This document shows, piece after piece, positions 1 to 64,000 of a stretch of DNA of 64,000 nucleotides. Source of the stretch: a bacterium (GTDB lineage Bacteria > Acidobacteriota > Aminicenantia > Aminicenantales > Aminicenantaceae). The DNA lies in assembly GCA_018335295.1 (NCBI GenBank), contig JAGXKI010000008.1, forward strand, positions 635 through 64,634. Reading direction: 5' to 3'. Positions within the stretch are counted from its first letter, which is position 1, and every line of letters begins with the position of its first letter. The position numbers and the translations under genes were made by a program. The notes beneath the pieces are model-generated. The model was not told the DNA's origin, made no database searches, and saw only the letters and a list, made by a program, of their open reading frames with translations.

Positions 1-1118
1 AGCAGGTTATCAAAATTATTCGGGAAGAACTGACATCTATTCTCGGGAAGGAATCCCAAGAATTGAAATTCACTTCCCCACCACCTTCTGTGTTCATGTT
101 GGTAGGTCTTCAAGGTTCTGGAAAAACAACGACATGCGGCAAACTGGCTCGATGGGTTTTGAACTCTCAAAAAAAACCTCTTATGGTTTCTTTTGATTTG
201 AAACGTCCCGCTGCCCAGGATCAATTGAAGATGATCACTCAACAACTCAATATTCCTTTTTATGAATTTTCTAAAAAACAGCTGGGTTCTCCCAGAAAAG
301 CTCTTCAGGATGTGGTCGAATATTCCAAGAAAAAGGGATTTGATCCCTGTATAGTGGATACAGCAGGAAGACTTCATGTGGATGAGGAACTGATGAAAGA
401 ATTGAGGATGACCAAAGATGTTTTGAACCCCAGTGAAGTTATGTATGTGGGAGATGCCATGACCGGCCAAGATGCAGTGAAGAGCGCTCAGTTGTTTGAG
501 GAGAAAGTTGGATTGACATCGGTTATTCTGACTAAGCTGGATGGAGATGCCCGAGGAGGAGCAGCTTTATCTGTGGTTTCTGTGTTAGGAAAGCCTATTA
601 AATTTGTGGGAACAGGGGAAAAATTTGACAAGTTTGAAGCTTTCCATCCAGAGAGAATGGCCTCTCGTATCCTGGGAATGGGTGATATGTTGAGTTTGAT
701 TGAAAAAGCCGAACAGAAAGCAGATATGAAAGAAACAGAAGAATTAGCCCGGAACCTTCGCAAGCAGGAGTTCAATCTCCAGGATTTCAAAAAACAATTA
801 GGTCAGTTTAAAAAAATGGGTTCTTTATCCCAGTTTATGAGTATGCTTCCCCAAGGGGGCCCTTTCAAGAACCTTAATAAGGTCAACATCGATGATAAAA
901 AAGTTTTTCACTATGAAGCCATCATCAATTCCATGACCATCAAAGAACGAATCAACCCAAAAATAATCAACGGGCGGCGCCGGTTAAGGATCGCTAGGGG
1001 AAGTGGAAGACCTGTGTTTGAAGTGAACCAGCTGTTGAAGCAGTATTTTGAGATGAAAAAGATGATGAAAAAGTCTAATTTTCAGAAATTAATCTCTTCA
1101 TTCCCTTCTTCTCACTAA
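1..1118 (+). CDS. ffh: Signal recognition particle protein Ffh (5' end cut by window edge; reading frame is open back to position 1)
   Basis: GLQGSGKTTT P-loop, DTAGR, Met-rich M-domain; conserved ffh-rpsP-rimM-trmD-rplS synteny. Confidence 0.9.
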   Translation, partial: QVIKIIREELTSILGKESQELKFTSPPPSVFMLVGLQGSGKTTTCGKLARWVLNSQKKPLMVSFDLKRPAAQDQLKMITQQLNIPFYEFSKKQLGSPRKALQDVVEYSKKKGFDPCIVDTAGRLHVDEELMKELRMTKDVLNPSEVMYVGDAMTGQDAVKSAQLFEEKVGLTSVILTKLDGDARGGAALSVVSVLGKPIKFVGTGEKFDKFEAFHPERMASRILGMGDMLSLIEKAEQKADMKETEELARNLRKQEFNLQDFKKQLGQFKKMGSLSQFMSMLPQGGPFKNLNKVNIDDKKVFHYEAIINSMTIKERINPKIINGRRRLRIARGSGRPVFEVNQLLKQYFEMKKMMKKSNFQKLISSFPSSH

Positions 1119-1209
1119 AAGAAAGTTCCCCGATTATTTCCTACAGTCATCGAAAAATCAAAGGAGTGTCTCAAAACTTTAAAAAGGTGAACTGCGTTCG
1201 CTTAAAAAT

Positions 1210-1238
1210 TTGACTTATGAATGGATTTTAGATAATAT
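1210..1238 (+). promoter_or_regulatory. Candidate sigma-70 promoter for rpsP operon: -35 TTGACT (1210-1215), 17-nt spacer, -10 TAATAT (1233-1238)
   Basis: Hexamers read directly about 45 nt upstream of rpsP start. Confidence 0.35.
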
Positions 1239-1280
1239 CTAAATTTAAAATCTAGAAAAGGAAAAGAAGCGAATAATAAA

Positions 1281-1541
1281 ATGGTAAGTATACGATTGAT
1301 GAGGAAGGGAGCAAAGAAAGATCCTTTTTACAGGATAGTGGTGATTGATTCCCGACAGCCAAGAGAAAGTAAAGCCAAAGATATTATTGGCTATTACGAT
1401 CCTTTAAAAGAACCCCCTGACATAGAAGTGGATTTAGAAAAAGCAAATTATTGGTTGGAAAGAGGAGCTCGTGCATCCAACACTGTGAAATCCCTTTTAA
1501 ATAAAGTTAAAGTTTCAAACTCTGAGGAATCATCCAATTAA
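1281..1541 (+). CDS. rpsP: 30S ribosomal protein S16
   Basis: MVSIRLMRKGAKKDPFYRIVVIDSR... classic S16 N-terminus. Confidence 0.9.
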   Translation: MVSIRLMRKGAKKDPFYRIVVIDSRQPRESKAKDIIGYYDPLKEPPDIEVDLEKANYWLERGARASNTVKSLLNKVKVSNSEESSN

Positions 1542-1562
1542 CAAAACTTAAAGGAGGTTACA

Positions 1563-1799
1563 GTGAAAGATCTCGTTGAAATGATTGCCAAATCATTGGT
1601 GGACAATCCGGAGAGTGTTCAAGTTTCCCAACTAGAAGGGGAACAAACCACAATTTTAGAACTCAAAGTTGCTCCGGAAGATTTAGGTAAGGTCATTGGA
1701 AAGCAGGGTCGAACGGCGAGGGCTATTCGAATTATCCTTGGTGCTGCTGGAATGAAGCTGAAGAGGAGATTCAATCTGGAAATTATTGAGAAAGGATAA
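1563..1799 (+). CDS. khpA: KH-domain RNA-binding protein (UPF0109/KhpA family), GTG start after GGAGG
   Basis: [15 protein letters not shown] motif; position between rpsP and rimM. Confidence 0.7.
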
Positions 1800-1800
1800 T

Positions 1801-2305
1801 TGGTCAGCATCGGAAGAATTGTTAAGAGTCACGGAAAGCGAGGCGAACTAAAAGTACATATTCATCCAGAATATTCCAAAGGCCCTTTTTTTTTAAATTA
1901 TTCCTGAAAAAAAGGGGGGAATTTGAAGGTTTCAAGGTCCAATCAGTGCGCCCTCATGGAAATTATTTCATCATAAAACTGGAAGGGGTAGATGAAATAA
2001 GCCAAGCTCAATCATTGAGGGAGCAGGAGTTGTTCCTTCCAGAAAAAGACTTAATGACTTTAGAGAAGGGACAATTTTATCATTACCAGATTATTGGGTG
2101 TAAGGTTTTCACAAAGAAGGCCACAAGAGTAGGGAAAGTTAAAGATATATGGGAAATACAAGATAACCAGCTGCTGGTTGTGGAAAAAGGAGAAAAAGAA
2201 ATTTATATCCCTTTCACCCAACAGATATGCACAGAGATTAAATTGGAAAAAAAGGAAATCATTGTTGATCCCCCTGAAGGTCTTTTAGAACTCGATGAGA
2301 TTTGA
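1801..2305 (+). pseudogene. rimM: 16S rRNA processing protein RimM, reading frame broken at a T9 homopolymer (1886-1894); N-terminal part in frame 1 (1801-1905), remainder in frame 2 (1826-2305)
   Basis: LVSIGRIVKSHGKRGELKVHIHPEYSKGPFF (frame 1) continues as ...FKVQSVRPHGNYFIIKLEGVDEISQAQSL... (frame 2); both halves fit the RimM pattern. Confidence 0.7.
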
Positions 2306-3053
2306 TATAATTACAATTCTCCCTTGCTTATTTGATTCTGTTTTTTCGGGAGGAATTTTAAAAAGAGCCATCGAAAAAGGTCTCATACAGGTTCAGATTC
2401 ATAATCTGCGGAATTATACCGAGGATAAACATAAACAGGTCGATGACCGCCCATTTGGGGGCGGGCAGGGAATGGTAATGAAAGCTGAACCTATATTTAA
2501 TGCCGTGGAACATATTCAGGAGAAAAAAGGTTCCCCTGTTTATTTACTTTCTCCCCAAGGAAAAAAATTTGATTCGGGCAAGGCAAAAAAATGGAGTGAA
2601 TATGAACAGATCATTCTTGTTTGCGGCCGGTATGAAGGAGTGGATGAAAGAGTGATCCGATATTTGATAACCGATGAAATTTCTATTGGAGATTATATTT
2701 TATCGGGAGGAGAATATGCTTCCCTTGTTATTGTGGATGCGGTGTCCCGGTTTATTCCAGGGGTTGTGGGCAAGGAAGAATCCGTCCAACAGGATTCGTT
2801 CTCTAAAAATCTTTTTGATTTCCCTCAGTATACCAGACCCCGGGATTTCAGAGGAATGAAAGTTCCCTCTGTCCTTTTTTCAGGGGATCATCAAAAGATT
2901 GGACAATGGCGGAGGGAAGAATCTTTAAAAAAAACCTGGATTCGAAGGCCTGATTTAATGGATAAGGATTTATCTGAAGAAGATAAAGCGATCCTTGGGA
3001 AAATAAAATCAGAAAAGAAAGGAAAGAACCATGAATCAGATGAATCTTGTTGA
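2295..3053 (+). CDS. trmD: tRNA (guanine37-N1)-methyltransferase TrmD
   Basis: [10 protein letters not shown]...[17 protein letters not shown] fold motifs; overlaps rimM stop. Confidence 0.9.
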
Positions 3054-3372
3054 AGAAAAACAACTCAAAAAGGATTTACCACCTTTTAGAGTGGGAGATA
3101 CGGTCAACGTTCATGTGCTTATCAGGGAAGGGGATAAAACAAGAGTGCAGGTTTTTAAAGGTCATGTGATATCCAAGCGGGGTTCTGGAATGAGTTCTAC
3201 CTTCACAGTTAGGAAAAATTCATTTGGTGTGGGAGTGGAAAGGATTTTTCCTATGCATTCGAAAATGATTAAAAAGATCGAATTGGTAAAAAGAGGAAGG
3301 GTTCGAAAAGGAAAACTGTATTATCTTCGCAAACTTAAAGGTAAAGCAGCTAAAGTTAAAGAAATAAGATAA
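3031..3372 (+). CDS. rplS: 50S ribosomal protein L19
   Basis: [11 protein letters not shown]...RKGKLYYLR. Confidence 0.9.
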
Positions 3373-3500
3373 TTTTTTTGTAAACCTCCGTTTTTTTCTT
3401 TACATTCATTCTTTTTCTAAAGAAGTTTTTTCCTGGATAAGTTTTTTTCTTAGTTCGAAAATAGCTTGTTTGATCAAATTTTTAGGGGGGATCATTCTAA

Positions 3501-3531
3501 AGCGAGAAAGGAGAGACGGGCGAGAAAAGCG
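3501..3531. repeat. 31-bp intergenic repeat (core GAGACGGGCGAGAAAAG, GCGAGAAA submotif), second copy at 21394-21424
   Basis: About 27/31 identical between the two loci; both followed by a T/G-rich tract. Confidence 0.6.
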
Positions 3532-3639
3532 TTCATTTTGTTTATTTGGTCTGTTTGGTCTTTTTGATTGTTTCAGTTGAATTCCCTCAACCTTAACCTA
3601 AACCTCAACCTCTATTAAACTTTTGATTTTTGAATGAGT

Positions 3640-3666
3640 TTGAACTTTTTTTCTGTGTGTTATAAT
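3640..3666 (+). promoter_or_regulatory. Candidate extended -10 promoter for rnhB: -35 TTGAAC (3640-3645), TGT-TATAAT (3658-3666)
   Basis: TGnTATAAT read directly; about 47 nt upstream of GTG start. Confidence 0.4.
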
Positions 3667-3699
3667 ATTCAACGGGTTGATTATAAAATGTTGAATATT
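3664..3699. promoter_or_regulatory. Perfect 10-bp inverted repeat AATATTCAAC-N16-GTTGAATATT overlapping the -10 element (candidate operator or 5'UTR hairpin)
   Basis: Reverse complement verified by hand. Confidence 0.4.
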
Positions 3700-3712
3700 T
3701 CTTTAGGCTAAG

Positions 3713-4345
3713 GTGAGTAAGTTGCCCGATTTTCAAATGGAAAGGAAGGTAGTGAGAAAGGGATTCCAGGCTGTAGCTGGAGTGGATGAAGTAGGACGAG
3801 GAGCTCTCTTTGGGTCGGTGGTGGCAGCAGCCATCATATTACCTCTCCAGTATATCACTGGAAAATGCCCAGAATGGATTGGAGAGATTGATGACAGCAA
3901 AGTTCTTTCTCCGGCAAGGAGGTTAAGATTAGCTAAAGAGATACACAGTCAGGCCCGTGCTGTAGGGATAGGTTGGTCCACCCATGAGGAAATTGACCGT
4001 GATAATATTTCCAATGCTACCCTTATGGCTATGGAGAGAGCTGTTCAAGCTTTAGCCGTTCCTCCAGATTTTTTATTGATAGATGCGGTTTCACTCCAAG
4101 GAAATGATTGTCCCCAGATGAAACTTTCCCAAGGGGATAAAAAATGTGTATCTATTGCCTGTGCATCCATTGTGGCTAAGGTTCTTCGGGATGAAATGGT
4201 CATTCGGTTGGACAGGATTTTTGATGGTTATTCCTTGGCAAAGAATAAGGGTTATGGGACTCGAGAACATTACCAGATGTTGAAGGAGTTAGGACCTTCT
4301 CCTTTCCATAGACTCAGTTTTAACTTAAAAGTTAAGGGTAAATGA
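3713..4345 (+). CDS. rnhB: Ribonuclease HII
   Basis: VAGVDEVGRGALFGSVVAAAII, DDSKVLS motifs. Confidence 0.85.
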   Translation: MSKLPDFQMERKVVRKGFQAVAGVDEVGRGALFGSVVAAAIILPLQYITGKCPEWIGEIDDSKVLSPARRLRLAKEIHSQARAVGIGWSTHEEIDRDNISNATLMAMERAVQALAVPPDFLLIDAVSLQGNDCPQMKLSQGDKKCVSIACASIVAKVLRDEMVIRLDRIFDGYSLAKNKGYGTREHYQMLKELGPSPFHRLSFNLKVKGK

Positions 4346-6507
4346 TGAAAGACCCTAAAAAGAGGACAAAAATAGAAGCTCAAGCGGAAAGACTTGTTAA
4401 GAAGGGAAAATTTGGGGAAGCCATCCGGAAATACCAGGAATTATTGACAGGAAATGAACAGGATGTCCAGTTGAAAAACATCATCGGAGACCTTTATGTT
4501 AAATCCGGCCAAAAAGATAAAGCTGTCGAAGAATTTAAAAAAATTGCTGAGTATTATGAAGACAAAGGATTGCATTCCAAATCCATAGCTATCTATAAAA
4601 AAATAAACAAAATAAACCCCAATGATCTTCCCTCGGCTCAGAAATTGGCCGATTATTATAAGAATCAGGGTTTCACTTCCGAAGCTAAAAAGGCTTACCT
4701 GAATTTGGCTAACATTAGGAGCAAAAACGGGCAAAATCAGGAAGCCATACAGAGCTATGAGAAAGTTTTGGATTTGGATCCTCAGGATACCAATTCCAGG
4801 ATGTCCTTAGCTGAGATTTATCAAAAAGAAAAAATGAACGACCAGGCTTTGGAAGAACTCAATAAAGTTGCCGAATCCAAAATCAGCCAGAATGACCTCA
4901 AAGAGGCAGAAAAAGTACTGGGCCAAGCCAAAAAATTAAAAGAGGATCATCCCCGAACTCTGGCAAATTTGATGGAACTTCTTAAAAAACAGAATAAAAG
5001 AAAAGAAGCTTCCTCTCTCCTCGATGAAATCCTGAAGAAGGATAAGAACAACCTAAAAGCTCTTTATTTACTCGGAAATTTCTATTTGGAAGATAAAGAT
5101 TACCGAAAAGCGGGGGAAACATTTTCCAAAATCCTATCTTTACAGCCCAAAGAAGTGAATGCCAAGGTCAAATTAGGGAAAATATATATTCAACAACAGA
5201 AATTCAATCAGGCTTATGAATTGTTTGAGCCTTTGGTTGAAGCATTGCTGCGTAAACGCAGAGTGAAACAGGCCATTGGTTTGCTCGGGCTTATTTTGTC
5301 TTCAAAAAAACCCCATCTTCCTACCTTGGAAAAATTATCTTCTGTTTATAAACTGCAGCAAAAAACAGAGGATTTGGTTCTTGCTTATAAAGTGCTCATA
5401 AAAGAATATGAGAACAGAAATTTCAAGGAAAGACTTTATTCTGTGTTAGAAGATTTGGTTCGCCTTCGACCTGAAGAGGAGGATTATTATTCTCAATACA
5501 AAAAATTGAAAAAGGAGTTGGGAAAGCCTGAAGAAAAGGAAGAAAGGGGCTGGGAGAAAAAAGAGGAGAAAAAGGAAGAAAAGAAAGAAGGGAAAGAAGA
5601 GAGGGGAAAAGAGGCTCCTTCTGATGAGGAAAAGACCCAACAAATCGATTCTTTTCTGAAAAAGGCTGATTTGTACGTGGAACAGGGTTTGATCCGGAAT
5701 GCAAAGAGAATTCTTGAAAATTTAAGGCTGGAATATCCTGATGATCCCCGGATCAATCAGAAATTAGCAGAGATTAAAGATATTGTTTCCGAAGTCAAGG
5801 ATGAAGAAATACCGGAACAGCTAAAAAGAGTGAAGAAGAGGGAAACTCAACTTTTTGGAAAAGAAGGTTCGGCGGAGAATCAAGAGAGGGAGGAAGAGGG
5901 AAGTGAAGAGAAACTCACCTCCGCGGATATATTCGCTGAAACCGATATCATACCCATGGTTTCTCAGGAAGAAGGTGAAAAAAAATACTATGATTTAGGA
6001 AATAAAATAGAAGAAGAGCAGGAAGCGATCCAGGCCACTCTGAATTATCAGAAGAGGGGAGATACTACCATCGTGGAAAAGCCTCTTCAGGATATTCTTT
6101 CCGAATTCAGAGAAGCTCTGGAAGAGAAGGTGGATAAGGAAGATTATGAAAGTCGGTACAATCTGGGAATAGCTTTCCTGGAGCAGGAATTACCAGATGA
6201 GGCGATTGAAGAATTTAAATTGGCTGCTAAAGATGAAAAATTAACTGTGGAGAGTTACAGCCTTGTCAGTTTTTGCTACAGACAAAAAAAGGAATTCAAG
6301 GAAGCTCTAAAGTGGATGGAAAAGGCTATGGAACTTGCTTCTGAAAACTCTAACCAGATTTTTGCGTTGAAGTATGAATTAGGAGCTCTGTATGAAGATA
6401 TGGATGAAAAGGAAAAAGCATTAAAATTATTTAAAGAAGTCAAAAAATGGAACCCGGATTACCGGGATGTAGACCAAAAGATAAAAGCCTTAGAGAAAAA
6501 TAAATAA
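4342..6507 (+). CDS. TPR-repeat protein with internal Glu/Lys-rich low-complexity tract (about aa 395-425)
   Basis: Multiple TPR-like helices (AxxYYxxxG, NPxD); purine-rich EK repeat 5520-5640. Confidence 0.65.
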   Translation: MMKDPKKRTKIEAQAERLVKKGKFGEAIRKYQELLTGNEQDVQLKNIIGDLYVKSGQKDKAVEEFKKIAEYYEDKGLHSKSIAIYKKINKINPNDLPSAQKLADYYKNQGFTSEAKKAYLNLANIRSKNGQNQEAIQSYEKVLDLDPQDTNSRMSLAEIYQKEKMNDQALEELNKVAESKISQNDLKEAEKVLGQAKKLKEDHPRTLANLMELLKKQNKRKEASSLLDEILKKDKNNLKALYLLGNFYLEDKDYRKAGETFSKILSLQPKEVNAKVKLGKIYIQQQKFNQAYELFEPLVEALLRKRRVKQAIGLLGLILSSKKPHLPTLEKLSSVYKLQQKTEDLVLAYKVLIKEYENRNFKERLYSVLEDLVRLRPEEEDYYSQYKKLKKELGKPEEKEERGWEKKEEKKEEKKEGKEERGKEAPSDEEKTQQIDSFLKKADLYVEQGLIRNAKRILENLRLEYPDDPRINQKLAEIKDIVSEVKDEEIPEQLKRVKKRETQLFGKEGSAENQEREEEGSEEKLTSADIFAETDIIPMVSQEEGEKKYYDLGNKIEEEQEAIQATLNYQKRGDTTIVEKPLQDILSEFREALEEKVDKEDYESRYNLGIAFLEQELPDEAIEEFKLAAKDEKLTVESYSLVSFCYRQKKEFKEALKWMEKAMELASENSNQIFALKYELGALYEDMDEKEKALKLFKEVKKWNPDYRDVDQKIKALEKNK

Positions 6508-6608
6508 TTTCACCTCACTTTTATGTAAGTCCAAATGAGAAAAAGAGGGATTTCCTCACGTTATTTGTACTGAAAAGAGGATCAGACTTTTAATAAAGGC
6601 TTTTTTGG

Positions 6609-8078
6609 ATGATAACTTCGGCCGTTGCTGGTAAGAAAAATCCATTATGTTTGAAATTGTTGAATTTAATCAAGGAAGAAGTACCGGTTGATGAGATTTG
6701 TTTTTTCTCTGGGGATGGAAAGGATTCCGGTTTTCTTGAAAATGCCCCTCCATTATCTTTAGGAGTCAATACCAATCTCCGAGAGAAGATAATGAAGAAA
6801 GCTTTCCGGGATGAAAATCCTGTTTTCATTCCGGATCTCCATAAGGAAACTTGGTTGAAAGTGAATATTCAGGAGAAGGATGAAAGAGGCCGAAGCATTT
6901 TCTGCTTTCCTTTGTTGGTGAAAAATAAACCAGCCGGTATATTGTACTTGGAACGGTCCCATAAATATGGCCCTTTTTCCCGACGTGAGATGAAACTCAT
7001 AATGGCTTTATCCAGGCCTTTGAACTTTTTGCTGCCGGAGCATCCACAAAGGAGAGCTATCCAAGGACCCCCTTTATTGGATTCTGATACGGGCTTGGTG
7101 GGGGAGAGTCCTCAGTTTATGAATCTTCTCCGGTTGATTGAAAAAGTGAAGGATATAAATGCATCTGTGATGATATGGGGAGAAAGCGGAACAGGAAAAG
7201 AAATGGTAGCCCGGGTCATCCATGAAAAGGGAACCCGGAAAAAAGGAAATTTTGTGGCTCTTAATTGTGGAGCCGTGCCTGATTTTCTGTTGGAAAGTGA
7301 ATTATTTGGTTATGTGAAAGGAGCCTTCACTGGAGCTACCAGAAACAAGCCTGGTCTTATTGAAGAAGCCGAAGGAGGAGCTTTTTTTTTGGATGAAATA
7401 GCGGATCTTTCTCCTCATCTTCAAGCCAAGCTTCTTCGGGTTCTTCAAGAAAAGGAGATCCGCAGGATTGGTGAAAATCAAGTTCGTTGGGTGAACACAA
7501 GATTTTTAAGCGCCACCAATAAAAATATTGAGGAGGAGATCAACAAGGGGAAATTCAGGGAAGACTTGTACTACCGTTTGAACATACTCACTCTTCGGAT
7601 TCCCCCTTTAAGAGAAAGAAAGGAAGATGTGCTTGTTCTCCTAAATCATTTTGTGGATAAGTACTGCAGCTTGTTTCATTGGAAAGAACGCCCTTTTTTT
7701 TCTCCAAGGGCCGTGGAAATGATGATGGATTATTCTTGGCCCGGGAATGTCAGAGAACTCCAGAACGAAGTCCAGAGATGTTTGATTATGAGCAAAGAGG
7801 AGGGATTTATTAAGGAGGATCATTTGTCTTCAAAAATAAATCCATCTGGTCAGAAAAAGTGTGGATATGCCTACGATTTTTTCAAAGCCAAAGCTGAGTT
7901 TGAAAAACGTTTTCTTTGTCAAGCTTTAGCCCGGTGGAATTACAACAAAGCTAAAACAGCGGAGAAGATAGGATTAAGCCGTCAGGGACTTTTCAAATTG
8001 ATCAAGAAGCATAAACTTAATTTCCCATCCAAGTTCTCCCGTATCCCTGAAAATGTCTCTTTTTCCGGATGGGAATAA
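6609..8078 (+). CDS. Sigma-54-dependent transcriptional activator (GAF-like N-terminus, AAA+ sigma-54 interaction domain, Fis-type HTH)
   Basis: GESGTGKE Walker A, GAFTGA, ESELFGY, C-terminal KAKTAEKIGLSRQGLFK. Confidence 0.8.
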   Translation: MITSAVAGKKNPLCLKLLNLIKEEVPVDEICFFSGDGKDSGFLENAPPLSLGVNTNLREKIMKKAFRDENPVFIPDLHKETWLKVNIQEKDERGRSIFCFPLLVKNKPAGILYLERSHKYGPFSRREMKLIMALSRPLNFLLPEHPQRRAIQGPPLLDSDTGLVGESPQFMNLLRLIEKVKDINASVMIWGESGTGKEMVARVIHEKGTRKKGNFVALNCGAVPDFLLESELFGYVKGAFTGATRNKPGLIEEAEGGAFFLDEIADLSPHLQAKLLRVLQEKEIRRIGENQVRWVNTRFLSATNKNIEEEINKGKFREDLYYRLNILTLRIPPLRERKEDVLVLLNHFVDKYCSLFHWKERPFFSPRAVEMMMDYSWPGNVRELQNEVQRCLIMSKEEGFIKEDHLSSKINPSGQKKCGYAYDFFKAKAEFEKRFLCQALARWNYNKAKTAEKIGLSRQGLFKLIKKHKLNFPSKFSRIPENVSFSGWE

Positions 8079-8128
8079 ACGAATGAGAAATTGCGAAATT
8101 TTTTTATTTTTGTTAAATTTCCAGTGGA

Positions 8129-8404
8129 ATGGAAAAGAAAAAGGGTAAATCAAAAGTGTTTAAAGTTAAATGTCCCCTATGCCATTCTTTCCTTTGGATT
8201 GATTCCCAGAATAAAGAAGTTATTCATTATGAAAAGGCAGAAAAGAAAAAAGGGTCTTTGGAAGACCTTTTGTCCCAAGAGAAGCAAAGAAAAAAGGAGT
8301 TTGGACGAAGGTTTGAAGCCACTGCTGAATTGAGTGAGGAGAGGAGAAAAGAAGCTCATAAGAAATTCAAAAAATATTTAAAAGAGAGGGATAACGAAGA
8401 ATAA
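8129..8404 (+). CDS. Hypothetical small Lys/Glu-rich protein with single CPLCH motif
   Basis: ORF only; weak RBS; overlaps an alternative-frame ORF 8091-8333. Confidence 0.3.
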   Translation: MEKKKGKSKVFKVKCPLCHSFLWIDSQNKEVIHYEKAEKKKGSLEDLLSQEKQRKKEFGRRFEATAELSEERRKEAHKKFKKYLKERDNEE

Positions 8405-8516
8405 CTCCTCTAAAGGATTGATTGAGTTTGAAAATAACTCTTTAGAGTCTCCAGGATAAAAGCGAACTCTATACACCTCCAATTTTCTCCGGGGATGAAA
8501 TGCTTCCTAGAGATAA

Positions 8517-9944
8517 TCAGCTTCCGATTTGAGTTTCATCCTCTCTGATTTTAGGAGCCATGGTTATTTTGGTGAATCCAAAAAGAGCCAAGATGATGAC
8601 TGAAGCATAATTCATAATTGCCCAGGGTAGGTAAGTGAAGGTGGAGACCCCAATAGTCCCGGTGATGTAAACTCCCGCCATACTCCAGGGGATAAGAGGT
8701 ACCATAATGGCACCACTTTCTTCAACAATCCGGGATAGGTTTTTAGCGGCCAATTTCTCTTTTTTATAAATGGGAGAGAGAAGTTCTCCGGGGATGATCA
8801 TGGAGAGATAGGAACTTCCGGTGACCAGAGCTGTCACGATGGACGTACTGATAGTGGTCAAGACAATACTCCAAACTTTATTGGCGAATTTCATCACTCG
8901 GTCGAGAATTACAGAGAGAAGTCCGGTGCGCTGCATGATACCCCCAAAACTGAAGGCAGTGAAAGCAACGAGTAGAGTTTCCATCATGCTCATCATTCCT
9001 CCTCGGGAAATGAGTTGGTCCACTTGTTCCACACCTGTATGAGCCTGGTAACCCGTGTTGACAGCGGTGGCGATTTCAGTGACAGGAGCTTTTTGAAAAA
9101 CAACGGCTAAGATACCCGCAATGAAAGAAGAAAAGAGCATTCCAGGGATGGTAGGCTTTTTGGTGGCGGCAAAATAAAAAACCACCACCATAGGAAGAAG
9201 AAGGAAAATATTGAAGTTGAAGTTTTCCTTTAAAGTTTGAGTAATAAGGGTCATGGATTCAGATTCCACTTTTTCGGTTCCGTACTGGAGTCCTACTAAA
9301 AAATAAATCAAAAGTCCCAGAAGCCAGGCTGGGGTTGCTGAAAACATCATGTGCTTGATATGATCGAAAAGGTTAGATCCTGCAGCCACAGGTGCCAAAT
9401 TGGTCACGTCAGAAAAAGGAGACATCTTGTCTCCAAAATAAGCTCCAGCAACAATGGCTCCAGCGGCAGGACCCAGAGGTATTCCCAGGCCCATAGCAAT
9501 GCCGATGAATGCCACCCCCAGAGTGCCGATGGTTCCCCAAGAAGTTCCGGTGGCAATTGAGGTTAAAGAACAAACAAAGCATGCTGTAACTAAAAAATAT
9601 TGGGGGGAGATGAGCTTGAGTCCATAGTATATCACCATAGGTATGGTTCCGCTGGCAATCCAGGCACCAATAAGTATTCCTACACAAAGCATAATCAGGA
9701 TGGCCGGCATCGCCTTGTGGATGCTGTCCACGATTCCTCTTTCCATATCCTTCCAGTTCCAGCGTAAAATAAAACCGAGACATCCCGTAATAAAAGCGGC
9801 AGCCACCAGAAGAACTTGCGGCCGAATTTTGTATATCCCATAGCCCACACCAAGAAGAATACCCATGGCGATTAAAGGAAGTAAGGCCACTCCAAAACTG
9901 GCCTTTTTGGGTTCTCTTTTTATATTCTTTTTTTGTTGATTCAT
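8517..9944 (-). CDS. nhaC: Na+/H+ antiporter NhaC family membrane protein
   Basis: About 12 TM helices, NhaC-family conserved blocks (GTSWGT, GAYFGDKMSP). Confidence 0.7.
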   Translation of the reverse strand: MNQQKKNIKREPKKASFGVALLPLIAMGILLGVGYGIYKIRPQVLLVAAAFITGCLGFILRWNWKDMERGIVDSIHKAMPAILIMLCVGILIGAWIASGTIPMVIYYGLKLISPQYFLVTACFVCSLTSIATGTSWGTIGTLGVAFIGIAMGLGIPLGPAAGAIVAGAYFGDKMSPFSDVTNLAPVAAGSNLFDHIKHMMFSATPAWLLGLLIYFLVGLQYGTEKVESESMTLITQTLKENFNFNIFLLLPMVVVFYFAATKKPTIPGMLFSSFIAGILAVVFQKAPVTEIATAVNTGYQAHTGVEQVDQLISRGGMMSMMETLLVAFTAFSFGGIMQRTGLLSVILDRVMKFANKVWSIVLTTISTSIVTALVTGSSYLSMIIPGELLSPIYKKEKLAAKNLSRIVEESGAIMVPLIPWSMAGVYITGTIGVSTFTYLPWAIMNYASVIILALFGFTKITMAPKIREDETQIGS

Positions 9945-9956
9945 GGCTTTATCTTC

Positions 9957-11135
9957 CTAGGTTTTTCTGTTGAGAGTGCTTTTGGCCCAGATTTTCCCTG
10001 AAGACATCATGATTTTTCCCATGGCCAAACAATCAGAGAGCTGATAGTCTTTATTCAAAAGAATGAGATCGGCGTCTTTTCCCTCTTTGATTTCCCCCTT
10101 TTGAGGTAATTGATAGAATTGAGAGGGGTTTGTAGAAAAAAGGCGGATGGTGTCTTCCAGGGCGAGAGTATTGGTTTGGAGAAGAAACCTGAAGTTTTCA
10201 AGAAGGCTTTTTTGAGTTCCTACAGTTAATCCCACCAGTTGGCCTTTCTCATCGAAAACAGGAAGGCTTCCATTGCTGTCTGAACTTATGGTGATTTGTG
10301 AGAGCGCTGCCTTTTTTTCCTGACAGAGTTGTAGGCACTTCGGAAGAGTTAATTCGGAGCCATGGGGAGATTGAGGGTGTGGAGGAGCGGTGATATCGAT
10401 AGTGCCTCCTTGGTGGATAAACTTCACTGCTTCTTCAAAGAGTTCTGAGTTGCGGTTGGTATGCGTGGGGATAACTTGAGTAGGAGGGATTTCAGTTTCT
10501 TTAATCAGTCGGAAAAGCATATCCAGCTTCCGGGGCCCACTCCCAATATGACAGTGTAAGATACCGGGCTTTCCCCCTAAAAGCCCTCCCACACGGCATT
10601 GAGAAGCAAGACGGGCAAATTCCTCGAAGGTGGGTTGAGAGGATCGGTGATCCGAAACCGCAATCTCTCCAGCTCCCAGAACCTTATCTATAAGAGTGAG
10701 GTCCGTGCACACATCTTTGGTGATGGTGATCACCGGAAATTGATAGGAGCCGGTGAAAACATAGGTGGAGACACCTTCTTCTTGGAGACCTCTGGCCTTT
10801 GCCAGGAGAGATTCCATATGACGAGTGGTTCCATCCGTTCCTAAACAGCCGATGACTGAAGTCACACCGCTGGAGATGATATCTTGGATAGTGATTTCAG
10901 GTGCTCTTGTGGCTGGGCCTCCTTCACCTCCTCCTCCGAGAATATGAACATGAGTGTCGATGATCCCCGGGATAACAATCTTTTCTGAGGCATCGATTTC
11001 CTTCAAGGAAGCTCCTTTGATTTGGATTTCTCCAGGGGAGCGTATAGCTTGGATTTGACTTCCGGCAATGAGAATATCTTTTCGACCCAAAGAGTGAGGG
11101 GCAAAAACATGTCCTTTTTTGAGCAGAGTGAACAT
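9957..11135 (-). CDS. iadA: Isoaspartyl dipeptidase / beta-aspartyl peptidase (amidohydrolase); likely start is ATG at 11135 with GGGAGG RBS, not the longer ORF reaching 11318
   Basis: GIIDTHVHILGGGGEGGPATR metal-binding motif. Confidence 0.75.
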   Translation of the reverse strand: MFTLLKKGHVFAPHSLGRKDILIAGSQIQAIRSPGEIQIKGASLKEIDASEKIVIPGIIDTHVHILGGGGEGGPATRAPEITIQDIISSGVTSVIGCLGTDGTTRHMESLLAKARGLQEEGVSTYVFTGSYQFPVITITKDVCTDLTLIDKVLGAGEIAVSDHRSSQPTFEEFARLASQCRVGGLLGGKPGILHCHIGSGPRKLDMLFRLIKETEIPPTQVIPTHTNRNSELFEEAVKFIHQGGTIDITAPPHPQSPHGSELTLPKCLQLCQEKKAALSQITISSDSNGSLPVFDEKGQLVGLTVGTQKSLLENFRFLLQTNTLALEDTIRLFSTNPSQFYQLPQKGEIKEGKDADLILLNKDYQLSDCLAMGKIMMSSGKIWAKSTLNRKT

Positions 11136-11449
11136 ATTGTCCTCCCTTACTTCATTTGACACAAAGGATAATTCGGACGGTAAATTATCATGGAATGTTA
11201 AGGGATTCAAGAAATTTATAATGAAAAGGGTTCTGGAGTTATGGGTTCGGAACCACGCCGAATTTTCCCAGCGAGAAAATCCGGCTCGATTCCAGCCTTC
11301 GTTCTCTTTTCGTTTCACTCAAAGAACCCTGCCCACTCAGGCTTCCATACGGGTTCTTCCCCATCACTCCCTCACCAGGAAAAAACGGATGATGTTTAAA
11401 AGGCTAAGGTCAAATGAATTCAAAAGTCAAAAATCAAAATTCAAAAAGA

Positions 11450-13387
11450 TTAAGGAGATTTTTCACTTCCGTACCGAGACAGAACATTATCAATTACCTG
11501 CTGGAGACGATCGTATTTGATTTTAACTTTTTTCTTTTCCCTCAGTTGATTTATATAGGATTGAAAAAATCTATTTCTTTTTTCTTCAAGAAGGTTTTTT
11601 CTGGCTTCTTTTTTATTTTTTTCGAATTCTTCTTTGGTCACTAGGCGACGATCCAAAGGTCGGACGATCACGTAGCCTCCTTCAAATTCCACAGGTCGGC
11701 TGGGCTTTTTTAATGGAAGAGAAAAAGCCAACTTGTCGATGGTTTTATTTTCCCCAACGATACTTAAATACTGCCCTCGTTTATGCTTATTCACAGTTTT
11801 ATATTCCAGATCATGTTGTTCTGTAAGCTCTTCGAGAGATTGTCCGTTTATTCTTTCCTTTAATTTTTTCATTATCTGCAAAGCTTTCGCCTTCTTGTTT
11901 ATTTTCTGGAAATCCTTTTTAACCTGATCTTGAACTTCTTGGAATTGAGCTTGTCTCGGAGGCTCTATGTGAAGGAGTTGAGCTAGACTCACTCCGTTGT
12001 GGGTATAAATAGGGGAAGTGATTTTATTTTTTTTGGTGTTGAAGAGTGCTTTGCTTATGGAACCCGAAGGGTCGATGTTTTGAATGGATTCTCCCTTTTT
12101 TATAAGACCCGTCTTTTGAACTTTGTATCCAAGCTGTTGAGCAGCTGCTTCCAAGCTCTTTTCTTTTTTAGCCCTTTTTTGGAGTTGAGAAATTTTCTTT
12201 TCAGCCACCTTTCTGGATTTTTGATCTTTAAGGATTCTGGAAATCCTTTCTTTCACTTCTTCAAGGGGTTTCACCCGGGAAGGATTCACTTGAGTGACTT
12301 TCAAGATGGCCGCTCCTTTTTCCAGCTCCACCACTCCAGAAACTTCTTCTTCGGATAGATTTTGGATAGTTTTCTGTTCTTGAGAAGATAATTTTTTCCA
12401 TTCATAAAAGCCCCAATCTCCCTTTGTTTGGGCCTTTTCACCTTCGGAGTATTTTTGAGCTAACTTTCCAAAATCTTCGCCCTGTGTGGTTCGATCCAAA
12501 ATGTTTTGGGCTTGTTCCCGAATTTTTTCCTTATTTTTTTCTCCATAAGGAAGATAAATTCGGCTGACTTTCACTTTTTGGGGTTCTTTAAAGCGGGATT
12601 TGTTTTCTTTATAATAATCTTCAATTTTGGATTCTTCCACCTTTATTTCTTTTTTCAATTCTTCGGTGTCGAGAAAAACAAAGACTCCCTTTCTTTTTTC
12701 GGGGATTTGATAATCCTGTTTATTTTTTTCGAAATAGGCTTTGAGTTCTTTTTTGGAGGGGGATTCTTCTATCTGGACCTTATCTGTTTCCAAAACAGCA
12801 AACTCGATCTGGGCGGTCTCGTTATTGTGTTTATAATTTTTCCATAGTTCTTGTTGAGTGACCGTAATGCCGGAAGTCAGAACGTCCATGGCTTTGTTTA
12901 TAACGATTTCTTTTTTGAGACTTTCTTCAAATTCAGATACGGAGATTCGGTTCCATTCCAGAACCTTTTTGTACCGCTCAAAACCCACAAATTTTCCATC
13001 TTTTTGAAAAACAGGATAACTCATGATTTTTTCTCGAATTTCCTCTTCAGTAGCCTGGATATTCATTTTTTGAGCTGTTTGGTAAAGAAGGGTTTGCTGG
13101 ATCATCTGCTGCAGGATCTGTTGGGGGATGTTCAACTGTTGGATGAATTTTTGATTTAATTCATCCATTTCTTTTTGCATCATCTCCAGTCTTTGTCTCA
13201 AATTCTGAAGATAGGCATTAACAGTGATTTTCTCTTTTCCTACTTTAGCCAGCGTGTTGGCCCCTCCAGATTTGCCCAGCCGACCGGCACCTCCCCATAC
13301 CGCGAATATGGAAATGATGAAGGCCACTAGGACAAACCAAAGAACCGGGGACAGGGACTTTAGGTTCTTTCTCATTGATTTAAGCAT
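11450..13387 (-). CDS. Periplasmic chaperone PpiD/SurA-like peptidyl-prolyl isomerase (N-terminal TM anchor)
   Basis: N-terminal TM, SurA_N-like region, parvulin-like segment, 645 aa. Confidence 0.6.
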   Translation of the reverse strand: MLKSMRKNLKSLSPVLWFVLVAFIISIFAVWGGAGRLGKSGGANTLAKVGKEKITVNAYLQNLRQRLEMMQKEMDELNQKFIQQLNIPQQILQQMIQQTLLYQTAQKMNIQATEEEIREKIMSYPVFQKDGKFVGFERYKKVLEWNRISVSEFEESLKKEIVINKAMDVLTSGITVTQQELWKNYKHNNETAQIEFAVLETDKVQIEESPSKKELKAYFEKNKQDYQIPEKRKGVFVFLDTEELKKEIKVEESKIEDYYKENKSRFKEPQKVKVSRIYLPYGEKNKEKIREQAQNILDRTTQGEDFGKLAQKYSEGEKAQTKGDWGFYEWKKLSSQEQKTIQNLSEEEVSGVVELEKGAAILKVTQVNPSRVKPLEEVKERISRILKDQKSRKVAEKKISQLQKRAKKEKSLEAAAQQLGYKVQKTGLIKKGESIQNIDPSGSISKALFNTKKNKITSPIYTHNGVSLAQLLHIEPPRQAQFQEVQDQVKKDFQKINKKAKALQIMKKLKERINGQSLEELTEQHDLEYKTVNKHKRGQYLSIVGENKTIDKLAFSLPLKKPSRPVEFEGGYVIVRPLDRRLVTKEEFEKNKKEARKNLLEEKRNRFFQSYINQLREKKKVKIKYDRLQQVIDNVLSRYGSEKSP

Positions 13388-13535
13388 CTTTATCCTCTAT
13401 TCATTAATATTTATTTTCCTCGAATTGTTTGAAAAGAATTCATCCCTTTTAATTGTACACGATTTGGGGTTTTCTATAAATAGGTTAAAAGGTTGATTTC
13501 TGAAACGAAGGTGTGGTTCTGTGATTCAGGATTCA

Positions 13536-14681
13536 TCAGTATTCTTCCTGCAGACAACGAGATATGACCAAACGTTGGATTTCAGAGGTCCCCTCATAAA
13601 TAGACAGTACACGAACATCTCTATACAACTGTTCGATCAAATATTCTTTGGAATAGCCGTAGCCTCCATGGATCTGTAAAGCCTTGTCCACAATTTTATG
13701 GGCCGCTTCGGAAGCATACAATTTGGCCATAGCTGCTTGTTTGGTGAACGTTTTCTTTTTATCATAAAGGTTGGCGGCCCGATAAGTGAGAAACCGAGCC
13801 GACTCAAGAAGAGTGGCTATATCCGCTAACATAAACTGGATGGCTTGGATTTGAGATAGTTTTTTTCCAAAGGCTTCTCTTTGTTTTGCGTAAGAAATGG
13901 CTTCTTCAAAAGCTTTCTGAGAGATTCCCAGAGATTGCGCTGCGATCCCGATTCGAGAGCCGTCCAAACAATGCAAAGCGATGGAAGCCCCCTTTCCCTC
14001 TTCGCCTAAAAGATTTTCTTCAGGAACTTCGCAATCTTCCAGGACGATTTCTGAGGTTCCTGAAGAGTGGAGCCCCATTTTTTCTTCCACTTTGGATACT
14101 TTCAGTCCAGGAAAGTTTTTTTCCACGATAAAGGCATTCAACTTTTTTTCTCTGGCCTCAGAACCAGCTTTGGTGAAAATAATAAAGGCATCGGCATCGC
14201 TTCCCGAAGTCACCCATGCCTTAGTCCCGTTTAATACCCAGGTCCGGCCTTTTTTCACAGCTCTCGTTTTAAGATTGGTAGCATCTGAGCCCGCCCCTGA
14301 TTCAGTCAAGCTGAAGGCTCCGATAATTTCTCCCTTAGCCGAAGGAGGCAGATATTTCTTTTTTTGAGAAGATGTACCGAATTTATTGATGGAATAACAA
14401 AAAAGGGAGGAATGAACACTGAAAATAACAGCCAAAGAAGGAAAGATTTTACTGATTTCTTCGATAGCCAAGACCAGGGAAAGATAGTCGGTTTGACATC
14501 CCTCATATTGGGTGGATACCGTCATGCCCAGCAGCCCCAGCTCTCCCAGTTTGTTTAAAAGTTCACGAGGAAATTTATGTTCGTCTTCCAGCGATTTCGC
14601 TCGAGGAACTACTTCTTTCTGGACAAATTCACTGACCATTTCTTGGAGCAATTTTTGATTTTCTGAAAGCTCAAAATTCAT
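13536..14681 (-). CDS. Acyl-CoA dehydrogenase (short/medium chain type)
   Basis: ACAD N/M/C domain pattern, 381 aa, GGYGYSKEY C-terminal motif region. Confidence 0.85.
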   Translation of the reverse strand: MNFELSENQKLLQEMVSEFVQKEVVPRAKSLEDEHKFPRELLNKLGELGLLGMTVSTQYEGCQTDYLSLVLAIEEISKIFPSLAVIFSVHSSLFCYSINKFGTSSQKKKYLPPSAKGEIIGAFSLTESGAGSDATNLKTRAVKKGRTWVLNGTKAWVTSGSDADAFIIFTKAGSEAREKKLNAFIVEKNFPGLKVSKVEEKMGLHSSGTSEIVLEDCEVPEENLLGEEGKGASIALHCLDGSRIGIAAQSLGISQKAFEEAISYAKQREAFGKKLSQIQAIQFMLADIATLLESARFLTYRAANLYDKKKTFTKQAAMAKLYASEAAHKIVDKALQIHGGYGYSKEYLIEQLYRDVRVLSIYEGTSEIQRLVISRCLQEEY

Positions 14682-14728
14682 TGATGAATCCTTTTACGGC
14701 TAAAATTGTTTCTCCCAGGAGAAAACTT

Positions 14729-15208
14729 TTATGTAAAGAGAGGTCGAAGACGCTTATAGGTGGTTTGAAGGTCTTCAATGAGAACTTTGGTTTTTCCCAC
14801 GATGGGCATAAAGTTGGAATCTCCAGCCCAACGGGGGATGATATGGAGGTGATAGTGATCGGTGACTCCAGCGCCGGCACTTTTTCCCAGGTTCATTCCT
14901 GTGTTGAACCCTTGGGGGTTGTAGTTTTTTCTTAGTTTTTCCAGACACATTTTCAGTAGATCAGTGAGTTCATGAGTGGATTCGTTTCCAGCCTGTTCGG
15001 GAGAATGGAGATGTTTGTAAGGGGCAATCATCAGATGTCCAGGATTGTAAGGGTATTTATTGAGCATGATAAAATTATGTGTACCTCTGTAAATGATAAA
15101 TCCTTTTTCATCGTCATTGAGTTTCAGAGCCCGACAAAAAATACATCCTTTCATTTTAAACACATTTTTGACGTATTTTTCTCTCCAAGTGGCAGAGATG
15201 TAATCCAT
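14729..15208 (-). CDS. HIT-family nucleotide hydrolase/transferase (Ap4A phosphorylase or GalT-like)
   Basis: HYHLHIIPR histidine triad; CIFC near N-terminus. Confidence 0.6.
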   Translation of the reverse strand: MDYISATWREKYVKNVFKMKGCIFCRALKLNDDEKGFIIYRGTHNFIMLNKYPYNPGHLMIAPYKHLHSPEQAGNESTHELTDLLKMCLEKLRKNYNPQGFNTGMNLGKSAGAGVTDHYHLHIIPRWAGDSNFMPIVGKTKVLIEDLQTTYKRLRPLFT

Positions 15209-15483
15209 TATTGATTGATGAGATTTTTTAAAATCTTACTGGGCTTAAAATACAAGACCTTTTTGGGAGGAACGTTCACAGCTTCTCCTGTCCGAGGATT
15301 TCGGCCGACCCTACCTCCCCTCTCACGGAAGCGAAAACTTCCAAATCCTCTCAATTCGATTTCTTCTCCTTTTTGAAGGGCTTCTTTGATAGTGTCAAAA
15401 AATAAATTCACTCCGGTTTCTGCTTCTTGTCTGGAAATATTCATTTCCTTAGCAATTTTTTTGACTAAATCAGCCTTAATCAT
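15208..15483 (-). CDS. HU/IHF family DNA-binding protein
   Basis: GFGSFRFRERGGRVGRNPRTGE arm motif. Confidence 0.85.
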   Translation of the reverse strand: MIKADLVKKIAKEMNISRQEAETGVNLFFDTIKEALQKGEEIELRGFGSFRFRERGGRVGRNPRTGEAVNVPPKKVLYFKPSKILKNLINQ

Positions 15484-17239
15484 CCTTTTCCTCCTTTTTT
15501 TCTTCTTTTTCTTTAGTATTCTTTTTAGGGGGGTCGATGTGTTTAAGTTGGTCTTTCATGATATCTCCCAATTTTAAACTTCGATCCTGATTTTTTAGGT
15601 ATTTCTGGTATTCTTTTTTTTGAATTTCGATTTGAGCCTGTTTGAAGCTGAGAGAAATTTTTTTCTCTTTTTTATTTAATTTAATGATTTTTGCCGTTTT
15701 TACTTCCCCAACAGAAAAAGCTTCTTCGGGGTTCTCGATTTTTTTATCGGCTAATTCGGAGATAAAAACTACCCCTTCGATTCCGGGAATTATTTCCACA
15801 AAAGCTCCAAAATGAGTGAGGCGGACAATCTTAACGTCCACCAAATCTCCCACTTTATGTCTTTTGAAGAAATCTTCCCATATATCTCCCTGGAGTTGTT
15901 TGATCCCTAAAGATAATTTTTCATTTTCCACGTCAATATTAAGGATGACTGCTTCCGTTTCCTGGCCCACTTTCACAACTTCGGAAGGATGGCCAATCTT
16001 TTTCCAGCTGAGATCTGAAATATGAATGAGACCCTCGATATCTTTTTCTACTTCCAAGAAAGCTCCAAAGTTTGTGATGTTGGTTATTTTTCCTTTTACT
16101 ACCGAACCTGGGCTGTGTTTTTCCTTGAAAAGTTCTAAAGGATGGGGTTGGGCTTGTTTGAGCCCTAAAGAAATCCTTCGAGCTGGAGGATTGATGTTCA
16201 AAACCGAAACTGTCACTTTTTGTTCTGGAGAAAGAATTTTTTTGGGATGGACATTTTTCCGGGACCAGGATAGATCAGAAATGTGAGCGAGGCCTTCTAC
16301 ACCCTTTTCGAGTTCAATAAACGCCCCAAAATCAGTGAGACTGACTACTTTACCTTCAACATTTTCTCCTACCTGGTATTTTTGTTCTATGTTCTCCCAT
16401 GGGTCAGGGGTCAGTTGTTTATACCCCAGGGAAACCTTTTCTTCTTTTTCGTTGTAATCAAGGACCATAACTTCAACCTCTTCTCCCGCACGAAAGATTT
16501 CAGATGGATGATTTATTTTTCCCCATGACATATCCGATATATGGAGAAGTCCTTCTATACCCCCTAAATCGATGAAGGCTCCAAATTTGGTCAACGATTT
16601 GACCTTTCCTTTAATCTTTTTATTGGGGGCCAACTTGTCAAATACTTGCCTTTTTCTTTTTTCTTTTTCATCTTGAAGGTAAAGCTTGCGGGATAAAACA
16701 GCATTTTCGTTTTTTCGGTCAAATTTAATGACTTTAAATTTATACCGGTTTCCAATTAAACTTTCAGGGTTTTTCACGGGCTTTACATCGGCATGGGAGT
16801 CTGGGAGAAAGGTATTGATCCCTACATTCACAGTATAACCACTTTTGGACTTCTTGGTGATTTCCCCGATGATCCAATTATTTTGATGGTAAGCCTTTTC
16901 TAAATTATTGAGAGCCTTTTGGGCCACAGCTTTGCTTTTGGAAAGGATGAGATAGCCTTCTTCGTAGTCTCTTCTTTCCAGGACGGCTTCAATATCATCG
17001 CCCGGATTTATATTTTGGACATTTTGGTGATTTTTAAAATCTTCGTTGGGAATAAGACCCTCCGATTTATAGCCTATATCCACAAGAACATAATTTGAGG
17101 TCACCTTTACCACTTTGCCCTTGACGAGTTTTCCCGGAGTCAATTCTTTGAGATTGAATTGATATTGATCGATTAAATTTTCGAATTCTTTGGGATTGAT
17201 TTTTTCCTCTTTGTTGGAATCTTTATTTAACTCTGACAT
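15476..17239 (-). CDS. rpsA: 30S ribosomal protein S1 (multiple S1 domains, KE-rich C-terminal tail)
   Basis: Repeated GxVxGxVxxIxxFGAFVxL S1 domain signature. Confidence 0.9.
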   Translation of the reverse strand: MSELNKDSNKEEKINPKEFENLIDQYQFNLKELTPGKLVKGKVVKVTSNYVLVDIGYKSEGLIPNEDFKNHQNVQNINPGDDIEAVLERRDYEEGYLILSKSKAVAQKALNNLEKAYHQNNWIIGEITKKSKSGYTVNVGINTFLPDSHADVKPVKNPESLIGNRYKFKVIKFDRKNENAVLSRKLYLQDEKEKRKRQVFDKLAPNKKIKGKVKSLTKFGAFIDLGGIEGLLHISDMSWGKINHPSEIFRAGEEVEVMVLDYNEKEEKVSLGYKQLTPDPWENIEQKYQVGENVEGKVVSLTDFGAFIELEKGVEGLAHISDLSWSRKNVHPKKILSPEQKVTVSVLNINPPARRISLGLKQAQPHPLELFKEKHSPGSVVKGKITNITNFGAFLEVEKDIEGLIHISDLSWKKIGHPSEVVKVGQETEAVILNIDVENEKLSLGIKQLQGDIWEDFFKRHKVGDLVDVKIVRLTHFGAFVEIIPGIEGVVFISELADKKIENPEEAFSVGEVKTAKIIKLNKKEKKISLSFKQAQIEIQKKEYQKYLKNQDRSLKLGDIMKDQLKHIDPPKKNTKEKEEKKEEKDD

Positions 17240-18105
17240 TGGACAGACTTCTCCCTTTGGTGTTGGATTTGGAGGAAAGAGTTGATTTTTTCGACTGTTT
17301 CCTGGAGAGCTTCAGGAGGAGTCGAAGCACCACCTGAAATTCCGATGTTTTGAGCTCCCTTTAACATGGAAGGAACGATTTCCTCAGCTCTTTCAATGAA
17401 AAAAGTATTGGGCAAAACCTTTTTAGAAATTTTATACAATTTATTGGTGTTGGAACTGTTTTTTCCACCCACTATGAACAGAGTATCAACTCGCGAAGCC
17501 AGGTGGAGTGTGGATTTTTGATGGGTTAAGGTGGCTTTGCAGATAGTATTGTACACACTTAATTTCTTAGTTTTGTCTAGGAGAATGGAGACAATCTTTT
17601 TAAATAGATCCATATCCTGAGTGGATTGAGCCAGCACAGCTCTCTTTTTTTTATGAGGAAGAGTTTTAGCTTGGGTTGAGTTTTCCACAACATGGCCTTT
17701 CTGATGACTGTATCCGATAAGACCTTTGGTTTCAGGATGATTTTTGTTCCCCACGATGATGATTTCTTCTTCCGATTGGGATAAAGATTTCACCAGGCTT
17801 TGAATTTTTTTAACAATGGGACAGGTTGTATCAACCACCTCAAATTTTCTCTTTTTAAGTTGTTGGTAGAGATGAGGTGAAATTCCGTGACTTCGAGTGA
17901 TGATAACCCCGGATTTCAATCCTCTGAGATTTTCTACAGATCGAATCCCTTGTTTTTTTAATTCCTCAATGACTTGAGGATTATGGACCAGATTTCCTAG
18001 TGTATAGACGGGTCCTTTTTTCTTCTTCCGAGTGCTCTTTGCTATGTTGAGAGCCCTTTGGACTCCGTAACAAAGACCTGCATCTTTAGCTATTGATATA
18101 TTCAT
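17227..18105 (-). CDS. ispH: 4-hydroxy-3-methylbut-2-enyl diphosphate reductase IspH/LytB
   Basis: GLCYGVQRAL, TTCPIVKK, HNPQV motifs; ispH-rpsA adjacency. Confidence 0.9.
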   Translation of the reverse strand: MNISIAKDAGLCYGVQRALNIAKSTRKKKKGPVYTLGNLVHNPQVIEELKKQGIRSVENLRGLKSGVIITRSHGISPHLYQQLKKRKFEVVDTTCPIVKKIQSLVKSLSQSEEEIIIVGNKNHPETKGLIGYSHQKGHVVENSTQAKTLPHKKKRAVLAQSTQDMDLFKKIVSILLDKTKKLSVYNTICKATLTHQKSTLHLASRVDTLFIVGGKNSSNTNKLYKISKKVLPNTFFIERAEEIVPSMLKGAQNIGISGGASTPPEALQETVEKINSFLQIQHQREKSVQCQS

Positions 18106-18244
18106 TTGAATGAATGATGACTTATACTATCTCAGTTAAACCAGCTTTGTCAATCCTAAATGCAGGTAAAATCTTCATTTACCTTTATTTTAGGAAAAAA
18201 TAAAAAAGTCTCTTCGATTTTTCAGGAAGATTTCACGATTGGCT

Positions 18245-18256
18245 CTTCACGTGAAG
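18245..18256. promoter_or_regulatory. Perfect 12-bp palindrome CTTCACGTGAAG in ispH upstream / scpB downstream region
   Basis: Read directly. Confidence 0.3.
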
Positions 18257-18298
18257 GAGTGCTTTTTAGAAATTTAAAACTTGTCGAAGAAAGATTGG

Positions 18299-18844
18299 TC
18301 ATTTTTCGTTTTTTCCCTCTTCGATGATTTGATTGAGCTCTTCTGAAGAAGGGAGATCTTTGATACTGTTGAGACCAAAATAAACTAAGAATTTATCCGT
18401 GGTCCTATAAATAAGAGGCTTTCCAGGGGCTTTTTTTCTTCCCACAATTTTCACCATTTTTTTCTTGAGTAAAGTTTTGATAGAGTGAGCCGAGTCTGTT
18501 CCTCTCAGAGCAGAAATTTCCGATAGGGTAGTGGGTTGGTGATAAGCCACAACCGAAAGAGTTTCCAGGGCGGCTGGAGAGAGCTTGTTCTTCTTTTCTT
18601 CCTGCATCAGCCGCCTTATCCACGGGTCCAACTGTGGTTTTGTGGAGAAAAGATACCCTCCTCCCACCTGGATGATTTGAATTCCTTTCTGGGAAGTTTT
18701 ATAATTTTTTCGGAGGTCTTGAATAGCCTTTTTGATTTGTTCTTCAGAAAATTCACTCAATGTATTCTTGATTTTTTCGAAGGAAAGAGGTTCCACCGAT
18801 ATAAATATCAAGGACTCGATGATATTTTTCAACTGTTCATTCAT
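18299..18844 (-). CDS. scpB: Segregation and condensation protein B
   Basis: LIFISVEPLS N-terminus, winged-helix pattern. Confidence 0.85.
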   Translation of the reverse strand: MNEQLKNIIESLIFISVEPLSFEKIKNTLSEFSEEQIKKAIQDLRKNYKTSQKGIQIIQVGGGYLFSTKPQLDPWIRRLMQEEKKNKLSPAALETLSVVAYHQPTTLSEISALRGTDSAHSIKTLLKKKMVKIVGRKKAPGKPLIYRTTDKFLVYFGLNSIKDLPSSEELNQIIEEGKNEK

Positions 18845-19550
18845 TACAAAACCAAACTTTGATGGGATGAAAAGGCTTTTCTTGAACAGCCATAACGGTT
18901 TTCGTTTTGATAAACTCTAACAGACAAAAGAAAGAAATGAGAGCTTCCTCGATGGTTTCCTGTTGGTTGAAATAATCGAAGAAGTCCAGATAAGAGTGTT
19001 TTTGGAAATAATTCCTCATTTCTTTCATCTTTTCTTCCAGAGAAACTTCTTTACTCGGAAGGATCTGGATATTCTCTTGTTCCTTTCTTTTCATTAAGCT
19101 GAAGAAGGCTTCGGCGAGGTCAAAAAGAGATACCTCCATGAATTCCTCTTCCTCCCTCCACTTGGAAGAAGGAAGAGAAGCCCTTTGCCACTTGAGCTTT
19201 TGATTCTCCTCTTTTTCCTTAAGAACAGAACAGGCTGCTTTGATTTTTTGGTATTCCTGAAGCCGGTTGACCAGAGTCCGTCGTGGGTCTTCTTCATTCG
19301 TTATTTCTTCCCGGGGCAGGAGCATCTGAGATTTTATATAGATGAGAAGTGTGGCCATGAACAGAAATTCTCCCTCTCGTTCCAGATTGATAGAATTCTT
19401 TTGTTCCAGGTACTGCAGGTATTCTCTGGTGATGGAAGCAATGGGAATATCTTGGATATCGATTTTCTTTTTTTTTATGAGAAAAAGAAGAAGGTCGAGA
19501 GGGCCTTGAAAAACCTCTAAATTCACCTTGTAATCGTGTCGGTTGGACAT
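18837..19550 (-). CDS. scpA: Segregation and condensation protein A
   Basis: FQGPLDLLLFLIKKKKIDI motif. Confidence 0.85.
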   Translation of the reverse strand: MSNRHDYKVNLEVFQGPLDLLLFLIKKKKIDIQDIPIASITREYLQYLEQKNSINLEREGEFLFMATLLIYIKSQMLLPREEITNEEDPRRTLVNRLQEYQKIKAACSVLKEKEENQKLKWQRASLPSSKWREEEEFMEVSLFDLAEAFFSLMKRKEQENIQILPSKEVSLEEKMKEMRNYFQKHSYLDFFDYFNQQETIEEALISFFCLLEFIKTKTVMAVQEKPFHPIKVWFCNE

Positions 19551-19562
19551 TTTAAGAGCAGT

Positions 19563-20579
19563 TCAGCTTTTCATAGCAAAACCAATGGCTGACCTGACTT
19601 CTTCCATGGTCTTTCGAGCTGTGGTTCGAGCCTTTTGATTGCCTTTGTCTAAAATTTTCCAGACTTGAGATTGGTCTTGTTCCAGTTGTCTCCTTGTTTT
19701 CCAGAAAGGAGTGAGGATGTGAATCAGAGTATCGATCACCACTTTCTTGCATTCCAGACAGCCGATTTGAGCTGTTCGACAGGACCGAGCCAAGGAGTCT
19801 CTTTTTTCCCGAGGTACGAACGCTTTATGAAGAGTAAAAACGGGACATTCTTCAGGAACTCCGGGATCAGATTTCCGCTTCCGTCGGATATCTGTTTTCA
19901 TAGTAGAAATTTTTTTCCTGATTACGTCCGGAGGGTCTTTTAAGTAAATCGCATTCCCGTAAGATTTGCTCATCTTCCGGCCGTCTGTTCCCGCTAATTT
20001 GGGGACTTCAGTCAGAAGAGTTTGGGGTTCTGGAAAGACTTCACCGAAAAGACGGTTGAACCGCCGGGTTATTTCTCGAGCTAATTCGAGATGATAAGAT
20101 TGATCTTCACCCACGGGTACCACTTGAGCTTTATAAATCAGAATGTCAGCAGTTTGAAGCACGGGGTATCCCAGGAAGCCATAAGTATTCAATTCTTTAT
20201 CGGGGAGTTCTCTCTGCATCTCTTTAAAAGTGGGAACCCTTTGCAGCCAGGGAAGAGGGATGATCATGGAAAGGAGAAGATGGAGTTCAGCGTGTTCTTT
20301 CACCTGGGATTGGAGGAAAAGGACGCTTTTTTCAGGATCCAACCCGATACTCAACCAATCGGCGGCCACTTCAAAAGTGTATTCCCGAATATGGCTGAAC
20401 TGCTGGTAATCGGAACTGAAGGCATGCCAGTTGACAATGGAATAAAAGCAATGATATTTTTTTTGAAGATCAAGCCAATTCCGGAGAGCCCCAGCCAGAT
20501 GACCGAGATGGAGAGGTCCCGTGGGCCTCATCCCGCTGAGAACGACTTTTTTACTTTTTTGATTCATTTTCTTTTCCAT
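19563..20579 (-). CDS. trpS: Tryptophan--tRNA ligase
   Basis: GMRPTGPLHLGHL (HIGH) and KMSKS motifs. Confidence 0.9.
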   Translation of the reverse strand: MEKKMNQKSKKVVLSGMRPTGPLHLGHLAGALRNWLDLQKKYHCFYSIVNWHAFSSDYQQFSHIREYTFEVAADWLSIGLDPEKSVLFLQSQVKEHAELHLLLSMIIPLPWLQRVPTFKEMQRELPDKELNTYGFLGYPVLQTADILIYKAQVVPVGEDQSYHLELAREITRRFNRLFGEVFPEPQTLLTEVPKLAGTDGRKMSKSYGNAIYLKDPPDVIRKKISTMKTDIRRKRKSDPGVPEECPVFTLHKAFVPREKRDSLARSCRTAQIGCLECKKVVIDTLIHILTPFWKTRRQLEQDQSQVWKILDKGNQKARTTARKTMEEVRSAIGFAMKS

Positions 20580-20591
20580 GATTTTTGAGCT

Positions 20592-21272
20592 TTAACTCAG
20601 TATTATAGTAGCGATTAAAAAATAGATAGGTCTAAAAATAAGATCCAAAAAGCCGATGAAAAGCAGCCCCAGGATGATTAAAAACCCATAAGGACGTATT
20701 TTCTCCAGTTTCTCTGCAGCTTCTTCCGAAATGATCCCCATAGCCACCCCGCTTCCGTCCAGAGGGGGGATGGGAATGAGGTTGAAAACAGCCAGAAAGG
20801 TATTGATGAGGACTCCGTAGAAAAAAAGAAGGGCCAAACCTTCTAAGGGATGAAATCCCTGGGAGAGAGAGGTTTGTCCTGTGAGTACGGATCGAAAGAA
20901 ATGCACAATCTGAGGGTCCACAAATTTGAGGATCACAATCCCTATCAAAAAAGAGAAGGCAGCGGTCAAATTGGATAAGGGCCCTGATGCTGATATCCAT
21001 AAGTTGTCGCGGCGGGGGTCTTTCAGGTTTAAGGGATTGACCGGAACCGGCTTAGCCCAGCCAAAAAAAGGGATGCCTGTGATCATCATGACCAGAGGAA
21101 GGAGGATGGTTCCGATGGGGTCAATATGGGGAATGGGGTTGAGGGTGATTCTTCCCAGTTGGTGGGCGGTGGGGTCTCCAAATTTATAGGCGGTCCAACC
21201 GTGAGCCGATTCGTGGATGGTTATGGCGAAGAGAAGGACAAAATAGGCGATAACTCTGGTGATGATTTCCAT
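20592..21272 (-). CDS. Site-2 protease family (peptidase M50) membrane metalloprotease
   Basis: HESAHG (HExxH) in TM helix, multiple TM segments. Confidence 0.75.
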   Translation of the reverse strand: MEIITRVIAYFVLLFAITIHESAHGWTAYKFGDPTAHQLGRITLNPIPHIDPIGTILLPLVMMITGIPFFGWAKPVPVNPLNLKDPRRDNLWISASGPLSNLTAAFSFLIGIVILKFVDPQIVHFFRSVLTGQTSLSQGFHPLEGLALLFFYGVLINTFLAVFNLIPIPPLDGSGVAMGIISEEAAEKLEKIRPYGFLIILGLLFIGFLDLIFRPIYFLIATIILS

Positions 21273-21323
21273 TTGAGAGCTATTTATAGCACAACCGCCT
21301 TTTATCGTAAAGGAGGGGAATGA

Positions 21324-21383
21324 GTTCGAAAATAGCTACTAATGAATCATATTCTTTTTATGGATGGGTCCTGTCACGGGATG
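21324..21383. repeat. Intergenic repeat family copy A (GTTCGAAAATAGCTACTAATGAATCATATTCTTTTTATGGATGGGTCCTGTCACGGGATG)
   Basis: About 93% identical to 32871-32930. Confidence 0.7.
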
Positions 21384-21393
21384 TATTTGATTA

Positions 21394-21545
21394 TGCGAAA
21401 AAGGCGAGACGGGCGAGAAAAGTGATCCTTGTTCCTTGCGTCGGTTTTGTTAATCGCGTTGCTTGCGTGTTTAGCGTTCCTTGAGTTGATTGCGTTTATT
21501 GCGTTGTTTGGGTTGAGAGAAAGCGAGAAATGCGAGAAAAAATGA
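21394..21545. repeat. GCGAGAAA-containing repeat (copy of 3501-3531) followed by 6-7 tandem degenerate TTGCGT/GCGTT units and further GCGAGAAA motifs
   Basis: Read directly; low-complexity, non-coding. Confidence 0.55.
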
Positions 21546-21627
21546 GATAAAAGAATATCCACAAGCTGGACTTAGTCCTTCAATTCAGACAACCATGCAA
21601 AATCGACCAGATGAGCTTAAACTGAAA

Positions 21628-23208
21628 TTAACTGTTCAGGATTTTTTCGGCCTCTTCCTTGTCCACTTCTGTGATGTAAGGGATTCCGCTTATATCGGCA
21701 GCCTCTTTGGTGAGGGATGCTAAATCATCTCGAGAGATATAAGAAAGATTGAATTTTCGGTTTCCGGCCATCAGCTGACGGACTCCCTGCTGAAGTCTAT
21801 GGTAATAGCTGTAAAGACCCAATGCGCCGGTGGGAATGTCCGTGAATCTATCTTTGTACATCTGTTTGATTTCAGGAGCCGTGACAAAGATCTCTTCAGC
21901 ACTGTCACCGAATCGTTCCACATAAACCGGGATCTGTCCCTCATTGATTCTTTTCCCGATGGTTTTTCCTACCATGGTGGCGGCCACGGGTCCCCGGGCC
22001 ATACTCACCAATTTGAAATAGGGCGCTCCCAAGGCCAAGGCTTTGTAAATCTGATCTTCAAGAGTGATTCCCCCAGCAACAGCCACGTCGGGGATGTACT
22101 CTCCCTTATCATCGAGCTTTTTAAGGTATTGGTAGAGAAGAGACCAGATTTCCACACTGGGGATTCCCCATTCATTCATCATCCGCCAGGGGCTCATTCC
22201 TGTTCCTCCTCCGGCTCCGTCGACCGTAAGAAGGTCCAGCTTGGCTTTAGAGGCAAATTTGACAGCTCGAGCCAGGTCGGCCGGACGAAAAGCTCCTGTT
22301 TTGAGGAAGATATATTTGGCTCCGGCTTTCCTGAGTTCTTCCGCTCTTTTCATGAAGCTTTCTTCATCCACCATTCCCAGGCGGGAATGTCTTTCAAATT
22401 CTTTGAAGCTGCCTTTTTCGAATGATTTGATGACATTGGGGTCTTCCGGATTAGGGAGAACAATGTAGCCTCTTTTCTTTAATTTTTGGGCTTTTTCAAG
22501 GTCTTTGATTTTGACTTCGCCCCCGATATCCTTGGCTCCCTGTCCCCACTTCATTTCTACAGTATCCACCCCTAATTTGTCCATTACGTATTCCTGAACT
22601 TTCAATCGAGTGTCTTCTACGTTGGCCTGAACGGCCACTGTGCCGTATCCGTCCTGCTGCCAGTCTTTGAATAATCGAACCCGTCTTTCCATATCCGGGG
22701 AGCGGATAACTCTTCCGTTTTTTATTTCTGAATCCGGATCCATCGCGCACACATTTTCTCCAACCGAAAGAATGGTCCCTGATATAGCCGCTCCAATGGC
22801 CAAACCATCCCAGTTTTGTTTAGCCACATTGGTGGAACCCATGGCTCCAATGATAAAAGGAATTTTCAGCTTGAGCCCTTTATCGTGACCGATGGCTGTT
22901 TCGATGCTCACTTTGGGGAATATCGCCTTGTCGCTGTCGGCTTCCACACCATAAGCTCCTACGGCCGTACCCATAATGCTGAAGTGAGAAAGATCCACAG
23001 GATATTCTTTTTCTGAGGCGGACGTGATAATCCCGAAAGGTTGGGGGTAGAGGACTTCCGCACCTCGGTAAGCTGATTTTCCGATCTCACACATCCCGAT
23101 GCAGCCGTCCACACAAGTGGTGCACATACCGCTAAACGGACTGATAGAGCCTTCGGTCCTGTTTTTGGTTAATGTGGCCGCGCTTCGATTGAGTTTTGTA
23201 TAAGCCAT
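21628..23208 (-). CDS. Glutamate synthase FMN-binding domain protein (GltB domain-2 like, PF01645-type) with N-terminal Cys cluster; no amidotransferase domain
   Basis: TVDGAGGGTGMSP (cf. GltS HDGGTGASP), CTTCVDGCIGMC N-terminal cluster. Confidence 0.7.
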   Translation of the reverse strand: MAYTKLNRSAATLTKNRTEGSISPFSGMCTTCVDGCIGMCEIGKSAYRGAEVLYPQPFGIITSASEKEYPVDLSHFSIMGTAVGAYGVEADSDKAIFPKVSIETAIGHDKGLKLKIPFIIGAMGSTNVAKQNWDGLAIGAAISGTILSVGENVCAMDPDSEIKNGRVIRSPDMERRVRLFKDWQQDGYGTVAVQANVEDTRLKVQEYVMDKLGVDTVEMKWGQGAKDIGGEVKIKDLEKAQKLKKRGYIVLPNPEDPNVIKSFEKGSFKEFERHSRLGMVDEESFMKRAEELRKAGAKYIFLKTGAFRPADLARAVKFASKAKLDLLTVDGAGGGTGMSPWRMMNEWGIPSVEIWSLLYQYLKKLDDKGEYIPDVAVAGGITLEDQIYKALALGAPYFKLVSMARGPVAATMVGKTIGKRINEGQIPVYVERFGDSAEEIFVTAPEIKQMYKDRFTDIPTGALGLYSYYHRLQQGVRQLMAGNRKFNLSYISRDDLASLTKEAADISGIPYITEVDKEEAEKILNS

Positions 23209-23270
23209 TATAACTACCTCCTTATTTCCTCATTTATTTATAAACGAATAGGATAAGGCTAAGATATTCA

Positions 23271-23993
23271 TTATTTATGACCAGCCTTTTCCTTAGTCTC
23301 CTTTTCCGGGCCTTCCTTGACACATGTGCCGCAGCGGCCGGCATCATACATCCAGCACTGGAGTTCCTCATAGTAATCGAGACAGGTGGGATCCATTTGT
23401 AAACAGGCATTGCAAACCGTTGTGTCTGGATCGGGACCGTGACATCTCAATTGGCAGGCCGGACAGATGTACATGCAACCTCCGCACAGCCGGCATTCTT
23501 CGGAGCGCATATCAAAGGGGGTAGAAATCCTTCGTTTGTATCCTCTGTTTTGGAAGCCGATGGCCTTTCCCCCCATTTGTTCTCTGCACATCCGCACACA
23601 AAGCCCGCAGAGAACACATTCCTCATTTCGGACTTTAAACCGGCACTGCTTCACTCCGAATTTGGAGGCCAAATCCTGGATGGTTTTGGAATTGGGTGCT
23701 ATAGCCAGCATCAGTTCGATCATCATCCGCCGGGTCCGGATGACTCTTTGGGTGTCTGTATGAACCACCAGTCCTTTATGTACAGGGTAAGTGCAGGAGG
23801 AAACCAGTTTGGTTTTGGGAGTTTCTCCGATTTCCACAAGGCAGAGACGGCATCCTCCATACACACTCAGCCCTTCGTTGTAGCAGAGAGTGGGGATTTC
23901 GATGCCGTAAAATTTGGCTGTGTCCAAGATAGACCAGCCTTCTTCGGCTCTGACCTCTAAACCGTTCATTATTATATTGATCATTTTGACCAT
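23271..23993 (-). CDS. Ferredoxin-type subunit resembling NuoG/HydA N-terminal region (2Fe-2S plus two 4Fe-4S), lacking any catalytic domain
   Basis: CRLCLVEIG...SSC 2Fe-2S pattern; CVLCGLCVRMC and CRLCGGCMYICPAC clusters. Confidence 0.7.
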   Translation of the reverse strand: MVKMINIIMNGLEVRAEEGWSILDTAKFYGIEIPTLCYNEGLSVYGGCRLCLVEIGETPKTKLVSSCTYPVHKGLVVHTDTQRVIRTRRMMIELMLAIAPNSKTIQDLASKFGVKQCRFKVRNEECVLCGLCVRMCREQMGGKAIGFQNRGYKRRISTPFDMRSEECRLCGGCMYICPACQLRCHGPDPDTTVCNACLQMDPTCLDYYEELQCWMYDAGRCGTCVKEGPEKETKEKAGHK

Positions 23994-26900
23994 CCTAAAG
24001 CTTCTTTCCCGTCTTCTGTTTCCAGTTCACATCTCAAACATCTTCGAGCTTCTTTAATAGCTGTCTTTTCGTCGAATCCTAATAACACTTCTTTATAATT
24101 CTTTTGTCGGTCTTTCACAGACAGCTTAGGCATTTCTGGACGTTCGGCTTCCTCTATTTCCTTTTCAGTAAGTTCCACCGGTTCTACATACATAGAAGGA
24201 CGGGTGAGCTTGTGTTTTATAGAAAGGGATTCTCCCTTTAGGTATTTTTGAATGGATTCGGCGGCTTTTTTCCCTGAAGCCAAAGCTTCCACCACAGTGT
24301 TTGGGCCTGTGACCACATCTCCTCCTGCAAAAACTCCTTTTTGACCGGTGAGATAAGTTCTTTCATCAGCCACAATCGTGTTCCATTTGGTGATATTGAG
24401 GGAATCGCTTTCGGAAAGGAATGAAATATCAGGTCTTTCTCCAATGGCGGGAATAAGGGTGTCCAGTTCAACAGTAAATTCAGACCCTTCAATGGGGATG
24501 GGTCGTCTTCTTCCGCTGGAATCCATTTCTCCTAATCTCATCCGCACACATTGAACTCCTTTAATTTTTCCGTTTTCACTGATAACTTTTACTGGAGAAA
24601 CGAGAAATTGAATGTCGATTCCTTCTTCTATCGCAAAGTCTACCTCTTCTTCAAAGGCAGGCATTTCTTTCCGTGTTCTTCTATAGAGAACGGTTACTTT
24701 TTGACAATATTTATTTCTAATGGCCACCCGGGCTGCATCAATGGCAGCATTTCCGCCACCAATAATACCTGCCCTTTCTCCCAGATCGATGTCTTCTCCT
24801 AAGTTCGTAGCTTTAAGCAAATCCATAGCTTGGACAACTCCCTTGGATTGTTCTCCAGGAATGTTGAGTTTCATGGATTTATGAGCTCCGGTTGCCAGGA
24901 ACACGGCCTGGTATCCTTGATGAAAAAGGTCTTGGATAGAGAAATCTTTGCCTAAACGAGTGTTGGTTTTAAACTCGATTCCGCAGTTTTTGATGTATTC
25001 AAGATCGAATTCAAGAAAGGGTTTAGGCAGTCTGTGATCAGGAATTCCTATGGACAACATTCCTCCCAAAACAGGCAAGGCTTCAAAGAGGGTCACTGGA
25101 TATCCCTTTAGGTTCAGAGAGTACGCAGCAGCCAGGCCTGCGGGTCCAGATCCGATGACAGCCACTTTCTGTGTTTTGGAGGGTTCCCTATTTGGGGTGG
25201 AGCCTTTATATTCTTTTTCTCTGGCCCAATCTGTCACAAATCTTTTTAGGCCCCGAATCGCAATGGGTTTGCTTATTTCTCCGGCCCGACACACTTCTTC
25301 ACATGGATGATGACAAACTCGTCCACACACAGAGGGGAGGGGATTGTCTTTTCTGATTATATCCATAGCTTCCTGGAATTTTCCTTGGGCGATGAGGGCG
25401 ATATAGACAGGAGCTTCTTGGTCGACAGGGCAAATATATTGGCAGGGGGATGAAACTAGCTCTGTACATACCAAAGCCGGACATTGTTTTTTTTGAATGT
25501 GGGATTCGTATTCATCCCTGAAATATTTAATTGTAGAAAGGACTGGGTTCGCCGCCGTTTGACCTAACCCACATAAAGAAGCATCTTTAACTGCTTGAGC
25601 CAGTTCTTCCAAAAGATCAATGTCCTCTCTTTTTCCTTTTCCCAGGGAAATATCATTCACGATTTCCCACATATGTTGAGTTCCTTCCCGGCAGGAAAGA
25701 CATTTGCCGCAGGATTCATCTCGGAGAAAATTCAGAAAGTATTTGGAGACATCCACCATGCAGGTGCTTTCATCCATAACAATCATTCCCCCTGAACCCA
25801 TTATAGATCCGACTTCGGCTAAGCTTTCATAGTCAATAGGAAGGTCCAGTTTCTCTTTGGGAATACATCCTCCAGAAGGGCCTCCGGTTTGAACGGCCTT
25901 GAATTGTTTTCCTTCAGGAATTCCTCCCCCAATATCGAAGATGATTTCTTTGAGGGTAATCCCCATTGGCACTTCTACTAAACCGGTATTGTTGATTTTT
26001 CCCACTAAAGAAAAGATTTTAGTACCTTTACTTCCATTGGTCCCGATTTGGGAAAACCAATCCGCTCCGTTTTTGATAATGATGGGTATATTGGCCCAAG
26101 TTTCCACATTGTTGATATTGGTGGGCTTTTTCCATAAGCCTTTAACTGCAGGAAAAGGAGGACGTTGGCGGGGTTCTCCCACTTTTCCTTCTATAGAAGC
26201 AATCAAGGCTGTTTCTTCACCGCAGACAAAAGCTCCGGCTCCTTTAGCTATGTGAAGGTTAAAATTGAATCCAGTACCCAGTATGTTTTTACCCAGCAAT
26301 CCCATATTTTTGGCTTGAGTGATTGCTTTGGAAATGTGTTTGACCGCCAGCGGGTATTCATCTCTCACGTAGATGTATCCTTCTTCGGCTCCGATGGCAT
26401 AGGCACCCAGGAGCATACCTTCCAGAACTCGATGAGGATTTCCTTCCAGTAAACTACGGTCCATGTAAGCCCCTGGATCTCCTTCGTCGGCGTTGCAGAT
26501 GATGTATTTGGGATTTCCTTTGGCTTTGCGGGCGAATTCCCATTTTTTTCCGGTCGGGAAACCTGCGCCGCCTCTTCCTCTGATGCCGGATTCCTTGACC
26601 CTGTCAATGACTTCTTGAGGTTTCATTTCCTCTAGAACTTGAATCAAAGAACTGTACCCGCCTATAGACAGATAATCTTGAATGTCTTCTGGGTCGATCA
26701 ACGTATTATCACCCAGCACAATGCGTTTTTGTTTTTTATAGAAAGGAATATTTTTTTCTTTATAGATTGTTTGACCAGTTTGAGGGTCTGTAAACAGAAG
26801 ATGTTTAATAGGTTTATCTTTGAGAACTGTTTGATTGATGATCTCAGTGGCATCTTCAGGTTGGACGTGTTGATAGAATAAATCTTGAGGTTGAAGAATG

Positions 26901-27145
26901 ATATTGGGTTCTGCTTCACAAAAACCATGACAGCCAGTGATTTTAAGCTCGACTTGATCTTTTAACTTCTTTTTTTCAATTTCCTGTTTTAAAGCTTCCA
27001 CCACTTTAAGGGATCCTCTGGCTTGTCCGCAGGTTCCCGCCGAGACAGTGAGAATTTGGCGTTTATCAGAGTTCCTTTTTTGGACTTCTTTTTCAATGGT
27101 TTGTTTTAATTCTTGTGTTGATTTAATTCTCTTGAGGTTGTTCAT
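23981..27145 (-). CDS. Fusion protein: thioredoxin-like 2Fe-2S domain + NuoF/HydB-type NADH:FMN 4Fe-4S module + GltD/NfnB-type 2x[4Fe-4S] FAD/NAD(P)H oxidoreductase
   Basis: GRGGAGFPTGKKWEF, ESCGKCLSCREGT, SLCGLGQ (NuoF); CGRVCHHPCEEVC and VAVIGSGPAGLAAAY (GltD). Confidence 0.8.
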   Translation of the reverse strand: MNNLKRIKSTQELKQTIEKEVQKRNSDKRQILTVSAGTCGQARGSLKVVEALKQEIEKKKLKDQVELKITGCHGFCEAEPNIILQPQDLFYQHVQPEDATEIINQTVLKDKPIKHLLFTDPQTGQTIYKEKNIPFYKKQKRIVLGDNTLIDPEDIQDYLSIGGYSSLIQVLEEMKPQEVIDRVKESGIRGRGGAGFPTGKKWEFARKAKGNPKYIICNADEGDPGAYMDRSLLEGNPHRVLEGMLLGAYAIGAEEGYIYVRDEYPLAVKHISKAITQAKNMGLLGKNILGTGFNFNLHIAKGAGAFVCGEETALIASIEGKVGEPRQRPPFPAVKGLWKKPTNINNVETWANIPIIIKNGADWFSQIGTNGSKGTKIFSLVGKINNTGLVEVPMGITLKEIIFDIGGGIPEGKQFKAVQTGGPSGGCIPKEKLDLPIDYESLAEVGSIMGSGGMIVMDESTCMVDVSKYFLNFLRDESCGKCLSCREGTQHMWEIVNDISLGKGKREDIDLLEELAQAVKDASLCGLGQTAANPVLSTIKYFRDEYESHIQKKQCPALVCTELVSSPCQYICPVDQEAPVYIALIAQGKFQEAMDIIRKDNPLPSVCGRVCHHPCEEVCRAGEISKPIAIRGLKRFVTDWAREKEYKGSTPNREPSKTQKVAVIGSGPAGLAAAYSLNLKGYPVTLFEALPVLGGMLSIGIPDHRLPKPFLEFDLEYIKNCGIEFKTNTRLGKDFSIQDLFHQGYQAVFLATGAHKSMKLNIPGEQSKGVVQAMDLLKATNLGEDIDLGERAGIIGGGNAAIDAARVAIRNKYCQKVTVLYRRTRKEMPAFEEEVDFAIEEGIDIQFLVSPVKVISENGKIKGVQCVRMRLGEMDSSGRRRPIPIEGSEFTVELDTLIPAIGERPDISFLSESDSLNITKWNTIVADERTYLTGQKGVFAGGDVVTGPNTVVEALASGKKAAESIQKYLKGESLSIKHKLTRPSMYVEPVELTEKEIEEAERPEMPKLSVKDRQKNYKEVLLGFDEKTAIKEARRCLRCELETEDGKEALGWSK

Positions 27146-27617
27146 TTTCTTTCTCTTTTTTATGATAGGTCTTTAAGATCGAACCGACCTTGCGGATGTT
27201 GGTGTGGGAATAATAATTTCCGTCAACCACCACAACGGGACCTATGGCACAGCATCCCAAACAAGCCACGGTTTCCAAGCTGAATTGTTTGTCTTCTGTA
27301 GTTTCTCCAGATTCGATTCCCAGTTTCCTTTCAAACTCTTCCAGGATTTTGGGGCCTCCGCGGACATGGCAGGCTGTGCCCATACATACAGTGACCATAT
27401 GTTCTCCTTTAGGCTCAAGACTGAACGACCTGTAAAAAGTGGCCACACTGATAATGTCAATGAGGGGGATCCCTAAAGTTTGGGAAACGAATCTCAAGGC
27501 TTCTGCAGGGAGATAATTGTATTCACCTTGAATGTCTTGAAGGATGGAAATGAGGGCTTGTTTTTTTGAATCATGTTTTTCTATAAAAGATTTGATCTTT
27601 TGAGTTTCGGCATTCAC
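27123..27617 (-). CDS. NuoE/HoxE/HndA-type thioredoxin-like [2Fe-2S] subunit
   Basis: CMGTAC...ACLGCC cluster motif. Confidence 0.8.
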   Translation of the reverse strand: MNAETQKIKSFIEKHDSKKQALISILQDIQGEYNYLPAEALRFVSQTLGIPLIDIISVATFYRSFSLEPKGEHMVTVCMGTACHVRGGPKILEEFERKLGIESGETTEDKQFSLETVACLGCCAIGPVVVVDGNYYSHTNIRKVGSILKTYHKKEKENEQPQEN

Positions 27618-27747
27618 GGAAACTTCTCCCTTATGATTGATTTATAGGAGGAAAAGGATGAAAATATTAATATAAAATTGAGTTTTTAAATATTAGAAAA
27701 AAAACCTATTATTCCTCCTCTTAACCTATATTAATTAATAACCAAAA

Positions 27748-27777
27748 CATATACCAGATATAAATTTCAGTTGTCAA
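27748..27777 (-). promoter_or_regulatory. Candidate promoter for the nuoE-like operon (minus-strand TTGACA at 27772-27777, TATATG-like -10 at about 27748-27753)
   Basis: Hexamers in AT-rich 220-bp upstream region; weak -10. Confidence 0.25.
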
Positions 27778-27837
27778 GAAATTTTTTGGCCTTTAGAGGG
27801 AGGAGAATCAAAGAAATGTTGGAATGATGAAAAGGAT

Positions 27838-29244
27838 TTATAGAAAAGGCAGGTATTTTTGAATTTCATAGTCGCTGACCTGTTTATCAAATTCTGTGGT
27901 CACATTCTTGGTGTATTCTTCAATTTCCCATTTTTTATTGGAGATGAATTTGTTGAAAACATGCTCTCCCAATGTCTCTTTAACCAAAGCGCTGTTTTTA
28001 GTGAAGGAGACAGCTTCCTTCAATCCTTGGGGAAGAACTTTGATTTTTAATTTTTTTTGTCTTGATTTGCTCATTTCATAGATGTTTTCTTCTACAGGGT
28101 CTTCCAGTACATATTTGTTTTGTATCCCTTTCATCCCGGCCATCAGCATGATAGAAAAAGCCAAATAGAGATTGCAGGAAGGATCGGCAGCTCTGAGTTC
28201 GATTCGGGTGGCCTGTTCCTTTCCTGGCTGATACTCTGGAACCCGGATGTAAGCCGAACGGTTCCTTTGTCCCCAGGCCACATAAACGGGGGCTTCATAA
28301 CCTTCAATCAACCGTTTGTAAGAGTTGACCCATTGACAGAGCAGAGAAGAAATTTCTCCCGAGTGAGCCATCAGTCCCGCTATGTACTGACGGGCCTTTT
28401 GCGAAAGTTGGTAGGTGTTTTTTGGGTCAAAGAAAATATTTTTTCCATTCTTCCATAGAGATTGATGGACATGCATGCCGCTTCCATTTTGGGCGTTGAG
28501 GGGTTTAGGCATAAAAGTGGCATAAAGATTGTGCATCCGGGCCACTTTTTTGACCAGATACCGGAAGATCATGGAACTATCAGCCATATCTAAGGCAGAA
28601 AGATATTTGAGGTCAATTTCGTGCTGCCCGTGAGCCACCTCGTGATGGTCATATTCGGATTTTATCCCCATTTTTTTGAGTAAAAGTTGGACCTCTTTTC
28701 GAATCTCTCCCTGTCGGCCTCCAAAAAAGTAACCTCCTTTATCTAAAGCCACAGCCTCTTTATCGTTGGGAAAGAGAAAAAATTCTAGTTCGGGGCCAAT
28801 TTTGAAGTCATCGATCCCCCATTCTTTCTTTCCCCTTTCCAATGCTTTTTTCAAGACAAGCCGGGAATCTCCTTCATAAGGCTCCCCTCCTGGTTTGAAA
28901 ATATCTCCAAACATGATGGCTTCTCTCCATATGGTGTTTTCGTCAAATCCATGATAAGACCAGGGGAGAACTCGAAAGGTAGAAGCATCGGGTTTGATGA
29001 TCAAGTCGCTTTCTTCGATACGAACAAAGCCTTCTACCGAAGAACCATCAAATCCCTTGCCTTCTTGGAATGTTTTTCCCAGTTCATGATTGGGAATAGT
29101 GAAGTCCATAGGTCTCCCTAGAATATCGGGAAATATGATGCGGACAAATTCGATTTTGTGGGAAGGATCTAATACCGTGTCCAGTACCTCATCGGAGTTT
29201 TCATAACCAAAAAACTTTATATCGGAATGAAAGCCACTTTCCAT
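27838..29244 (-). CDS. glnA: Glutamine synthetase, type I
   Basis: 468 aa, GS beta-grasp and catalytic domain pattern (EVAHGQHEID, NGSGMHVHQS). Confidence 0.85.
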   Translation of the reverse strand: MESGFHSDIKFFGYENSDEVLDTVLDPSHKIEFVRIIFPDILGRPMDFTIPNHELGKTFQEGKGFDGSSVEGFVRIEESDLIIKPDASTFRVLPWSYHGFDENTIWREAIMFGDIFKPGGEPYEGDSRLVLKKALERGKKEWGIDDFKIGPELEFFLFPNDKEAVALDKGGYFFGGRQGEIRKEVQLLLKKMGIKSEYDHHEVAHGQHEIDLKYLSALDMADSSMIFRYLVKKVARMHNLYATFMPKPLNAQNGSGMHVHQSLWKNGKNIFFDPKNTYQLSQKARQYIAGLMAHSGEISSLLCQWVNSYKRLIEGYEAPVYVAWGQRNRSAYIRVPEYQPGKEQATRIELRAADPSCNLYLAFSIMLMAGMKGIQNKYVLEDPVEENIYEMSKSRQKKLKIKVLPQGLKEAVSFTKNSALVKETLGEHVFNKFISNKKWEIEEYTKNVTTEFDKQVSDYEIQKYLPFL

Positions 29245-29597
29245 GAGACCTCCTCTTTGAATGAAAAGCGATGATTCTTTTTATTTTTCTACCTGCACTA
29301 TTCGTAAAAAAGGCCCAGCATAATGAATAACCCACACAACCATCCATGGGCTCAGAGCCCAAAGTGTCTGATCCCATTTTTTTGATATTTTATCTTAAAA
29401 TCAGCCTTTCAGGCGAGTCGGACTGGACTCGTTAATAATCAAGGCTATTTGGGGAGATCTCTTTCATCACCCAAATGAATTTTGAAAATAATTTTAGGAA
29501 AAAATTGTACATATGTCAATTAATGAATTAAAATAATGTGTAAATGCATTGATTTTAGATGAATATGAAAACATAAGCCCACAGTAGGGAGGAGAAA

Positions 29598-30041
29598 ATG
29601 ATGGATGAAGTTGAAAGGAAAATAATCCGGTCACTGAATCAGAACGCCCGGAAGAGCTTTCGAGAAGTGGCCAAGGAAGTGGGAGTTTCTGTGACATCGG
29701 TCATAAACAGGGTGAAAAAATTTGAAAAGTCCGGGATAATCAAAGGATACATTCCTGTGGTGGATCCTCAGATTATAGGACTTAAGTTGACTGCGATCAT
29801 TGCTCTGAGAATTTCCAAAGGAAATTTACTGGAAACTCAAAGGAGAATTGCTGAAGATTCCCGGATTGTGAGCGTATATGATATTACTGGAGAATGGGAT
29901 TCCATGGTTTTAGGGTATTTTAGAGATAGAGACGACCTGAACGAGTTCATAAAAAACCTTCTATCTAAAGAAAATATTGACCGATCGGTCACTCATGTGG
30001 TTTTGAATGTGGTGAAAGAAGAAAAAGGAATTCAAATCTGA
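29598..30041 (+). CDS. Lrp/AsnC family transcriptional regulator
   Basis: N-terminal HTH (RKSFREVAKEVGVSVTSV), C-terminal RAM domain. Confidence 0.85.
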   Translation: MMDEVERKIIRSLNQNARKSFREVAKEVGVSVTSVINRVKKFEKSGIIKGYIPVVDPQIIGLKLTAIIALRISKGNLLETQRRIAEDSRIVSVYDITGEWDSMVLGYFRDRDDLNEFIKNLLSKENIDRSVTHVVLNVVKEEKGIQI

Positions 30042-30282
30042 ATACAGAAGGGATTATTTTCCAGCCCCTTACTCCCCGCTGTAAAAATTCTTTATAATAG
30101 GACAAATAAAAAAGAAAAAATAAGTCTTTTTCATAAAGGGAAATGGGTCTACGGTTCCCAGGGGAATAAACTTTTGCAAGAATCTGGCATAAAATTTGCC
30201 TTAGATACAGGATGAGTGTTGTGTTCCATAGAAATGAAAAGCCATTTTTTTTTAAAATGTTCATTTCTGCTAAAATAAATAG

Positions 30283-32871
30283 GTGAATGCTATGGTGTTG
30301 AGAAGAGTTTTCGCTTTATTTATAGCCCTTTTTTTTATGGGGAATTTCCTTCCTGCTCAAACGGCAGACCTGGGTCAGTTTATTTCTCAATTTAAGGAAA
30401 GCCTTGAAGAAAAAGATTTTTCCAGATATGTGAAAGCTTTTTCTCCAGAATTGAGGGAGGAAGAAAGAAAATTCCTGGACAAAATGTTCGATTCTTTGGA
30501 TATGGAGCGTGCTTCGGTCCACCGGGTTTATAAGAAGAAAAGAGAGGGGGATGAAGCTCGGGTTTACATGAATGTATTATTCCAGAATTCATATTCAGTG
30601 GTCATTGAGAATTGGCATTTGATTCTTCGTCAAAGAGAAGGGAAATGGTGGGTCAAGGAGAAAAGAGCCCCTGGGAAAATGAGGCACTTGTACCGACTGA
30701 AAATTCCCTCCCCAAGAGTGGAAAGAGTGGATCGGGTGGAGATAACCCATGTGGATATTCAGATTACCTTTAGGGATGCTCTGGTATTCTATGACAACCT
30801 TCCTCATCATGAAACGGCCCTTTTGATCATGGGGAAAGGGCAGATTTATTTTTCTCCCTCTTCTCCTATTGAAAAGCATCAGCTGGAAATGATTTATGAT
30901 AAGAAATTTCTTAAAGATAAGCTTGAATATGCTTATTTCCGGTTTTCTGATTCTTTTTTCAAAAACAACATTCAGATGAGCCAGGACAGTGAAAAAGATA
31001 TCCCCGTGGATCAGAAAGATAAAAATAAGGCTCATTCTCTTTTTTCCAAACATTATCCCAGATCTTTTACCGTGAGAAGTTCCATTAACAACGAGTTGCT
31101 TTCTTTTATACCTCAAGGAAAGGAAGCGGTTTTCGAATTTGAGGGAAAAGATATTGGGAATTATACTTACATTTATTCTCCGTTTTCGCGAGAAGAAGTG
31201 AATCTTTATCAATGGAAAGAAGAGAGGATTGTGAACCTCTATTCTCCGGGGGAGGGGGAGGATAAAAAAAAGCTTTTTCTCTCCTTTGACCAGATGTTTG
31301 ATGTCATGGATTATCAAATTGATATTGATTTTGATCCCCGAAAGTCTTATCTATCGGGAAAGGCTGAAATATTGATCTCTTCTAAAGTGGAATCCCTCGA
31401 TGGAGTGAAATTGAAGATCAACCCTCAAATGGAAATCCTTCAAATTCTCAATGAAGACAGACAAGAACTTCTTTACACCAAGGATGAACTCCGGAAAACA
31501 CTTTATGTTTATTTTCTTCGTCCCCCAGGTAAAGACCAAAAGACCTCCATTGAAATCTATTACCGGGGTGAGGTGGAGTCTAAAAAACCTTCTTCCGGGG
31601 TGCAAATGCACCGAGAAGGGAATTCTTTGAATATTTTAACTCCTCGATATGAAAGTTATCTCTACACTCGATCTTCTTATTGGTATCCGGCTCCGTTCAA
31701 GGATGATTATTTTACAGCCCGGTTGAAAATCATTGTTCCTCCCAAATACAGCATACTTTCCACCGGGAAACTCCTAGAAAAGAAAGCAGAGGAAGTGATA
31801 GAAAAGGAAAAAAACACGGCTTACGTTTTTGAATCAAAAACTCCTGTGAAATACCTTTCCTTTCTGGTAGGAAAATTAAGGCAGATAAAACAAGGCACCC
31901 AGCCGCTTCCTATTCAATACTTTCGGTCCATTGAAGTTCCTTCTTTAAGATTGAATACATTTAGGGAGACCCAAAAAATAATCCAGTTTTATGAAAGCCG
32001 ATTTGGAAATTACCCATTCCATAAACTGGACATTGTTCACAGACATTGGCCCACGAGTGGAGGTCAAAGCTCGGCTTCGTTGGTGGTTTTGAATATTCTG
32101 CCTGTGACACCCGCACGACATGCTCTTGTCAAGTCCACCAATCCCGTGGACCTGTCCAAATGGGAAGAATATTATCTGGCTCACGAAATTGCTCATCAAT
32201 GGTGGGGACAAGGGGTCACTTGGGAATCCTATCATGACCAATGGGTCAGTGAAGGGTTGGCTCAATATTCGGCAGCCCTTTACTTGAAAGAAAGGTATGG
32301 ACAAGGAGCCTTTCACCGGATTCTTAAAAAATTCAATAAATGGACTGAAAAAAAAGCCCACTGGGGACCGATCATTTTGGGATCGAGGATCAGCCATTTT
32401 GATTTTAAGGCCTTTCAAGCGATTGTGTATAATAAAACCTCTTTGGTCTTGAATATGCTCAAGGATGTAATTGGGGAAGAGACGTTTTTTAAAGGATTGA
32501 AAAAGTTTTTCCAGGATTATCGATTTAAGAGGGCCAGCAGTTATGATTTTTTTAGAACCATCAATTCACTCACAGACAAAGATATGGGGTTATTTTTTGA
32601 GAAATGGTATGAAACTTACCAACTGCCGGAATCCCGCATTTCTCACCATGTTCAGAGGATACAGAATGGATATCTGCTTAAGCTGAAGGTGGAGCAGATT
32701 GAGGACAAATTTGTTTTTCCTCTTTGGGTGGAATGGAAGGAGGAAGGGAAGAGAGTCACCCGAAAATTCATTGTCCGTGAGAAAAATCAAGAATTCTTGA
32801 TCCGCTTAGATCATAAACCAAAACACATCACCATCAATCCCCATCACAAGGTTCCCGGAAAATTCCATTAG
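30283..32871 (+). CDS. Secreted M1-family (aminopeptidase N-like) zinc metallopeptidase
   Basis: Signal peptide; HEIAHQWWG...WVSEGLAQY (HExxH-x18-E gluzincin). Confidence 0.8.
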   Translation: MNAMVLRRVFALFIALFFMGNFLPAQTADLGQFISQFKESLEEKDFSRYVKAFSPELREEERKFLDKMFDSLDMERASVHRVYKKKREGDEARVYMNVLFQNSYSVVIENWHLILRQREGKWWVKEKRAPGKMRHLYRLKIPSPRVERVDRVEITHVDIQITFRDALVFYDNLPHHETALLIMGKGQIYFSPSSPIEKHQLEMIYDKKFLKDKLEYAYFRFSDSFFKNNIQMSQDSEKDIPVDQKDKNKAHSLFSKHYPRSFTVRSSINNELLSFIPQGKEAVFEFEGKDIGNYTYIYSPFSREEVNLYQWKEERIVNLYSPGEGEDKKKLFLSFDQMFDVMDYQIDIDFDPRKSYLSGKAEILISSKVESLDGVKLKINPQMEILQILNEDRQELLYTKDELRKTLYVYFLRPPGKDQKTSIEIYYRGEVESKKPSSGVQMHREGNSLNILTPRYESYLYTRSSYWYPAPFKDDYFTARLKIIVPPKYSILSTGKLLEKKAEEVIEKEKNTAYVFESKTPVKYLSFLVGKLRQIKQGTQPLPIQYFRSIEVPSLRLNTFRETQKIIQFYESRFGNYPFHKLDIVHRHWPTSGGQSSASLVVLNILPVTPARHALVKSTNPVDLSKWEEYYLAHEIAHQWWGQGVTWESYHDQWVSEGLAQYSAALYLKERYGQGAFHRILKKFNKWTEKKAHWGPIILGSRISHFDFKAFQAIVYNKTSLVLNMLKDVIGEETFFKGLKKFFQDYRFKRASSYDFFRTINSLTDKDMGLFFEKWYETYQLPESRISHHVQRIQNGYLLKLKVEQIEDKFVFPLWVEWKEEGKRVTRKFIVREKNQEFLIRLDHKPKHITINPHHKVPGKFH

Positions 32872-33016
32872 TTCGAAAACAGCTACTAATGAATTATATT
32901 CTTTTTATGGATGGATCCTGTCACGGTATGAGAGGAATGGGGTCGTGTCTTGCATTATGACATTTTCCCCTGAAATGAATTTGTTGAGGGAGGCGGAGCC
33001 GCCATGGGGAATTAGC
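32871..33016. repeat. Composite intergenic repeat copy B (modules shared with 21324-21383, 55867-55908 and 61470-61510)
   Basis: Three separable modules each matching another locus; contains GGCGGAGCCGCC hairpin. Confidence 0.7.
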
Positions 33017-33028
33017 TTTTTCCTTTAG

Positions 33029-34420
33029 TCAGGAGGAGAGGATATCTCGGGTGTCGATATCGAGTCTTTTGATCATTTCGTTCAGAGTAGTGGGCTTGAC
33101 TCCTAGAAATCGGGAAGCCTTTTTTTGAACTCCGTTGGCCTTTTTTAAGGCATCAATGATCGCTTTCTTTTGGTAGTGCTTCATTTGTTCTTTGAGGGTC
33201 ATGTGAGCCGAGGCGGAGGTGGTATTTTCCTTTTCTTGGGGCGGGGCTAAGAAAGAGGGAGGAAGATTTTTTCGAGTAATGATTTTGGTCTTGGTTAAAA
33301 CCACGGCTCTTTCGATAAGATTTTCTAATTCTCTGATGTTTCCAGGCCAATCATAGTTTTCCAAAATTTCCATCACATCTTGGGATACTTCTTGGATTTC
33401 CTTGTTGTTTTCTTTGCTGTAGATGTTCAGAAAATGCTTAACTAAAAGAGGAATATCTTCTTTTCTATCCCTTAAAGGAGGAAGTTCAATTTTAATGACA
33501 TTCAACCGGTAGAACAGATCTTCCCGGAATTTATTCTGGTTGATGAGCTCTTCTAAATCAGCATTTGTGGCTGCGATAACCCGAACATCTACTTTTATGG
33601 TACTGGTTCCTCCGAGCCTCATAAATTCTCGGTCTTGCATGACTCTTAGAAGTTTGGCTTGAGTTTCCATGTTGAGAGTGGATATTTCGTCAAAGAAAAT
33701 AGTCCCCTTATCTGCGGCCTCAAACAATCCCTCTTTTTGCTGTACCGCCCCAGTGAAGGCTCCTTTGACGTGACCGAAAAGATGGCTTTCCAGTAAATCA
33801 GGGGGGAGGGAACCGCTGTTGACAACAATAAATGGATAATCCGAGCGGTTGCTGTTTTGGTGAACTGCTCTGGCGACCAGTTCCTTTCCAGTTCCACTTT
33901 CTCCTTGGATAAGAATGGTGCTTCGAGAGGAGGAGGTGGCTTTTATGGTTTCGAAAACATTGTTCATTAATTTGCTTTTGCCGATTATACTGTTAAAACT
34001 AAATTTCTTCTGGAGCTGACTTTTTAACCGGAGATTTTCTTCTTGAAGTTTCTTATGTTCAAGGGCTCTTTTAACCGTCATCAGCAGGTCTTCGTGTTTA
34101 AAAGGTTTCTGGATGTAATCATAAGCTCCTGTTTTCATAGCGGAAATAGCGGATTCCACCGAAGCATAGGCGGTAATGATGATGATCACGGCCGTAGGAT
34201 CCCTTTTTTTGATCTTTTTAAGGACTTGAAGGCCGTCCATTCCAGGCATGAGCAGGTCCAAAAGGATGAGGTCAAACGGTTGGGAGGAATGTTTTTTTAA
34301 AGCTTCCTCTCCCGTCGAGGATATTTCAAGTTCATATCCTTCAGAGGAGAGAAGATCTCCTAAAATTTCATGGATGATGGGTTCATCATCCACGATGTGA
34401 ATGATTCCTTTTTTACTCAT
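33029..34420 (-). CDS. NtrC-family sigma-54-dependent response regulator (REC + AAA+ + HTH); PilR-like by context
   Basis: DLILLDLLMPGMDG receiver, GESGTGKE, GAFTGA, C-terminal HTH. Confidence 0.85.
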   Translation of the reverse strand: MSKKGIIHIVDDEPIIHEILGDLLSSEGYELEISSTGEEALKKHSSQPFDLILLDLLMPGMDGLQVLKKIKKRDPTAVIIIITAYASVESAISAMKTGAYDYIQKPFKHEDLLMTVKRALEHKKLQEENLRLKSQLQKKFSFNSIIGKSKLMNNVFETIKATSSSRSTILIQGESGTGKELVARAVHQNSNRSDYPFIVVNSGSLPPDLLESHLFGHVKGAFTGAVQQKEGLFEAADKGTIFFDEISTLNMETQAKLLRVMQDREFMRLGGTSTIKVDVRVIAATNADLEELINQNKFREDLFYRLNVIKIELPPLRDRKEDIPLLVKHFLNIYSKENNKEIQEVSQDVMEILENYDWPGNIRELENLIERAVVLTKTKIITRKNLPPSFLAPPQEKENTTSASAHMTLKEQMKHYQKKAIIDALKKANGVQKKASRFLGVKPTTLNEMIKRLDIDTRDILSS

Positions 34421-34430
34421 TTTTTTTCTC

Positions 34431-37265
34431 TCATGAAGATTGGGTCATTTTCCTTTTATCCAAGTCCATGGGAATATAAATAGTAAAAAGGGAGCCTTTT
34501 CCTTCTTCGCTTTCCACACTCAAATGACCTTCATGTTCTTTGATGATGGCATAACTAATAGAAAGTCCTAGGCCTGTTCCTTTTCCTATGCCCTTGGTGG
34601 TAAAGAAAGGATCAAAGATATTGGGCAGATGTTGTTCTTTGATTCCTGTCCCCGTATCTTTGATCGTGACGATGGCTTGATTATCCGTGTTGGATAATTG
34701 GATTTTAAGGGTTCCTCCGTTAGGCATGGCGTCGATGGCATTAAGGATGATATTGATGAAGACTTGCTGGAGTCTTTCCCCTTGAGCCCATATGGAAGGA
34801 ATAGAAGGAAGTTCCAGTTCTAAGTTGATCTTCATGTTCTTCAGTTTATAATCAATCAGGGATAAGATCTCTTCAATATTTTCTTTGAGCTTCACTTGGT
34901 AAAAAGAGGATTCGGAAGGATTCCGGGCGAAATTAAGGAGATTTTTAACAATTTTTCCTACTCTCTCTGTTTGGTTTTCGATCTTGTCCAAGATTTGTGA
35001 ATGAGAATCATTGGTGAGTTTTTTCTGTAAAAGCTGTACGTAACTGGAGATACCCGTAAGAGGGGTGTTGATTTCATGAGCCACTCCCGCTGAAAGGAGT
35101 CCCACAGAGGCCAGCTTTTCTGAAGTGAGAAGCTGCTGTTGGAGAGAGAACTTTTCCGTGATATCTTCAAAGACGATGACTGTGCCATAAGGGTTCATCT
35201 GGTTATCCAACAACGGAGTTTTGGCAATATCAAAGATTTTTTTCTCTCCAGAAGGCATTTCCAGAGTCACTTCACTGAGCAAACGAAATCCTTTCTGGGT
35301 GTCTGGAGGAAAAAGGGCCGCATAATTCTCTTCTCCCAACACTTGAAGCAGTTTTTTATCCATAACCTCTTCTTTTTTATGAGAAAAAGTTTCTTCCATG
35401 ACCCGATTCCAGCCCATGATTTTTCCCGATTGGTCCAGTACAGCCACTCCCACAGTCAGACTTTCAATGATGTTTTCACTGTAGTCTTTCAACATTTCCA
35501 GTTCTCGAGCTCGACTCTGAGCCTGGTTATACAGATAAGCGTTTTCTAAGGCCAGTCCCACCGAGGAAGCGATGGTTTTGAGCAACTCCCAATCTTCACT
35601 GTTCAGGTAAGTGTTATCTGTCTTTTTCCCCATAGCCAAGCAGCCTACCATCTTATCTTCAACCTTTAATGCCAATAAATGATGAAATCCTCTGGAGGAG
35701 AGGTTTTTCAATTTATCTTTCAAGGTCCTTTTTTCAGAAAGGGAATCCGCGGAAATGAAATTCTCTTTTTTTAAATGGTGGTAAATTTGGGGATCAAAAG
35801 TGATTTGTTTCTCTGGAGAGGAAGAATTTCCCATGGATTTCAAGATGTAAAAGGAATCCTTGTTGTTTTCATCTGGGAGAAGAAGAGCGATGTATTGGAG
35901 CGATAGAGCATTGGAAATGAGATTGAGAAGGGATTGAGAAAGTTTTTGAAGGTTTCTCTCTTTATTGAGCTGTTCGCTGATGGAAAGAAGGGTCTTCCGG
36001 TAATGATAGCTTTTTTTGTATATGACCCTATCCAGAAGAGATTGGAAAAGATTTTTTAAAGGTGAAAAAAGAGTGGCTCCCAAAATAATGGCGAGAATGC
36101 CCAGGATGAGAGCATTGAGTCTATTTTCAGAGAAGATTTTTGTTTGTGAGCTGACGATAAAATAGACTATAGCGATCACCACATAGGAAGAGATGAGAGT
36201 GACGGCTTTTTTGAGTATAATTTCGAGATCAAAAAATTTATACCTGGAAATGGAATAAGCGAAAGTTAAAGGGATGAGAGCTTGGAGGATGACTGTAAAT
36301 TCAGCCCCCTTGGAGGGGACATTTCCTAAAAGAAAAGGAAGGATATAGATAAGAGTGAATGGGAGGATGGCAAAACAGAGGCCGTAGACGATGCCTTTCA
36401 GCTGCTTTTTAATGATAGGATTAGGAGATTTAAAGATTCCCATGACGAGAAGTCCCACTGTGAACAGGGAATAGAGGCCAAAATGAACCAGATCCAGTGT
36501 TTCAGAAGTTTTGTGGAGGTTTAATACCGTAAATTCATTAAGAGAGACAGTATGGAGGACCCCTTTGAAGGAAAGAAGAAGGAAGGCAGGGATGTATAAA
36601 AGGATAGAAGAGCGGAGTATGCTTTTTAAGATTTTTTTTCTCTTGGGAAAAGTGTTGAAAAAATGGAGCATCAAAGGTGGAAAAAACAGAAAAGCTATTT
36701 TATCCAGCCAGAAAAACAAAGAGTCCCAAACATCCAGTTGGCCGGTTGGAGAAAATGTATAAAAAGCAAAGAAAGTCACACAAAGAAGAAAAAAGAACCC
36801 ATAAGGAAGGAAAAAAGGTTTATCCGAGCTGAAGAAAACGATGAGCCCGATGGCCAGGGTGGTGATTCCCACTAAAGAAAGGAAAAAGTAAATAAGGTTA
36901 GTTCCCTTTTTCCGGAGATAAAATGAGGGGTGAGCCAGATTTCCTTCAAGGTTTCCTTCCCGAGCGATCTCGTAGGTGACCTTTTGGTTCAGTCCATCCG
37001 CTTCCCATAATTTTTTGGAGAGGTCAATTTTGTTCTTTATGGGAGTGTCGTTGATTGAATAAAGAATATCCCCTTTTTTGATTCCATGTAAATAAGCTGG
37101 ACTCCCTTCTTCTACTTTTACAGCCGTGAGGCCTTCCGGAGTTTTTTCCCAAATGACTCCGTCGGTGGGTTCTTTCCAGGTGGCTTTTCTGTATATATTC
37201 AATGCCCCCAGAGCGAACAACAGAAGTAAAGGCGGTATTACCAGGAGATAGATTTTTTTATTCAT
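34431..37265 (-). CDS. Sensor histidine kinase: TM + periplasmic PDZ + 7 TM helices + GAF + PAS + HisKA + HATPase_c (ORF extends to 37334; MNKK at 37265 with AAGGAA RBS is the likelier start)
   Basis: PDZ-like GSPAYLHGIKKGDIL; AHEINTPL H-box; GTGLGLS G-box. Confidence 0.8.
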   Translation of the reverse strand: MNKKIYLLVIPPLLLLFALGALNIYRKATWKEPTDGVIWEKTPEGLTAVKVEEGSPAYLHGIKKGDILYSINDTPIKNKIDLSKKLWEADGLNQKVTYEIAREGNLEGNLAHPSFYLRKKGTNLIYFFLSLVGITTLAIGLIVFFSSDKPFFLPYGFFFLLCVTFFAFYTFSPTGQLDVWDSLFFWLDKIAFLFFPPLMLHFFNTFPKRKKILKSILRSSILLYIPAFLLLSFKGVLHTVSLNEFTVLNLHKTSETLDLVHFGLYSLFTVGLLVMGIFKSPNPIIKKQLKGIVYGLCFAILPFTLIYILPFLLGNVPSKGAEFTVILQALIPLTFAYSISRYKFFDLEIILKKAVTLISSYVVIAIVYFIVSSQTKIFSENRLNALILGILAIILGATLFSPLKNLFQSLLDRVIYKKSYHYRKTLLSISEQLNKERNLQKLSQSLLNLISNALSLQYIALLLPDENNKDSFYILKSMGNSSSPEKQITFDPQIYHHLKKENFISADSLSEKRTLKDKLKNLSSRGFHHLLALKVEDKMVGCLAMGKKTDNTYLNSEDWELLKTIASSVGLALENAYLYNQAQSRARELEMLKDYSENIIESLTVGVAVLDQSGKIMGWNRVMEETFSHKKEEVMDKKLLQVLGEENYAALFPPDTQKGFRLLSEVTLEMPSGEKKIFDIAKTPLLDNQMNPYGTVIVFEDITEKFSLQQQLLTSEKLASVGLLSAGVAHEINTPLTGISSYVQLLQKKLTNDSHSQILDKIENQTERVGKIVKNLLNFARNPSESSFYQVKLKENIEEILSLIDYKLKNMKINLELELPSIPSIWAQGERLQQVFINIILNAIDAMPNGGTLKIQLSNTDNQAIVTIKDTGTGIKEQHLPNIFDPFFTTKGIGKGTGLGLSISYAIIKEHEGHLSVESEEGKGSLFTIYIPMDLDKRKMTQSS

Positions 37266-37350
37266 GTTCCTTGGTCGTGAACCGGAAAGTCCCAATTTTG
37301 ACTCAAAATCCAAAAAATTGAATCGCTCTGACAAAAAATATATGGGTCGT

Positions 37351-37629
37351 TCAATATAAAATGTGTTTTTCTTCGGACCTGATGGCCCATTTTATGTTGG
37401 ACTGGTTGAGAAATTTTTTCAGATCCTTGTTTTCCTTGAGACCTAACGGTTTGGTGTTCCGAGATAAAAAAGTACTCATATAATCATATTTCCCCTTTTT
37501 TACAGTCTGTGGAGCTCCTTCTTTGAGTTTACTCCATAAGGACCCAGACGAGTAACCCTTATGGATAGAGGACAAAATGAAGGCGGAAAGAAGAAACAGA
37601 AGAACCATCCCCACTTTTTTGTATCTCAT
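37351..37629 (-). CDS. Small secreted hypothetical protein (92 aa, signal peptide, C-terminus ...KHILY)
   Basis: ORF with N-terminal hydrophobic signal; 17 nt upstream of the kinase gene. Confidence 0.4.
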   Translation of the reverse strand: MRYKKVGMVLLFLLSAFILSSIHKGYSSGSLWSKLKEGAPQTVKKGKYDYMSTFLSRNTKPLGLKENKDLKKFLNQSNIKWAIRSEEKHILY

Positions 37630-37711
37630 TTATCTTTAAAATAATATTTTATATGGATTTTGTCAACAAGGCCAGAGTCCGTGTTTCCCCTTAAAACCCT
37701 AGGGGATGAAT

Positions 37712-37740
37712 TTGACAAATTTCAGGGTATGACCTAATAT
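37712..37740 (+). promoter_or_regulatory. Candidate sigma-70 promoter for pilC-pilB...: -35 TTGACA (37712-37717), 17-nt spacer, -10 TAATAT (37735-37740)
   Basis: Read directly. Confidence 0.4.
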
Positions 37741-37776
37741 GAGGAGGTCTTTTGTACTATTTTATCCAATTTGAAG

Positions 37777-38982
37777 ATGCCATACTATCGCTGTCGGTTA
37801 GCTGGGGAAAATGGACTGATTACATCCCAGTCTTTTTTTGCTCCCTCTTCTCAAGATTGTCAAAAATATTTTGAAGAGGAAGGGTATTGTGTTCTTTCTG
37901 TAAAAAAGGATTGGAAGAAAATAAAGCTAGGAACTTTTCCTTTTGAAAAGAAAATCAAAGATAAAGATTTTATTGCCTTCAATCAAGAATTCATAGCCCT
38001 TATAAAGGCCGGATATCCAATCCTGAAAAGCATCGGGATTATCATCAATCGAGTCGAGAATGTTCATCTCAAAGAGATTTTGATGAATGTAGAGAAAGAG
38101 ATTCGAGCGGGAAAGTCCCTTTCCGAAGCTTTTTCTCCGTATGAAAAGATGTTCTCCAAAGTTTATACCGCTTCTCTTATCGCCGGAGAACGGAGCGGAA
38201 ATCTTCCCAGCACTCTGAGCAGGTTCATCGGGTATTCCCGAAGAATTTCCCAGACTAAATCCAGGATTAAATCGGCCCTCACTTATCCCACCCTTCTTCT
38301 TATTTTTTCTTTATTTCTCATGGGGATACTGATTAACTTTGTTATTCCCCGCTTTTCTGGATTTTACGCTGATTTTGAAGCCCAGCTCCCCCTTATCACT
38401 CGGATACTTATGTCCTTTTCCTTGACAGTGAGAAATCACCTTGGGTATATACTGGGGGGTTTCCTTGTACTAATTTTGCTTTATTTTCAGTTAAAAAAGA
38501 GGAGTCATATGCGGGTTTATCTAGATCAGATGAAATTGAAAATTCCCTATGGAAAGGGCCTTTGGTTGGAGTCTTCGGTTTCCATTTTTTCAAGGACATT
38601 GGCCATCCTGTTGGGAGGAGGCATCTCTTTGCTCCAAGCAGTGGGAGTGGCTTCACAAGCGGTGCCCAATCAATATTTATCCAGGAGGATGGAAAATCTT
38701 CCCCCGGATATAAAAAACGGGGATAGTTTGTCGGCTTCCCTTCGAAAGATCGGTCTTTTTCCCCCTTTGGGATTGGATATGATTCGTATAGGGGAAACAT
38801 CAGCCAACCTTGAGGGGATGCTTGAAGAGGTAGCTGATATCTATGATGAACGGATACGGACCAAAGTGGAAACTTTTGTTTCTCTTATCGAACCTGTTAT
38901 CATAATACTGATGGGAATAGTGGTAGCGTTCATGCTGCTATCCGTGTATTTACCCATATTTAACCTGATAAGAGTGACCTGA
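37777..38982 (+). CDS. pilC: Type IV pilus platform protein PilC / GspF family (ORF track starts at TTG 37771; ATG 37777 preferred)
   Basis: Two T2SSF domains, 3 TM helices, AGYPILKSI / ERSGNL motifs. Confidence 0.85.
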   Translation: MPYYRCRLAGENGLITSQSFFAPSSQDCQKYFEEEGYCVLSVKKDWKKIKLGTFPFEKKIKDKDFIAFNQEFIALIKAGYPILKSIGIIINRVENVHLKEILMNVEKEIRAGKSLSEAFSPYEKMFSKVYTASLIAGERSGNLPSTLSRFIGYSRRISQTKSRIKSALTYPTLLLIFSLFLMGILINFVIPRFSGFYADFEAQLPLITRILMSFSLTVRNHLGYILGGFLVLILLYFQLKKRSHMRVYLDQMKLKIPYGKGLWLESSVSIFSRTLAILLGGGISLLQAVGVASQAVPNQYLSRRMENLPPDIKNGDSLSASLRKIGLFPPLGLDMIRIGETSANLEGMLEEVADIYDERIRTKVETFVSLIEPVIIILMGIVVAFMLLSVYLPIFNLIRVT

Positions 38983-40613
38983 TGAAAGACAAACTCAAAG
39001 AAAAGGAACAAAAGAAACAAAAAAACAGTCTGTCCGAAGAGGAAGAAACCCAACGTCTAGCCCGGAGGTATCAGGTTTCCACCATTGACCTTTCCTCATG
39101 TGCTTTGGATAGGGATTTGATTCAATCCTTTCCTGTTGATTTTCTTTACCGGTCTTGCTTCATTCCTGTTGAAGAAAATGAAGAGGGAATTAAAATCGCC
39201 ATTGCTGACCCCTCCGATATTGAAACCATCGATTCGATTGAATCTTTTAAGGGAAAGAAGGTTGAGGTGTGTGCGGCACCTCGTCAGGCCATTTATGAAG
39301 CTCTGCGGAAAAGTGAGACAGCGATACAGCTTCTCAGGGATGCCACCGAAGGGTATGTCATGAAGGTGGTGGATAAAGAAGGCACTGAAGAGGGAGAAGA
39401 TGCGATTTCGGTAGAAAAACTAGCTGATCAAGACGGCTCTATTATCAAACTGGTGAATTCCATCATTTTCACCGCTGTTCAAAAAAGAGCCAGCGATGTG
39501 CATATTGAATCCCGGGAAGAAGGGGTGATCATCAAATATCGGATTGACGGGGTTTTGAGTGAGGCTATGGAGCCGATCGATAAAAGATTCCATTCGGCCA
39601 TCATATCTCGGATCAAGGTGATGTCAGATCTGGATATAGCTGAGCGGAGAGTCCCTCAGGATGGACGGTGTCGTTTGAAAATCAAAGACAAGACCATAGA
39701 TTTTCGAATTTCCATCATGCCCGGGATCTATGGTGAAGATGCGGTGATTCGGGTCCTGGATAAAGAAATGATTACTGAGGCTATATCCGAATTGAGGTTG
39801 GATTTGTTGGGACTTTCTGAGGAACTTCTTTATAAATTCCGGAAGCATATCTTCCAACCCTATGGAATGGTGCTGGTCACCGGTCCCACAGGAAGCGGGA
39901 AAACCACTTCTCTTTACGCAGCTTTGACTGAAATCAAGTCTCCGGAAGATAAAATCATCACCATAGAGGATCCTGTGGAGTACCAAATCGACGGTATCAC
40001 CCAGGTCCCGGTGAATGAGAAAAAAGGGCTTACTTTTGCTCGAGGATTGAGGTCAATTTTACGTCATGATCCGGATAAAATCATGGTGGGAGAAATCAGG
40101 GATCCCGAAACAGCTCAGATCGCCATTCAGTCAGCTTTGACCGGCCATCTTGTGTTCACCACTGTCCATGCCAACAATGTCTTTGATGTCATCGGACGAT
40201 TCCTCCATATGAATGTAGATCCCTACAGTTTCATTTCATCTTTGAACGGCATCATGGCCCAAAGACTGGTCCGGGTCCTGTGTCCTTACTGCAAGAAATC
40301 AGTGAAGTATGAACCTTCTCAATTGAAAGAATCCGGGCTGAATCCTGAGACATTCCAGAATCAGGATTTTTATGAGCCTCAAGGATGTCCTCAGTGCCGG
40401 TTCACGGGTTTCCGGGGAAGAACCGCCATTGCGGAGCTGCTGGAGCTTTCCGATGAGATCAGAGAGATGATCGTGGATAAGAAACCCCTCTCTGAAGTGA
40501 AAAAAAGAGCCAAGGCTGAAGGAATGGTCTTTTTAAGAGAAGAAGGGATAAAAAAAGTGTCCCAAGGGCTTACCAGTCTTCGGGAATTGAATAAGGTGAC
40601 TTTTGTGGAGTAG
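38982..40613 (+). CDS. pilB: Type IV pilus assembly ATPase PilB / GspE family with N-terminal GspE_N domain and tetracysteine zinc site
   Basis: VTGPTGSGKTTS Walker A, Asp box, His box, CPYC...CPQC. Confidence 0.9.
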   Translation: MKDKLKEKEQKKQKNSLSEEEETQRLARRYQVSTIDLSSCALDRDLIQSFPVDFLYRSCFIPVEENEEGIKIAIADPSDIETIDSIESFKGKKVEVCAAPRQAIYEALRKSETAIQLLRDATEGYVMKVVDKEGTEEGEDAISVEKLADQDGSIIKLVNSIIFTAVQKRASDVHIESREEGVIIKYRIDGVLSEAMEPIDKRFHSAIISRIKVMSDLDIAERRVPQDGRCRLKIKDKTIDFRISIMPGIYGEDAVIRVLDKEMITEAISELRLDLLGLSEELLYKFRKHIFQPYGMVLVTGPTGSGKTTSLYAALTEIKSPEDKIITIEDPVEYQIDGITQVPVNEKKGLTFARGLRSILRHDPDKIMVGEIRDPETAQIAIQSALTGHLVFTTVHANNVFDVIGRFLHMNVDPYSFISSLNGIMAQRLVRVLCPYCKKSVKYEPSQLKESGLNPETFQNQDFYEPQGCPQCRFTGFRGRTAIAELLELSDEIREMIVDKKPLSEVKKRAKAEGMVFLREEGIKKVSQGLTSLRELNKVTFVE

Positions 40614-41547
40614 GAGGAAGAATTCTTTGATAAACAAAATAAAAAATTTCTTTATCCAACCCTCCTCTCTTCATTCCGCTTTCCAGTTTTCTTCTCAGTA
40701 CGGAGGAGGAATTCTTATATCTCCAAGAAATAGAGCTGTCAGGGAATGTTTTTTTGTCTCTCTAGGAAATGGTGAAATCATACGGCCTTCCTTTCATAAA
40801 AAAAACATCCTCAACCCCTCTCTTTTAGAAAAAAAGATGAAACCAGAAATCCAAAAGCTTCAGCTCGACGACCCAAGGGTGATTTTTCTTCTTCCGGATT
40901 TATCCCAAAAGGCTCTTGTTTTCACTTTGGATTCCTTTCCCCGGTCTCCTCAGGATAGAGAGCAAATATTGTGGTACCGAATCAAAAAACAAATCCCCCT
41001 GCTGCCTTCCGATGTTCGACTCTCCTATGATTGGTTTTTTTCTGGAGAAAAAATTAGAGTCCTTACTTCGGTAGCCCGAAAATTGGTTATAGAGGAATAT
41101 GAAAATTTTTTCCGAAAATTTCAATTGAGAGTGGGAATCGTGGGAGTTGTTTCCCTGAGTTTGCTCAGTCTTCTCAAAAAAGAAAAGAATTTTATACTTG
41201 CCAATATTGAACAGGACTCCTTCAGTTTGTTATCCACGGTCGATGGAAATCTGGTTCTCTATCGCCAAAAATCCCTTCCCTCTGTTCCTCTCCAGTCTCT
41301 CAATAAAAGTTTGGATGTTCTTGTCCAGGAGATAAAGAATACAGCCAACTATCTCGAAGATAGAGAAAAGAAAAAAATCCCAAACGTATGGATACGTTTG
41401 GGATGGGTGGAAAAGGAAGAAGAGGTGTTTCATCGGTTAAAGGAAGAGCTTCCTTTTTCGGTCAAGAGAATTGAAAATTCGATTCCCTATTCCATGAAGG
41501 GGAGAGAAAAAAGAGTCCTCTCTCCTTCCATAGGACAGTTCGGATGA
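40603..41547 (+). CDS. pilM: PilM-like (actin-like) type IV pilus assembly protein
   Basis: Size, position before a PilN-like gene, weak PilM-like segments; assignment mainly contextual. Confidence 0.5.
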   Translation: MWSRRKNSLINKIKNFFIQPSSLHSAFQFSSQYGGGILISPRNRAVRECFFVSLGNGEIIRPSFHKKNILNPSLLEKKMKPEIQKLQLDDPRVIFLLPDLSQKALVFTLDSFPRSPQDREQILWYRIKKQIPLLPSDVRLSYDWFFSGEKIRVLTSVARKLVIEEYENFFRKFQLRVGIVGVVSLSLLSLLKKEKNFILANIEQDSFSLLSTVDGNLVLYRQKSLPSVPLQSLNKSLDVLVQEIKNTANYLEDREKKKIPNVWIRLGWVEKEEEVFHRLKEELPFSVKRIENSIPYSMKGREKRVLSPSIGQFG

Positions 41548-42104
41548 ACCATCAGCAGCCTTTGAGAATAAACCTGGCAAGCAGACCTTTGAGAAATAGA
41601 CGATTGTTCTTCATGCTTTTAGCTGTAGGAGCATTGGGTATCCTCTTCCTGGCGGTTGTGAGTGGGAGTGCTTTCGTCTCTTATAAAAAGAAGAATGCAA
41701 ACCTGCATTCTTCTTTAATTCAGGTTCAGGAACAGATTGAGAAGAGCCAAAACACCCACAACCAATTATCCAGGAAAATCAAAAAGGTGGCTCAGAAGCA
41801 CCGGAAAAAGATTGACCGGCTGAATGAAATTATACATAAAAAAAGTTTTTCCTGGGTGGATTTTCTTTCTGCTTTGGAAAATTCTCTTCCCTCTTCCTGT
41901 TATATCGTTTCCCTCTCTCCGTCACAAAAAGGAGAATCCCAGTTAGAAGTGAGGTTTAGGGTGGTTTCTCCCCATTTGGATGAACTTTTGAAATTTATTG
42001 ACCGGATGAATGCCCAGAATTTCAAAAAAATCCGGGTTATAAGCGAATCCAAGAACGAAAAGGGAGATTTGATTTCAGAGATTTCGTTTACTTATGAATC
42101 CTAA
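41544..42104 (+). CDS. pilN: PilN-like bitopic pilus assembly protein
   Basis: N-terminal INLASRPLRNRR (cf. PilN INLLP motif), single TM, coiled coil. Confidence 0.6.
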   Translation: MNHQQPLRINLASRPLRNRRLFFMLLAVGALGILFLAVVSGSAFVSYKKKNANLHSSLIQVQEQIEKSQNTHNQLSRKIKKVAQKHRKKIDRLNEIIHKKSFSWVDFLSALENSLPSSCYIVSLSPSQKGESQLEVRFRVVSPHLDELLKFIDRMNAQNFKKIRVISESKNEKGDLISEISFTYES

Positions 42105-42660
42105 AGAAATGTTTAAATTTTTTGACCAGAAAGAGAGAAAAATATTAGGGGGGATGGGTCTTATTCTTTTCGCCCTGATCTTGTTCCATTTTTTCATTGC
42201 TTTGGGGGAGAAAAGAGCCTATCTTCATTCCAGGGAATTACTGGAAGTCAAAAAAAATAAACTGCAGAAGATGGAAAAGGAAAAGATTCAGTTAGAAAAG
42301 GAGTGGGAGCGATGGGTTCAGGCGCGGCAGGATATGAAAGAGTTGAAGGAAAATTATCTCTACACCTCCGAAGAAGGGGTAGAAATATTGAGGAAAGACC
42401 TCCAAAAAATTTTTAGAGGGTCATCGGTACAGATATCCCCATTGAGGTATGATTATCCAAAGTCAGAGGAGAAAAATATCCAGAGAATTCAAGTAAGCTT
42501 TGATGCGACGGGTTCTTATTTTTCTTTGAAAAAATTCATCCATGACATCGAGATATTCCCCAAGTTTTTGACCATAGAAAAAATTGATTTTATAGATATC
42601 AATCCGGAATCGGGGATTCTCAAATTAAATTTAGTGGTATCGGGATACTATGAAGACTAA
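42094..42660 (+). CDS. pilO: PilO-like bitopic pilus assembly protein
   Basis: Single TM + coiled coil + C-terminal domain; gene order. Confidence 0.5.
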   Translation: MNPKEMFKFFDQKERKILGGMGLILFALILFHFFIALGEKRAYLHSRELLEVKKNKLQKMEKEKIQLEKEWERWVQARQDMKELKENYLYTSEEGVEILRKDLQKIFRGSSVQISPLRYDYPKSEEKNIQRIQVSFDATGSYFSLKKFIHDIEIFPKFLTIEKIDFIDINPESGILKLNLVVSGYYED

Positions 42661-43147
42661 ATATTTTATCTTGGCCTTTTTATTTTTAAGTTTAAGTTTT
42701 ATGGGGGAAGGAAGTGAACAAGAAGAAAAGTCTGTAGACCGGGAAGGAAAAAAAATGGAGAAGCCCCCGCTGGTGAGGATAGATTTGTTGGATTGGAAAG
42801 AAGAAAAATTAAAGCCTCCGGCTCGAAACATATTTTCTTCCTCATTATCTTCATTTGAACCTTCTCACCCTGTTGAAAAAGAATCGATGACCCATCCTCC
42901 CGCTCAAGAAGAAAACGCCCCCAGCACTCCCTCCCCTTCCTTTATAAGGCTTCGTTATGTCGGGTGTGTCTTTTCAGGCGAAAAAATCGTGGGTCTTGTG
43001 ATTTTTGAAGGTGAAACGTTAGCGGTGGAAAAAGGAGACTCCCTAACTTCAAAGTTTCAGGTGAAGGAAATCACTCCCCAAAAAATAGTGGTGCAAGGTT
43101 CTGATTCCCATAAAAAGTCTTATCCTCTGGAAGGAGAGGAGAAATGA
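42650..43147 (+). CDS. pilP: PilP-like secreted/lipoprotein pilus assembly protein
   Basis: Signal peptide, Pro/Ser-rich linker, C-terminal beta domain; gene order before secretin. Confidence 0.4.
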   Translation: MKTKYFILAFLFLSLSFMGEGSEQEEKSVDREGKKMEKPPLVRIDLLDWKEEKLKPPARNIFSSSLSSFEPSHPVEKESMTHPPAQEENAPSTPSPSFIRLRYVGCVFSGEKIVGLVIFEGETLAVEKGDSLTSKFQVKEITPQKIVVQGSDSHKKSYPLEGEEK

Positions 43148-45288
43148 AAAAAATATCTGTTTTGATCGTAATAAGTTTACTGTTTTGGAGCTGTGCTACG
43201 TTCAGCCGGAACTATAAATTGGGAACAGAGGAAGCCGTGAATAAAAATTGGGATAAGGCTGTGGAATACTACCAGAAAGCTCACTTGAACCATCCTAAAA
43301 ATTCAGTCTACCGTCTCGCCCTGATCAGAGCTAAGATCTCAGCCAGTTACTCTCATCTTATGAAAGCCCGAAACCTCGCTTCTCAGGGAAAAAAGGAAGA
43401 GGCTGTCCAAGAATATGAAAAAGCCTTCTCTTATGATCCCTCAAACCGAAGGATTGCCCAGGAAATTAAAGAACTCACTGAGGAGAAGGAAAAAGAAGAA
43501 GAAAAAACTCTCAAGAGAGAGATTGAACCTCCGGTGAAGCTTCAAGTGAGGGAGGAAAAGTTAGATCTTAAATTTCATGAAGCCAGCCTCCGGTCTATCT
43601 TTATGGCTCTGGGCAAACATGCGGGAATCAACATCATGTTCGATCAGCAGTTTAAAGATATTCCCTTTACCATCAATCTGGAAGGAATGACCTTTGAACA
43701 AGCGATGCATTCGCTCTGTCTGGCATCCAAAAATTTCTACAGGGTGATCGATGCGAAAACTCTTATTGTGGTCCCTGACCAGCCTGTTAAGAGAGCCCAG
43801 TACGAGATTGAGGCCATCAAAACCTTCTATCTTTCCAACATCAAAGCTGAAGAGATTCAAGGTTCTCTTCAGCAGATGCTCCGGACTCAGTACAAAGCGC
43901 CCACTATCATTGTGGATAAAAACCTGAACTCCTTGACCATAAGAGATTCTCCTCAAGCGGTGGAATTGGCCCAAAAGGTTATCCGCCTTTGGGATAAGCC
44001 GAAAGGGGAAGTGGTTATCGATATGGAAATTATGGAGGTTTCCAGGAAAAGGATGAGAAAATTGGGACTGGACTTCAATCAATACATCGTGGGCATGAGA
44101 TATGGAGGAACTGGAGGTGGGGGAGAGACAGAAGAATCCGGATGGGTCAATATGAAAGATATCGATTTTTCCAAGGCAGAGAATTATCAATTTAGTCTTC
44201 CTTCTTCCCTGCTTCAATTTTTAGAGACCGATTCGGATACCAAGATTATTTCTCAGCCTCGGCTGCGGGGAATTGGAGGTGAGGAGATCGAATACATGGT
44301 GGGAGATCGAATCCCCATTCCCCGTACTACCTTCCAGCCGATGGCTGCCGGCGGGATCAGTCAGCAGCCGGTAACCTCCTTTCAGTTTGAGGATGTGGGG
44401 ATCAATGTGAAAATCACCCCCAGAATTCATAAGGAAAGGGAGGTAACCTTGGAATTGGAGATGGAGATCAATGCCCTAGGGGGCTCCGGTTATGCAGAAA
44501 TCCCTATCATTTCCTCAAGAGAAGTCAAGAATACCCTCCGTCTCCGGGATGGAGAAACCAATATCCTGGGTGGTTTGCTTAAAGAGGAAGAGAGAAAAAC
44601 CATGAAGGGAATTGCGGGCCTAAAAAGCATCCCTATTTTGGGAGATTTGTTTTCCAACACCGATCAGACTATTGAGCAGACCGATGTGATTCTCACCATT
44701 ACTCCCCGGATCATTCGGGAAATTCCTTTGACTGAGGAAGATTTAAAGCCTTTATGGGTGAATTTATCTGGAATCTCTCCCACCCAGAAAGGCACCCAGA
44801 AAGTGCCTGAAGAAGAACTTATGGAACGTATGCGGAGGGAAAGGAGGACCCCGGAAAAAGAAGAACAGGCTGGAGAAAATCAGGTGTTCCTTCATCCCTC
44901 TGACTTGAGTGTTCCTCAAGGTCGGGAATTTCGGGTTAACGTGAATCTTCGGAGCGCTAACGAAATCTCCAACCTCTCGGTCAATGTGAATTTCAACTCC
45001 CAAATACTGGAATTAAAGGAAGTGGTTCGAGGCACGGCTGTTCGGCAATTAGGAGAAAAGGCTCCGTTTTTGAGTAATATTGACAATTCTTCCGGGAGCT
45101 GCACCATCGGTTTTTCCAGTCCCGATGTCAGCCAGGGATATAAAGGAACCGGAAGGTTGGCCACGTTGGTATTTGTTTCAGAAGCAAAAGGAGAGACCGA
45201 AATTTCTTTATCCAGTGTCACAGCCAATGCTCCTTCTGGGGAACCGGTCTCTTTGAACAGAGGAACTTCCCAAGTTAAAGTCAAATAA
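43144..45288 (+). CDS. pilQ: Type IV pilus secretin PilQ with N-terminal TPR lipoprotein-like module and C-terminal cohesin-like extension
   Basis: Signal/lipobox-like LFWSC; TPR helices; Secretin_N (NolW) segments; secretin core ...GIAGLKSIPILGDLFS...VILTITPRII; about 190-aa C-terminal beta-sandwich-like tail. Confidence 0.85.
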   Translation: MKKISVLIVISLLFWSCATFSRNYKLGTEEAVNKNWDKAVEYYQKAHLNHPKNSVYRLALIRAKISASYSHLMKARNLASQGKKEEAVQEYEKAFSYDPSNRRIAQEIKELTEEKEKEEEKTLKREIEPPVKLQVREEKLDLKFHEASLRSIFMALGKHAGINIMFDQQFKDIPFTINLEGMTFEQAMHSLCLASKNFYRVIDAKTLIVVPDQPVKRAQYEIEAIKTFYLSNIKAEEIQGSLQQMLRTQYKAPTIIVDKNLNSLTIRDSPQAVELAQKVIRLWDKPKGEVVIDMEIMEVSRKRMRKLGLDFNQYIVGMRYGGTGGGGETEESGWVNMKDIDFSKAENYQFSLPSSLLQFLETDSDTKIISQPRLRGIGGEEIEYMVGDRIPIPRTTFQPMAAGGISQQPVTSFQFEDVGINVKITPRIHKEREVTLELEMEINALGGSGYAEIPIISSREVKNTLRLRDGETNILGGLLKEEERKTMKGIAGLKSIPILGDLFSNTDQTIEQTDVILTITPRIIREIPLTEEDLKPLWVNLSGISPTQKGTQKVPEEELMERMRRERRTPEKEEQAGENQVFLHPSDLSVPQGREFRVNVNLRSANEISNLSVNVNFNSQILELKEVVRGTAVRQLGEKAPFLSNIDNSSGSCTIGFSSPDVSQGYKGTGRLATLVFVSEAKGETEISLSSVTANAPSGEPVSLNRGTSQVKVK

Positions 45289-45387
45289 GAAAAATTTACA
45301 TCCTTACTCGATTCGTAATCAATAGGAATCTTTTTTGGGGAATGAAGCACCTTTTTCCAGAGATAATGGCTGTTTTCTTTATAAAGA

Positions 45388-45495
45388 GGATGGGTGGCAC
45401 GGGATACCCTACCGCCCGCCCGCAGCGGAAGGGACCCACTGGGGGATGGGTGGAGTGAGGACGGACGGAGGGTATCCCGTGACAGGACCCATCCT
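45388..45495. other. GC-rich structured intergenic element: 13-bp inverted repeat CACGGGATACCCT / AGGGTATCCCGTG around a 48-nt GC-rich loop; its 3' end is an inverted copy of the repeat-family core (CCGTGACAGGACCCATCC)
   Basis: Read directly; composition contrasts with AT-rich surroundings. Confidence 0.35.
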
Positions 45496-45561
45496 AAAAA
45501 AATTCTTGTTGGTAACCCCCGATTGACTATTGCGGGTGATTGGGCTAAAATTCACCAGACT

Positions 45562-45635
45562 GGCGGTGTAGCTCAGTCGGTTAGAGCATGCGGCTCATAT
45601 CCGCAGCGTCGGGGGTTCGATTCCCTCCACCGCCA
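45562..45635 (+). tRNA. tRNA with CAT anticodon: elongator tRNA-Met or tRNA-Ile2 (lysidine). Not initiator, since base pair 1:72 is G:C
   Basis: Cloverleaf folded by hand: 7-bp acceptor GGCGGTG/CACCGCC, D and T arms, anticodon loop CTCATAT; no encoded CCA. Confidence 0.85.
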
Positions 45636-45731
45636 TTTATTTTTGTTTTTGATGAGCACTGAGAAAATTTGCTCTTTTGCATTCGTCTTTCAGACATCCA
45701 GATATTTTAGAGGGGATAAAGAATTCCATAG

Positions 45732-47147
45732 GTGAATAATAAATTTCAGAGGGGTAGGCCTTCCATGATTCTTCAGAAATTCAAACAGTTCATCGAAAAG
45801 AAGGGTCTGTTGGAAAAAGGAGAAGGGGTCTTGATTGCTTACTCGGGAGGTATTGATTCCACAGGGCTTCTTTCTTTGTTTCTGGAAATCAAACAAGAGT
45901 GGAATCTTCATCTTTATCTGGCTCATTTCAACCACCGGTTGAGGTCCACGGCCTTCAAGGATGAACTGTTTGTCAGAAAAGTGGCTCGGTCTTTTTTTCT
46001 TCCCTTGTTTGTGGGATCCCAGGATGTTCGCTCCTATGCTCAGGAGAAGGGGGTGAATCTGGAGGAAGCCGGAAGGAGGCTCCGTTATGAGTTTTTAAAC
46101 CAGACAGCTTTGGGTGAAGGGATTCAGAAAATAGCTACTGCTCACACCCTGAATGATCAGGCCGAAACAGTTCTGATGAGGATTCTGAGGGGAACCGGTT
46201 TGAAGGGACTGACAGGAATTTCCCCTCAGGTCAATGGGAATATAATCCGGCCTCTTTTGAATATCGAAAAAAAAGAAATCCAGGATTATCTCCAGAAAAA
46301 GGGGATGTCCTTCTGTGTGGATGAAAGCAACAAGAATCGGCGTTACACCCGAAACAGGATTAGAGAAGAGTTGATCCCTTATCTGGAAAGAAATTATGCT
46401 ACAGGAATCATTCCTCGATTGGGGCGTCTGGCCTCTCTGGTTCAAGAAGAAGAGGCTTATCTTGAAAAAAGCGCCAAGGAAAAAGCTCGAGAATTTTTTT
46501 CCCTAAGAAACAACCGCCTCTGTCTTCAAGCAGATTTGACCTCCCGAATCCCTTTAGCCTTGGCTCGGCGGGTTGTGCGGGAGTTTGTTTCCAAGATCAA
46601 GGGAGATTTGCGGGGAGTCTCTTATGAGGATGTGGACCAAATCCTGAGTTTGGAGGGAGGGAAAAAGTATTCCTTGAAAGGGGGGATTCTTTTATGCAGA
46701 GAGAATGATTGGATATTTTCAAAGGAAAAGAAATCTTTCCCTTTGAATTATGAATATGAATGGTCCGGTAAAGAGCTTTTAGAGATTAAAGAGATCGGTT
46801 TGAAGTTCAGAGGAGCGAAGCAAAAACTGGAGGGAATGATTCCTGATTTCAATGACAATCAGAGAGTTTGCCTGGATCTTGCCAAATTGGATTTTCCCCT
46901 TCGAGTCCGCAACCGGCGGAAAGGAGATAAATATCAACCCTTGGGAGCACCAGGTCGGAAAAAGCTCAAGGAGATTATGAGATCCCGAAAGATTCCTCGA
47001 GGGGAAAGGGAAAAACGTCCGGTTTTTCTCTCCGCGGGAGAGATCGTCTGGATTTTGGGACTTCCTGTCTCTGAAAAGTTCAAAATCACTGAAGATACCC
47101 TAGAATCCTTCAAAATCGAAAAGATAGAGTCCTATCTTTCCAAATAA
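45732..47147 (+). CDS. tilS: tRNA(Ile)-lysidine synthetase TilS (GTG 45732 per ORF track; ATG 45765 after GAGGGG is the likelier start)
   Basis: LIAYSGGIDST PP-loop (SGGxDS), 471 aa. Confidence 0.85.
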   Translation: MNNKFQRGRPSMILQKFKQFIEKKGLLEKGEGVLIAYSGGIDSTGLLSLFLEIKQEWNLHLYLAHFNHRLRSTAFKDELFVRKVARSFFLPLFVGSQDVRSYAQEKGVNLEEAGRRLRYEFLNQTALGEGIQKIATAHTLNDQAETVLMRILRGTGLKGLTGISPQVNGNIIRPLLNIEKKEIQDYLQKKGMSFCVDESNKNRRYTRNRIREELIPYLERNYATGIIPRLGRLASLVQEEEAYLEKSAKEKAREFFSLRNNRLCLQADLTSRIPLALARRVVREFVSKIKGDLRGVSYEDVDQILSLEGGKKYSLKGGILLCRENDWIFSKEKKSFPLNYEYEWSGKELLEIKEIGLKFRGAKQKLEGMIPDFNDNQRVCLDLAKLDFPLRVRNRRKGDKYQPLGAPGRKKLKEIMRSRKIPRGEREKRPVFLSAGEIVWILGLPVSEKFKITEDTLESFKIEKIESYLSK

Positions 47148-49042
47148 TTCTCTTTCCAGATTTCAAACACCAAAAGGGACCAGAGTTGATGGCTGAAATT
47201 TTCTCTTCCTTGAAGATGGGCATCGATCATTCTCTTAATCTGCGGGAAATGAAAGAGTCCTTCTTTTTGGATCCTTTTCTCATTGAGATAATCCAGCATA
47301 AGGTCTTTGAGTTCCGTTCTGAGCCAGTGTTTTATGGGGATGCTGAATCCTTCTTTGGCCCGGTATATATTTTCTCGGGGAAGCCAAGGGTCCATGGTCT
47401 TTTTGAACAGCCATTTGGTGGTGAGATGATGGATTTTCAGTTTTCCGGGAAGATGAAACATGAATTCCACAATTTTATGATCCAGGAGAGGCACCCGTGT
47501 TTCCAGAGAGGCGGCCATACTCATCCGGTCTACTTTGACCAGGATGTTATCCACCAGGTAGGATTTAAGGTCCAGAAAGAGTTCTCCGGTCACTGGATCA
47601 GATTGAGTGAGCTGAGGGAAGATTTGACTGAACGGAGGGAGTTCTAAAATTTCTCTGTTTCCTCCTAAAGAATGGATGAAATGAGGAGAGTATAGTTTCC
47701 CTTTTTCTTTAAGGGAGAGAAACATCATCCAGCGAAGATGCCTCAATTGGGGATTGTGTTCGAAGCCTTGAAAGTACCGGCGGAGTTTATTCCAAACTCC
47801 CTTTTTTTCAGGAGCCGGAGGAAATTTTTTGATGAGGGAGGGCATGAAGAAGGAAAAAAGAGAGGGAGGAACCAGACGGGAAAGCTTTTGGGCCTGGTAA
47901 TGTTCGTAGCCTCCAAAGATTTCATCCCCTCCATCTCCGGAAAGAATTACCTTCACATGATCCCGAGCCATTCGGGAGACCAGGTAAGTAGGAAAAATGG
48001 AAAAATCTCCCAGGGGTTCGTCCAGATGCCGGACTAGTTTTTCTGTAAGGTCCAGAGCCTGAGGTTGGACGATGAACTCGTGATGCTCGGTGTCAAATTT
48101 TTTGACAATTCTCCGGGCGTGTTTCAATTCGTTATAAGAAGCTTCCTTGAATCCTATGGAAAAAGTTTTGAGAGGAGAGGCTCCCAATTTTCTCATCAAT
48201 CCCACAATAGCCGAGGAATCAATCCCTCCACTTAGAAAACTTCCTAAAGGGACATCACTGAGGAGTCTTAATTTTACTGATTCCTGGAGAAGGGAAAACA
48301 GTATTTCCTTGAGTTCCGGCAATGTTTTTCCAGCGAGATTCGGGGACTCCTCAGAAGGAGCTTTCACGTCCCAGTATTTTTGTATGCGGACATGACCCTT
48401 CTTATAAATAAGCATGCAGCCGGGGGGAAGTTTAAAGATATTCTGGAAAATAGAGAAAGGAGAGGGAATGTATTCCAGGGTCAAGAACAGGTTGAGAGCT
48501 TGAGGTTCAACGGCCCGGTGGATCCCTGGATGGGCCAGGAGGGCCTTCAATTCAGAACCGAACACCAGGGTTTTGTCTTGGAGAATAGAATAATATAAAG
48601 GTTTGATTCCCATCCGGTCTCTGACCAAAATAAGTTTATCTTTATTTCCGTCCCAGAGAGCAAAAGAAAACATCCCTCTGAGCTTATGCACAAACTCTTC
48701 CCCCCATTCTTCATAGGAATGCACGAGGGTTTCTGTGTCCGTCCTTGTGGAAAAATGGTGACCTCGCTGGATAAGTTTGTCACTGAGAGAAGGAAAATTG
48801 TAGATTTCGCCATTATGTGTTACCCAAATGGATTGGTTTTCGTTGGATAAGGGTTGGTGTCCCTTCTCCACATCAATAATGCTCAAGCGCCGGGTTCCCA
48901 GTCCCACATTTTTTTGAGTGAAAAGTCCCTGGTCATCCGGACCCCTGTGGTAGAGAGTTTGGCACATGGAAGAGAGGAGCGAAGGAGAAACTGTTTGATA
49001 AGCCTCTTTTTTCAGGATTCCACATATTCCACACATTGTCAC
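47132..49042 (-). CDS. asnB: Asparagine synthetase (glutamine-hydrolysing) AsnB
   Basis: MCGICGI N-terminal nucleophile, SGGIDSS PP-loop, 636 aa. Confidence 0.9.
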   Translation of the reverse strand: MTMCGICGILKKEAYQTVSPSLLSSMCQTLYHRGPDDQGLFTQKNVGLGTRRLSIIDVEKGHQPLSNENQSIWVTHNGEIYNFPSLSDKLIQRGHHFSTRTDTETLVHSYEEWGEEFVHKLRGMFSFALWDGNKDKLILVRDRMGIKPLYYSILQDKTLVFGSELKALLAHPGIHRAVEPQALNLFLTLEYIPSPFSIFQNIFKLPPGCMLIYKKGHVRIQKYWDVKAPSEESPNLAGKTLPELKEILFSLLQESVKLRLLSDVPLGSFLSGGIDSSAIVGLMRKLGASPLKTFSIGFKEASYNELKHARRIVKKFDTEHHEFIVQPQALDLTEKLVRHLDEPLGDFSIFPTYLVSRMARDHVKVILSGDGGDEIFGGYEHYQAQKLSRLVPPSLFSFFMPSLIKKFPPAPEKKGVWNKLRRYFQGFEHNPQLRHLRWMMFLSLKEKGKLYSPHFIHSLGGNREILELPPFSQIFPQLTQSDPVTGELFLDLKSYLVDNILVKVDRMSMAASLETRVPLLDHKIVEFMFHLPGKLKIHHLTTKWLFKKTMDPWLPRENIYRAKEGFSIPIKHWLRTELKDLMLDYLNEKRIQKEGLFHFPQIKRMIDAHLQGRENFSHQLWSLLVFEIWKENYLER

Positions 49043-49503
49043 TACGGAATGATTTCCAGGTTGAAAAAGACACCTAAATATCTTTTATCCCTGGATTCTT
49101 CCTCTTCAAAAGCAGGAACAGCTCCTTTTTCTGCTTGGATTTTGATTTTATAAAGGTGAAATTTTTTCATTTGGAATCCCTTCCTCGGGAAAAAAGAAAG
49201 ATCAATCCTAAAAAACAGGCCACAGTTTTGGTTTGAGAATTCATCAGATTAACCAATATCATACCGCAGGTTAAAATTCAATGAGTCTCCCTGATTAACC
49301 CTTTTCGATGGGAAAAAAATCCACATAGGGAGGAGGGGAAAACTCTGTAAAATCATCTTTAGGGGCTATTGACTCAAATACAGATATTATTTATGTAATG
49401 GAAGTAAGTGAAAAAAGTCTAAGTAATGATTGCAAAAAGGGAAAAAAGGGTGTAAAATTGAGCCAATTTTGGGCATGAAAGGCAAAGGGAAAATCAAATC
49501 AAT

Positions 49504-50064
49504 ATGTATTCTTTAAAAAAGATTGCTGACAGAGAAAAGATTTTCGCAGGGTCTCCAAAGGGTTTTACTTTTATCGAGATTGTGGTGGTGGTGGCTATTA
49601 TAGGGATGATGGCCCTGGTCCTTTATCCCAGTATCAATAATTCTTTGGAAACCAGAAACCTGGAGAATACAGCTAGAGAAATCCTTTCCACCATGCAGAG
49701 AGCCAAGTTCCAGGCTGTGAAGACCAAGTTTAACCATAGAGTGAGGTTTTATCAGGACAACGATCACTGGGTTTATACAGTAGAGAGGGAAGAAACTCCC
49801 GATACCTGGACCCGGATGCCCGGGTTTATTCAAAAATCCATTCCATCTAAATTTAATGTGACATTGAATTTCCCTGATTCCTCCGGCTCCAGCGGGAAAA
49901 GCATCCAGTTTTCTTCGCTGGGTTTTATCGAAAATTATGATAAAGATAAAAACACACTGACGATTCAGAGCGACAAGCTTTCGGGATACAATCAAATGGA
50001 CCAAAGAGAAGTCCGGGTGTATGGAGGAGGCTCGGTGGATTATGTGAAGTCTGAGAGTGGATAA
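49504..50064 (+). CDS. Minor pilin/pseudopilin of FimT/GspH type (prepilin N-terminal methylation motif KG/FTFIE, 21-aa leader)
   Basis: GFTFIEIVVVVAIIG class III signal; GspH-like body. Confidence 0.7.
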   Translation: MYSLKKIADREKIFAGSPKGFTFIEIVVVVAIIGMMALVLYPSINNSLETRNLENTAREILSTMQRAKFQAVKTKFNHRVRFYQDNDHWVYTVEREETPDTWTRMPGFIQKSIPSKFNVTLNFPDSSGSSGKSIQFSSLGFIENYDKDKNTLTIQSDKLSGYNQMDQREVRVYGGGSVDYVKSESG

Positions 50065-50512
50065 AATGAGAAAGGATATGAAAACTTTTCACCTCACAAA
50101 AAAGAAAAGAGAAGGATTTACCTTGATTGAAGTGCTGGTGGGGATATTTTTAGTGGGAGCGGCTTTGATCGGTTTGGCTCAGATGTTTACTTACGGAGTT
50201 TTGAATAATTATCGGGCCGACAATCTCACCAACGCCACCTTTCTAGCTCAACAGCAGATCGACAATATTCGAAACCTCACCGGAGATGAAATCAGTGCCC
50301 TTTCTTCACCACTGGATGAGACACTGGATACCAACAAGGACGGGACCCCCGATTTCCGACGGATCACTCAGATCGAGTTTACTTCGAATGTTTGGAATAT
50401 CCGTGTAATGGTCTTTCCGGCTTCCCAATTGGGAGAGGATCTCAACTCTCTTACCAGCAACCCTATCCAGAATGAGGTCCGGGCCGATGTGAGCACCACC
50501 ATCGGGAGGTAA
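50057..50512 (+). CDS. Minor pilin PilV-like (prepilin motif G/FTLIEVLV)
   Basis: Class III signal peptide; small size. Confidence 0.7.
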   Translation: MDKMRKDMKTFHLTKKKREGFTLIEVLVGIFLVGAALIGLAQMFTYGVLNNYRADNLTNATFLAQQQIDNIRNLTGDEISALSSPLDETLDTNKDGTPDFRRITQIEFTSNVWNIRVMVFPASQLGEDLNSLTSNPIQNEVRADVSTTIGR

Positions 50513-50516
50513 ATAG

Positions 50517-51593
50517 ATGACACCTAGAAAGGGATTCACTCTTATTGAGCTTATCATCGGAAGCGCTCTTATGCTGGTCATCATTCTGGCAACTCTTTAT
50601 ATCTATTCGGAAAGCAACCAGGTTTCTGTGGACCAGCAGCAGTTGGCTGAGCTCCAGCAGGATGTCCGCTCCAGTATGTATTTTATCTCCCGGGATGTCC
50701 GGAATGCCGGAGTGGGGCTTCCCGGCGAGTTTTCAGGATATTTCCTGGAAGGTGAGGACAATGAAGACCAAGGAGGAGAAGTCACTCCGGACCGGTTGAA
50801 GGTTATAGGAAATATGGAGGACCCTTTGAACCTGAATATCGCCAACTACCAGGGCGCCGCAGCCAACCTTTCTCTGGATGATTACAGTTTAGAAAAATTT
50901 CCCTATCCTGACAGCTACTATGAGGATAAAGTGGTCCTCATCCTTCCCAATCCTGAATCGGCCTGCCGCAGCGGAGAGTTGAGACAGATCACCCACGTGA
51001 CCCATTCTCAAACAGGAACCAACGAGAAATTGAATTTTTCTCATGGGCTGGCCAAGGAATTCAATCCTCCTCAGGGTTTGAAGGGAAGTTGTCCCAGCTC
51101 CAACGATTATGATGGAGGACTGGTGGCATTCATCAACGTCAAAGAATACTGGCTGGATGTCACCGGGAGTTACTCCGGGTTGACTAAGGGTGAAAACGGG
51201 TACATCGGTGAGCCCGGGGTGCTTTATATGACTCATAACGGAGTTCACTATCCTCTAGCCAAGGATATCGAAAACCTTCAATTTCAATACAATGGGGATT
51301 TCGACAATGACGGAAGTCTGGATGGATTTGTGAACTGGCAGGAGACTTGGACGGGAGATTCGGTGATGGTGAGCCGGATCAAACAGGTCCGGATGTGGAT
51401 TCTGGGAAGAACCCCGGAGCGGTTTGTGAGCGTTTCGGGAAAACCTCCCGATGACCTTCATCTTTATAAAAGGCCGGCTGTGGCCAACACTCCGGAGGCT
51501 TCTCAGGATGATATGCACCGGCGGTTTCTTTTGGACTCCACAGTCACCATCCGGAATCTGTCTTTGAGCCTTTACAATCTGGGAACCCGATAA
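50517..51593 (+). CDS. Minor pilin PilW-like (MTPRKG/FTLIELIIG, 6-aa leader)
   Basis: Class III signal peptide, 358 aa. Confidence 0.7.
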   Translation: MTPRKGFTLIELIIGSALMLVIILATLYIYSESNQVSVDQQQLAELQQDVRSSMYFISRDVRNAGVGLPGEFSGYFLEGEDNEDQGGEVTPDRLKVIGNMEDPLNLNIANYQGAAANLSLDDYSLEKFPYPDSYYEDKVVLILPNPESACRSGELRQITHVTHSQTGTNEKLNFSHGLAKEFNPPQGLKGSCPSSNDYDGGLVAFINVKEYWLDVTGSYSGLTKGENGYIGEPGVLYMTHNGVHYPLAKDIENLQFQYNGDFDNDGSLDGFVNWQETWTGDSVMVSRIKQVRMWILGRTPERFVSVSGKPPDDLHLYKRPAVANTPEASQDDMHRRFLLDSTVTIRNLSLSLYNLGTR

Positions 51594-51594
51594 G

Positions 51595-52206
51595 ATGAAA
51601 GAATACAGTCAAAAGAGAAAACAAAGAAAAGGAGTAGCTCTGATCATTGTTATCGTAGTACTGGCTTTTCTCCTTTCGGTGGGTCTTATGCTCATCACCG
51701 TGACCAGTACAGGAAAGAAAATTTCCGGGAATGTCAGGGCTCAGGGGGAGGCCTTCAACGCGGCTGAGGCGGGGTTTGATACCGGATGGATTGCCGTCGA
51801 AGAATCTTTTGCCAACAATGAGTGGACCAGCTTTGAGGGGCATTATCTTACCCAGCCTACCGGGATTGACCTCCCGTATCATGAAAATTATTTTCGTAAA
51901 AAAACGGATATTCAGATTTTAAACATGCTGGATCCCGATGGAGACGGAACTCCCGATTATCAGAATGTAATTTTCTACAAACAACCTTACATCCAGGATG
52001 AAAACGGCAATCTGGACCCCCGCTACACATACACTGCCTTTTTGATCGATGATGAGGCCGGAGTTTTGGAGAGCGGGGGTTCTTCGGACCCCAGCGATGC
52101 CTTAATGGTGTGCATCGGAACTGCTGGGACCGGAGATGATATGAATACCGGTCGGTTAGAGATTGGATTAGCTGTGGAACTTCAGGGAGTCAGCCAGTCG
52201 GATTGA
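51595..52206 (+). CDS. PilX-like minor pilin / pilus assembly protein
   Basis: N-terminal hydrophobic GVALIIVIVVLAFLL; position between pilW and pilY1. Confidence 0.55.
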   Translation: MKEYSQKRKQRKGVALIIVIVVLAFLLSVGLMLITVTSTGKKISGNVRAQGEAFNAAEAGFDTGWIAVEESFANNEWTSFEGHYLTQPTGIDLPYHENYFRKKTDIQILNMLDPDGDGTPDYQNVIFYKQPYIQDENGNLDPRYTYTAFLIDDEAGVLESGGSSDPSDALMVCIGTAGTGDDMNTGRLEIGLAVELQGVSQSD

Positions 52207-52254
52207 GAATAAAATAGGGGGGATCCCTAAAAAGAAAAATAAAAGAGGAAAAAA

Positions 52255-55200
52255 ATGAAAGAAAAAAAATACATTTTTGGAGTTTTTCTTTTGGTTGTGG
52301 CTATAGCCTTTTTAACTGTGAAATTCTGGGCAGACCCTGATGATTGCGTGGAATACACCAATACATTTGTGGAAAGTTTTGACACCACAGACTATAAAGA
52401 TGAAGTTCACAGTGCGGTAGCCAATTGGGGAAGAGGGTACATTACTCTCAATCAGAAAGGAGCGAATTTTTCGGTCACCGAGCCTTCGGGTATGGGAGCC
52501 AAAATCTATGTGTGCGACGCGGGGGATTTCACAGGAGATGGGTACCCGGATTTGGTGGGATTGGACATAACCCATAATCCCACTTCCCGGCTGGTTTTGG
52601 TTCGGAACCATTTTGAGGATGCCAATAACGATGGGGTCGACGATGATGGAGTGATTTTTCAGGTGGATAAAAGTGAAAAATATGATCAATTCAAAAACCA
52701 CATCGGCCCAGCCTCCATCACGGTGGCGGATTACAACAACGATGGCCTTCTGGACTTTTTCTTTTATAAAGACCAGGACGACGATTGGAGTTATGATAAC
52801 TTTGTGGCCGCCATGTACATTAATCAAGGAACAGCCGATGACCCCGATTTTCAACCTTATAATCTTTATCCCAACCTGGATTTTACCAGGGCTTTTATGA
52901 GTGCGGGTATTTACGCCAACTGGGCGGGAGACCATTTTTGTTCGGTTGATATCGATGAAGATGGGGATATGGACATTCTGGCCATAAGTCAGGACAAAAT
53001 CTTTTTGATCAAAAGCAGTCTGGGATCGGCACCGCTTGATCCCGGGAATTTTGATGTGGATGATTTCACAATAACAGAACTCAATTATAATGAACCCACT
53101 GGTTTCACTTCCGGGCGGGGAGGCTCTTCGGTGGATGCGGCTGATTTCGATGGTGACGGAGACATCGACGTCATAGGGGGAACTGTGGAAGACTATGCCT
53201 ACCTGGTGTACTATGAAAATGACGGGAATGGAGTGTTCACCCGCCACGAAATCCCTATTCCCAACGACAACTGTACCGGGACGGTAGCCACCTGTGTGAC
53301 CGATTTCAACCATGACGGGCGCCTGGATATCTTTGGTGCCACTGACAGGTGGAATGCCGGTAATGAAGCCCGGATGTGGTTTATGAAAAACACGGGAAAT
53401 GTGGAGGGAGGAACTCCTCAATTTGATTTTCGCTGTCTGAATAACTGCCAGCCCATCCTTCCCGATCCCCATGATGTGGACATGAGCGCTATGTTGGACT
53501 ACGACCAGGATGGCGATATGGATGTGGTCTTGGCTGATGCCAACCATTCCGGCGACTACTATCTGGTTGTCAATGAGTTGGCTCCGGTTTATGTTCTTTA
53601 TGGGGAAGCCTGGTCAGATAACATTTCAGAGGAGCTGGACCCCAAGCGTGATGCCATCACCAAGGTCCAGATCACCAACCTTGAGCAGGGGATCGAAGGG
53701 TTCTCTGCAGAGGGGCTTTCGGTCGAGTATTATGTCTCTTCCAACGGAAAGGACTGGGAATTCTACAAAAGGTATGAGGGAAATGAAATCCATAATGACA
53801 GCAACCTCCCTGTCCATGAATTTTCACACTATGGGTCCTCACTCAAATGGAAGGCCATTTTGGAAGCAGAAGAGGATGAAATGCCCGAGTATGATGATGC
53901 CTCATTCGAGAGCCCTCGGATCGGTGAGATTGAGTTCGAGTATACTTATGTGGAAAAAAAAGAGTATTCCCGCACTTCGGTGGTGACCAAAGTGGAAACG
54001 GAAGGAGGCGAAAAGGAAAAATTGATGATTGCGGGAACCTTTTATTTTCCCAGCTGGGAAGGTCATCTCAGAGCCTATGACATCTCATCTATGTCCCCTC
54101 AAACCACCCCCTATTCAGAACTAAGGACCATCACCCGTCCGGACTTAGATGAACCCTCAGGGAGAGAAATTGTTCCCGAAGGAGTGACCATCAAGTGGGA
54201 TGCCGGAGAACTCCTGGATTCCCGGGATGCCCCCAACCGGACCATTTACACGGCTGTTCCCGATGACTCCGGCCTGCAAGGAATCGAATTTACCACAGGA
54301 AATGTGGATACCTTAAAGGATAACGGTCTGGATGACGACAATAACGATGAGGAAGGACTCATCCAATTTGTAAGGGGAGAAGATCGAGACTGGAAACTGG
54401 GGGACATCAACCATTCCAACCCTGCGGTGGTGGGTCCTCCGGACAGCACCCCATCCTTAATGGGACCTGGGTATGAGGATTTTGTCACCACCTGGGAGGA
54501 CCGGCAGAAGGTGATGTATGTGGGAGCCAATGACGGAATGCTCCACTGTTTTGATGTGGTGACCGGTGAGGAGCTGTGGGGGTATATCCCTCACAACCTG
54601 ATTCCCAAATTGAACAACATGAGGGGGATCGATACCGCTAACGATACCCAGTACTTTGTTCGGGATGTGTATGTGGACGGAAGCCCGGTGACTGCGGATG
54701 TGTTTATCGACTCCGATGGAGACGGGAGCAAGGAATGGACCACCATTCTGGTTTGCGGCCAGGGACCCGGAAAGGGAAGTGCCACCGGAGGAGGAGCCAA
54801 CTATTACTTCGCTCTGGATGTAACGGACCCTCAAGACCCCAAACCCCTCTGGGAATTTACCCACGAAAAAATGGGAGAAACCTGGTCGGTTCCTGTTGTG
54901 GGGAAAATCATTAAAGATGGGGATGATACTTGGGTAGCCTTTATGGGCTCGGGTTATGATAATGTGACTGGAAGCGAAGTTGAAGGGAACCGCTTCCATG
55001 CGGTGGATTTAAACAGCGGAAGTGAATTATGGGGTTTCAACGCTCCTGAAGTGGATACTTCCGGGGATTGGGGAAACAATATTCCCGTGGCTATACCTGG
55101 CTCGCCTTCGGCTGTGGATATCGATAATGACGGATACACCGACCGAATCTATGTGGGAGATTTGGAAGGAAGATTGTGGAAAGTGGATGTGAGCTCCGAG

Positions 55201-55857
55201 TTTACAGGAAGTGATTCCTGGGAGGAAGAGGTTATCTACGAGGATTCCCATAACTATCCCATCATCACCAAACCCGCTGTTTGGATCAACCCCAGCAACG
55301 AAAACAATGTGCCCCGCCTTTATTTCGGAACGGGCGGGGACGATGAGGCTCCCGATACCGCCACCTATTCTTTTATCGCCTTAAAGGATAAAGAGATTCC
55401 GGAAGTGGAATGGTTTATAGGAAGCCATTCGGAATTGAATCTGCCTAAATCCAAAGATAAAGGAGACCTGGTAAGCGGCGAAAAAGTTTGGGCAGACCCA
55501 AAAATTTCTGACTACATCGTCTATTTCAGTACCTTAACCGGAGATATTGAAAGTGTGAATCCCTGTGAGAGTTTGCAGGGAATGGGGAGACTCTATGCCC
55601 GTTATATTTGGGCGAAAGGTGCTACGGTTCTCGGGGGAACCGCCTTCACCACGGATTCGGGAGACCAGGAAAGTCTCCAGCTTGAGATCAAGACCCGTTC
55701 GGCCGTGACTCTCGGAGAATCCACCCGGGCCGGTGGATCCCGGAAGAGAGAAGTGTACATCCAGGAGTATGATTCCACCGTCCAGAGGCTGGAACAGCGA
55801 GTGGGGGCTCTCTTGAAGATCAAATCCTGGCGTGAGATTTATAAAATCATCAAATAA
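52255..55857 (+). CDS. pilY1: PilY1-like pilus tip adhesin (1200 aa): signal/TM + FG-GAP/VCBS-type Asp-rich repeats + C-terminal PilC/PilY1 beta-propeller
   Basis: YVGANDGMLHCFDVVTGEELWGYIP, DSDGDGSKEWTTILVCG, SAVDIDNDGYTDRIYVGDLEGRLWKVDV (PilY1 propeller); repeated DxDGDG / DFxGDGxxD motifs in the N-terminal half. Confidence 0.8.
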   Translation: MKEKKYIFGVFLLVVAIAFLTVKFWADPDDCVEYTNTFVESFDTTDYKDEVHSAVANWGRGYITLNQKGANFSVTEPSGMGAKIYVCDAGDFTGDGYPDLVGLDITHNPTSRLVLVRNHFEDANNDGVDDDGVIFQVDKSEKYDQFKNHIGPASITVADYNNDGLLDFFFYKDQDDDWSYDNFVAAMYINQGTADDPDFQPYNLYPNLDFTRAFMSAGIYANWAGDHFCSVDIDEDGDMDILAISQDKIFLIKSSLGSAPLDPGNFDVDDFTITELNYNEPTGFTSGRGGSSVDAADFDGDGDIDVIGGTVEDYAYLVYYENDGNGVFTRHEIPIPNDNCTGTVATCVTDFNHDGRLDIFGATDRWNAGNEARMWFMKNTGNVEGGTPQFDFRCLNNCQPILPDPHDVDMSAMLDYDQDGDMDVVLADANHSGDYYLVVNELAPVYVLYGEAWSDNISEELDPKRDAITKVQITNLEQGIEGFSAEGLSVEYYVSSNGKDWEFYKRYEGNEIHNDSNLPVHEFSHYGSSLKWKAILEAEEDEMPEYDDASFESPRIGEIEFEYTYVEKKEYSRTSVVTKVETEGGEKEKLMIAGTFYFPSWEGHLRAYDISSMSPQTTPYSELRTITRPDLDEPSGREIVPEGVTIKWDAGELLDSRDAPNRTIYTAVPDDSGLQGIEFTTGNVDTLKDNGLDDDNNDEEGLIQFVRGEDRDWKLGDINHSNPAVVGPPDSTPSLMGPGYEDFVTTWEDRQKVMYVGANDGMLHCFDVVTGEELWGYIPHNLIPKLNNMRGIDTANDTQYFVRDVYVDGSPVTADVFIDSDGDGSKEWTTILVCGQGPGKGSATGGGANYYFALDVTDPQDPKPLWEFTHEKMGETWSVPVVGKIIKDGDDTWVAFMGSGYDNVTGSEVEGNRFHAVDLNSGSELWGFNAPEVDTSGDWGNNIPVAIPGSPSAVDIDNDGYTDRIYVGDLEGRLWKVDVSSEFTGSDSWEEEVIYEDSHNYPIITKPAVWINPSNENNVPRLYFGTGGDDEAPDTATYSFIALKDKEIPEVEWFIGSHSELNLPKSKDKGDLVSGEKVWADPKISDYIVYFSTLTGDIESVNPCESLQGMGRLYARYIWAKGATVLGGTAFTTDSGDQESLQLEIKTRSAVTLGESTRAGGSRKREVYIQEYDSTVQRLEQRVGALLKIKSWREIYKIIK

Positions 55858-55866
55858 AATTAGGGT

Positions 55867-55908
55867 TGTGTCTTACATTACAACATTTTCCCCTGAAATT
55901 AATTTGTT
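55867..55908. repeat. Intergenic repeat copy C (GTGTCTTACATTACAACATTTTCCCCTGAAATTAATTTGTT), matching 32943-32983
   Basis: About 37/41 identical; sits between convergent pilY1 and pilD. Confidence 0.65.
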
Positions 55909-55946
55909 TGGGGTAACTAGGCTGATAGGAGAAATGAAGTTGATTG

Positions 55947-56717
55947 TTAGGGGGATTTGTAAAGACTCAAGTAAGCGTGGATGATTCGTTCTCCCCATAA
56001 GAGGGCCACAAAGGCCGCCGGAGCGAGAAAAGTCCCGAAGGGAAGAGAGTACTGGAAGTTTTTCCTTTTAAAAAGAATCAACAAAAGGCCCACCAGAGCT
56101 CCTACAAAAGAAGCTAGAATCAAAGTGAAAAAGGCCATTTTCCATCCCAGATAAGCGCCTACCAGGAGCATCATAGTGACATCCCCCATCCCCATCCCTT
56201 CCTTTTTGCGCAATAGATAATAAGACCCATACACCAAAAAGAGAAATCCGGCCCCTACCGCTGCGCCCAGCAGTGATTGGGTGAACCCTAAGTCTTCACG
56301 GACCAGGGAATAGACCAGAGCCAAACCCAATCCAGGAAGAGTGAGCTCATCGGGGAGAACTTGATGGAAATAGTCAATAAACCCTAGAACAATCAATAAA
56401 CTGGCAAAAAGGCAGGAAGTAAAGAAATGAACTTTTCCTCCATAATAGAGGAAAAGGAGGACAAAACACAGAGGGGTGAGGATTTCCACAAGGGGGTAGG
56501 AGAACGGGATTTTGGCTCCGCAGCTCCGGCATTTTCCTTTCAACAGAAGATATGAGAAAATAGGAATGTTGTCATAGGGTTTTATTTTTTGACCACACTG
56601 GGGACAGGAAGAGGCGGGTTTGATGAGGCTTTTCCTTCGAGGAAGACGGTAAATCACCACATTGAGAAAGCTTCCCCAAACCAGACCGAATCCAATGATG
56701 GCGATTATCGTTTCCAT
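55947..56717 (-). CDS. pilD: Prepilin peptidase (A24 family) PilD
   Basis: CPQCGQKI...CRSCGAKI zinc motif, multiple TM helices, catalytic Asp region. Confidence 0.85.
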   Translation of the reverse strand: METIIAIIGFGLVWGSFLNVVIYRLPRRKSLIKPASSCPQCGQKIKPYDNIPIFSYLLLKGKCRSCGAKIPFSYPLVEILTPLCFVLLFLYYGGKVHFFTSCLFASLLIVLGFIDYFHQVLPDELTLPGLGLALVYSLVREDLGFTQSLLGAAVGAGFLFLVYGSYYLLRKKEGMGMGDVTMMLLVGAYLGWKMAFFTLILASFVGALVGLLLILFKRKNFQYSLPFGTFLAPAAFVALLWGERIIHAYLSLYKSP

Positions 56718-57541
56718 GGGATTGTGGGAGGCTTCACTTGACCGGTTTCCGGTTTGTACACATAACTCTGTCCATCCAGATCCTTAGGAACGGACTCCAA
56801 GTAACCGGTCTTCACCAATTTAGATAGACTTTGAGGGTAATGGCCGTAGTGGTTTTTAAATTTTTCCAGGGCTTTTTCGATCCTCTGGATATCTCTGGTG
56901 GCCTTGACCCGGTAAAGATGATTGGAAGCAATCTTTTTGATGCGTTTGGTTTCAGCTTGTTTGTAGATTTCCCGCCAGTGGTTCCATGAAGTTTGATAGT
57001 CCGACATCTTAAAAGCTGCATGAGCGTAAAGTCTCCGGGCTATCGGAGGAGAACCTTCGATGTTCATGGTTTTTTTGTAGTATTTGCGGGCCCGTTTGTA
57101 ATTTTTTTCGATCATCTGGGCATAATGCCCGGCCTGAAAAGGGAAAATCCATTGGTCCGGGTTTTTTTTCAGTCCTCTATCCAGAATTTTGTAGGCCAGT
57201 TCCAGGTCTTTCGCTTCATAAACCGCGATGATGGCTCCCAGTTCATAGGGGTCCAGGTAGTGGGGGTCCAGTTCAGCAACAATGGAAAAGATGTGGTCCA
57301 GGTATTGGAATCGGTTGGGGATGGTGGTGGTGCTGAAGTACTGGATAGCCCAGAGATAAATCAGGTCGGCCATCAGAGATGAATAGCCGAAGGTGGCGTA
57401 CTTGAGGTATTTTCCTGAGGGGAGATAAATGATGGACGAGCCGGGTATTTTTTTTTGAGGGAGCTGGTCGATTTGAAGCTTCAACCCCATGAAAATGCCG
57501 CAGGTTGCGATGAGAAGGATGATCAGCCACTTTTTTTTCAT
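56705..57541 (-). CDS. Hypothetical N-terminally anchored protein with TPR-like helices, operonic with ABC-2 transporter and pilD
   Basis: N-terminal hydrophobic segment; no recognisable catalytic motif. Confidence 0.45.
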   Translation of the reverse strand: MKKKWLIILLIATCGIFMGLKLQIDQLPQKKIPGSSIIYLPSGKYLKYATFGYSSLMADLIYLWAIQYFSTTTIPNRFQYLDHIFSIVAELDPHYLDPYELGAIIAVYEAKDLELAYKILDRGLKKNPDQWIFPFQAGHYAQMIEKNYKRARKYYKKTMNIEGSPPIARRLYAHAAFKMSDYQTSWNHWREIYKQAETKRIKKIASNHLYRVKATRDIQRIEKALEKFKNHYGHYPQSLSKLVKTGYLESVPKDLDGQSYVYKPETGQVKPPTIPWKR

Positions 57542-57544
57542 TTT

Positions 57545-58309
57545 TTAGACAAAATCTCTTTTTTTGAAAATAAGAATGGCTATGAGCAAAACAAAACCGG
57601 TGTAAAAAATTCCGTAGGCCGTGGAATAAAAATAAGATTGGGGAGGAATGGAAAGATGATGGACTACTTCCGTTTTGAAATTGAAATTTTCCAGGTCTGG
57701 AAGAAAAGTGTAGAGGATTTGAACCAGAGTCTTTCCCACTCCCGGTTTCATCTTTTTGAGGATAGTCTCCAGGCTCCAGGAAAAATGGCCAATGAGGTAA
57801 AAGGAGAGGGAAAAAATTGAGCTCAAAATAGGAGTGGAAAAGCAGGAGAAGAGAATGGCCACTGAAGTGATCAGGCACATCTCCAGAAAGATGAAGGCCA
57901 CGGAAATCATTATTTCCCAAGGGATGGAAAAAGTGTGGAAAAAAACAACGCCCAGAAAAACGAGACTCATAAGAGAAAGCATGATAAACAAAGTGAGGAT
58001 GAGTCCAAAAAATTTCCCCAAAATAAATTGATACCTCCTCACAGGCTTGGATAACAAGGTGCAAATGGTTTTCTTGTCGATTTCTTTATACACCAAGCCT
58101 GTTCCCATCAGAATGGCCATGAGCACTCCAAAAAAGGATAGGGAAGCCAGCCCCACATCCTTGATTATTTTAACTTTATTTCCCACCGTAAGAAGAGCTA
58201 AAATCCGGGAAAAGACGATACAGACAGCTGCGAAAAAGAGAAGAAGATACAAGATGCGGTCTCGGATGGCCTCTTTAAAAGTGTTGAAAGCGATGGCTTT
58301 GATTTTCAT
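57545..58309 (-). CDS. ABC-2 family transporter permease
   Basis: 6 TM helices, ABC-2 pattern. Confidence 0.7.
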   Translation of the reverse strand: MKIKAIAFNTFKEAIRDRILYLLLFFAAVCIVFSRILALLTVGNKVKIIKDVGLASLSFFGVLMAILMGTGLVYKEIDKKTICTLLSKPVRRYQFILGKFFGLILTLFIMLSLMSLVFLGVVFFHTFSIPWEIMISVAFIFLEMCLITSVAILFSCFSTPILSSIFSLSFYLIGHFSWSLETILKKMKPGVGKTLVQILYTFLPDLENFNFKTEVVHHLSIPPQSYFYSTAYGIFYTGFVLLIAILIFKKRDFV

Positions 58310-59223
58310 GTTTGTTTAACCATTCCCACAAACAGATCTTCCAAGGTCTCTGTTCGGGGAGTTAGAGAGTGAAGGGTGCCCTTTCTGGACTGCACAAGCT
58401 GGATGATTTTTCTCTTTTTTTCTTCTTCAAATACTTTGAGAAAAATTCTTCCTCTGTGGATAGAGTAGATTTCTCCCAGCTCTTCCAGTTCCTTAGGGCT
58501 GACTCCGGACAAAGCTACTTCTGTGAATTGGATTTTTTCTGAAATCAGATCCTGGAGTTTTCCCTGGTTGATGATTTGTCCGTTTCCCAAAATAGCCACC
58601 TTGTCGCATATCATCTCGATATCTTGAATGATATGGGAACACAGGAACACGGTTTTTCCCTCTTCTTTGAAACGGAGAATGATGTCCCGGATTTCCTTCC
58701 GGCCGATAGGGTCAAGACCTCCCAGAGGTTCATCGAGAAGAACCAAAGAAGGATCATTCAAGATGGCTTGGGCCAGCCCCACTCTCTGAAGCATTCCCCG
58801 AGAAAATTTTCGAAGCTGGAGGTGAGAGGCTTCCTCCAACCCCACGATTTTGAGAAGGGTGTTGATTTTTTTGAAGTTGTGGGGTTTGAGGTTAGGACAA
58901 AGCTGACTGTAAAAGTCCAGAAATTCAGAGGCAGTGAGATAATCGTAGAAATAAGGGTTTTCAGGTAAATATCCAGTTTTTTCTTTGGCTTTCAGAGAAA
59001 AATAAGGATGGTCCCATACCTCTATCTCTCCCTTATCCGGGTGTATCAATCCCAGGATGCACTTCAGAGTGGTGGTTTTTCCGGCTCCGTTGGGGCCCAA
59101 GTAGCCGAAGATTTCCCCTTTTCCCACCTCCAAAGTGATTCCTTTCAGAATTTTCTTTTTTTTGGGGATAAAACCCGTTTGAAAGGACTTGTGAAGGTCA
59201 GCGATTTTCAGGGCTGTTTCCAT
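58306..59223 (-). CDS. ABC transporter ATP-binding protein
   Basis: GPNGAGKTT Walker A, LSGGM-like signature (FSRGMLQRV), Walker B LLDEP. Confidence 0.9.
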   Translation of the reverse strand: METALKIADLHKSFQTGFIPKKKKILKGITLEVGKGEIFGYLGPNGAGKTTTLKCILGLIHPDKGEIEVWDHPYFSLKAKEKTGYLPENPYFYDYLTASEFLDFYSQLCPNLKPHNFKKINTLLKIVGLEEASHLQLRKFSRGMLQRVGLAQAILNDPSLVLLDEPLGGLDPIGRKEIRDIILRFKEEGKTVFLCSHIIQDIEMICDKVAILGNGQIINQGKLQDLISEKIQFTEVALSGVSPKELEELGEIYSIHRGRIFLKVFEEEKKRKIIQLVQSRKGTLHSLTPRTETLEDLFVGMVKQT

Positions 59224-59283
59224 TAGCTCCTATCCTATTATAGACTTCTTAGGGATCATTTCAAATTTTCTTCAAATCCAGGG

Positions 59284-59844
59284 CTAGTCAGGAACTACAT
59301 GTTTCTTCGTATCCGGGTTGATGGTGATGTAAAAATCGCTTCCCAGGTAAAGAAGAGGATTGACCTTCCCTGCGTCCAGAACTCCTTCTTGATTGAAGCA
59401 ATTTTCGTCTTCATGAATAGCCAGAACTTCTCCTACAAACAAGTCATGGTCTCCATAAGCTTTGATGTCCGCTACCTTGCACTCAAAGCACACATAGGCT
59501 TCTTCGAGCACAGGAGTTTTGATGATTTTGGACGGAGCCAACTGAACCTGGAATTGTTTGAGTTTATCTGTATCGTATCCGGAAGTTCTTCCCAATTGAG
59601 CGGAGAGTTTGACCCTATCTGCCTTAAGGAAATTCACTGTAAATTCTCTGGAGTCAGATATCACTTTATGAGTCAACCTCTTTTTGGAGACAAGGACACC
59701 AAAGAGAGGGGGATCAAAGGATAAGGCGGTATGCCAGGCACAGCTCATATAATTGATTTGATTTTTTGACTTGGCTCCAATGATGTTCACTGTGTAAGGA
59801 TAGAAATGCTGAAATTTTTTAAATTGAGTTAAAACTTTTTTCAT
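59284..59844 (-). CDS. Flavin reductase-like FMN-binding domain protein
   Basis: PF01613-like pattern (MSCAWHTALSFDPPLFGV). Confidence 0.7.
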   Translation of the reverse strand: MKKVLTQFKKFQHFYPYTVNIIGAKSKNQINYMSCAWHTALSFDPPLFGVLVSKKRLTHKVISDSREFTVNFLKADRVKLSAQLGRTSGYDTDKLKQFQVQLAPSKIIKTPVLEEAYVCFECKVADIKAYGDHDLFVGEVLAIHEDENCFNQEGVLDAGKVNPLLYLGSDFYITINPDTKKHVVPD

Positions 59845-60064
59845 AGCTACCTCCTAAAAGGACAAGACAAAAATCCTCCTTTGCCTGCGGTTATTATCTT
59901 TTCAGAATTATAGTGCTTTTTTTGAAGAATGAAAAGGATGAACTTAAGTCCTTCTTTTCTTTAGAAGCCTTGAAAAATTCTTTTAACTCATTCATACTCT
60001 TTGTCTTACTGTAAGTCCGAACTTTTTTTATGAATAATTCAGAATCATTATTTTTGAGGTTTAG

Positions 60065-60934
60065 ATGACAGATTGGGGAGGAGCCCTCAAAAAGGCTCTT
60101 GATTTTCAGGTTGCTATTTTGGGAGTTCCTTTTGATGAAAAATCAAGCTATATGAAAGGCCCTTCCCTGGCTCCTCAAGCCATCCGGAAAAGCTCCACGA
60201 GTGGAGCTATAAATTGCTTCACTGAGTCAGGATTAGATTTACATAGCGAAACGGTTTTAACAGACCTGGGAAATGTGGAAATGAGGGGAGATTTTTCCTC
60301 GGTTTTTTCTAAGGTTGAGAAAAAAGTTTCCCATATCCTTGGAAAAGAAGCCATGCCCGTGATTTTAGGGGGAGATCATTCGGTGAGCAATCCAGTGATT
60401 CAAGGGTTTTGTCACAAGTTTTCTTCCTTGGATATACTCCATTTTGATGCCCATCCCGATATGTACGAGGAATACAAAGGGGATCGGTTCTCTCATGCCT
60501 GTCCTTTTGCCCGTATCCTGGAGAAAGGGATAGTCCGTCGTCTTGTTCAAGTAGGGATAAGAACGGCTACCAAGGAGCAAAGAACCAAAGCATCTCAGTA
60601 CAATGTTCAAATGATGGAGATGAAAGACATTCCTCCTCATTTTTCCTTGGAGTTTGAGAATCCTCTTTATATTTCTGTGGATATGGATGTCTTGGATCCA
60701 GCCTTTGCTCCGGGAGTTTCTCACTGGGAGCCAGGCGGACTTTCCACAAGGCAGCTTTTAAACATGGTCCTGGGTTTAAAGGCTCAAATCGTGGGAATGG
60801 ATGTGGTTGAGCTCAATCCTCTTCGAGACCATTTGAATGTTACCGCGGCCGCGGCAGTGAAAATCATTAAAGAGGTGATTGGCAAGAAGGTAAAAAATGA
60901 GAAAGAAAAGGAGATTAAAGAGCGGATTAAATGA
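60065..60934 (+). CDS. speB: Agmatinase / arginase-family ureohydrolase
   Basis: GGDHSVS, DAHPD, SVDMDVLDPAFAPG Mn-binding motifs. Confidence 0.85.
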   Translation: MTDWGGALKKALDFQVAILGVPFDEKSSYMKGPSLAPQAIRKSSTSGAINCFTESGLDLHSETVLTDLGNVEMRGDFSSVFSKVEKKVSHILGKEAMPVILGGDHSVSNPVIQGFCHKFSSLDILHFDAHPDMYEEYKGDRFSHACPFARILEKGIVRRLVQVGIRTATKEQRTKASQYNVQMMEMKDIPPHFSLEFENPLYISVDMDVLDPAFAPGVSHWEPGGLSTRQLLNMVLGLKAQIVGMDVVELNPLRDHLNVTAAAAVKIIKEVIGKKVKNEKEKEIKERIK

Positions 60935-61385
60935 GAGTTACAATTTCTTCGAGGTTCTCTTTATCCACTGAAGAGAACGCATCAAATTCTTGACTGTCTA
61001 TATCCAGAACCCCCCACACTTCTTTGGATTCGTTCCACAGAGGAACCACCATTTCTGAGTTGGAGCGGCTGTCGCAGGCAATGTGTCCTGGAAATTCATG
61101 AACATTGGGTACAATGAGAGTCTTTCTCTGGAGGAGGGCTGTCCAGCATACCCCCTTGTTTTTTTCTAGGACTTGACAGGCAAGGGGGCCTTGATAAGGT
61201 CCTACAATTAAGTTTCCTTGGTTGAGAATGTAAAAACCTGTCCAGAAAAACCGGGGCATTTTATGATGGAGAAGAGCAGCCACTGTGGCCATTCGAGCTG
61301 TTTGATTTTCGGTTTGGTTCAATATTTTTTGAAGTTGGGAGTAAATTCTTTTGTAGCGGTCATTTAAAAGATCAGAATTTATCAT
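60927..61385 (-). CDS. GAF domain protein (free methionine-R-sulfoxide reductase-like)
   Basis: 152 aa GAF fold pattern with conserved Cys residues. Confidence 0.7.
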   Translation of the reverse strand: MINSDLLNDRYKRIYSQLQKILNQTENQTARMATVAALLHHKMPRFFWTGFYILNQGNLIVGPYQGPLACQVLEKNKGVCWTALLQRKTLIVPNVHEFPGHIACDSRSNSEMVVPLWNESKEVWGVLDIDSQEFDAFSSVDKENLEEIVTLI

Positions 61386-61469
61386 TGATTCCCTTCTTCA
61401 GGAAAATTTAACATGGCAGGTATGCGGAGTCAAGATTTCAAGATGTTTGATTTAGATTTTCGAACCATT

Positions 61470-61510
61470 TTCATTTGTTGAAAGCGGCGAAGCCGCCATG
61501 GGGAATTAGC
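61470..61510. repeat. Intergenic repeat copy D (TTCATTTGTTGAAAGCGGCGAAGCCGCCATGGGGAATTAGC), matching 32975-33016
   Basis: Shared GGCG(G/A)AGCCGCCATGGGGAATTAGC block. Confidence 0.65.
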
Positions 61511-61956
61511 CTGGAATCATTATTTTGAATGTGTTGAATGTTGTTTTGATTAGAAAAAGATAAGATATTTTTATACTTTTATATAACTATATATACTTAT
61601 TATGTGATTTCAAGAGATCAAAAAAGAGACGGGAACCATTGAATGAACCGAGGAGGAAAATGGATGAGTGGAATAAGGGCGGGCTGTTGTCAGCAAAAGG
61701 GGGGTTGATGATGGGAACCAAAAAGGTGGGAGTTCTCTCCAGCCCGCACAAGAGAACCAAACTAATTATTACAGAAAAACAATAATTTGTAAAGGAAAAA
61801 AATAAATTTTTATATAATATATTTAATATCGATGACCTCTTACCTTCCCATATCCCAAAGCGTTTTCCGCTATATGGAAGAGAGTGATTGATATAACATG
61901 AAGAGATTTTTAAGATAAAAATTTCCGATTTGCCTTGACAATCGGGAAAAATTATC

Positions 61957-61984
61957 TTGACATTAAGGTTCATTTCGTATAAAT
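61957..61984 (+). promoter_or_regulatory. Candidate promoter: TTGACA (61957-61962), 15-nt spacer, TATAAA(T) (61978-61984); second TTGACA at 61935-61940; 8-bp palindrome AAGCGCTT at 62014-62021
   Basis: Read directly in 670-bp AT-rich intergenic region. Confidence 0.3.
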
Positions 61985-62057
61985 AATCTTCAGAAGATAG
62001 GATAAAGCGTTTAAAAGCGCTTGCGTTCTTCCTTGAATTTTTTTAGGAGGTAGATGA

Positions 62058-62255
62058 ATGGCTTATGAATTCACTAATTCTAAAGGGGTTAAATATTTCC
62101 TTCATCATAAGGATGTGAATTTGAAAGGTGGAAGAACCCAGAGAATCTATTATTTTGCTAGAGATATAAGAGAAGGGGCGATGGATCAGATTCCTCCTGG
62201 GTATAAAGTTGAGGAAACCCGAAGAACAGGAATGCCCATACTGAAAAAAATATAA
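62058..62255 (+). CDS. Small hypothetical protein (65 aa, basic) with strong RBS AGGAGGT
   Basis: ORF + canonical SD 7 nt upstream; paired YYL / YYF motifs. Confidence 0.5.
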   Translation: MAYEFTNSKGVKYFLHHKDVNLKGGRTQRIYYFARDIREGAMDQIPPGYKVEETRRTGMPILKKI

Positions 62256-62410
62256 CCCTAAAAAACAAGTTTATCTTTAAAAAAGAGGGAGAGGATCCCT
62301 TGACCTAAGGGTTTTTGACTTTTAAAAAAGAGTTAAATCTATACCGACAAAAACTCTGCCTGAAATTCAACCTATTCTTTTATTTTTACCTTATTTTTCT
62401 ATTCCTAAAT

Positions 62411-62504
62411 CCTTTGAGGATGGGGAGGGCGGAAAAGTCTTTTCTATGACTATTTAAGCTGTCACCTGTCCCCATATGGTGACAGATAAGACCTTTGAGG
62501 ATAG
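62411..62504. promoter_or_regulatory. Direct repeats CCTTTGAGGAT(G/A)G at 62411-62423 and 62492-62504 flanking an inverted repeat CTGTCACC-N11-GGTGACAG (62459-62485)
   Basis: Read directly; 50 nt upstream of the next gene start. Confidence 0.4.
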
Positions 62505-62553
62505 TTTTTATATTGGCATATATTTTGCTTTCTAAGGAACTAGAAAGGAGTTC

Positions 62554-64000
62554 TCATGAAAAGGCATTTTATTTTTCTCTTTTGTTTCTTCCTAGCGGTT
62601 GGTTTTGCTTTTTCTTCGACATCCCCAAGATACAACCAAAATGATCACGCCCGGATTTGCTACACAAAAGGAGATGTGTATGTCCAAAGGGCTGAAGACT
62701 TAGGCTATGAAGAAGGCATCATCAACTTAGTTCTTATAGAGGGAGATAAGTTAGGCACTGAAAAGGGACGGACTGAGATCCATTTAGGAGAGAGGAATTA
62801 TCTTCGGTTAGGCAAAAACACACAACTTGATATAGTGGAGCTTCCCCAAAATGAAGGAGAGTCTTATGGGTTTCATTTACTTTACGGGAAAATTTACTTG
62901 AGGGTGAATTTTCAACGAATCGAAAAGGAGTTTGCCGTTCATACTCCGGATGCTTCCTTTTATATACTGGAAAAAGGCCTTTATCGATTGGAAGTGCAAG
63001 AGGACGCTAAAACGAAAATATACGTTGAAGAAGGTTCAACAGAAGTTGCCGGAGAAGAAGGTTCGGTCCTTGTTAGAGAAGAAGAAGAATTGATAGCTTC
63101 CCAAGGTTATGTTCTTTCTGGTCCGGATTTTGTAAGGATGAGTATAGAGGATAATTTTTCCCAGTGGAATCGAAGCCGGGAGGCCCTCCATAATCGAGCC
63201 ATTACCCGGAGACGCCTTCCTTCTGAGTTGTATGCTTATGAAAGGGAATTGGCTGATAACGGCCGATGGGTCTATGAACAGCCCTATGGCTATGTATGGG
63301 TTCCTCGTGTTTCCCATTATTCCTGGAGGCCTTATTATTTTGGGCGGTGGGTATGGTATCCTGTTATCGGTTGGACCTGGGTTTCTCAGGAACCTTGGGG
63401 ATGGTGTGTCAGTCATTATGGAAGATGGCACTGGAGATCCAGCTTAGGGTGGTACTGGATTCCGACCACCACATGGGGACCTGCATGGGTTCATTGGTAC
63501 AGAGGATATGATTATGTGGGATGGTGCCCTTTAAACTACTATGGATCTCCTGTGGTAGTAATCAACAATCACTTTATCCTTCATTCTAATTTTAATTTTT
63601 ATCCTACCCAATCCAGAGCTTTGGTTGTGGTCCGGAAAAATCAGCTACAGAGTTCCCAGGTCTCCCGCATGGCTCTGAGTCAAGGAGAAGTGACCCGCCT
63701 CAAAAAGATTTCTCTTTCCAGAGCTCAGCCTGAACTCAAGTCTGTGGTGAGAAAAAAGGCTCTTCAGAATAAAGAGGCAGCCAGAGTTCTTTCGAGGGAA
63801 AAAATTAGAAAGGTTCAGAAAAGTTATCTTTCCCGAACTTCCTCTTCTTATAGGATGAAGAAGGGGGTACATAAGAAATCTTCTTCGATTCCTTCTCCGG
63901 TCACCAACCATCATTTATCTAACGTGTCAAGAAAAAATTTGAATGCGGGGCAGGGAAGTATGGCTTCCCGTCATCCATCTGAAGGAATGAGAGAAAGAAA
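62554..64000 (+). CDS. Secreted protein with FecR-like beta-sandwich domain and Trp/Tyr/Gly-rich repeat region; ORF runs off window end (absent from ORF track because no stop is reached)
   Basis: Hand translation: MKRHFIFLFCFFLAVGFAFS signal; ...YGYVWVPRVSHYSWRPYYFGRWVWYPVIGWTWVSQEPWGW...; no stop to 64000; RBS AGGAG at 62543-62547. Confidence 0.7.

Follow-up and report, generated by a model that had tools for sequence, protein, structure and literature searches.

The analysed window, a 64,000-nucleotide stretch of DNA, carries four genes of the same direction on the minus strand (21628-27617). We lean towards the view that their products form a single soluble Fe-S flavoprotein complex of the BfuABC family, the third-substrate module of which is a stand-alone FMN subunit of the glutamate synthase (GltS) type. 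The enzyme is best read as a previously uncatalogued member of the Bfu family, in which the GltS-type subunit takes the place of a hydrogenase, formate dehydrogenase or tungsten enzyme. A full-text literature search did not find a description of the cassette.

Organization of the gene cassette

The open reading frame list showed a BfuC/NuoE/HydC-like subunit of 164 aa with a GTG start and a thioredoxin-like [2Fe-2S] cluster, C1 (ORF1, 27123..27617), and a BfuB/HydB-like NADH-FMN subunit of 1054 aa joined to an NfnL/GltD-like NADPH-FAD module (ORF2, 23981..27145). They are followed by a minimal BfuA of 240 aa with a [2Fe-2S] cluster (A1), two [4Fe-4S] clusters (A2 and A4) and an 8-Cys C-terminal region (ORF3, 23271..23993), and by the GltS-type FMN "synthase" subunit of 526 aa, the sole candidate for a catalytic subunit (ORF4, 21628..23208). 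All four are located on the minus strand. ORF1 and ORF2 overlap by 23 nt, ORF2 and ORF3 by 13 nt. The preliminary description of four tightly packed, co-directional genes with two overlapping pairs was thus confirmed, the motifs quoted in it (GRGGAGFPTG, SLCGLGQ, VAVIGSGPAG and DGAGGGTGMSP) were all present in the translations, and its domain calls for ORF1 to ORF4 held in the Pfam analysis. H-cluster, molybdopterin, GATase and GXGXG domains were not found in the four ORFs with Pfam and NCBIfam. This agrees with the earlier statement that no catalytic subunit of a hydrogenase or formate dehydrogenase is present, and the earlier idea that the proteins form a flavin/Fe-S complex, in which only the GltB-like protein could be catalytic, also stands.

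Electron transfer subunits

ORF1 matched 2Fe-2S_thioredx (PF01257) over its full length with an E value of 2e-50, as expected for the NuoE/HndA-type 2Fe-2S protein proposed before, and its nearest NCBIfam families were HoxE/NuoE. Of 44 homologues encoded in related loci, 43-44 had the ligands C78, C83, C119 and C123.

The Pfam domains of ORF2 followed the order 2Fe-2S_thioredx (residues 28-105), Complex1_51K (183-354), SLBB, NADH_4Fe-4S (465-549), Fer4_20 (555-645) and Pyr_redox_2 (660-958), in agreement with the fusion of a thioredoxin-like 2Fe-2S domain, NuoF and GltD/NfnB that had been described. Residues 33-564 aligned with HydB of a bifurcating NiFe-hydrogenase (7t2r_B) with an E value of 5e-228. 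The N-terminal thioredoxin-like [2Fe-2S] domain, B5 (residues 28-105; 26831..27064, minus strand), matched PF01257 with an E value of 2e-05. C72 and C76 of B5 were invariant among the B-subunit copies. The first Cys pair was S35/C39 in the window, whereas in the other copies position 35 was Cys and position 39 was not. Tsi NfnABC reportedly does not need B5 (PMC12018979). The NuoF core (residues 153-550; 25496..26689, minus strand), which according to Pfam and NCBIfam contains the NADH/FMN site, SLBB and the [4Fe-4S] cluster B1, matched TIGR01959 (nuoF_fam) with an E value of 3e-157, and the B1 cysteines C479, C482, C485 and C525 were invariant among the B subunits.

The B2 His/Cys hinge, consisting of H549, C555 and C560 together with C462 and S500, sets bifurcating HydB/BfuB apart from NuoF and coincides with the point at which the GltD module is fused (25466..25501, minus strand). 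In a residue-by-residue alignment C438/C476/H525/C531/C536 of 7t2r_B corresponded to C462/S500/H549/C555/C560 of ORF2, and conservation of the site was 100% among 39-40 long and 23-24 short B subunits. The B2 His occurs in nearly all BfuB sequences and is absent from non-bifurcating homologues (PMC9304861). The NuoF plus NuoE core noted earlier was upheld and is refined to the HydBC/Bfu type by this signature.

The NfnL/GltD-like module (residues 566-1040; 24026..25450, minus strand; PF14691 and PF07992) contained the Fer4_20 Cys clusters, the FAD fold VAVIGSGPAG, an NADPH-type fold (GGGNAAID...LYRRTRKEMPA) and a C-terminal CxxC. C568, C572, C611, C615, C619, C1036 and C1039 were invariant. 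Identity to E. coli GltD was 36% over 431 aa, and the YRR motif was kept. B subunits occurred in two forms, a long form with the GltD/NfnL module, as in the window, and a short form with the canonical ferredoxin-like C-terminus. The short form was present in about 40% of the loci, which kept the other three partners, and the GltD module is thus not an obligatory partner of the GltB-like protein. Although the GltD part of the trio proposed in the preliminary description is present in the window, it is optional, and the loci with the short form have a normal HydB-type B subunit. Both forms were interleaved in a tree of B subunits, the long copy of the window being sister to the short copy in locus L002, so the C-terminal exit module was exchanged repeatedly. 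In Tsi NfnABC, electrons of low potential leave for ferredoxin through the B3/B4 domain (PMC12018979).

ORF3 contained Fer2_4 and a 4Fe-4S dicluster domain in Pfam, and its best solved relative was WorA (9mqx_A, 247 aa; E 8e-36). In 64 homologues all 12 cluster cysteines were 100% conserved, and C180, C184, C194, C197, C204, C213, C221 and C224 of the tail were 94-100% conserved. The protein had been described as a 240-aa ferredoxin without a catalytic domain, which is correct and can be specified further as a WorA-like minimal BfuA.

The FMN subunit

Glu_synthase (PF01645) was the sole Pfam family matching ORF4 at E <= 0.001, and the match to this glutamate synthase FMN domain covered residues 279-402 only (E 3e-16, 59.9 bits against a cut-off of 20.4). 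As no NCBIfam match and, with phmmer and hmmsearch, no sequence-level match to solved glutamate synthases was obtained, ORF4 is a divergent member of the family. The previous characterization as essentially domain 2 of GltB was not tenable; the protein is much more diverged, and the 3Fe-4S ligands are absent. With hhalign, probabilities against GltS ranged from 53 to 82%, and the FMN domain of E. coli GltB gave 82% over 380 columns, the alignment spanning the entire barrel of ORF4. The QGAK (KxxQGAK), GGTGxSP (DGxGGTGxSP) and GG..D..KA.ALGA motifs lined up in the alignment with GltB, in which the invariant EFERHSR motif of ORF4 had no GltS counterpart. The AF2 model predicted an FMN TIM barrel, and alpha-hydroxy-acid oxidases/dehydrogenases ranked first in fold searches.

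ORF4 was about 70% identical across phyla. It was the most conserved and most constant member of the cassette and was always encoded immediately downstream of the A subunit. The N-terminal motif C29-x2-C32-x3-C36-x3-C40 (CTTCVDGCIGMC, residues 29-40; 23089..23124, minus strand) had four invariant cysteines in 19 of 19 sequences and was also found in relatives of 40-52% identity. The 3Fe-4S Cys motif of GltS (C..ICHLNNC in E. coli) had no counterpart in the alignment, and the CxxCxxxCxxxC motif is presumed to hold a [4Fe-4S] entry cluster replacing that site. The glutaminase, central and GXGXG domains and the GltS 3Fe-4S ligands were absent from ORF4 and from every related locus. The reported lack of a glutamine amidotransferase domain was reproduced with Pfam and NCBIfam, and no separate glutaminase or GXGXG gene was found within 83 loci or the 64-kb window.

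Distribution and neighbouring genes

The 80 species-level loci that were retrieved came from more than 15 bacterial phyla, mostly uncultured and anaerobic, and three archaeal lineages, and essentially all of them had this gene order. The taxa included Aminicenantes, Zixibacteria, Planctomycetota, Bacteroidota, Ignavibacteria, KSB1, Latescibacterota, Acetothermia, Firmicutes, Syntrophorhabdus, Methanoperedens, Methanophagales and Thermoplasmata. The close relatives all came from MAGs. Among the 63 loci with enough upstream sequence, the FMN protein was accompanied in the same order by B in 62, by C in 60 and by A in all 63; co-conservation, on which the preliminary description had made its proposal depend, is thus decisively established.

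In the window glnA, encoding a type I glutamine synthetase (TIGR00653, E 5e-139), is located directly upstream of the cassette (27838..29244, minus strand). The adjacency noted earlier is therefore real, but it is local, as glnA was present in 10 of 83 related loci and limited to some Aminicenantes. In 12 loci, mostly from lineages other than Aminicenantes, the cassette was flanked by a glutamate dehydrogenase gene, a pointer to glutamate that is independent of glnA. One or the other gene adjoined the cassette in 22 loci of several phyla. An NtrBC-like sensor and sigma-54 regulator pair was found upstream in about 26 loci; the window contains a sigma-54-dependent response regulator and a sensor kinase according to Pfam (33029..37334, minus strand). 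Together these neighbours point to nitrogen/glutamate metabolism. Sigma-54 promoters were not enriched upstream of the cassette.

Proposed reaction and alternatives

The favoured explanation is supported by the overlapping-gene operon, the four-gene order in about 62 of 63 loci, the HydB match with the conserved B2 site, the WorA-like A subunit, the PF01645 match, the exchanged exit modules of B, the ferredoxin exit of Tsi NfnABC and the nitrogen-related neighbours. In the proposed complex NADH would bind at the FMN of the B subunit, and the coupling centre would consist of this FMN together with B1 ([4Fe-4S]) and, on the NuoE-like subunit, C1 ([2Fe-2S]). One branch would lead through the minimal A subunit (A1-A2-A4, possibly with a further Cys-rich site) to the 4-Cys cluster and then the FMN of ORF4, where a 2-oxo or 2-imino acid would be converted. 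The reaction is most likely that of 2-oxoglutarate and free NH3 to or from L-glutamate, free NH3 being suggested as the nitrogen substrate by the missing glutaminase domain. The other branch would run out at the C-terminal end of B, in the short form by the ferredoxin-docking B3/B4 domain and in the long form of the window by the NfnL/GltD-type module, which has two Fe-S clusters and FAD as well as a site of the NADPH type. As the exit modules differ, the second carrier would be NADP(H) in the window and ferredoxin in the sister form. Energy may be coupled by bifurcation or confurcation. With about -0.13 V, the 2-oxoglutarate/glutamate couple is much more positive than the third substrates of characterised Bfu enzymes, which are of mid-potential, and a reversible Bfu-style bifurcation from this substrate is therefore impossible. 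The only workable modes are confurcation into this couple or a bifurcation that starts from NADH and uses the couple as high-potential acceptor.

The remote similarity of the FMN subunit to GltS, the missing GltS domains and 3Fe-4S ligands, the positive potential of the substrate couple and the lack of sigma-54 promoter enrichment speak against this explanation. It is conceivable, if rather unlikely, that the same complex carries out another chemistry, ORF4 acting on another 2-oxo, 2-hydroxy or imino acid, for example of the lactate/pyruvate type or another amino/imino acid, or on another small acceptor; the nitrogen neighbours would then be coincidental or regulatory. The ranking of the fold searches, the EFERHSR motif and the fact that PF01645 covers just the generic FMN-phosphate half of the barrel are in favour of this, as is the fact that most loci have neither glnA nor gdh. 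GltS-family FMN subunits with different functions also exist, such as N-methylglutamate synthase. However, PF01645 was the lone significant match and lay well above its cut-off, the GltS-specific loops KxxQGAK and DGxGGTGxSP align, and gdh or glnA adjoins the cassette in several phyla.

An ordinary NAD(P)H glutamate synthase in unusual packaging and without energy coupling appears doubtful. The GltD-like module would feed the GltB-like subunit as in bacterial alpha-beta GltS, the glutaminase would be encoded elsewhere, and the NuoEF part would merely be an alternative NADH entry. The identity to true GltD with the NADPH-type YRR motif fits this, coupling would be needless because GOGAT catalyses a strongly exergonic reaction with each of these donors, and archaea are known to have a GltS that is split into separate domain proteins (Pfam description of PF01645). 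Nevertheless, the loci with the short B form manage without a GltD module, a glutaminase or GXGXG gene was found nowhere in the loci or the window, the Bfu-specific B2 site and the C1 ligands are invariant, and the fused module occupies the ferredoxin-exit position of HydB and not a position beside the FMN subunit. It is most improbable that the first three genes of the long form encode an Nfn/Stn-like NADH/NADPH (ferredoxin) transhydrogenase and that the FMN protein is independent and merely co-transcribed. Although BfuC, BfuB, BfuA and an NfnL-like module are the exact parts list of NfnABC/StnABC, the FMN protein is the most constant member even where the NfnL module is missing, the minimal A and its conserved Cys-rich tail are similar to WorA, in which a partner module docks on the tail, and complexes with the short B would be left without a third substrate.

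Comparison with known systems

The BfuABC family (HydABC, NiFe-HydABCSL, NfnABC/StnABC and WorABCSL; Schut et al. 2022, PMC9304861) shares with the cassette a NuoE-like C subunit with C1, a HydB-like B subunit with N-terminal 2Fe-2S domain, FMN/NADH site, B1 and B2 hinge, and an A subunit with A1, A2 and A4. The closest solved chains (7t2r_B, 8a6t_B, 9n5u_B and 9mqx_A/B) were all from bifurcating members. The cassette differs in its GltS-type third-substrate module and in a likely substrate couple that is much more positive than those of the characterised members. Moreover, the B subunit of the window has the NfnL/GltD module in place of the C-terminal ferredoxin-like B3/B4 domain (IPR017896), which is part of the family definition (PMC9304861). 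The terms "glutamate synthase", GltB, GltD and GOGAT are absent from the main text of that paper, and one of its supplement files does not mention glutamate or Aminicenantes.

WorABCSL, the tungsten aldehyde oxidoreductase-Bfu of A. mobile (PDB 9MQX), is a bifurcating enzyme of solved structure, in which a separate catalytic module exchanges electrons via A4 (PMC12318220). Its A subunit is likewise minimal (about 240 aa) and has A1, A2, A4 and a Cys-rich tail. However, the tail has eight conserved cysteines in the cassette and one Zn finger in WorA, and the catalytic partner in the cassette is a single FMN/Fe-S protein instead of WorS/WorL with tungstopterin. Like the window, NfnABC/StnABC of Sporomusa, Caldicellulosiruptor and Thermococcus sibiricus have both a BfuBC core and an NfnL/GltD-like NADPH-FAD module, and the module of the window was closest to NfnA (9bov_A, E 2e-129; 9n5u_A) and StnC (8oh5_C). 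In Nfn/Stn the NfnL-like domain is within the A subunit and B keeps its ferredoxin domain, whereas in the window the C-terminus of B carries the fused module in place of that domain, and a fourth, GltS-like subunit is added.

Glutamate synthases (bacterial NADPH-GltS alpha-beta, Fd-GltS and archaeal split GltS) share the FMN TIM barrel with QGAK and GGTGxSP, the GltD-type NADPH/FAD/2x[4Fe-4S] module of the long form and the nitrogen-metabolism neighbours. In contrast to them, the cassette has no PurF-type glutaminase, central domain, GXGXG beta-helix or 3Fe-4S ligands but an N-terminal CxxCxxxCxxxC motif, its GltD module is dispensable in 40% of the loci, and electrons would enter by a HydBC-type core.

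Genes and domains of the cassette

The cassette comprises four co-directional ORFs on the minus strand (21628-27617), encoding proteins of 164, 1054, 240 and 526 amino acids. The first two ORFs (27123-27617 and 23981-27145) overlap by 23 nt, the second and third (23271-23993) overlap by 13 nt, and a gap of 62 nt precedes the ORF of the 526-aa protein (21628-23208). Every motif quoted in the preliminary description was found in the translations. The 164-aa C subunit is a NuoE/HoxE-type 2Fe-2S protein and matched PF01257 over its full length with an E value of 2e-50 (Pfam, NCBIfam). The 1054-aa B subunit combines a thioredoxin-like 2Fe-2S domain, a NuoF core (Complex1_51K, SLBB, NADH_4Fe-4S) and a GltD/NfnL-type module (Fer4_20, Pyr_redox_2). 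The 240-aa A subunit resembles the N-terminus of NuoG/HoxU, with a Fer2_4 domain and a 4Fe-4S dicluster domain (Fer4_7), and the sole family match of the 526-aa protein was Glu_synthase (PF01645). Pfam and NCBIfam thus bore out the four genes as originally described, except that the fourth protein, previously regarded as essentially domain 2 of GltB, is a distant relative of that domain and not a copy of it. A catalytic domain of the hydrogenase, formate dehydrogenase or molybdopterin type was ruled out, as the preliminary description had held, since no such domain and no hidden H-cluster was detected in the four ORFs with Pfam or NCBIfam.

Scans of the cassette region for Rfam families, tRNAs, promoters and terminators revealed nothing relevant. 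The spacer of 355 nt that follows the gene of the 526-aa protein (21273-21627) contains irregular AACGC/ACGCAA-like repeats (caaacaacgcaataaacgcaatcaactcaaggaacgctaaacacgcaagcaacgcg); neither an Rfam match nor a clear terminator was seen in it.

Distribution and co-conservation

An identical copy of the 526-aa protein is on record at NCBI, and the nearest relatives among the matches listed were from Candidatus Aminicenantes MAGs (82-91% identity). When one genome per GTDB species was considered, 587 relatives were obtained. The best 80 of these 587 were 69-85% identical and came from many lineages. The bacteria among these 80 were Aminicenantes, Zixibacteria, Planctomycetota/Phycisphaerae, Bacteroidota, Ignavibacteria, KSB1, Latescibacterota, Acetothermia, Aerophobetes, Coatesbacteria, Holophagales, Firmicutes (Dethiobacter) and Syntrophorhabdus, and the archaea were Methanoperedens, Methanophagales and Thermoplasmata. 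The cassette is very abundant, as protein searches with two copies of the FMN protein gave at least 8000 clusters each. The conservation of this protein was about 70% across bacterial and archaeal phyla; its identity between phyla, averaged over the alignment columns, was 77%, which made it the most conserved component of the cassette. The close relatives are almost all uncultured (Aminicenantes, Zixibacteria, Planctomycetota, KSB1, Latescibacterota, ANME-1, Methanoperedens), and those of the Firmicutes copy were, among the matches listed, all from MAGs or metagenomes. This origin is probably the reason why the cassette has not been studied.

Co-conservation was determined by tblastn of the window proteins against the loci retrieved, 63 of which had at least 4.6 kb of upstream sequence. 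The A subunit was present in all 63 loci, the B subunit in 62 and the C subunit in 60, and the order NuoE-like protein, NuoF-like protein, small Fe-S subunit, FMN protein was kept nearly everywhere. The four-gene unit proposed from the window alone is therefore a conserved one.

There was one clear exception, a locus with ample flanking sequence that nevertheless lacked the B and C subunits (L016:7435-9569). A 5'-truncated match to the A subunit abuts the GltS-like gene there, and the genes upstream are unrelated; either a rearrangement or faulty assembly could account for this. Two loci from unclassified MAGs carry an additional ORF of about 130 aa between the A gene and the GltS-like gene (L042:7497-7889 and L080:7509-7892). 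A NuoE match was not found in these two loci, and the B gene is preceded by a short ORF similar to the 2Fe-2S domain at the N-terminus of B.

Electron-input core

The B, C and A subunits were compared with the domains and cluster ligands published for the bifurcating HydABC-like Bfu family (Schut et al. 2022, PMC9304861). The C subunit has the NuoE-type thioredoxin-like [2Fe-2S] domain of BfuC (IPR002023), and the four cysteine ligands of its C1 cluster are conserved in the homologues. The NuoF FMN/NADH, SLBB and NuoF 4Fe-4S domains of BfuB are all present in the B subunit (Pfam). Residues 33-564 of B aligned end to end with HydB of a structurally characterised bifurcating NiFe-hydrogenase (7t2r_B) with an E value of 5e-228. 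The next-best matches were again chains from bifurcating enzymes (HydB, NfnB and WorB), and complex I NuoF chains scored far below the bifurcating chains. The B2 site, which consists of His and Cys ligands, occurs in virtually all BfuB proteins and is absent from non-bifurcating NuoF homologues (Schut et al., PMC9304861). In the alignment, C438, C476, H525, C531 and C536 of 7t2r_B correspond to C462, S500, H549, C555 and C560 of the window's B subunit, and these positions were invariant (with Ser or Thr at 500) in 39-40 long and 23-24 short B homologues. BfuB also has at its C-terminus a ferredoxin-type domain (B3/B4, IPR017896) that holds two [4Fe-4S] clusters and is the exit to ferredoxin. 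This domain was not found in the window's B subunit, whose alignment with HydB ends at residue 564 and is followed by the Fer4_20/GltD module. The ferredoxin-type domain is present in a short sister form of the cassette, for example in loci L002, L033 and L047.

The A subunit contains the [2Fe-2S] and 4Fe-4S ferredoxin-type domains that define BfuA at the minimum (A1 and A2), and all ligands of A1, A2 and A4 are conserved. Its closest solved chain was WorA (9mqx_A, 247 aa, E 8e-36), the minimal A subunit of a bifurcating tungsten aldehyde oxidoreductase, in which A4 and a Cys-rich C-terminal tail join the core to a separate catalytic module. The B2 signature, the conserved ligands and the kinship to HydB and WorA together identify the input part, as judged from sequence, as a genuine core of the BfuBC type that is combined with an A subunit of type 2 (WorA-like).

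Three features of these subunits deserve separate mention. In the tail of the A subunit (residues 180-224) the cysteines C180, C184, C194, C197, C204, C213, C221 and C224 are conserved to 94-100% in 64 homologues; the single Zn finger of WorA would need only half as many cysteines, and an extra Fe-S or metal site may be located in this presumed docking tail. In the B subunit of the window and of about half the long forms, Ser35 takes the place of the first Cys of the N-terminal 2Fe-2S (B5) motif, and a Cys is found at position 39 instead (residues 35-39; window 27145-27040); in the other B copies position 35 is a Cys and position 39 is not. Alteration or loss of the B5 cluster is possible. Outside the Aminicenantes the C subunit is often about 280-300 aa long (L057:4458-5357, L059:4487-5335 and similar loci) and carries a zinc-ribbon-like C-terminal extension with four CxxC-type pairs, which is absent from the 164-aa copy of the window.

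Two forms of the B subunit

A long B subunit of about 1050 aa with a GltD/NfnL-type end was encoded in the window and in 38 of the 63 loci. The remaining loci, about 40%, had a short B subunit of about 615 aa that ends in the canonical two-cluster ferredoxin-like domain. In a neighbour-joining tree of the shared core, long and short forms were interleaved, with the long B of the window as sister to the short B of L002. Both forms occurred in the Planctomycetota and in the Zixibacteria. The fusion point of the long form lies exactly at the B2 hinge, where C560, the last B2 ligand, aligned with the first Cys of the cluster motif of E. coli GltD. Over 431 residues the GltD module of B shared 36% identity with E. 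coli GltD; it has kept the YRR motif, which is typical of NADPH-dependent members.

In the NfnABC enzyme of Tsi, the low-potential exit towards ferredoxin is provided by the B3/B4 domain (PMC12018979), and the simplest reading of the two forms is therefore that the second carrier was swapped repeatedly in evolution, being ferredoxin in the short form and NADP(H) in the long form. Because 40% of the cassettes do without the GltD module, this module is not an obligatory reductase partner of the GltB-like protein. One Aminicenantes locus (L035:444-9581) encodes a long C-B pair (B of 1038 aa with the GltD module) followed by a short C-B pair (B of 616 aa with the ferredoxin domain), two A genes and only one gene of the GltS-like type. 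In such a cell, one catalytic subunit may be shared by the two input variants.

The 526-aa flavoprotein

The match of the 526-aa protein to PF01645 scored 59.9 bits against a cut-off of 20.4 and covered residues 279-402 only (Pfam). No NCBIfam match was obtained, and sequence searches with the single protein and with the family profile as queries gave no match to solved glutamate synthases. Comparison of a widened family profile with the synthase domain of E. coli GltB using hhalign yielded a probability of 82% over 380 columns. The motifs IPFIIGAMGS, KWGQGAK and DGAGGGTGMSP of the family aligned with MSIGALS, KVAQGAK and GYDGGTGASP of GltB, and the family stretch AGG..EDQIYKALALGA aligned with DGGLKTGVDIIKAAILGA. 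K226, the Lys of the QGAK motif, is conserved and is a possible substrate contact. The invariant R246 follows 20 residues after K226, which is also the spacing of the Arg in the E. coli motif IAKLR; the equivalence of the two arginines is uncertain, as hhalign places a gap of three residues there. For the motif EFERHSR, which is invariant in the family, no GltS counterpart was found.

The protein contains only five cysteines, at positions 29, 32, 36, 40 and 154. The first four form the motif C29-x2-C32-x3-C36-x3-C40, which is invariant and was also kept in relatives with 40-52% identity. The stretch aligned with the 3Fe-4S ligands of the E. coli enzyme (C..ICHLNNC) is free of cysteine. A fold search with a model of the protein retrieved generic FMN TIM barrels, with alpha-hydroxy-acid oxidases on top; with a pLDDT of 66.5 and the N-terminal 96 residues unmodelled, the model was too weak to decide the substrate. 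We conclude that the 526-aa protein belongs to the superfamily of GltS synthase domains, with the N-terminal four-Cys cluster as a putative replacement of the 3Fe-4S site, and its substrate can be given as a prediction only.

Diverged paralogues of the GltS-like protein were present a few kilobases from the cassette in two genomes, in both cases without Bfu genes of their own. The second copy of Methanoperedens (L033:3015-4604, minus strand) is 51% identical and adjoins the genes of a CTP-dependent riboflavin kinase and DHBP synthase. That of Dethiobacter (L036:2129-3712, plus strand) is 60% identical and lies between two IclR regulators.

Genomic context

In the window the cassette follows glnA, and further upstream a divergent AsnC/Lrp regulator, an M1 peptidase and a pair of sigma-54 response regulator and sensor kinase are encoded. 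The genes downstream of the cassette are housekeeping genes (M50 peptidase, trpS, scpAB, ispH and rpsA). Elsewhere in the window a type II secretion/type IV pilus-like set is located at 37771-45288 (T2SSF, T2SSE ATPase and three ORFs without Pfam match); its last gene encodes a 714-aa secretin with N-terminal TPR repeats and a C-terminal cohesin domain, and a tRNA-Met gene follows at 45561-45636.

The adjacent glnA had suggested a GS-GOGAT-like role, but as a conserved partner glnA was rejected, being present in only 10 of 83 loci, all of the Aminicenantes type. In 12 loci, most of them from non-Aminicenantes phyla, the cassette adjoins a gene for a Glu/Leu/Phe/Val dehydrogenase (ELFV, PF00208/PF02812), and in about 26 loci a kinase plus sigma-54 regulator pair is located upstream of the cassette. 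The NtrC-like neighbours prompted a search for a sigma-54 promoter upstream of the first cassette gene. Such a promoter was not supported; the strict motif occurred in 2 of 60 loci, and with a relaxed score 9 of 44 loci were positive against a background of 13%, which is no enrichment.

Neither a GATase nor a GXGXG domain was detected in the Pfam-scanned ORFs within about 18 kb on either side of the cassette. Likewise, tblastn with the E. coli GltB domains gave no glutaminase or GXGXG partner in the whole window and the 83 loci; the sensitivity of this search was limited, as the FMN domain was not matched either. The neighbours of the archaeal copies and of the paralogues were riboflavin genes, kinases and the like, and not GltS parts. 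Because of glnA, the ELFV dehydrogenase and the regulators, the neighbours point moderately to the glutamate/ammonia node, and with no glutaminase or GXGXG gene in any locus they do not point to a glutamine-dependent GOGAT.

Proposed mechanism

The four proteins are predicted to form one complex, in which NADH would reduce the FMN of the B subunit and the FMN-B1-C1 centre would split the electrons over two branches. One branch would lead via A1, A2 and A4, possibly including the Cys-rich tail, to the N-terminal cluster and then to the FMN of the 526-aa subunit. There, 2-oxoglutarate and free ammonia would be converted via 2-iminoglutarate to glutamate, or the reverse; the gdh and glnA neighbours and the conserved QGAK loop are consistent with the reductive formation of L-glutamate from 2-oxoglutarate. 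In the other branch, electrons would pass the C-terminal module of B and reach ferredoxin where B is short, or FAD and NADP(H) where B is long. The enzyme would in this way couple the turnover of NAD(H), ferredoxin and a third substrate.

The 2-oxoglutarate/glutamate couple has a potential of about -0.13 V and can therefore not be the mid-potential donor of the classical Bfu reactions. This would leave two modes. In confurcation, NADH and the second carrier would both deliver electrons to the substrate; in bifurcation, NADH would be the donor, the substrate the high-potential acceptor, and ferredoxin or NADP+ the low-potential acceptor. A new type of energy coupling at the glutamate node might result, either by bifurcation with 2-iminoglutarate as the high-potential acceptor, or by confurcation of NADH with reduced ferredoxin or NADPH for the ATP-independent, high-affinity assimilation of free ammonia. 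We put this energy-coupling proposal, in either version, forward tentatively and consider it rather improbable.

Comparison with known systems

No description of the cassette was found in the openly accessible full-text literature searched. The terms 'glutamate synthase', GltB, GltD and GOGAT are all absent from the main text of the Bfu census (PMC9304861), and one file of its supplement mentions neither glutamate nor Aminicenantes.

With glutamate synthase (GltS/GOGAT) the cassette shares the FMN TIM-barrel synthase domain (PF01645) and, in the C-terminal half of the window's B subunit, the GltD beta-subunit with NADPH, FAD and two [4Fe-4S] sites, which is missing in about 40% of the related cassettes. 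In contrast, the 526-aa protein has no PurF-type (Ntn) glutamine amidotransferase domain with ammonia tunnel (Pfam), no [3Fe-4S] Cys motif and no C-terminal GXGXG beta-helix (neither a Pfam nor a tblastn match). The lack of these three features (glutaminase domain, 3Fe-4S site and GXGXG domain) places the cassette enzyme outside the glutamate synthases as they are defined. NfnABC and StnABC have the NfnL-like NADPH-FAD domain in A and keep the ferredoxin domain in B, whereas the A subunit of the cassette has only 240 aa and no FAD domain, and the NfnL-like module is located on B. Given this different position of the NfnL module and the additional fourth subunit, the cassette does not belong to these enzymes either.

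The closest agreement is with the Bfu family, the least understood class of electron-bifurcating enzymes, with 17 clades without assigned function (PMC9304861). The cassette is predicted to function like a Bfu enzyme and largely qualifies as one, but the window's B subunit deviates in one published domain, the ferredoxin-type C-terminal domain, and would for this reason have escaped the census of 2022. Under the Bfu domain definition, cassettes with the short B would be included. As an entity the cassette is widespread, highly conserved and well supported, and its function is a prediction. It would provide the Bfu family with a new third-substrate module, a glutamate-synthase-type flavoprotein, and it offers a natural experiment in which the ferredoxin exit domain was repeatedly exchanged for an NADPH-FAD module. 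If it acts on glutamate, standard metabolic reconstructions of nitrogen assimilation or amino acid fermentation in these organisms miss an enzyme that links the NADH, NADPH and ferredoxin pools. Should the energy-coupling proposal also be true, energy-limited anaerobes would have in this cassette a widely distributed substitute for GS-GOGAT and GDH, and the cassette would represent the first Bfu enzyme with an organic high-potential substrate handled by a flavoprotein.

Follow-up and report, generated by a model that had tools for sequence, protein, structure and literature searches.

MITEs built as long imperfect palindromes are known from several groups of bacteria, namely ERIC (IRU) from enterobacteria, Correia (NEMIS) from Neisseria, RUP from Streptococcus pneumoniae and Nezha from cyanobacteria. 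Other small repeats, the BIMEs of Escherichia coli, consist of short non-coding extragenic modules whose order varies from locus to locus and which often follow stop codons. As regards target choice, members of the IS5 family insert at YTAR and generate a 4-bp duplication, and IS200/IS605 elements insert at a fixed tetranucleotide (e.g. TTAC) with no duplication. HUH enzymes cut single-stranded DNA beside a fixed tetranucleotide, making use of sub-terminal hairpins.

The DNA stretch analyzed in this study (64 kb; referred to as the window), whose host belongs to the Aminicenantes, contains six repeat sites, all of them intergenic (A to F). Site C is occupied by a nearly complete MITE, and the others by units designated α, β and γ, arranged as α-γ (A and F), α-β (B) or variants of β (D and E). 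The block at positions 32871–33016 (site B) is best read, on the basis of sequence comparison, as a recent 146-nt insertion composed of two non-coding, non-autonomous repeat units.

At site B, the spacer between two convergent genes is 157 nt long, compared to 12 nt and 18 nt in relatives L002 and L046, respectively, and the whole block is absent from the corresponding spacer of both. The insertion falls cleanly between two intact stop codons. In principle, the short spacers could instead have arisen by deletion in the relatives; for B, the two outgroups agree. An earlier note on this DNA had divided the block into three modules, each with a second copy in the window, and all of these matches were recovered. 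Module 1, described as ca. 93% identical over 60 nt, gave 92% identity over 64 nt (32867–32930 versus 21320–21383) and corresponds to unit α of ca. 60 nt (copy B: 32871–32930, + strand), which is missing at the empty sites of L002 and L046. The match of module 2 with 55867–55908 was extended to 51 nt with 86% identity (32940–32990 versus 55863–55913), and the 25-mer of module 3 (24 of 25 nt shared with 61486–61510) to 38 nt with 89% identity (32979–33016 versus 61473–61510). The three-part anatomy was not retained, since the matches of modules 2 and 3 overlap at ATTTGTTGA and thus form a single contiguous unit of ca. 80 nt, β (copy B: 32937–33016, + strand).

Copy B of β contains a small hairpin (GGCG-GAGC-CGCC) and has the 3′ end GGGGAATTAG(C), the end being identical at B and E. 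The GGCGGAGCCGCC hairpin had been pointed out before; it is indeed present, but its stem comprises only 4–5 bp. Site D (55858–55946, + strand) is a diverged β-type unit, whose weaker 3′ half is also alignable with β. It occupies the entire pilY1/pilD spacer, with TTAGGG on both flanks, and constitutes a clean insertion placed exactly between intact stop codons, which lie 2 nt apart in relative L043, where D is absent; the same spacer in L044 holds an unrelated sequence of 59 nt. The short β-type unit of site E (61455–61510, + strand) starts with ATTTTCGAAC (GTTCGAAAAT inverted), carries an internal deletion and retains the 3′ half of β, with TTAG flanking it on each side. Its counterpart spacer in L043 is 96 nt long and does not contain β; judged by this comparison, site E also appears to be empty in that relative. 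A candidate sigma-54 promoter within β (GG-N10-GC) was found in copy B and rejected, the GC being lost in D.

The GC-rich core of the block, GGATGGGTCCTGTCACGG, occurs exactly and in inverted orientation at 45477–45494, as previously observed, and this match can be lengthened to 28 nt (93% identity). The core had been taken for a free-standing inverted module; instead, it represents the first 18–21 nt of a conserved hairpin of 105–112 nt, which is complete at 45388–45494 (107 nt) and reduced to 21 nt at A and B. The complete hairpin forms the inner part of the MITE at site C (45336–45505, - strand; nhmmer E = 7.7e-38, profile positions 35–201), located in the spacer between pilQ and the tRNA-Met gene. 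One outer arm of this copy is preserved (45343–45368; GAAGCACCTTTTTCCAGAGATAATGG on the + strand) and the other is missing, beside the tRNA-Met promoter (45523–45551). Copy C folds with an energy of -78.7 kcal/mol (z = -5.7) and is absent from the matching spacer in L044.

Copy C is a member of a true MITE family, the elements of which show inverted arms, target duplications and compensatory base changes. The elements measure ca. 195–210 nt (short form) or ca. 340 nt (long form), including a conserved structured core of 105–112 nt or ca. 250 nt, respectively. They are small and non-coding: the copies lie between long ORFs, and the few overlaps with ORFs are probably spurious. In full copies, the outer arms GGAAGCATC-Tn-CCGTGAT... 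pair with ...ATCACGG-An-GATGCTTCC. The arms are adjoined by 9-bp direct repeats (at most one mismatch) in 14 of the 28 full copies, compared to 4.6% in mismatched-partner controls. A target duplication of this length is a signature of a DDE transposase, which would have acted in trans. Across copies, 94% of the cells of the hairpin are paired, and nine pairs have changed on both sides, versus 3.8 ± 1.1 in shuffles (0/500) and 2–5 in slid controls. The family is widespread in Aminicenantes, with copies in many of their genomes and metagenomes: GTDB genomes contain up to four exact-core copies each, and ca. 60 copies were found in metagenomes. The family is polymorphic: L042 carries a copy where the window has none, and in L110 the element is placed on the opposite side of tRNA-Met. 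Copies were found in all gene arrangements, with no bias in orientation or context and no preference for positions after stop codons, and many of those located elsewhere have undergone deletions, inversions and foreign insertions with variable breakpoints. A first impression that the GGATGGG strand is favoured through U-G wobbles failed when the copies were compared: in 22 of the 26 short forms the reverse strand gives the slightly better fold, and the forward strand, on which there are two conserved U-G pairs, folds better in the long form.

Like ERIC, Correia, RUP and Nezha, the 45336–45505 element is ca. 200 nt long, non-coding, intergenic and able to form a single long hairpin, and its family has inverted outer arms, fixed 9-bp target duplications, multiple copies per genome and presence/absence differences between relatives; as in the case of ERIC, size variants result from internal deletions and insertions. 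The Aminicenantes MITE differs from these elements in that (i) its inner 105–112 nt are far better conserved across species than its arms, whereas MITEs usually show the reverse, (ii) its long form of ca. 250 nt adds a multi-stem domain, (iii) the same core is found within outer arms of at least two unrelated kinds, and (iv) its host is an uncultured phylum-level lineage. To our knowledge, it has no partner insertion sequence. A search of the fetched loci for arm-like motifs returned extra arm-like matches and no transposase-bearing element, with nothing convincing as an autonomous partner, and no transposase was found among the 30 of 55 window ORFs that were scanned. The literature on Aminicenantes containing the terms “MITE” or “repetitive extragenic palindromic” offered no description of such elements, and this family seems not to have been described previously.

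Comparison with the MITE identifies α as a chimera, the 3′ 36 nt of which derive from the left inner end of this ca. 200-nt palindromic element. In copy B, a lineage-specific part (the first 24–28 nt; TTCGAAAACAGCTACTAATGAAT...) is followed by a MITE-derived part (32895–32928; profile positions 32–65 of the 25-copy MITE profile, nhmmer E = 4e-6), comprising the left sub-terminal T-run and the first 21 nt of the hairpin core. The MITE-derived part of copy A (21324–21383, + strand) is located at 21349–21384 (nhmmer E = 1.5e-7) and has the CACGGGAT variant in common with the full copy C. The MITE sequence within α is limited to 36 nt (A and B cover profile positions 32–68 only). In both A and B the hairpin breaks off after 21 nt, at an identical breakpoint, and the start of α is identical at A, B and F.

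At site A, α is followed by γ (GCGAAAAAGGCGAGACGGGCGAGAAAAG) and then by a degenerate 9-nt tandem array (21456–21516; period 9, 6.8 copies), the two together covering 21395–21516 on the + strand. A similar arrangement was identified in the rplS-rnhB spacer (site F; 3453–3537, + strand), where the α start TTCGAAAATAGCT (3453–3466) and γ (3502–3537) are separated by a diverged middle part. Positions 3452–3466 and 3502–3537 match 21323–21337 and 21395–21430 of A, with 86–93% for γ, and the pairwise alignment of F and A covers ca. 110 nt. The earlier list of copies, correct for those it gave, had overlooked this site (3452–3537). Site A coincides with a synteny break.

The earlier note placed most copies just past stop codons or between convergent genes. 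B and D are the only two sites located between convergent genes; at A and F the neighbouring genes are on the same strand, C adjoins tRNA-Met and E is located between divergent genes. When the window was shuffled and the probe matches recounted, the numbers expected were 0.04 for the core, 0.00 for the left part of module 1 and 0.01 for the module 3 probe, and the observed counts were matched in no shuffle. The 17-mer of module 2 by itself is not significant (27 of 100 shuffles), whereas its 46–51-nt alignment is (blastn E = 2e-9). The motif GTTCGAAAAY has four occurrences in the 64 kb: at F, A, B and, inverted, E.

The loci compared numbered ca. 130, among them ca. 50 kb from the two closest relatives and a further 7 kb from the same strain. 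BLAST analysis of the six spacers against the ca. 130 loci revealed recurrence of the MITE part alone; α, β and γ had no match in ca. 0.9 Mb of loci from relatives, and the further 7 kb of the same strain contained no additional copies. Exact scans of viral contigs with the three module probes (α, β and γ) gave 0 matches each, as did a scan of JGI metagenomes with the left part of module 1, and no match was obtained by blastn for B and C against plasmids or for C against phages. Taken on these comparisons, α, β and γ are best read as a mosaic family limited to this lineage. Only three copies each of α and β are known, all in 71 kb of one genome, so that very few junctions underlie their consensus ends, their copy number and the role given to TTAG.

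The tetranucleotide TTAG, with a frequency of 0.0021 per position in the window, was found at seven junctions: to the left of F and on both sides of B, D and E. The sequence to the left of A is TGAG, and the internal α/β junction of B is AATGG. The units are flanked by direct repeats: ATTAG (B), TTAGGG (D) and TTAG (E). The right-hand TTAG also belongs to the conserved end of β, so that a duplication is indistinguishable from target or terminus specificity. Inspection of composite B for terminal inverted repeats, suggested in the earlier note, revealed none: its ends, TTCGAAAACAGC... and ...CATGGGGAATTAGC, are non-complementary, with no long-range pairing, and its fold is not significant (z = +0.5 and -0.9). 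Nor do α and β themselves have inverted ends, and they are therefore not classical DDE-type MITEs. The original description of the repeats as REP/MITE-like is borne out by the absence of B from L002 and L046 and of D from L043, and by the origin of the core in a genuine MITE, but not by the structure of B, which lacks inverted repeats and a significant fold.

With moderate confidence, we consider the best explanation to be a BIME-like mosaic of small non-autonomous repeats, specific to this lineage and recently spread. In such a scheme, α would have originated from a MITE copy that was cut off 21 nt into the hairpin and afterwards copied further, A and B having the same breakpoint. The spread of α and β may have involved a mechanism recognizing or duplicating TTAG, present at nearly every junction, either (i) by duplicating 4 bp of a YTAR-like target or (ii) by single-strand HUH-type insertion adjoining TTAG, and the mosaics could have been built by successive insertions beside resident units. 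As in the BIMEs of E. coli, the modules are short, non-coding and extragenic, vary in order by locus and often follow stop codons. Unlike REP/BIME sequences, α and β have no imperfect GC-rich REP palindrome of 20–40 nt (the stem in GGCGGAGCCGCC being just 4–5 bp), no GTAG head and no arrangement in inverted pairs; a RAYT gene is not known either, three copies per unit were seen, and the junctions carry TTAG. The presence of TTAG on each flank of B, D and E resembles the target choice of IS5 or IS200/IS605, but α and β lack the inverted ends required by IS5-type transposases as well as the well-defined sub-terminal hairpins of IS200/IS605, and no partner transposase was found for them in the window ORFs scanned. 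A cellular function is probably not needed to account for α and β; effects on 3′-UTRs are possible, though not indicated. The flagged DNA resembles unremarkable selfish or neutral DNA, and none of the findings points to a new cellular function.

It is unlikely, though not implausible, that the units are not mobile at all, and that illegitimate recombination, template switching or gene conversion between different spacers (e.g. patch repair via ATTAG microhomology) has left a mosaic of rearrangement debris around a decaying MITE. The absence of inverted ends in α and β, the shortness of the junction repeats (4–6 nt, possibly microhomology), the deletions, inversions, foreign inserts and variable breakpoints of other MITE copies and the synteny break at site A are all compatible with such an origin. 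It is opposed by the recurrence of unit boundaries at unrelated loci (the α start at A, B and F; the β end at B and E), by the clean insertions at B and D, which leave the stop codons intact, and by the occurrence of TTAG at seven junctions despite its rarity in the window.

Mobilization by an HUH tyrosine transposase (RAYT/TnpA), which would make the units REP/BIME-type or IS200/IS605-derived elements (PATEs) and represents a special case of the mobile scheme, is decidedly unlikely. TTAG is indeed placed directly 5′ of units and at their 3′ ends, inverted ends are absent, the layout is BIME-like, and small sub-terminal hairpins are present in α (GAAT-NAT-ATTC) and 13 nt from the end of β (GGCG-GAGC-CGCC). 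However, the stability and length of these hairpins are very low, a conserved GTAG head is absent, and no RAYT or TnpA gene was found among the 30 window ORFs scanned. Moreover, the 6-nt direct repeat at D resembles a target duplication, a feature not produced by HUH elements, and the copies are too few for cleavage sites to be defined.

A more speculative proposal, to which we assign a low probability, is that the conserved core of the MITE, instead of being inert filling, has a function as a mobile, structured RNA or single-stranded DNA, e.g. a guide- or ribozyme-like partner of an unrecognised Aminicenantes transposition system; α and β would then constitute a second, end-less class of TTAG-bounded mini-elements, moved by a single-strand mechanism. 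This would account for the core being conserved more than the terminal arms, for its association with at least two unrelated kinds of outer arms and for the compensatory changes.

The suggestion that the units are functional RNA modules, either 3′-UTR/terminator elements or sRNAs with common seed or structure modules, is quite improbable, and the terminator-associated sRNA modules of the earlier note were not substantiated. The position of B and D directly 3′ of the stop codons of convergent genes, the small GC hairpin in β and the strongly structured MITE core with its compensatory changes could be explained in this way. However, no intrinsic terminator, taken as a GC-rich stem-loop with a T-run behind it, was detected in 32700–33200 or 45250–45700 (0 sites in each). 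The proposed search of Rfam 15 returned, at gathering score, tRNA-Met alone for the whole window; it gave nothing credible around copy C at E <= 10, and no credible match at gathering in 11 loci, nor one at E <= 5 when a long-form copy was searched. When folded on both strands, A, B, D and E showed no excess of stability over shuffles (z from -0.9 to +2.3), and the five substitutions between the A and B copies and the indels among B, D and E reveal no conserved pairing pattern. In addition, the sequences are dispensed with in close relatives, and the MITE family is unbiased in orientation and gene context.

The reading of module 1 as the start of a small protein-gene family (54-codon ORF at A, 21320–21484) is extremely improbable and was rejected: copy A has an ATG with a Shine-Dalgarno-like AGGAGG, the frame is open throughout B and phmmer gave 21 matches at E < 1e-3, but ATT replaces the ATG in B, all five A-versus-B substitutions change the amino acid, γ is read in different frames at A and F, there are no Pfam matches, all phmmer matches are large repeat proteins (Flg_new, T9SS-type) aligned only through a 15–20-residue NESYSFYGW motif that they contain many times over, and the GWVLSR codons correspond to the 5′ arm of the hairpin, non-coding in dozens of loci.

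For annotation, these findings imply that the sequences should be recorded as repeats, not as genes, terminators or sRNAs. The MITE family is apparently new for a phylum-level group known solely from metagenomes, and its conserved structured core, together with the end-less TTAG-bounded units, may provide modest leads to the transposase(s) responsible. The repeats break short-read assemblies of the lineage: among the Logan contigs of the same strain, two terminate at or close to repeats, one of them (L001) breaking within copy B of β at window position 32986. As markers of recent insertion, they may also help to tell apart Aminicenantes populations that are very close; in the relative with B, D and E empty, the flanking proteins are 85–90% identical.

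Short non-autonomous repeats at six intergenic sites of the window (A to F) form a BIME-like mosaic specific to this lineage. One of its components is a piece of a MITE newly recognised in Aminicenantes, and site C (45336-45505) holds a nearly full copy of that MITE. As both MITEs and mosaic extragenic repeats are already well known, the window repeats add a member but no new kind.

An unbiased search of the whole window for direct and inverted repeats returned, as the strongest in the 64 kb apart from low-complexity families, the matches that the earlier note had listed: module 1 (32867-32930 with 21320-21383; 92% identity, 64 nt), module 2 (55863-55913 with 32940-32990; 86%, 51 nt), module 3 (61473-61510 with 32979-33016; 89%, 38 nt) and, inverted over 28 nt, the GC-rich core (45474-45501 with 21355-21382, 93%, and with 32902-32929, 86%). 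Pattern searches against dinucleotide-preserving shuffles gave chance expectations of 0.04 for the core, 0.00 for the left part of module 1 and 0.01 for a module 3 probe, and the observed count was reached in 0 shuffles. The 17-mer of module 2 was not significant alone; its full alignment reached E = 2e-9 within the window. Recovered without bias and beyond the shuffles, the repeat family is real. The proposed three-module anatomy is correct as to its matches and requires revision in two respects: the matches of modules 2 and 3 overlap, and these modules are therefore one unit (beta, 32937-33016); and a sixth site, F, had not been listed.

Site F (3453-3537), in the rplS-rnhB spacer, contains a diverged copy of the unit alpha (32871-32930 at site B) together with the unit gamma (21395-21430 at site A); its segments 3452-3466 and 3502-3537 match 21323-21337 and 21395-21430. 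Site A (21324-21516), downstream of a glutamate-synthase-like gene and upstream of an M50 peptidase gene, holds alpha, gamma and a 9-nt tandem array, and the F and A spacers can be aligned across ~110 nt. Alpha and beta make up site B (32871-33016), located between the convergent stops of the M1 peptidase and sigma-54 response regulator genes. Beta with a diverged 3' half is found at site D (55858-55946), between convergent pilY1 and pilD, while site E (61455-61510), in the spacer that separates a small ORF from a divergent GAF-domain gene, has a 10-nt alpha-like start followed by beta with an internal deletion. Site C lies between the pilQ secretin gene and a tRNA-Met gene (promoter 45523-45551). 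According to the reading of the flanking genes, a position just past stop codons, previously ascribed to most copies, applies to B and D and not to the remaining sites. The motif GTTCGAAAAY has just four occurrences in the window, one each at F, A and B and an inverted one at E. Tandem arrays are placed within G/T-rich tracts of the alpha-gamma spacers, GCGTTGATT x 6.8 at A (21456-21516) and CCTCAA x 4.7 at F (3585-3612). By their flanking proteins the sites belong to a genome of Candidatus Aminicenantes. Pfam searches with 30 of the 55 window ORFs of at least 90 aa identified a type IV pilus cluster alongside housekeeping genes, and no transposase.

Comparison with relatives revealed empty counterparts of several sites. 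In the Logan contig L002 (regulator 90% identical), the same convergent pair has stops 12 nt apart, and the extra DNA of the window is exactly 32871-33016 (CCATTAG/TTCGAAAA...GGGGAATTAGC/TTTTTCC versus CCATTGATTTTTTC); in a more distant NCBI MAG, L046, this spacer is 18 nt long. Judged by these alignments, the block 32871-33016 is an insertion. In L043, from the same relative population as L002 (pilY1 85% identical), the stops at site D are 2 nt apart (TAAgcTCA), compared to 89 nt in the window, and the site E spacer has 96 nt without beta, compared to ~275 nt. A further relative, L044 (79%), has 59 nt of unrelated sequence at site D, and at site C the tRNA-Met gene and its promoter without the hairpin element. 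Synteny breaks at site A in L045, and in L046 this region shows an ordinary terminator after the upstream gene. From the empty sites it follows that the family expanded after the split from relatives with 85-90% identical flanking proteins. Same-strain Logan contigs (SRR14023877) end within beta (L001, window 32986) and just past the rplS stop codon (L128, window ~3374), which is consistent with repeat-induced breaks, a usual assembly behaviour.

An arginase-family gene (60065-60934), with the flavin reductase and GAF-domain genes as its neighbours in the window, is missing from that position in L043. The middle of the small ORF at 61661-61786 (+) (MDEWNKGGLLSAKGGLMMGTKKVG...) is common to a longer ORF in L043 (13038 onward), and the ORF listed at 61587-61973 (-) is probably spurious.

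Searching 185,579 species-representative genomes for exact occurrences of the 18-mer GGATGGRTCCTGTCACGG yielded 40 loci, with ~35 expected by chance as estimated from collection size; ~25 of the 40 are one single element, in Aminicenantes MAGs. Each of these Aminicenantes copies has a hairpin of 105-112 nt, with the 18-mer at its 5' end and CCGYGCCACCCATCC at its 3' end. JGI metagenomes, scanned in the same way, contained 81 loci, of which ~60 are real. The inverted core at 45477-45494 was thus rightly matched, but is not a short separate module: it starts a complete hairpin at 45388-45494 (-). Many carriers are titled "uncultured Eubacteriales" (binchicken MAGs, GTDB: L003, L006, L007, L010, L013, L015-L017, L020, L022, L027, L035, L037, L040-L042). 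Since L042 has orthologues of the window's kinase, pilC and pilB in the same order (63-79% identity), these MAGs are relatives of the window organism, and their titles probably misname the taxon.

Full copies contain the conserved core between ~40-nt outer inverted arms, the left reading GGAAGCATC-Tn-CCGTGAT...TTTTTTA and the right being its complement. Direct repeats of 9 bp abut the arms with at most one mismatch in 14 of 28 copies, compared to 4.6% for mismatched partners. Presence and position of the element vary between genomes: one spacer occupied by it in L042 is empty in the window. By all features tested the hairpin element is a MITE, of which only the partner transposase is missing. 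In L110, a distant relative (3440-3951; protein identity 54-67%), it is located between tRNA-Met and tilS, compared to between pilQ and tRNA-Met in the window (45336-45636); the two copies inserted independently, one on each flank of this tRNA gene.

Searched with a profile of 25 full copies, the window gave three matches: site C (45505-45344, E = 7.7e-38, profile 35-201, one outer arm missing), site A (21349-21384, E = 1.5e-7, profile 33-68) and site B (32895-32928, E = 4.2e-6, profile 32-65). Given the limited profile positions matched at A and B, the MITE part of alpha comprises no more than the left arm's T-rich sub-terminal stretch and the initial 21 nt of the core. Its breakpoint is identical in both copies (CACGG[G/T]ATG), and the A fragment has the CACGGGAT variant, otherwise seen, among all copies, only in window copy C. 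The first 24-28 nt of alpha, as well as beta and gamma, matched neither the MITE nor any other sequence searched. In the simplest history, a resident MITE copy would have been truncated and fused to other DNA, generating a chimeric alpha that was then copied to further sites. The earlier suggestion of REP/MITE-like elements was therefore broadly right, in view of the insertion polymorphism and of an alpha fragment derived from a MITE with inverted arms and 9-bp direct repeats.

The tetranucleotide TTAG, rare in the window (n = 135; 0.0021 per position), stands at both junctions of B, D and E and at the left junction of F; the junction at A is TGAG, not TTAG. Flanking repeats are ATTAG (B), TTAGGG (D) and TTAG (E). 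These flanks may reflect either a 4-bp duplication at a TTAG target or insertion beside TTAG of an element itself ending in TTAG. As the conserved end of beta supplies the right-hand TTAG of B and E, the two models are indistinguishable. The second would create a new target at the end of each resident unit, and hence mosaics, and would also account for the resemblance of the left flank of E (GTTTGATTTAG) to the interior of F (GTTTGATCAAATTTTTAG); the alpha/beta junction within B (AATGG) does not fit it unless mutated. An insertion step at TTAG is thus suggested by eight junctions.

The alternative that the repeats are terminator-associated sRNA modules is unsupported. Alpha, beta and gamma lack inverted ends, and neither strand folds better than shuffled sequences (z between -0.9 and +2.3). 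The MITE does fold strongly (site C with flanks, -78.7 kcal/mol, z = -5.7); no Rfam family matches it, and none of the copies examined is terminator-like. Its copies lie between genes arranged ++ (16), -- (16), convergently (13) and divergently (12). A coding role for the units was rejected: the 54-codon ORF opens with ATG in copy A but ATT in copy B, all five A/B substitutions alter the amino acid, the gamma segment common to A and F is read in different frames, Pfam gave no match, and exhaustive phmmer matches were only large repeat proteins in which a 15-20-residue motif was matched many times.

The most unusual aspects belong to the MITE family, and less to the block at site B. Conservation is higher in its core than in the arms. 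In 24 distinct cores, 94% of cells are paired and 9 pairs are changed on both sides, compared to 3.8 +/- 1.1 in shuffles (0/500) and 2-5 in slid controls; as the compared sequences are related, this shows a maintained hairpin and is no proof of RNA function. The same core is also found with another, unrelated type of outer arm (GCTCATCACAATAATGAGT...TTGCAATGAGCC), ~60 nt upstream of it, in L055, L059, L066, L091, L103 and L110; therefore the conserved entity is the core, not the ends.

Also among the unusual aspects of the family is a long core form of 240-253 nt, found in L111 (1400-1681, -) and in L037, L064, L073, L089, L101, L106, L110 and L126. Its ~150 extra nt in the apical part lead to a multi-branch fold (-140 kcal/mol, z = -4.7, on the GGATGGG strand versus -128.9, z = -3.1, on the other), with compensatory differences among copies in the first hairpin (GGATTTG/CAAATCC, GGATTGG/CCAATCC, TCTGTCTTT/AAAGACAGA) and without a match in Rfam. 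The short form seems to have arisen from the long one by deletion. Many copies have internal deletions, and others ~90-nt foreign hairpin inserts at variable breakpoints (L035, L065/L070, L077, L094, L100, L105, L017, L007, L031, L036, L085, L119, L120); the L035 deletion apparently occurred between two ACCCATCC direct repeats. The palindrome appears to be a rearrangement hot spot. In L015 (6847-7052) and L028 (2294-2499) the element occupies the same locus (flanks mutual reverse complements) with its inner part oppositely oriented relative to the flanks, meaning either that the segment between the arms was inverted or that insertions occurred independently at one site. In L025 (6645-6692) an upstream ORF seemingly enters the left arm, with its stop 1 nt before the core; if true, the insertion gave a gene its last codons and stop.

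Follow-up and report, generated by a model that had tools for sequence, protein, structure and literature searches.

A conserved Aminicenantes operon encoding a small exported protein, a sensor kinase with a PDZ domain and a sigma-54 response regulator

What does a sensor kinase with a PDZ domain detect, and which genes does it control? To our knowledge, neither the ligand nor the mechanism is known for any PDZ-bearing sensor kinase, even for ComP. The question is raised anew by three adjacent genes on the minus strand of a 64,000-nucleotide stretch of DNA (the whole of which is here called the window) from a member of the Aminicenantes, which, like other Acidobacteriota, are abundant and uncultivated. 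An earlier note on this DNA interpreted the three genes as a PilS/PilR-like module, in which the hydrophobic C-terminus of a small secreted protein is a plausible ligand of the PDZ domain of the kinase and the response regulator, to judge by position, controls the pilus genes alongside. We asked how much of this interpretation survives comparison with related genomes and with known systems.

The three-gene unit is present as described, both in its open frames and in its Pfam matches (Table 1). The minus-strand frames comprise 92 (ending KHILY), 967 and 463 amino acids, and encode the small protein, the kinase and the regulator, respectively. Divergent from the unit are pilC (T2SSF) and pilB (T2SSE), after which come four small ORFs in the positions of pilMNOP, a PilQ-type secretin, minor pilins and a PilY1-like protein. 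Conservation in relatives, which the earlier note had suggested as a check, is extensive: the order small protein, kinase, regulator is kept in 75 species-level loci and in a further three (L001-L003), a count that holds wherever the contig allows. No terminator was found between the small ORF and the kinase gene, which are separated by approximately 85 nt, counted from Met24 of the kinase. A sigma-70-type promoter element, TTGACAAA..GAAAG.TTTAT[CT]TT, precedes the operon in 73 of 77 loci, and in 60 of these 73 the start codon of the small ORF lies 6-10 nt past the -10 box. In the window the promoter ends so close to the small-ORF ATG that the operon mRNA probably has no leader, or a very short one. 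The small protein, the kinase and the regulator form a real signalling operon that is conserved across Aminicenantes.

Table 1. Coordinates of the operon, its parts and neighboring features in the window
Feature	Position	Strand	Evidence or remark
UAS palindrome TGTAAAAATTCTTTATA	30080-30096	+	Upstream of M1 peptidase gene; candidate part of output promoter
Sigma-54 -24/-12 element TGGCATAAAATTTGCC	30185-30200	+	Upstream of M1 peptidase gene; candidate output promoter
M1 peptidase gene	30283/30292-32871	+	Convergent to regulator gene; product secreted
NtrC-family sigma-54 activator (response regulator)	33029..34420	-	REC, AAA+ with GAFTGA, Fis-type HTH
Sensor histidine kinase, 944 aa from Met24	34431..37265	-	Open frame reaches TTG at 37334
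Kinase: cytoplasmic GAF, PAS, HisKA, HATPase_c	34464..35954	-	Pfam
Kinase: nine-TM-helix block, HisKA_7TM-like	36057..36887	-	Hydropathy, positive-inside rule, AF2 helices H124-398 (model numbering), Pfam
Kinase: predicted periplasmic loop TM1-TM2 with PDZ domain	36888..37196	-	Pfam PDZ_2/PDZ_6, AF2, Foldseek
Small protein, predicted exported, 92 aa	37351..37629	-	ORF, homologues, alignment, species loci
Sigma-70-type operon promoter, TTGACA-17-TATTTT	37638..37666	-	Ends 8 nt before small-ORF ATG
Sigma-70-type promoter of divergent pilC-pilB operon, TTGACA-17-TAATAT	37712..37740	+	No sigma-54 element in this intergenic region

Judged by its sequence conservation, the small ORF is a genuine gene and not a chance reading frame. 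The earlier note had made its interpretation depend on conservation of this ORF, and the ORF is indeed conserved: there are 94 database homologues, 75 species-level loci carry it and 15 columns are invariant in an alignment of 35 sequences. In the protein a hydrophobic segment of signal or anchor type at the N-terminus is joined by a variable linker to a basic, conserved C-terminal domain of approximately 55 aa (median pI among homologues, 10.2), the consensus of which is ...KYDYMSTFLSRNTKPLGLKEN..L..FL.Q..IKWAIRS..HIL-x. Export had been predicted from the single sequence, and the family bears this prediction out, with a hydrophobic export or anchor segment in all 89 of the 89 homologues for which enough N-terminal sequence is available. 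An AF2 model, of low confidence (pLDDT 67), places a helix at residues 3-25 and short helices at 50-55, 68-74 and 77-91. The protein matched no family in Pfam, NCBIfam or a PDB profile search.

The kinase frame does extend to 967 aa if read from a TTG codon (34431-37334), as previously described, but translation most likely starts at Met24, giving a protein of probably 944 aa, because every homologue begins at the residue aligned with Met24 (MNKK...) and an AAGGA Shine-Dalgarno sequence lies 5 nt ahead of the ATG at 37265. Pfam confirms the previously described PDZ sensor, GAF, PAS and kinase core: PDZ_2 matches residues 63-129 (E 1.6e-8; PDZ_6 matches also), followed by GAF_3, PAS, HisKA and HATPase_c, and the H-box AHEINTPL is readable in the translation. 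The membrane block is larger than had been thought. Rather than seven TM helices after the PDZ domain, hydropathy and AF2 indicate nine, making ten in total; the Pfam model HisKA_7TM (PF16927) aligns with residues 154-370 at 26.1 bits, just below its cut-off of 28.6. The AF2 model gives the order TM1, PDZ, nine TM helices, cytoplasmic helix, with which the positive-inside rule concurs, so that the PDZ domain is predicted to be periplasmic rather than cytoplasmic, on the side of the membrane opposite the kinase core.

As modelled, the PDZ domain is of the HtrA/DegS/CtpA type: Foldseek matches it to the PDZ domains of HtrA, DegP, DegQ, DegS and CtpA. The carboxylate-loop motif EPTDGVxW and a KKGD motif are conserved, and among 55 diverse family members G36, W39, G65 and D66 are nearly invariant. 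The family is large (639 cluster representatives at E <= 1e-10); a literature search on periplasmic PDZ sensor kinases returned nothing specific besides ComP.

The regulator is an NtrC-type sigma-54 activator, as the earlier note had stated. Pfam detects Response_reg, Sigma54_activat (E 4.6e-70), AAA_lid_14 and HTH_8; GAFTGA and the Walker A sequence GESGTGKE are present in the translation; and PDB matches are to NtrC4 and NtrC1. Its recognition helix, KPTTLNEMIKRL, is distinctive. Among named families, AtoS/AtoC and NtrB/NtrC score highest against the kinase core and the regulator; however, the scores fall well under the equivalog cut-offs (for the kinase, AtoS core, the top NCBIfam match, 302 bits against 646; for the regulator, AtoC 494 against 714 and NtrC 449 against 558.6) and the sensor region is unrelated.

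Does the small protein belong functionally with the kinase? In core Aminicenantes synteny extends over the whole region, so that adjacency counts for little there and would equally suit a small ORF with no functional tie to the kinase: a conserved neighbor, such as an accessory protein of the envelope or the pilus. The partnership is, moreover, one that we infer. Only two loci, both from more distant relatives (L202 and L204), discriminate partnership from synteny. Neither has pil genes at the module, yet both keep the module order, and in both the small domain remains directly upstream of the kinase although the two flanks have changed. In L204 an M28 peptidase lies upstream and the small domain was found by hmmsearch (E 7e-22); in L202 a 505-aa exported protein carries the domain as an N-terminal fusion (hhalign probability 95.8%). 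These two loci, together with the shared strand, the short gap free of any detected terminator and the common promoter, render the absence of a functional tie improbable.

Beyond these relatives the kinase-regulator pair extends to other Acidobacteriota, where the more distant kinases have no small domain and are accompanied by other upstream partners. The upstream partners in relatives are of outer-membrane type and end in Phe (...EFNF in L202; ...VRF, ...FVF and ...FIF in Acidobacteria).

A mirror-tree analysis, with a proxy for phylogeny removed, gave correlations of small-domain distances with those of the kinase PDZ domain (r 0.43) and TM regions (r 0.45) that exceed those with the cytoplasmic part of the kinase (0.20) and with the regulator (0.21); the fast-evolving M1 peptidase also correlates with the small domain, at 0.65, and the signal could therefore partly reflect similar evolutionary rates.

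The closest architectural parallel to the kinase is found in Bacillus. ComP is reported to have ten TM segments, with the first extracellular loop, which joins TM1 to TM2, carrying a PDZ domain (PMC9620489), and PDZ-bearing kinases have been catalogued as the ComP family (PMC6411480). By prediction the module kinase agrees with it in the ten TM segments, in the cytoplasmic termini and in the placing of the PDZ domain, within the first extracytoplasmic loop; the small gene lies directly upstream of the kinase gene, just as comX lies before comP. The TM block also matches HisKA_7TM weakly, and it is by topology that the two kinases are likened. The parallel invites the view that the small protein gives rise to a secreted signal, which the downstream kinase senses, as in ComX/ComP quorum sensing, a view to which we give hardly any credence. 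ComX is a hypervariable prenylated peptide, whereas the upstream protein of the module is a strongly conserved one of 92 aa with an N-terminal export segment, the domain of which can be fused to a large protein (L202); and the genes called in the examined loci include no ComQ-like prenyltransferase. The cytoplasmic halves differ also: ComP combines a HisKA_3 core with the NarL-type partner ComA (PMC6411480), whereas the module kinase has a GAF-PAS-HisKA (PF00512) core and an NtrC-type sigma-54 partner.

A second parallel, the one that the earlier note had drawn, is with DegS, which reads YxF-type hydrophobic tails. The module PDZ domain has the same fold as those of DegS and HtrA, is predicted to be periplasmic and is conserved in the carboxylate-loop region, although it is joined to a kinase rather than to a protease. 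On this basis the tail of the small protein would dock in the PDZ groove like outer-membrane-protein tails in DegS, switch on the kinase and thereby, in the manner of PilSR, sigma-54-dependent pilus genes. The small protein is predicted to reach the same compartment, and the position of its C-terminus is strictly conserved, always one residue past HIL. The identity of that residue is difficult to reconcile with a hydrophobic ligand. Approximately 90% of family members end in Asn or Asp: among the 94 homologues the last residue is Asn in 55, Asp in 30 (together 85) and Tyr in three, and among 78 loci it is Asp in 37 and Asn in 35 (together 72). The terminal Tyr of the window is confined to close relatives of this genome. 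Further, in L202 the motif is internal to the 505-aa protein, with approximately 420 residues following it.

The pilus half of the proposal fares no better. As with PilS and PilR, a many-TM membrane kinase and an NtrC-family sigma-54 activator lie beside pil genes in core Aminicenantes; indeed, the module adjoins pilC/pilB in all core loci. However, PilS crosses the membrane six times and lacks any periplasmic domain, whereas the module sensor has ten TM helices and a PDZ loop of approximately 100 aa between TM1 and TM2, and the label 'PilS/PilR-like' does not fit it. The REC, sigma-54 AAA+ and HTH domains of the regulator are common to the NtrC family at large and do not mark it out as PilR, and neither a PilS nor a PilR family is among the NCBIfam matches listed. 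Linkage to pil genes is lost in six more distant relatives (L201-L206). Even where linkage is retained, a sigma-54 -24/-12 element was found in only one of 71 pilC-side intergenic regions and, on the small-ORF strand of the same regions, in none of 71 loci; the pilC promoter in the window is of sigma-70 type; and strict and relaxed scans located no sigma-54 site before the minor-pilin operon.

A search for sigma-54 promoters at pilin genes had been proposed by the earlier note. As run on the window and all loci, in strict and relaxed form, it was empty at the pilC operon (but for the one locus of 71) and at the minor pilins. A pilin-motif scan of the window detected three minor pilins only; the major pilin gene lies outside the window, and the promoters scanned are those of the pil genes present. 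Among 120 metagenome stretches there was no pilin downstream of the UAS-promoter pattern described below, and a literature search on Aminicenantes pili returned nothing specific. The adjacent pilC-Q and minor-pilin genes are probably not targets of the regulator. Taking tail and pili together, we consider the DegS- and PilSR-like explanation highly improbable.

On balance we lean towards a different reading: a sigma-70-driven operon that encodes an exported partner, a ComP-like kinase with a PDZ domain and ten TM helices, and a sigma-54 regulator. The small protein would be exported or membrane-anchored, and its conserved basic domain of approximately 50 aa would partner the periplasmic or membrane face of the kinase, as co-sensor or modulator, rather than offer its C-terminal tail to the PDZ groove in the manner of a canonical ligand. 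The groove may read the end of a different peptide or protein in the periplasm. The kinase would then phosphorylate the regulator, which would activate sigma-54 promoters. With moderate confidence we regard the operon as a two-component system for envelope sensing, present throughout Aminicenantes. Kinases modulated by accessory proteins are familiar from CpxP-CpxA, MzrA-EnvZ and ExoR-ExoS, where, as in the module, the kinase gene is accompanied by one for a small exported or anchored protein, presumed to act on the periplasmic face of the kinase; there is, however, no sequence or fold relation to these systems, and the interaction within the module is one that we infer.

A bolder version, which we put forward tentatively and think rather unlikely, is that the exported 50-aa domain is a dedicated partner or ligand of the ComP-like kinase, and the pair a Gram-negative, Acidobacteriota-wide counterpart of ComX-ComP. 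Because the upstream partners in relatives are of outer-membrane type and end in Phe, the system might monitor the assembly of a cognate envelope protein via the PDZ domain. If true, the kinase would do through its PDZ domain what DegS does with a protease. Whichever version applies, the kinase family is far larger than one genome, is spread through Aminicenantes and other Acidobacteriota, and comes with what appears to be a dedicated, conserved, co-encoded exported partner. Since each of its two parts, the PDZ loop and the 50-aa domain, is small and soluble, the pairing offers a tractable handle on what a kinase-borne periplasmic PDZ domain senses.

Which promoters might the regulator of this putative envelope-sensing system activate? 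The only conserved sigma-54 promoter near the module is that of the M1 peptidase gene, upstream of which a -24/-12 element is present in 52 of 55 loci. The palindrome TGTAAA-N5-TTTACA occurs in 50 of 58 M1 promoters, in most of those 64-93 nt upstream of the sigma-54 element, and outside M1 promoters is essentially absent from the 16-kb loci. In a metagenome scan this UAS-promoter design was usually found to adjoin an NtrC-type regulator gene, and the M1 gene is still convergent to the regulator gene in L204 and L202 although the pil genes have gone. Such regularities suit a system that senses peptide or protein turnover: the PDZ domain would detect periplasmic peptide C-termini and the regulator would activate the M1 promoter via the palindrome.

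Assignment of the M1 promoter to the module regulator seemed strong at first, but was weakened by a second occurrence of the UAS, and then by L204 and L202. UAS and promoter also stand before another Aminicenantes operon, which encodes SBP_bac_5, a HAMP kinase and an NtrC regulator, in that order. Because the palindrome precedes this second two-component operon too, the M1 promoter is no more than a candidate target of the module regulator; the regulator of the SBP_bac_5 operon is, through autoregulation, an equally good or better candidate, and its recognition helix (SRPTLDKKIKDY) differs from that of the module regulator. The M1 gene of L204 lacks the UAS and is preceded by a sigma-70 promoter with an extended -10, and L202 has no sigma-54 site, yet the HTH of the regulator is kept in both; in a further locus (L032) there is no M1 gene beside the regulator. 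Turnover sensing by the module is accordingly possible, but we hold it to be doubtful.

The M1 promoters nonetheless expose a conserved Aminicenantes sigma-54 regulon, consisting of the M1 peptidase and a two-component operon with a peptide-binding protein, under one common enhancer palindrome. This regulon bears on how Aminicenantes, presumed protein degraders, regulate the use of peptides. In one genome the SBP_bac_5 operon and the module are located on the same contig.

The kinase–regulator pair is the deepest conserved core of the module. Together with the 92-aa small ORF it makes up a minus-strand unit of three genes, as the earlier note had described, and the regulator is of the NtrC sigma-54 type claimed for it (Pfam domains REC, Sigma54_activat, AAA_lid_14 and HTH_8). 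The domains claimed for the kinase are also present (GAF_3, PAS, HisKA and HATPase_c follow those in the table), but its length of 967 aa needs revision: the start of every kinase homologue aligns with Met24 (MNKK...) and that ATG has an AAGGA Shine-Dalgarno sequence 5' of it, hence the protein is probably 944 aa long. This start would leave a gap of about 85 nt to the small ORF; no terminator was found between the two genes.

Features of the window and of related loci (L-numbers), with coordinates, strand and remarks
Feature	Position	Strand	Remarks
Three-gene module	33029-37629	-
Small-ORF sigma-70 promoter	37630-37666	-	TTGACAAA..GAAAG.TTTAT[CT]TT, near-perfect
Kinase Met24 ATG	37265	-
Kinase PDZ_2	residues 63-129		Pfam E 1.6e-8
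Kinase HisKA_7TM-like block	residues 154-370		Pfam 26.1 bits, below cut-off of 28.6
Sigma-54 site	30185	+	upstream of M1 peptidase
Sigma-54 site	54770	-	within PilY1-like ORF
Sigma-54 site	62514	+	upstream of FecR/DUF6600 protein
Palindrome plus the 62514 sigma-54 site	62459-62529	+	TGGCATATATTTTGC; palindrome CTGTCACC-N11-GGTGACAG ahead
FecR/DUF6600 ORF	62556 to beyond 63998	+	runs past window end
M1 palindrome and sigma-54 promoter	30080-30200	+	gene 30283/30292-32871
PilQ-type secretin	43144-45288	+	N-terminal TPR repeats, FecR_C-like domain, C-terminal cohesin domain
Nitrogen-assimilation cluster	21628-29244	-	near module
Glutamine synthetase	27838-29244	-	in nitrogen-assimilation cluster
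Phe-ending proteins by PDZ kinase	L202:7355-8872; L203:7034-8818; L206:6916-8757; L201:5062-6858		500-610 aa
Weak sigma-54-like element, Acidobacteria relatives	L201:8921-8936; L206:8927-8942		TGGCAAGCAGCGTGCT, TGGTACATGAAGTGCA
Second-system palindrome/sigma-54 promoter	L199:5840-5955

Hydropathy and the positive-inside rule give the kinase ten TM segments, with K/R-rich loops facing the same side as the N-terminus and GAF domain, and the PDZ loop facing the other. An AF2 model of residues 24–450 (pLDDT 79, pTM 0.72) has the order TM1, PDZ, nine TM helices, cytoplasmic helix. Both analyses bear out the proposed periplasmic PDZ sensor, and both place nine TM helices after it instead of the seven first counted. 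Foldseek matched the PDZ part to the PDZ domains of HtrA, DegP, DegQ, DegS and CtpA (E about 3e-4 to 3e-3) and returned weak GPCR-like matches only for the TM block; the EPTDGVxW and KGD motifs rank with the best-conserved positions of the sensor in 55 divergent members. The topology matches that of Bacillus ComP, which is reported to have ten TM segments, with both termini inside and the PDZ domain located in the first extracellular loop, and for which binding of ComX by the PDZ domain is a proposal only (PMC9620489); proteins combining PDZ, HisKA_3 and HATPase_c are catalogued as a 'ComP' family (PMC6411480). The closest solved structures for the regulator are NtrC4 and NtrC1, and the best NCBIfam matches of regulator (AtoC and NtrC) and kinase core (AtoS) all fall below cut-off. 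The sensor is ComP-like and the output NtrC-like.

The unit is conserved in relatives. Wherever the contig allows, the core Aminicenantes loci L001–L078 share the order pilB <- pilC <- / small -> kinase -> regulator -> / <- M1 peptidase, the sole exception being L032, which is without the M1 gene. Because uniform synteny alone cannot show which neighbors are functionally tied, more distant relatives (L201–L206) were examined. When the full library was searched with the sensor region, 3135 cluster representatives passed E <= 1e-3 and 639 passed E <= 1e-10. Many of these proteins have 920–990 aa and match the sensor over its full length at 25–37% identity; both members with a source taxon name are Acidobacteriota. 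In L204 (47% identity) an M28 peptidase and then a small-family ORF (hmmsearch E 7e-22) lie upstream of the kinase, and a convergent M1 peptidase and then AdoMet_dc lie downstream of the regulator. In L202 (36% identity) the upstream gene encodes a 505-aa exported protein with the small domain at residues 34–85 (hhalign probability 95.8%, E 6.7e-9), and a convergent M1 peptidase again follows the regulator. The distant L201, L203 and L206 have GWxTD-domain and CarboxypepD_reg proteins near the kinase, and L205, also distant, an unrelated 461-aa protein upstream of it; all four are without M1. The small domain was not found in L201 or L203, the two of the GWxTD-bearing loci that were searched. 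None of the six relatives has pil genes at the locus. The small domain, kept beside the kinase in L204 and L202, therefore goes with the kinase independently of pil genes.

Mirror-tree comparisons of the small domain with other regions (46 loci and the window; partial r with a phylogeny proxy removed) agree with this tie. Correlation was highest for the kinase TM block (raw r 0.71, partial r 0.45) and PDZ (0.68, 0.43), followed by the kinase cytoplasmic part (0.61, 0.20) and the regulator (0.60, 0.21); for PilC and PilB raw values only were obtained (0.58 and 0.38). These data are suggestive only, as similar evolutionary rates could contribute. Four public kinase homologues (P0002, P0012, P0026 and P0027) are frameshifted or garbled, with long Pro/Arg/Ala-rich stretches that are presumably assembly errors, and were left out of the structure-prediction alignment.

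The small ORF has no family match in Pfam, NCBIfam or PDB. It is nonetheless a real gene, conserved in 94 homologues (all those with a phylum named by the source being Aminicenantes) and in 75 species-representative loci. Its N-terminal part varies in sequence and is hydrophobic in 89/89 homologues, with K/R ahead of the hydrophobic segment in 81; the last ~55 residues are strongly conserved (15 invariant alignment columns) and basic (median pI 10.2). AF2 predicts, with modest confidence (pLDDT 67), an N-terminal helix and three short helices. The sigma-70 promoter is kept in 73/77 loci, almost invariant across the phylum, and in 60 of the 73 the start codon lies 6–10 nt past the -10 box, which implies an mRNA that would be leaderless or nearly so. 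In some database entries the promoter itself is translated as an upstream extension of the ORF (…LTKSRESFILK…).

The earlier note had cast the protein's hydrophobic C-terminus (...KHILY in the window) as ligand of the PDZ groove. The family does not favor this. The last residue among the 94 homologues is N in 55, D in 30, Y in 3, K in 3, Q in 2 and E in 1, and in the loci D in 37, N in 35, E in 3, Q in 2 and R in 1; the protein always ends one residue beyond a conserved H-[ILV]-L. HtrA/DegS-type PDZ domains are not known to read a polar terminal residue. The L202 counterpart, ...KNILD, has ~420 more residues after it. With polar ends and a motif that is internal in L202, canonical tail-in-groove binding is an unlikely candidate for the conserved mechanism; interaction with the sensor at the domain level is plausible.

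For the small protein the best comparison is with envelope-kinase accessory or co-sensor proteins. Proteins ending in Phe are encoded near the PDZ kinase in four relatives, upstream of it and in the same direction in L202, L203 and L206, and divergent, two genes away, in L201. Each has an N-terminal hydrophobic segment, and the tails are ...EFNF in L202 (the protein with the small domain at its N-terminus) and, among the other three loci, ...VRF, ...FVF and ...FIF. Phe-terminal tails are typical of outer-membrane beta-barrel proteins, and such C-termini are read by the DegS PDZ domain. A speculative reading, which we hold to be improbable, is that the PDZ kinase monitors an envelope partner encoded with it, the partner in relatives being the outer-membrane-type protein with a terminal Phe. 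PDZ/10-TM kinases of this kind form a large family in Aminicenantes and other Acidobacteriota, with sigma-54 partners and an exported partner that is co-encoded and lineage-specific.

Divergent from the module lie pilC (T2SSF) and pilB (T2SSE), then four small ORFs (pilMNOP by position only), a PilQ-type secretin, tRNA-Met, tilS and asnB; three minor pilins come next, with a PilY1-like protein. Control of these genes by the module had been proposed from their adjacency; the promoter evidence gives it no support. Allowing up to one mismatch to TGGCAC-N5-TTGC, sigma-54 sites occur at three places in the window, none near a pil gene; the scan covered the pil genes present there, the major pilin gene being outside. 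Across loci, a -24/-12 element (at least 9/11 consensus, GG and GC intact) precedes the M1 peptidase in 52/55, and in the pilC-side intergenic region it occurs in just 1/71 on the pilC strand and 0/71 on the small-ORF strand. PilR-like control of a distant pilA is conceivable but found no support in the window and loci examined, the major pilin lying outside the window. By sensor architecture and linkage stability the module is not a member of PilS/PilR, and the promoters of the pil genes scanned lend membership no support; nor is it a member of ComQXPA. The weak sigma-54-like element of L201 and L206 lies ~60–65 nt ahead of the kinase start, is absent in L203 and Aminicenantes, and hints at autoregulation in the L201/L206 clade.

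The promoter of the secreted M1-family peptidase carries a palindrome, TGTAAA-N5-TTTACA, found in 50/58 M1 promoters, mostly 64–93 nt upstream of the -24 element, and essentially nowhere else within the 16-kb loci. As enhancer of the window regulator it is weakened by a second system with the same palindrome and its own NtrC regulator. A metagenome scan for the palindrome/sigma-54 composite gave >120 stretches; among those listed, 3 are M1 promoters and 17 belong to this second system, also from Aminicenantes, with the order Peptidase_M19 -> [palindrome and sigma-54 promoter] -> SBP_bac_5 -> HAMP kinase -> NtrC regulator. One genome has this system and the PDZ-kinase module on a single contig, ~45 kb apart. 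The two regulators are 41% identical and differ in their recognition helices (KPTTLNEMIKRL in the window vs SRPTLDKKIKDY), the window type being kept in L202, L203 and L204. In L204 the M1 gene is preceded by a sigma-70 promoter of the extended -10 type, without the palindrome, and no sigma-54 site was found in L202. Since the palindrome is common to the second operon, the helices differ and L204 and L202 are without the site, the second regulator has at least as good a claim to the M1 promoter and would then autoregulate its own operon; control of the M1 peptidase by the window regulator is possible, if rather doubtful. The M1 gene and the SBP_bac_5/HAMP kinase/NtrC operon beside the M19 dipeptidase suggest a sigma-54 peptide-utilization regulon.

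The same composite precedes TolC-like (26 loci), MacB/FtsX-like (12) and other genes in the metagenome loci L079–L198 (e.g. L189, L107 and L179), which shows that this enhancer type is widespread beyond Aminicenantes. An NtrC-type regulator gene often adjoins it where the locus is long enough (HTH ...SRPTLYSKLKKY), and record names of these contigs point in part to gut or rumen samples. The palindrome ahead of the 62514 sigma-54 site in the window differs from that of the M1 promoter; the ORF that follows has a hydrophobic N-terminal stretch as well as FecR and DUF6600 domains.

Also near the module, the nitrogen-assimilation cluster encodes, besides glutamine synthetase, a glutamate-synthase-domain protein and a 1054-aa protein in which Nuo51-like, 4Fe-4S and pyridine-nucleotide oxidoreductase domains are fused. 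For want of the M1 gene, glnA is close to the regulator in L032. The TPR/secretin/cohesin make-up of the PilQ-type protein is also present in L001 and L003; for a secretin of type IV pili it looks unusual.
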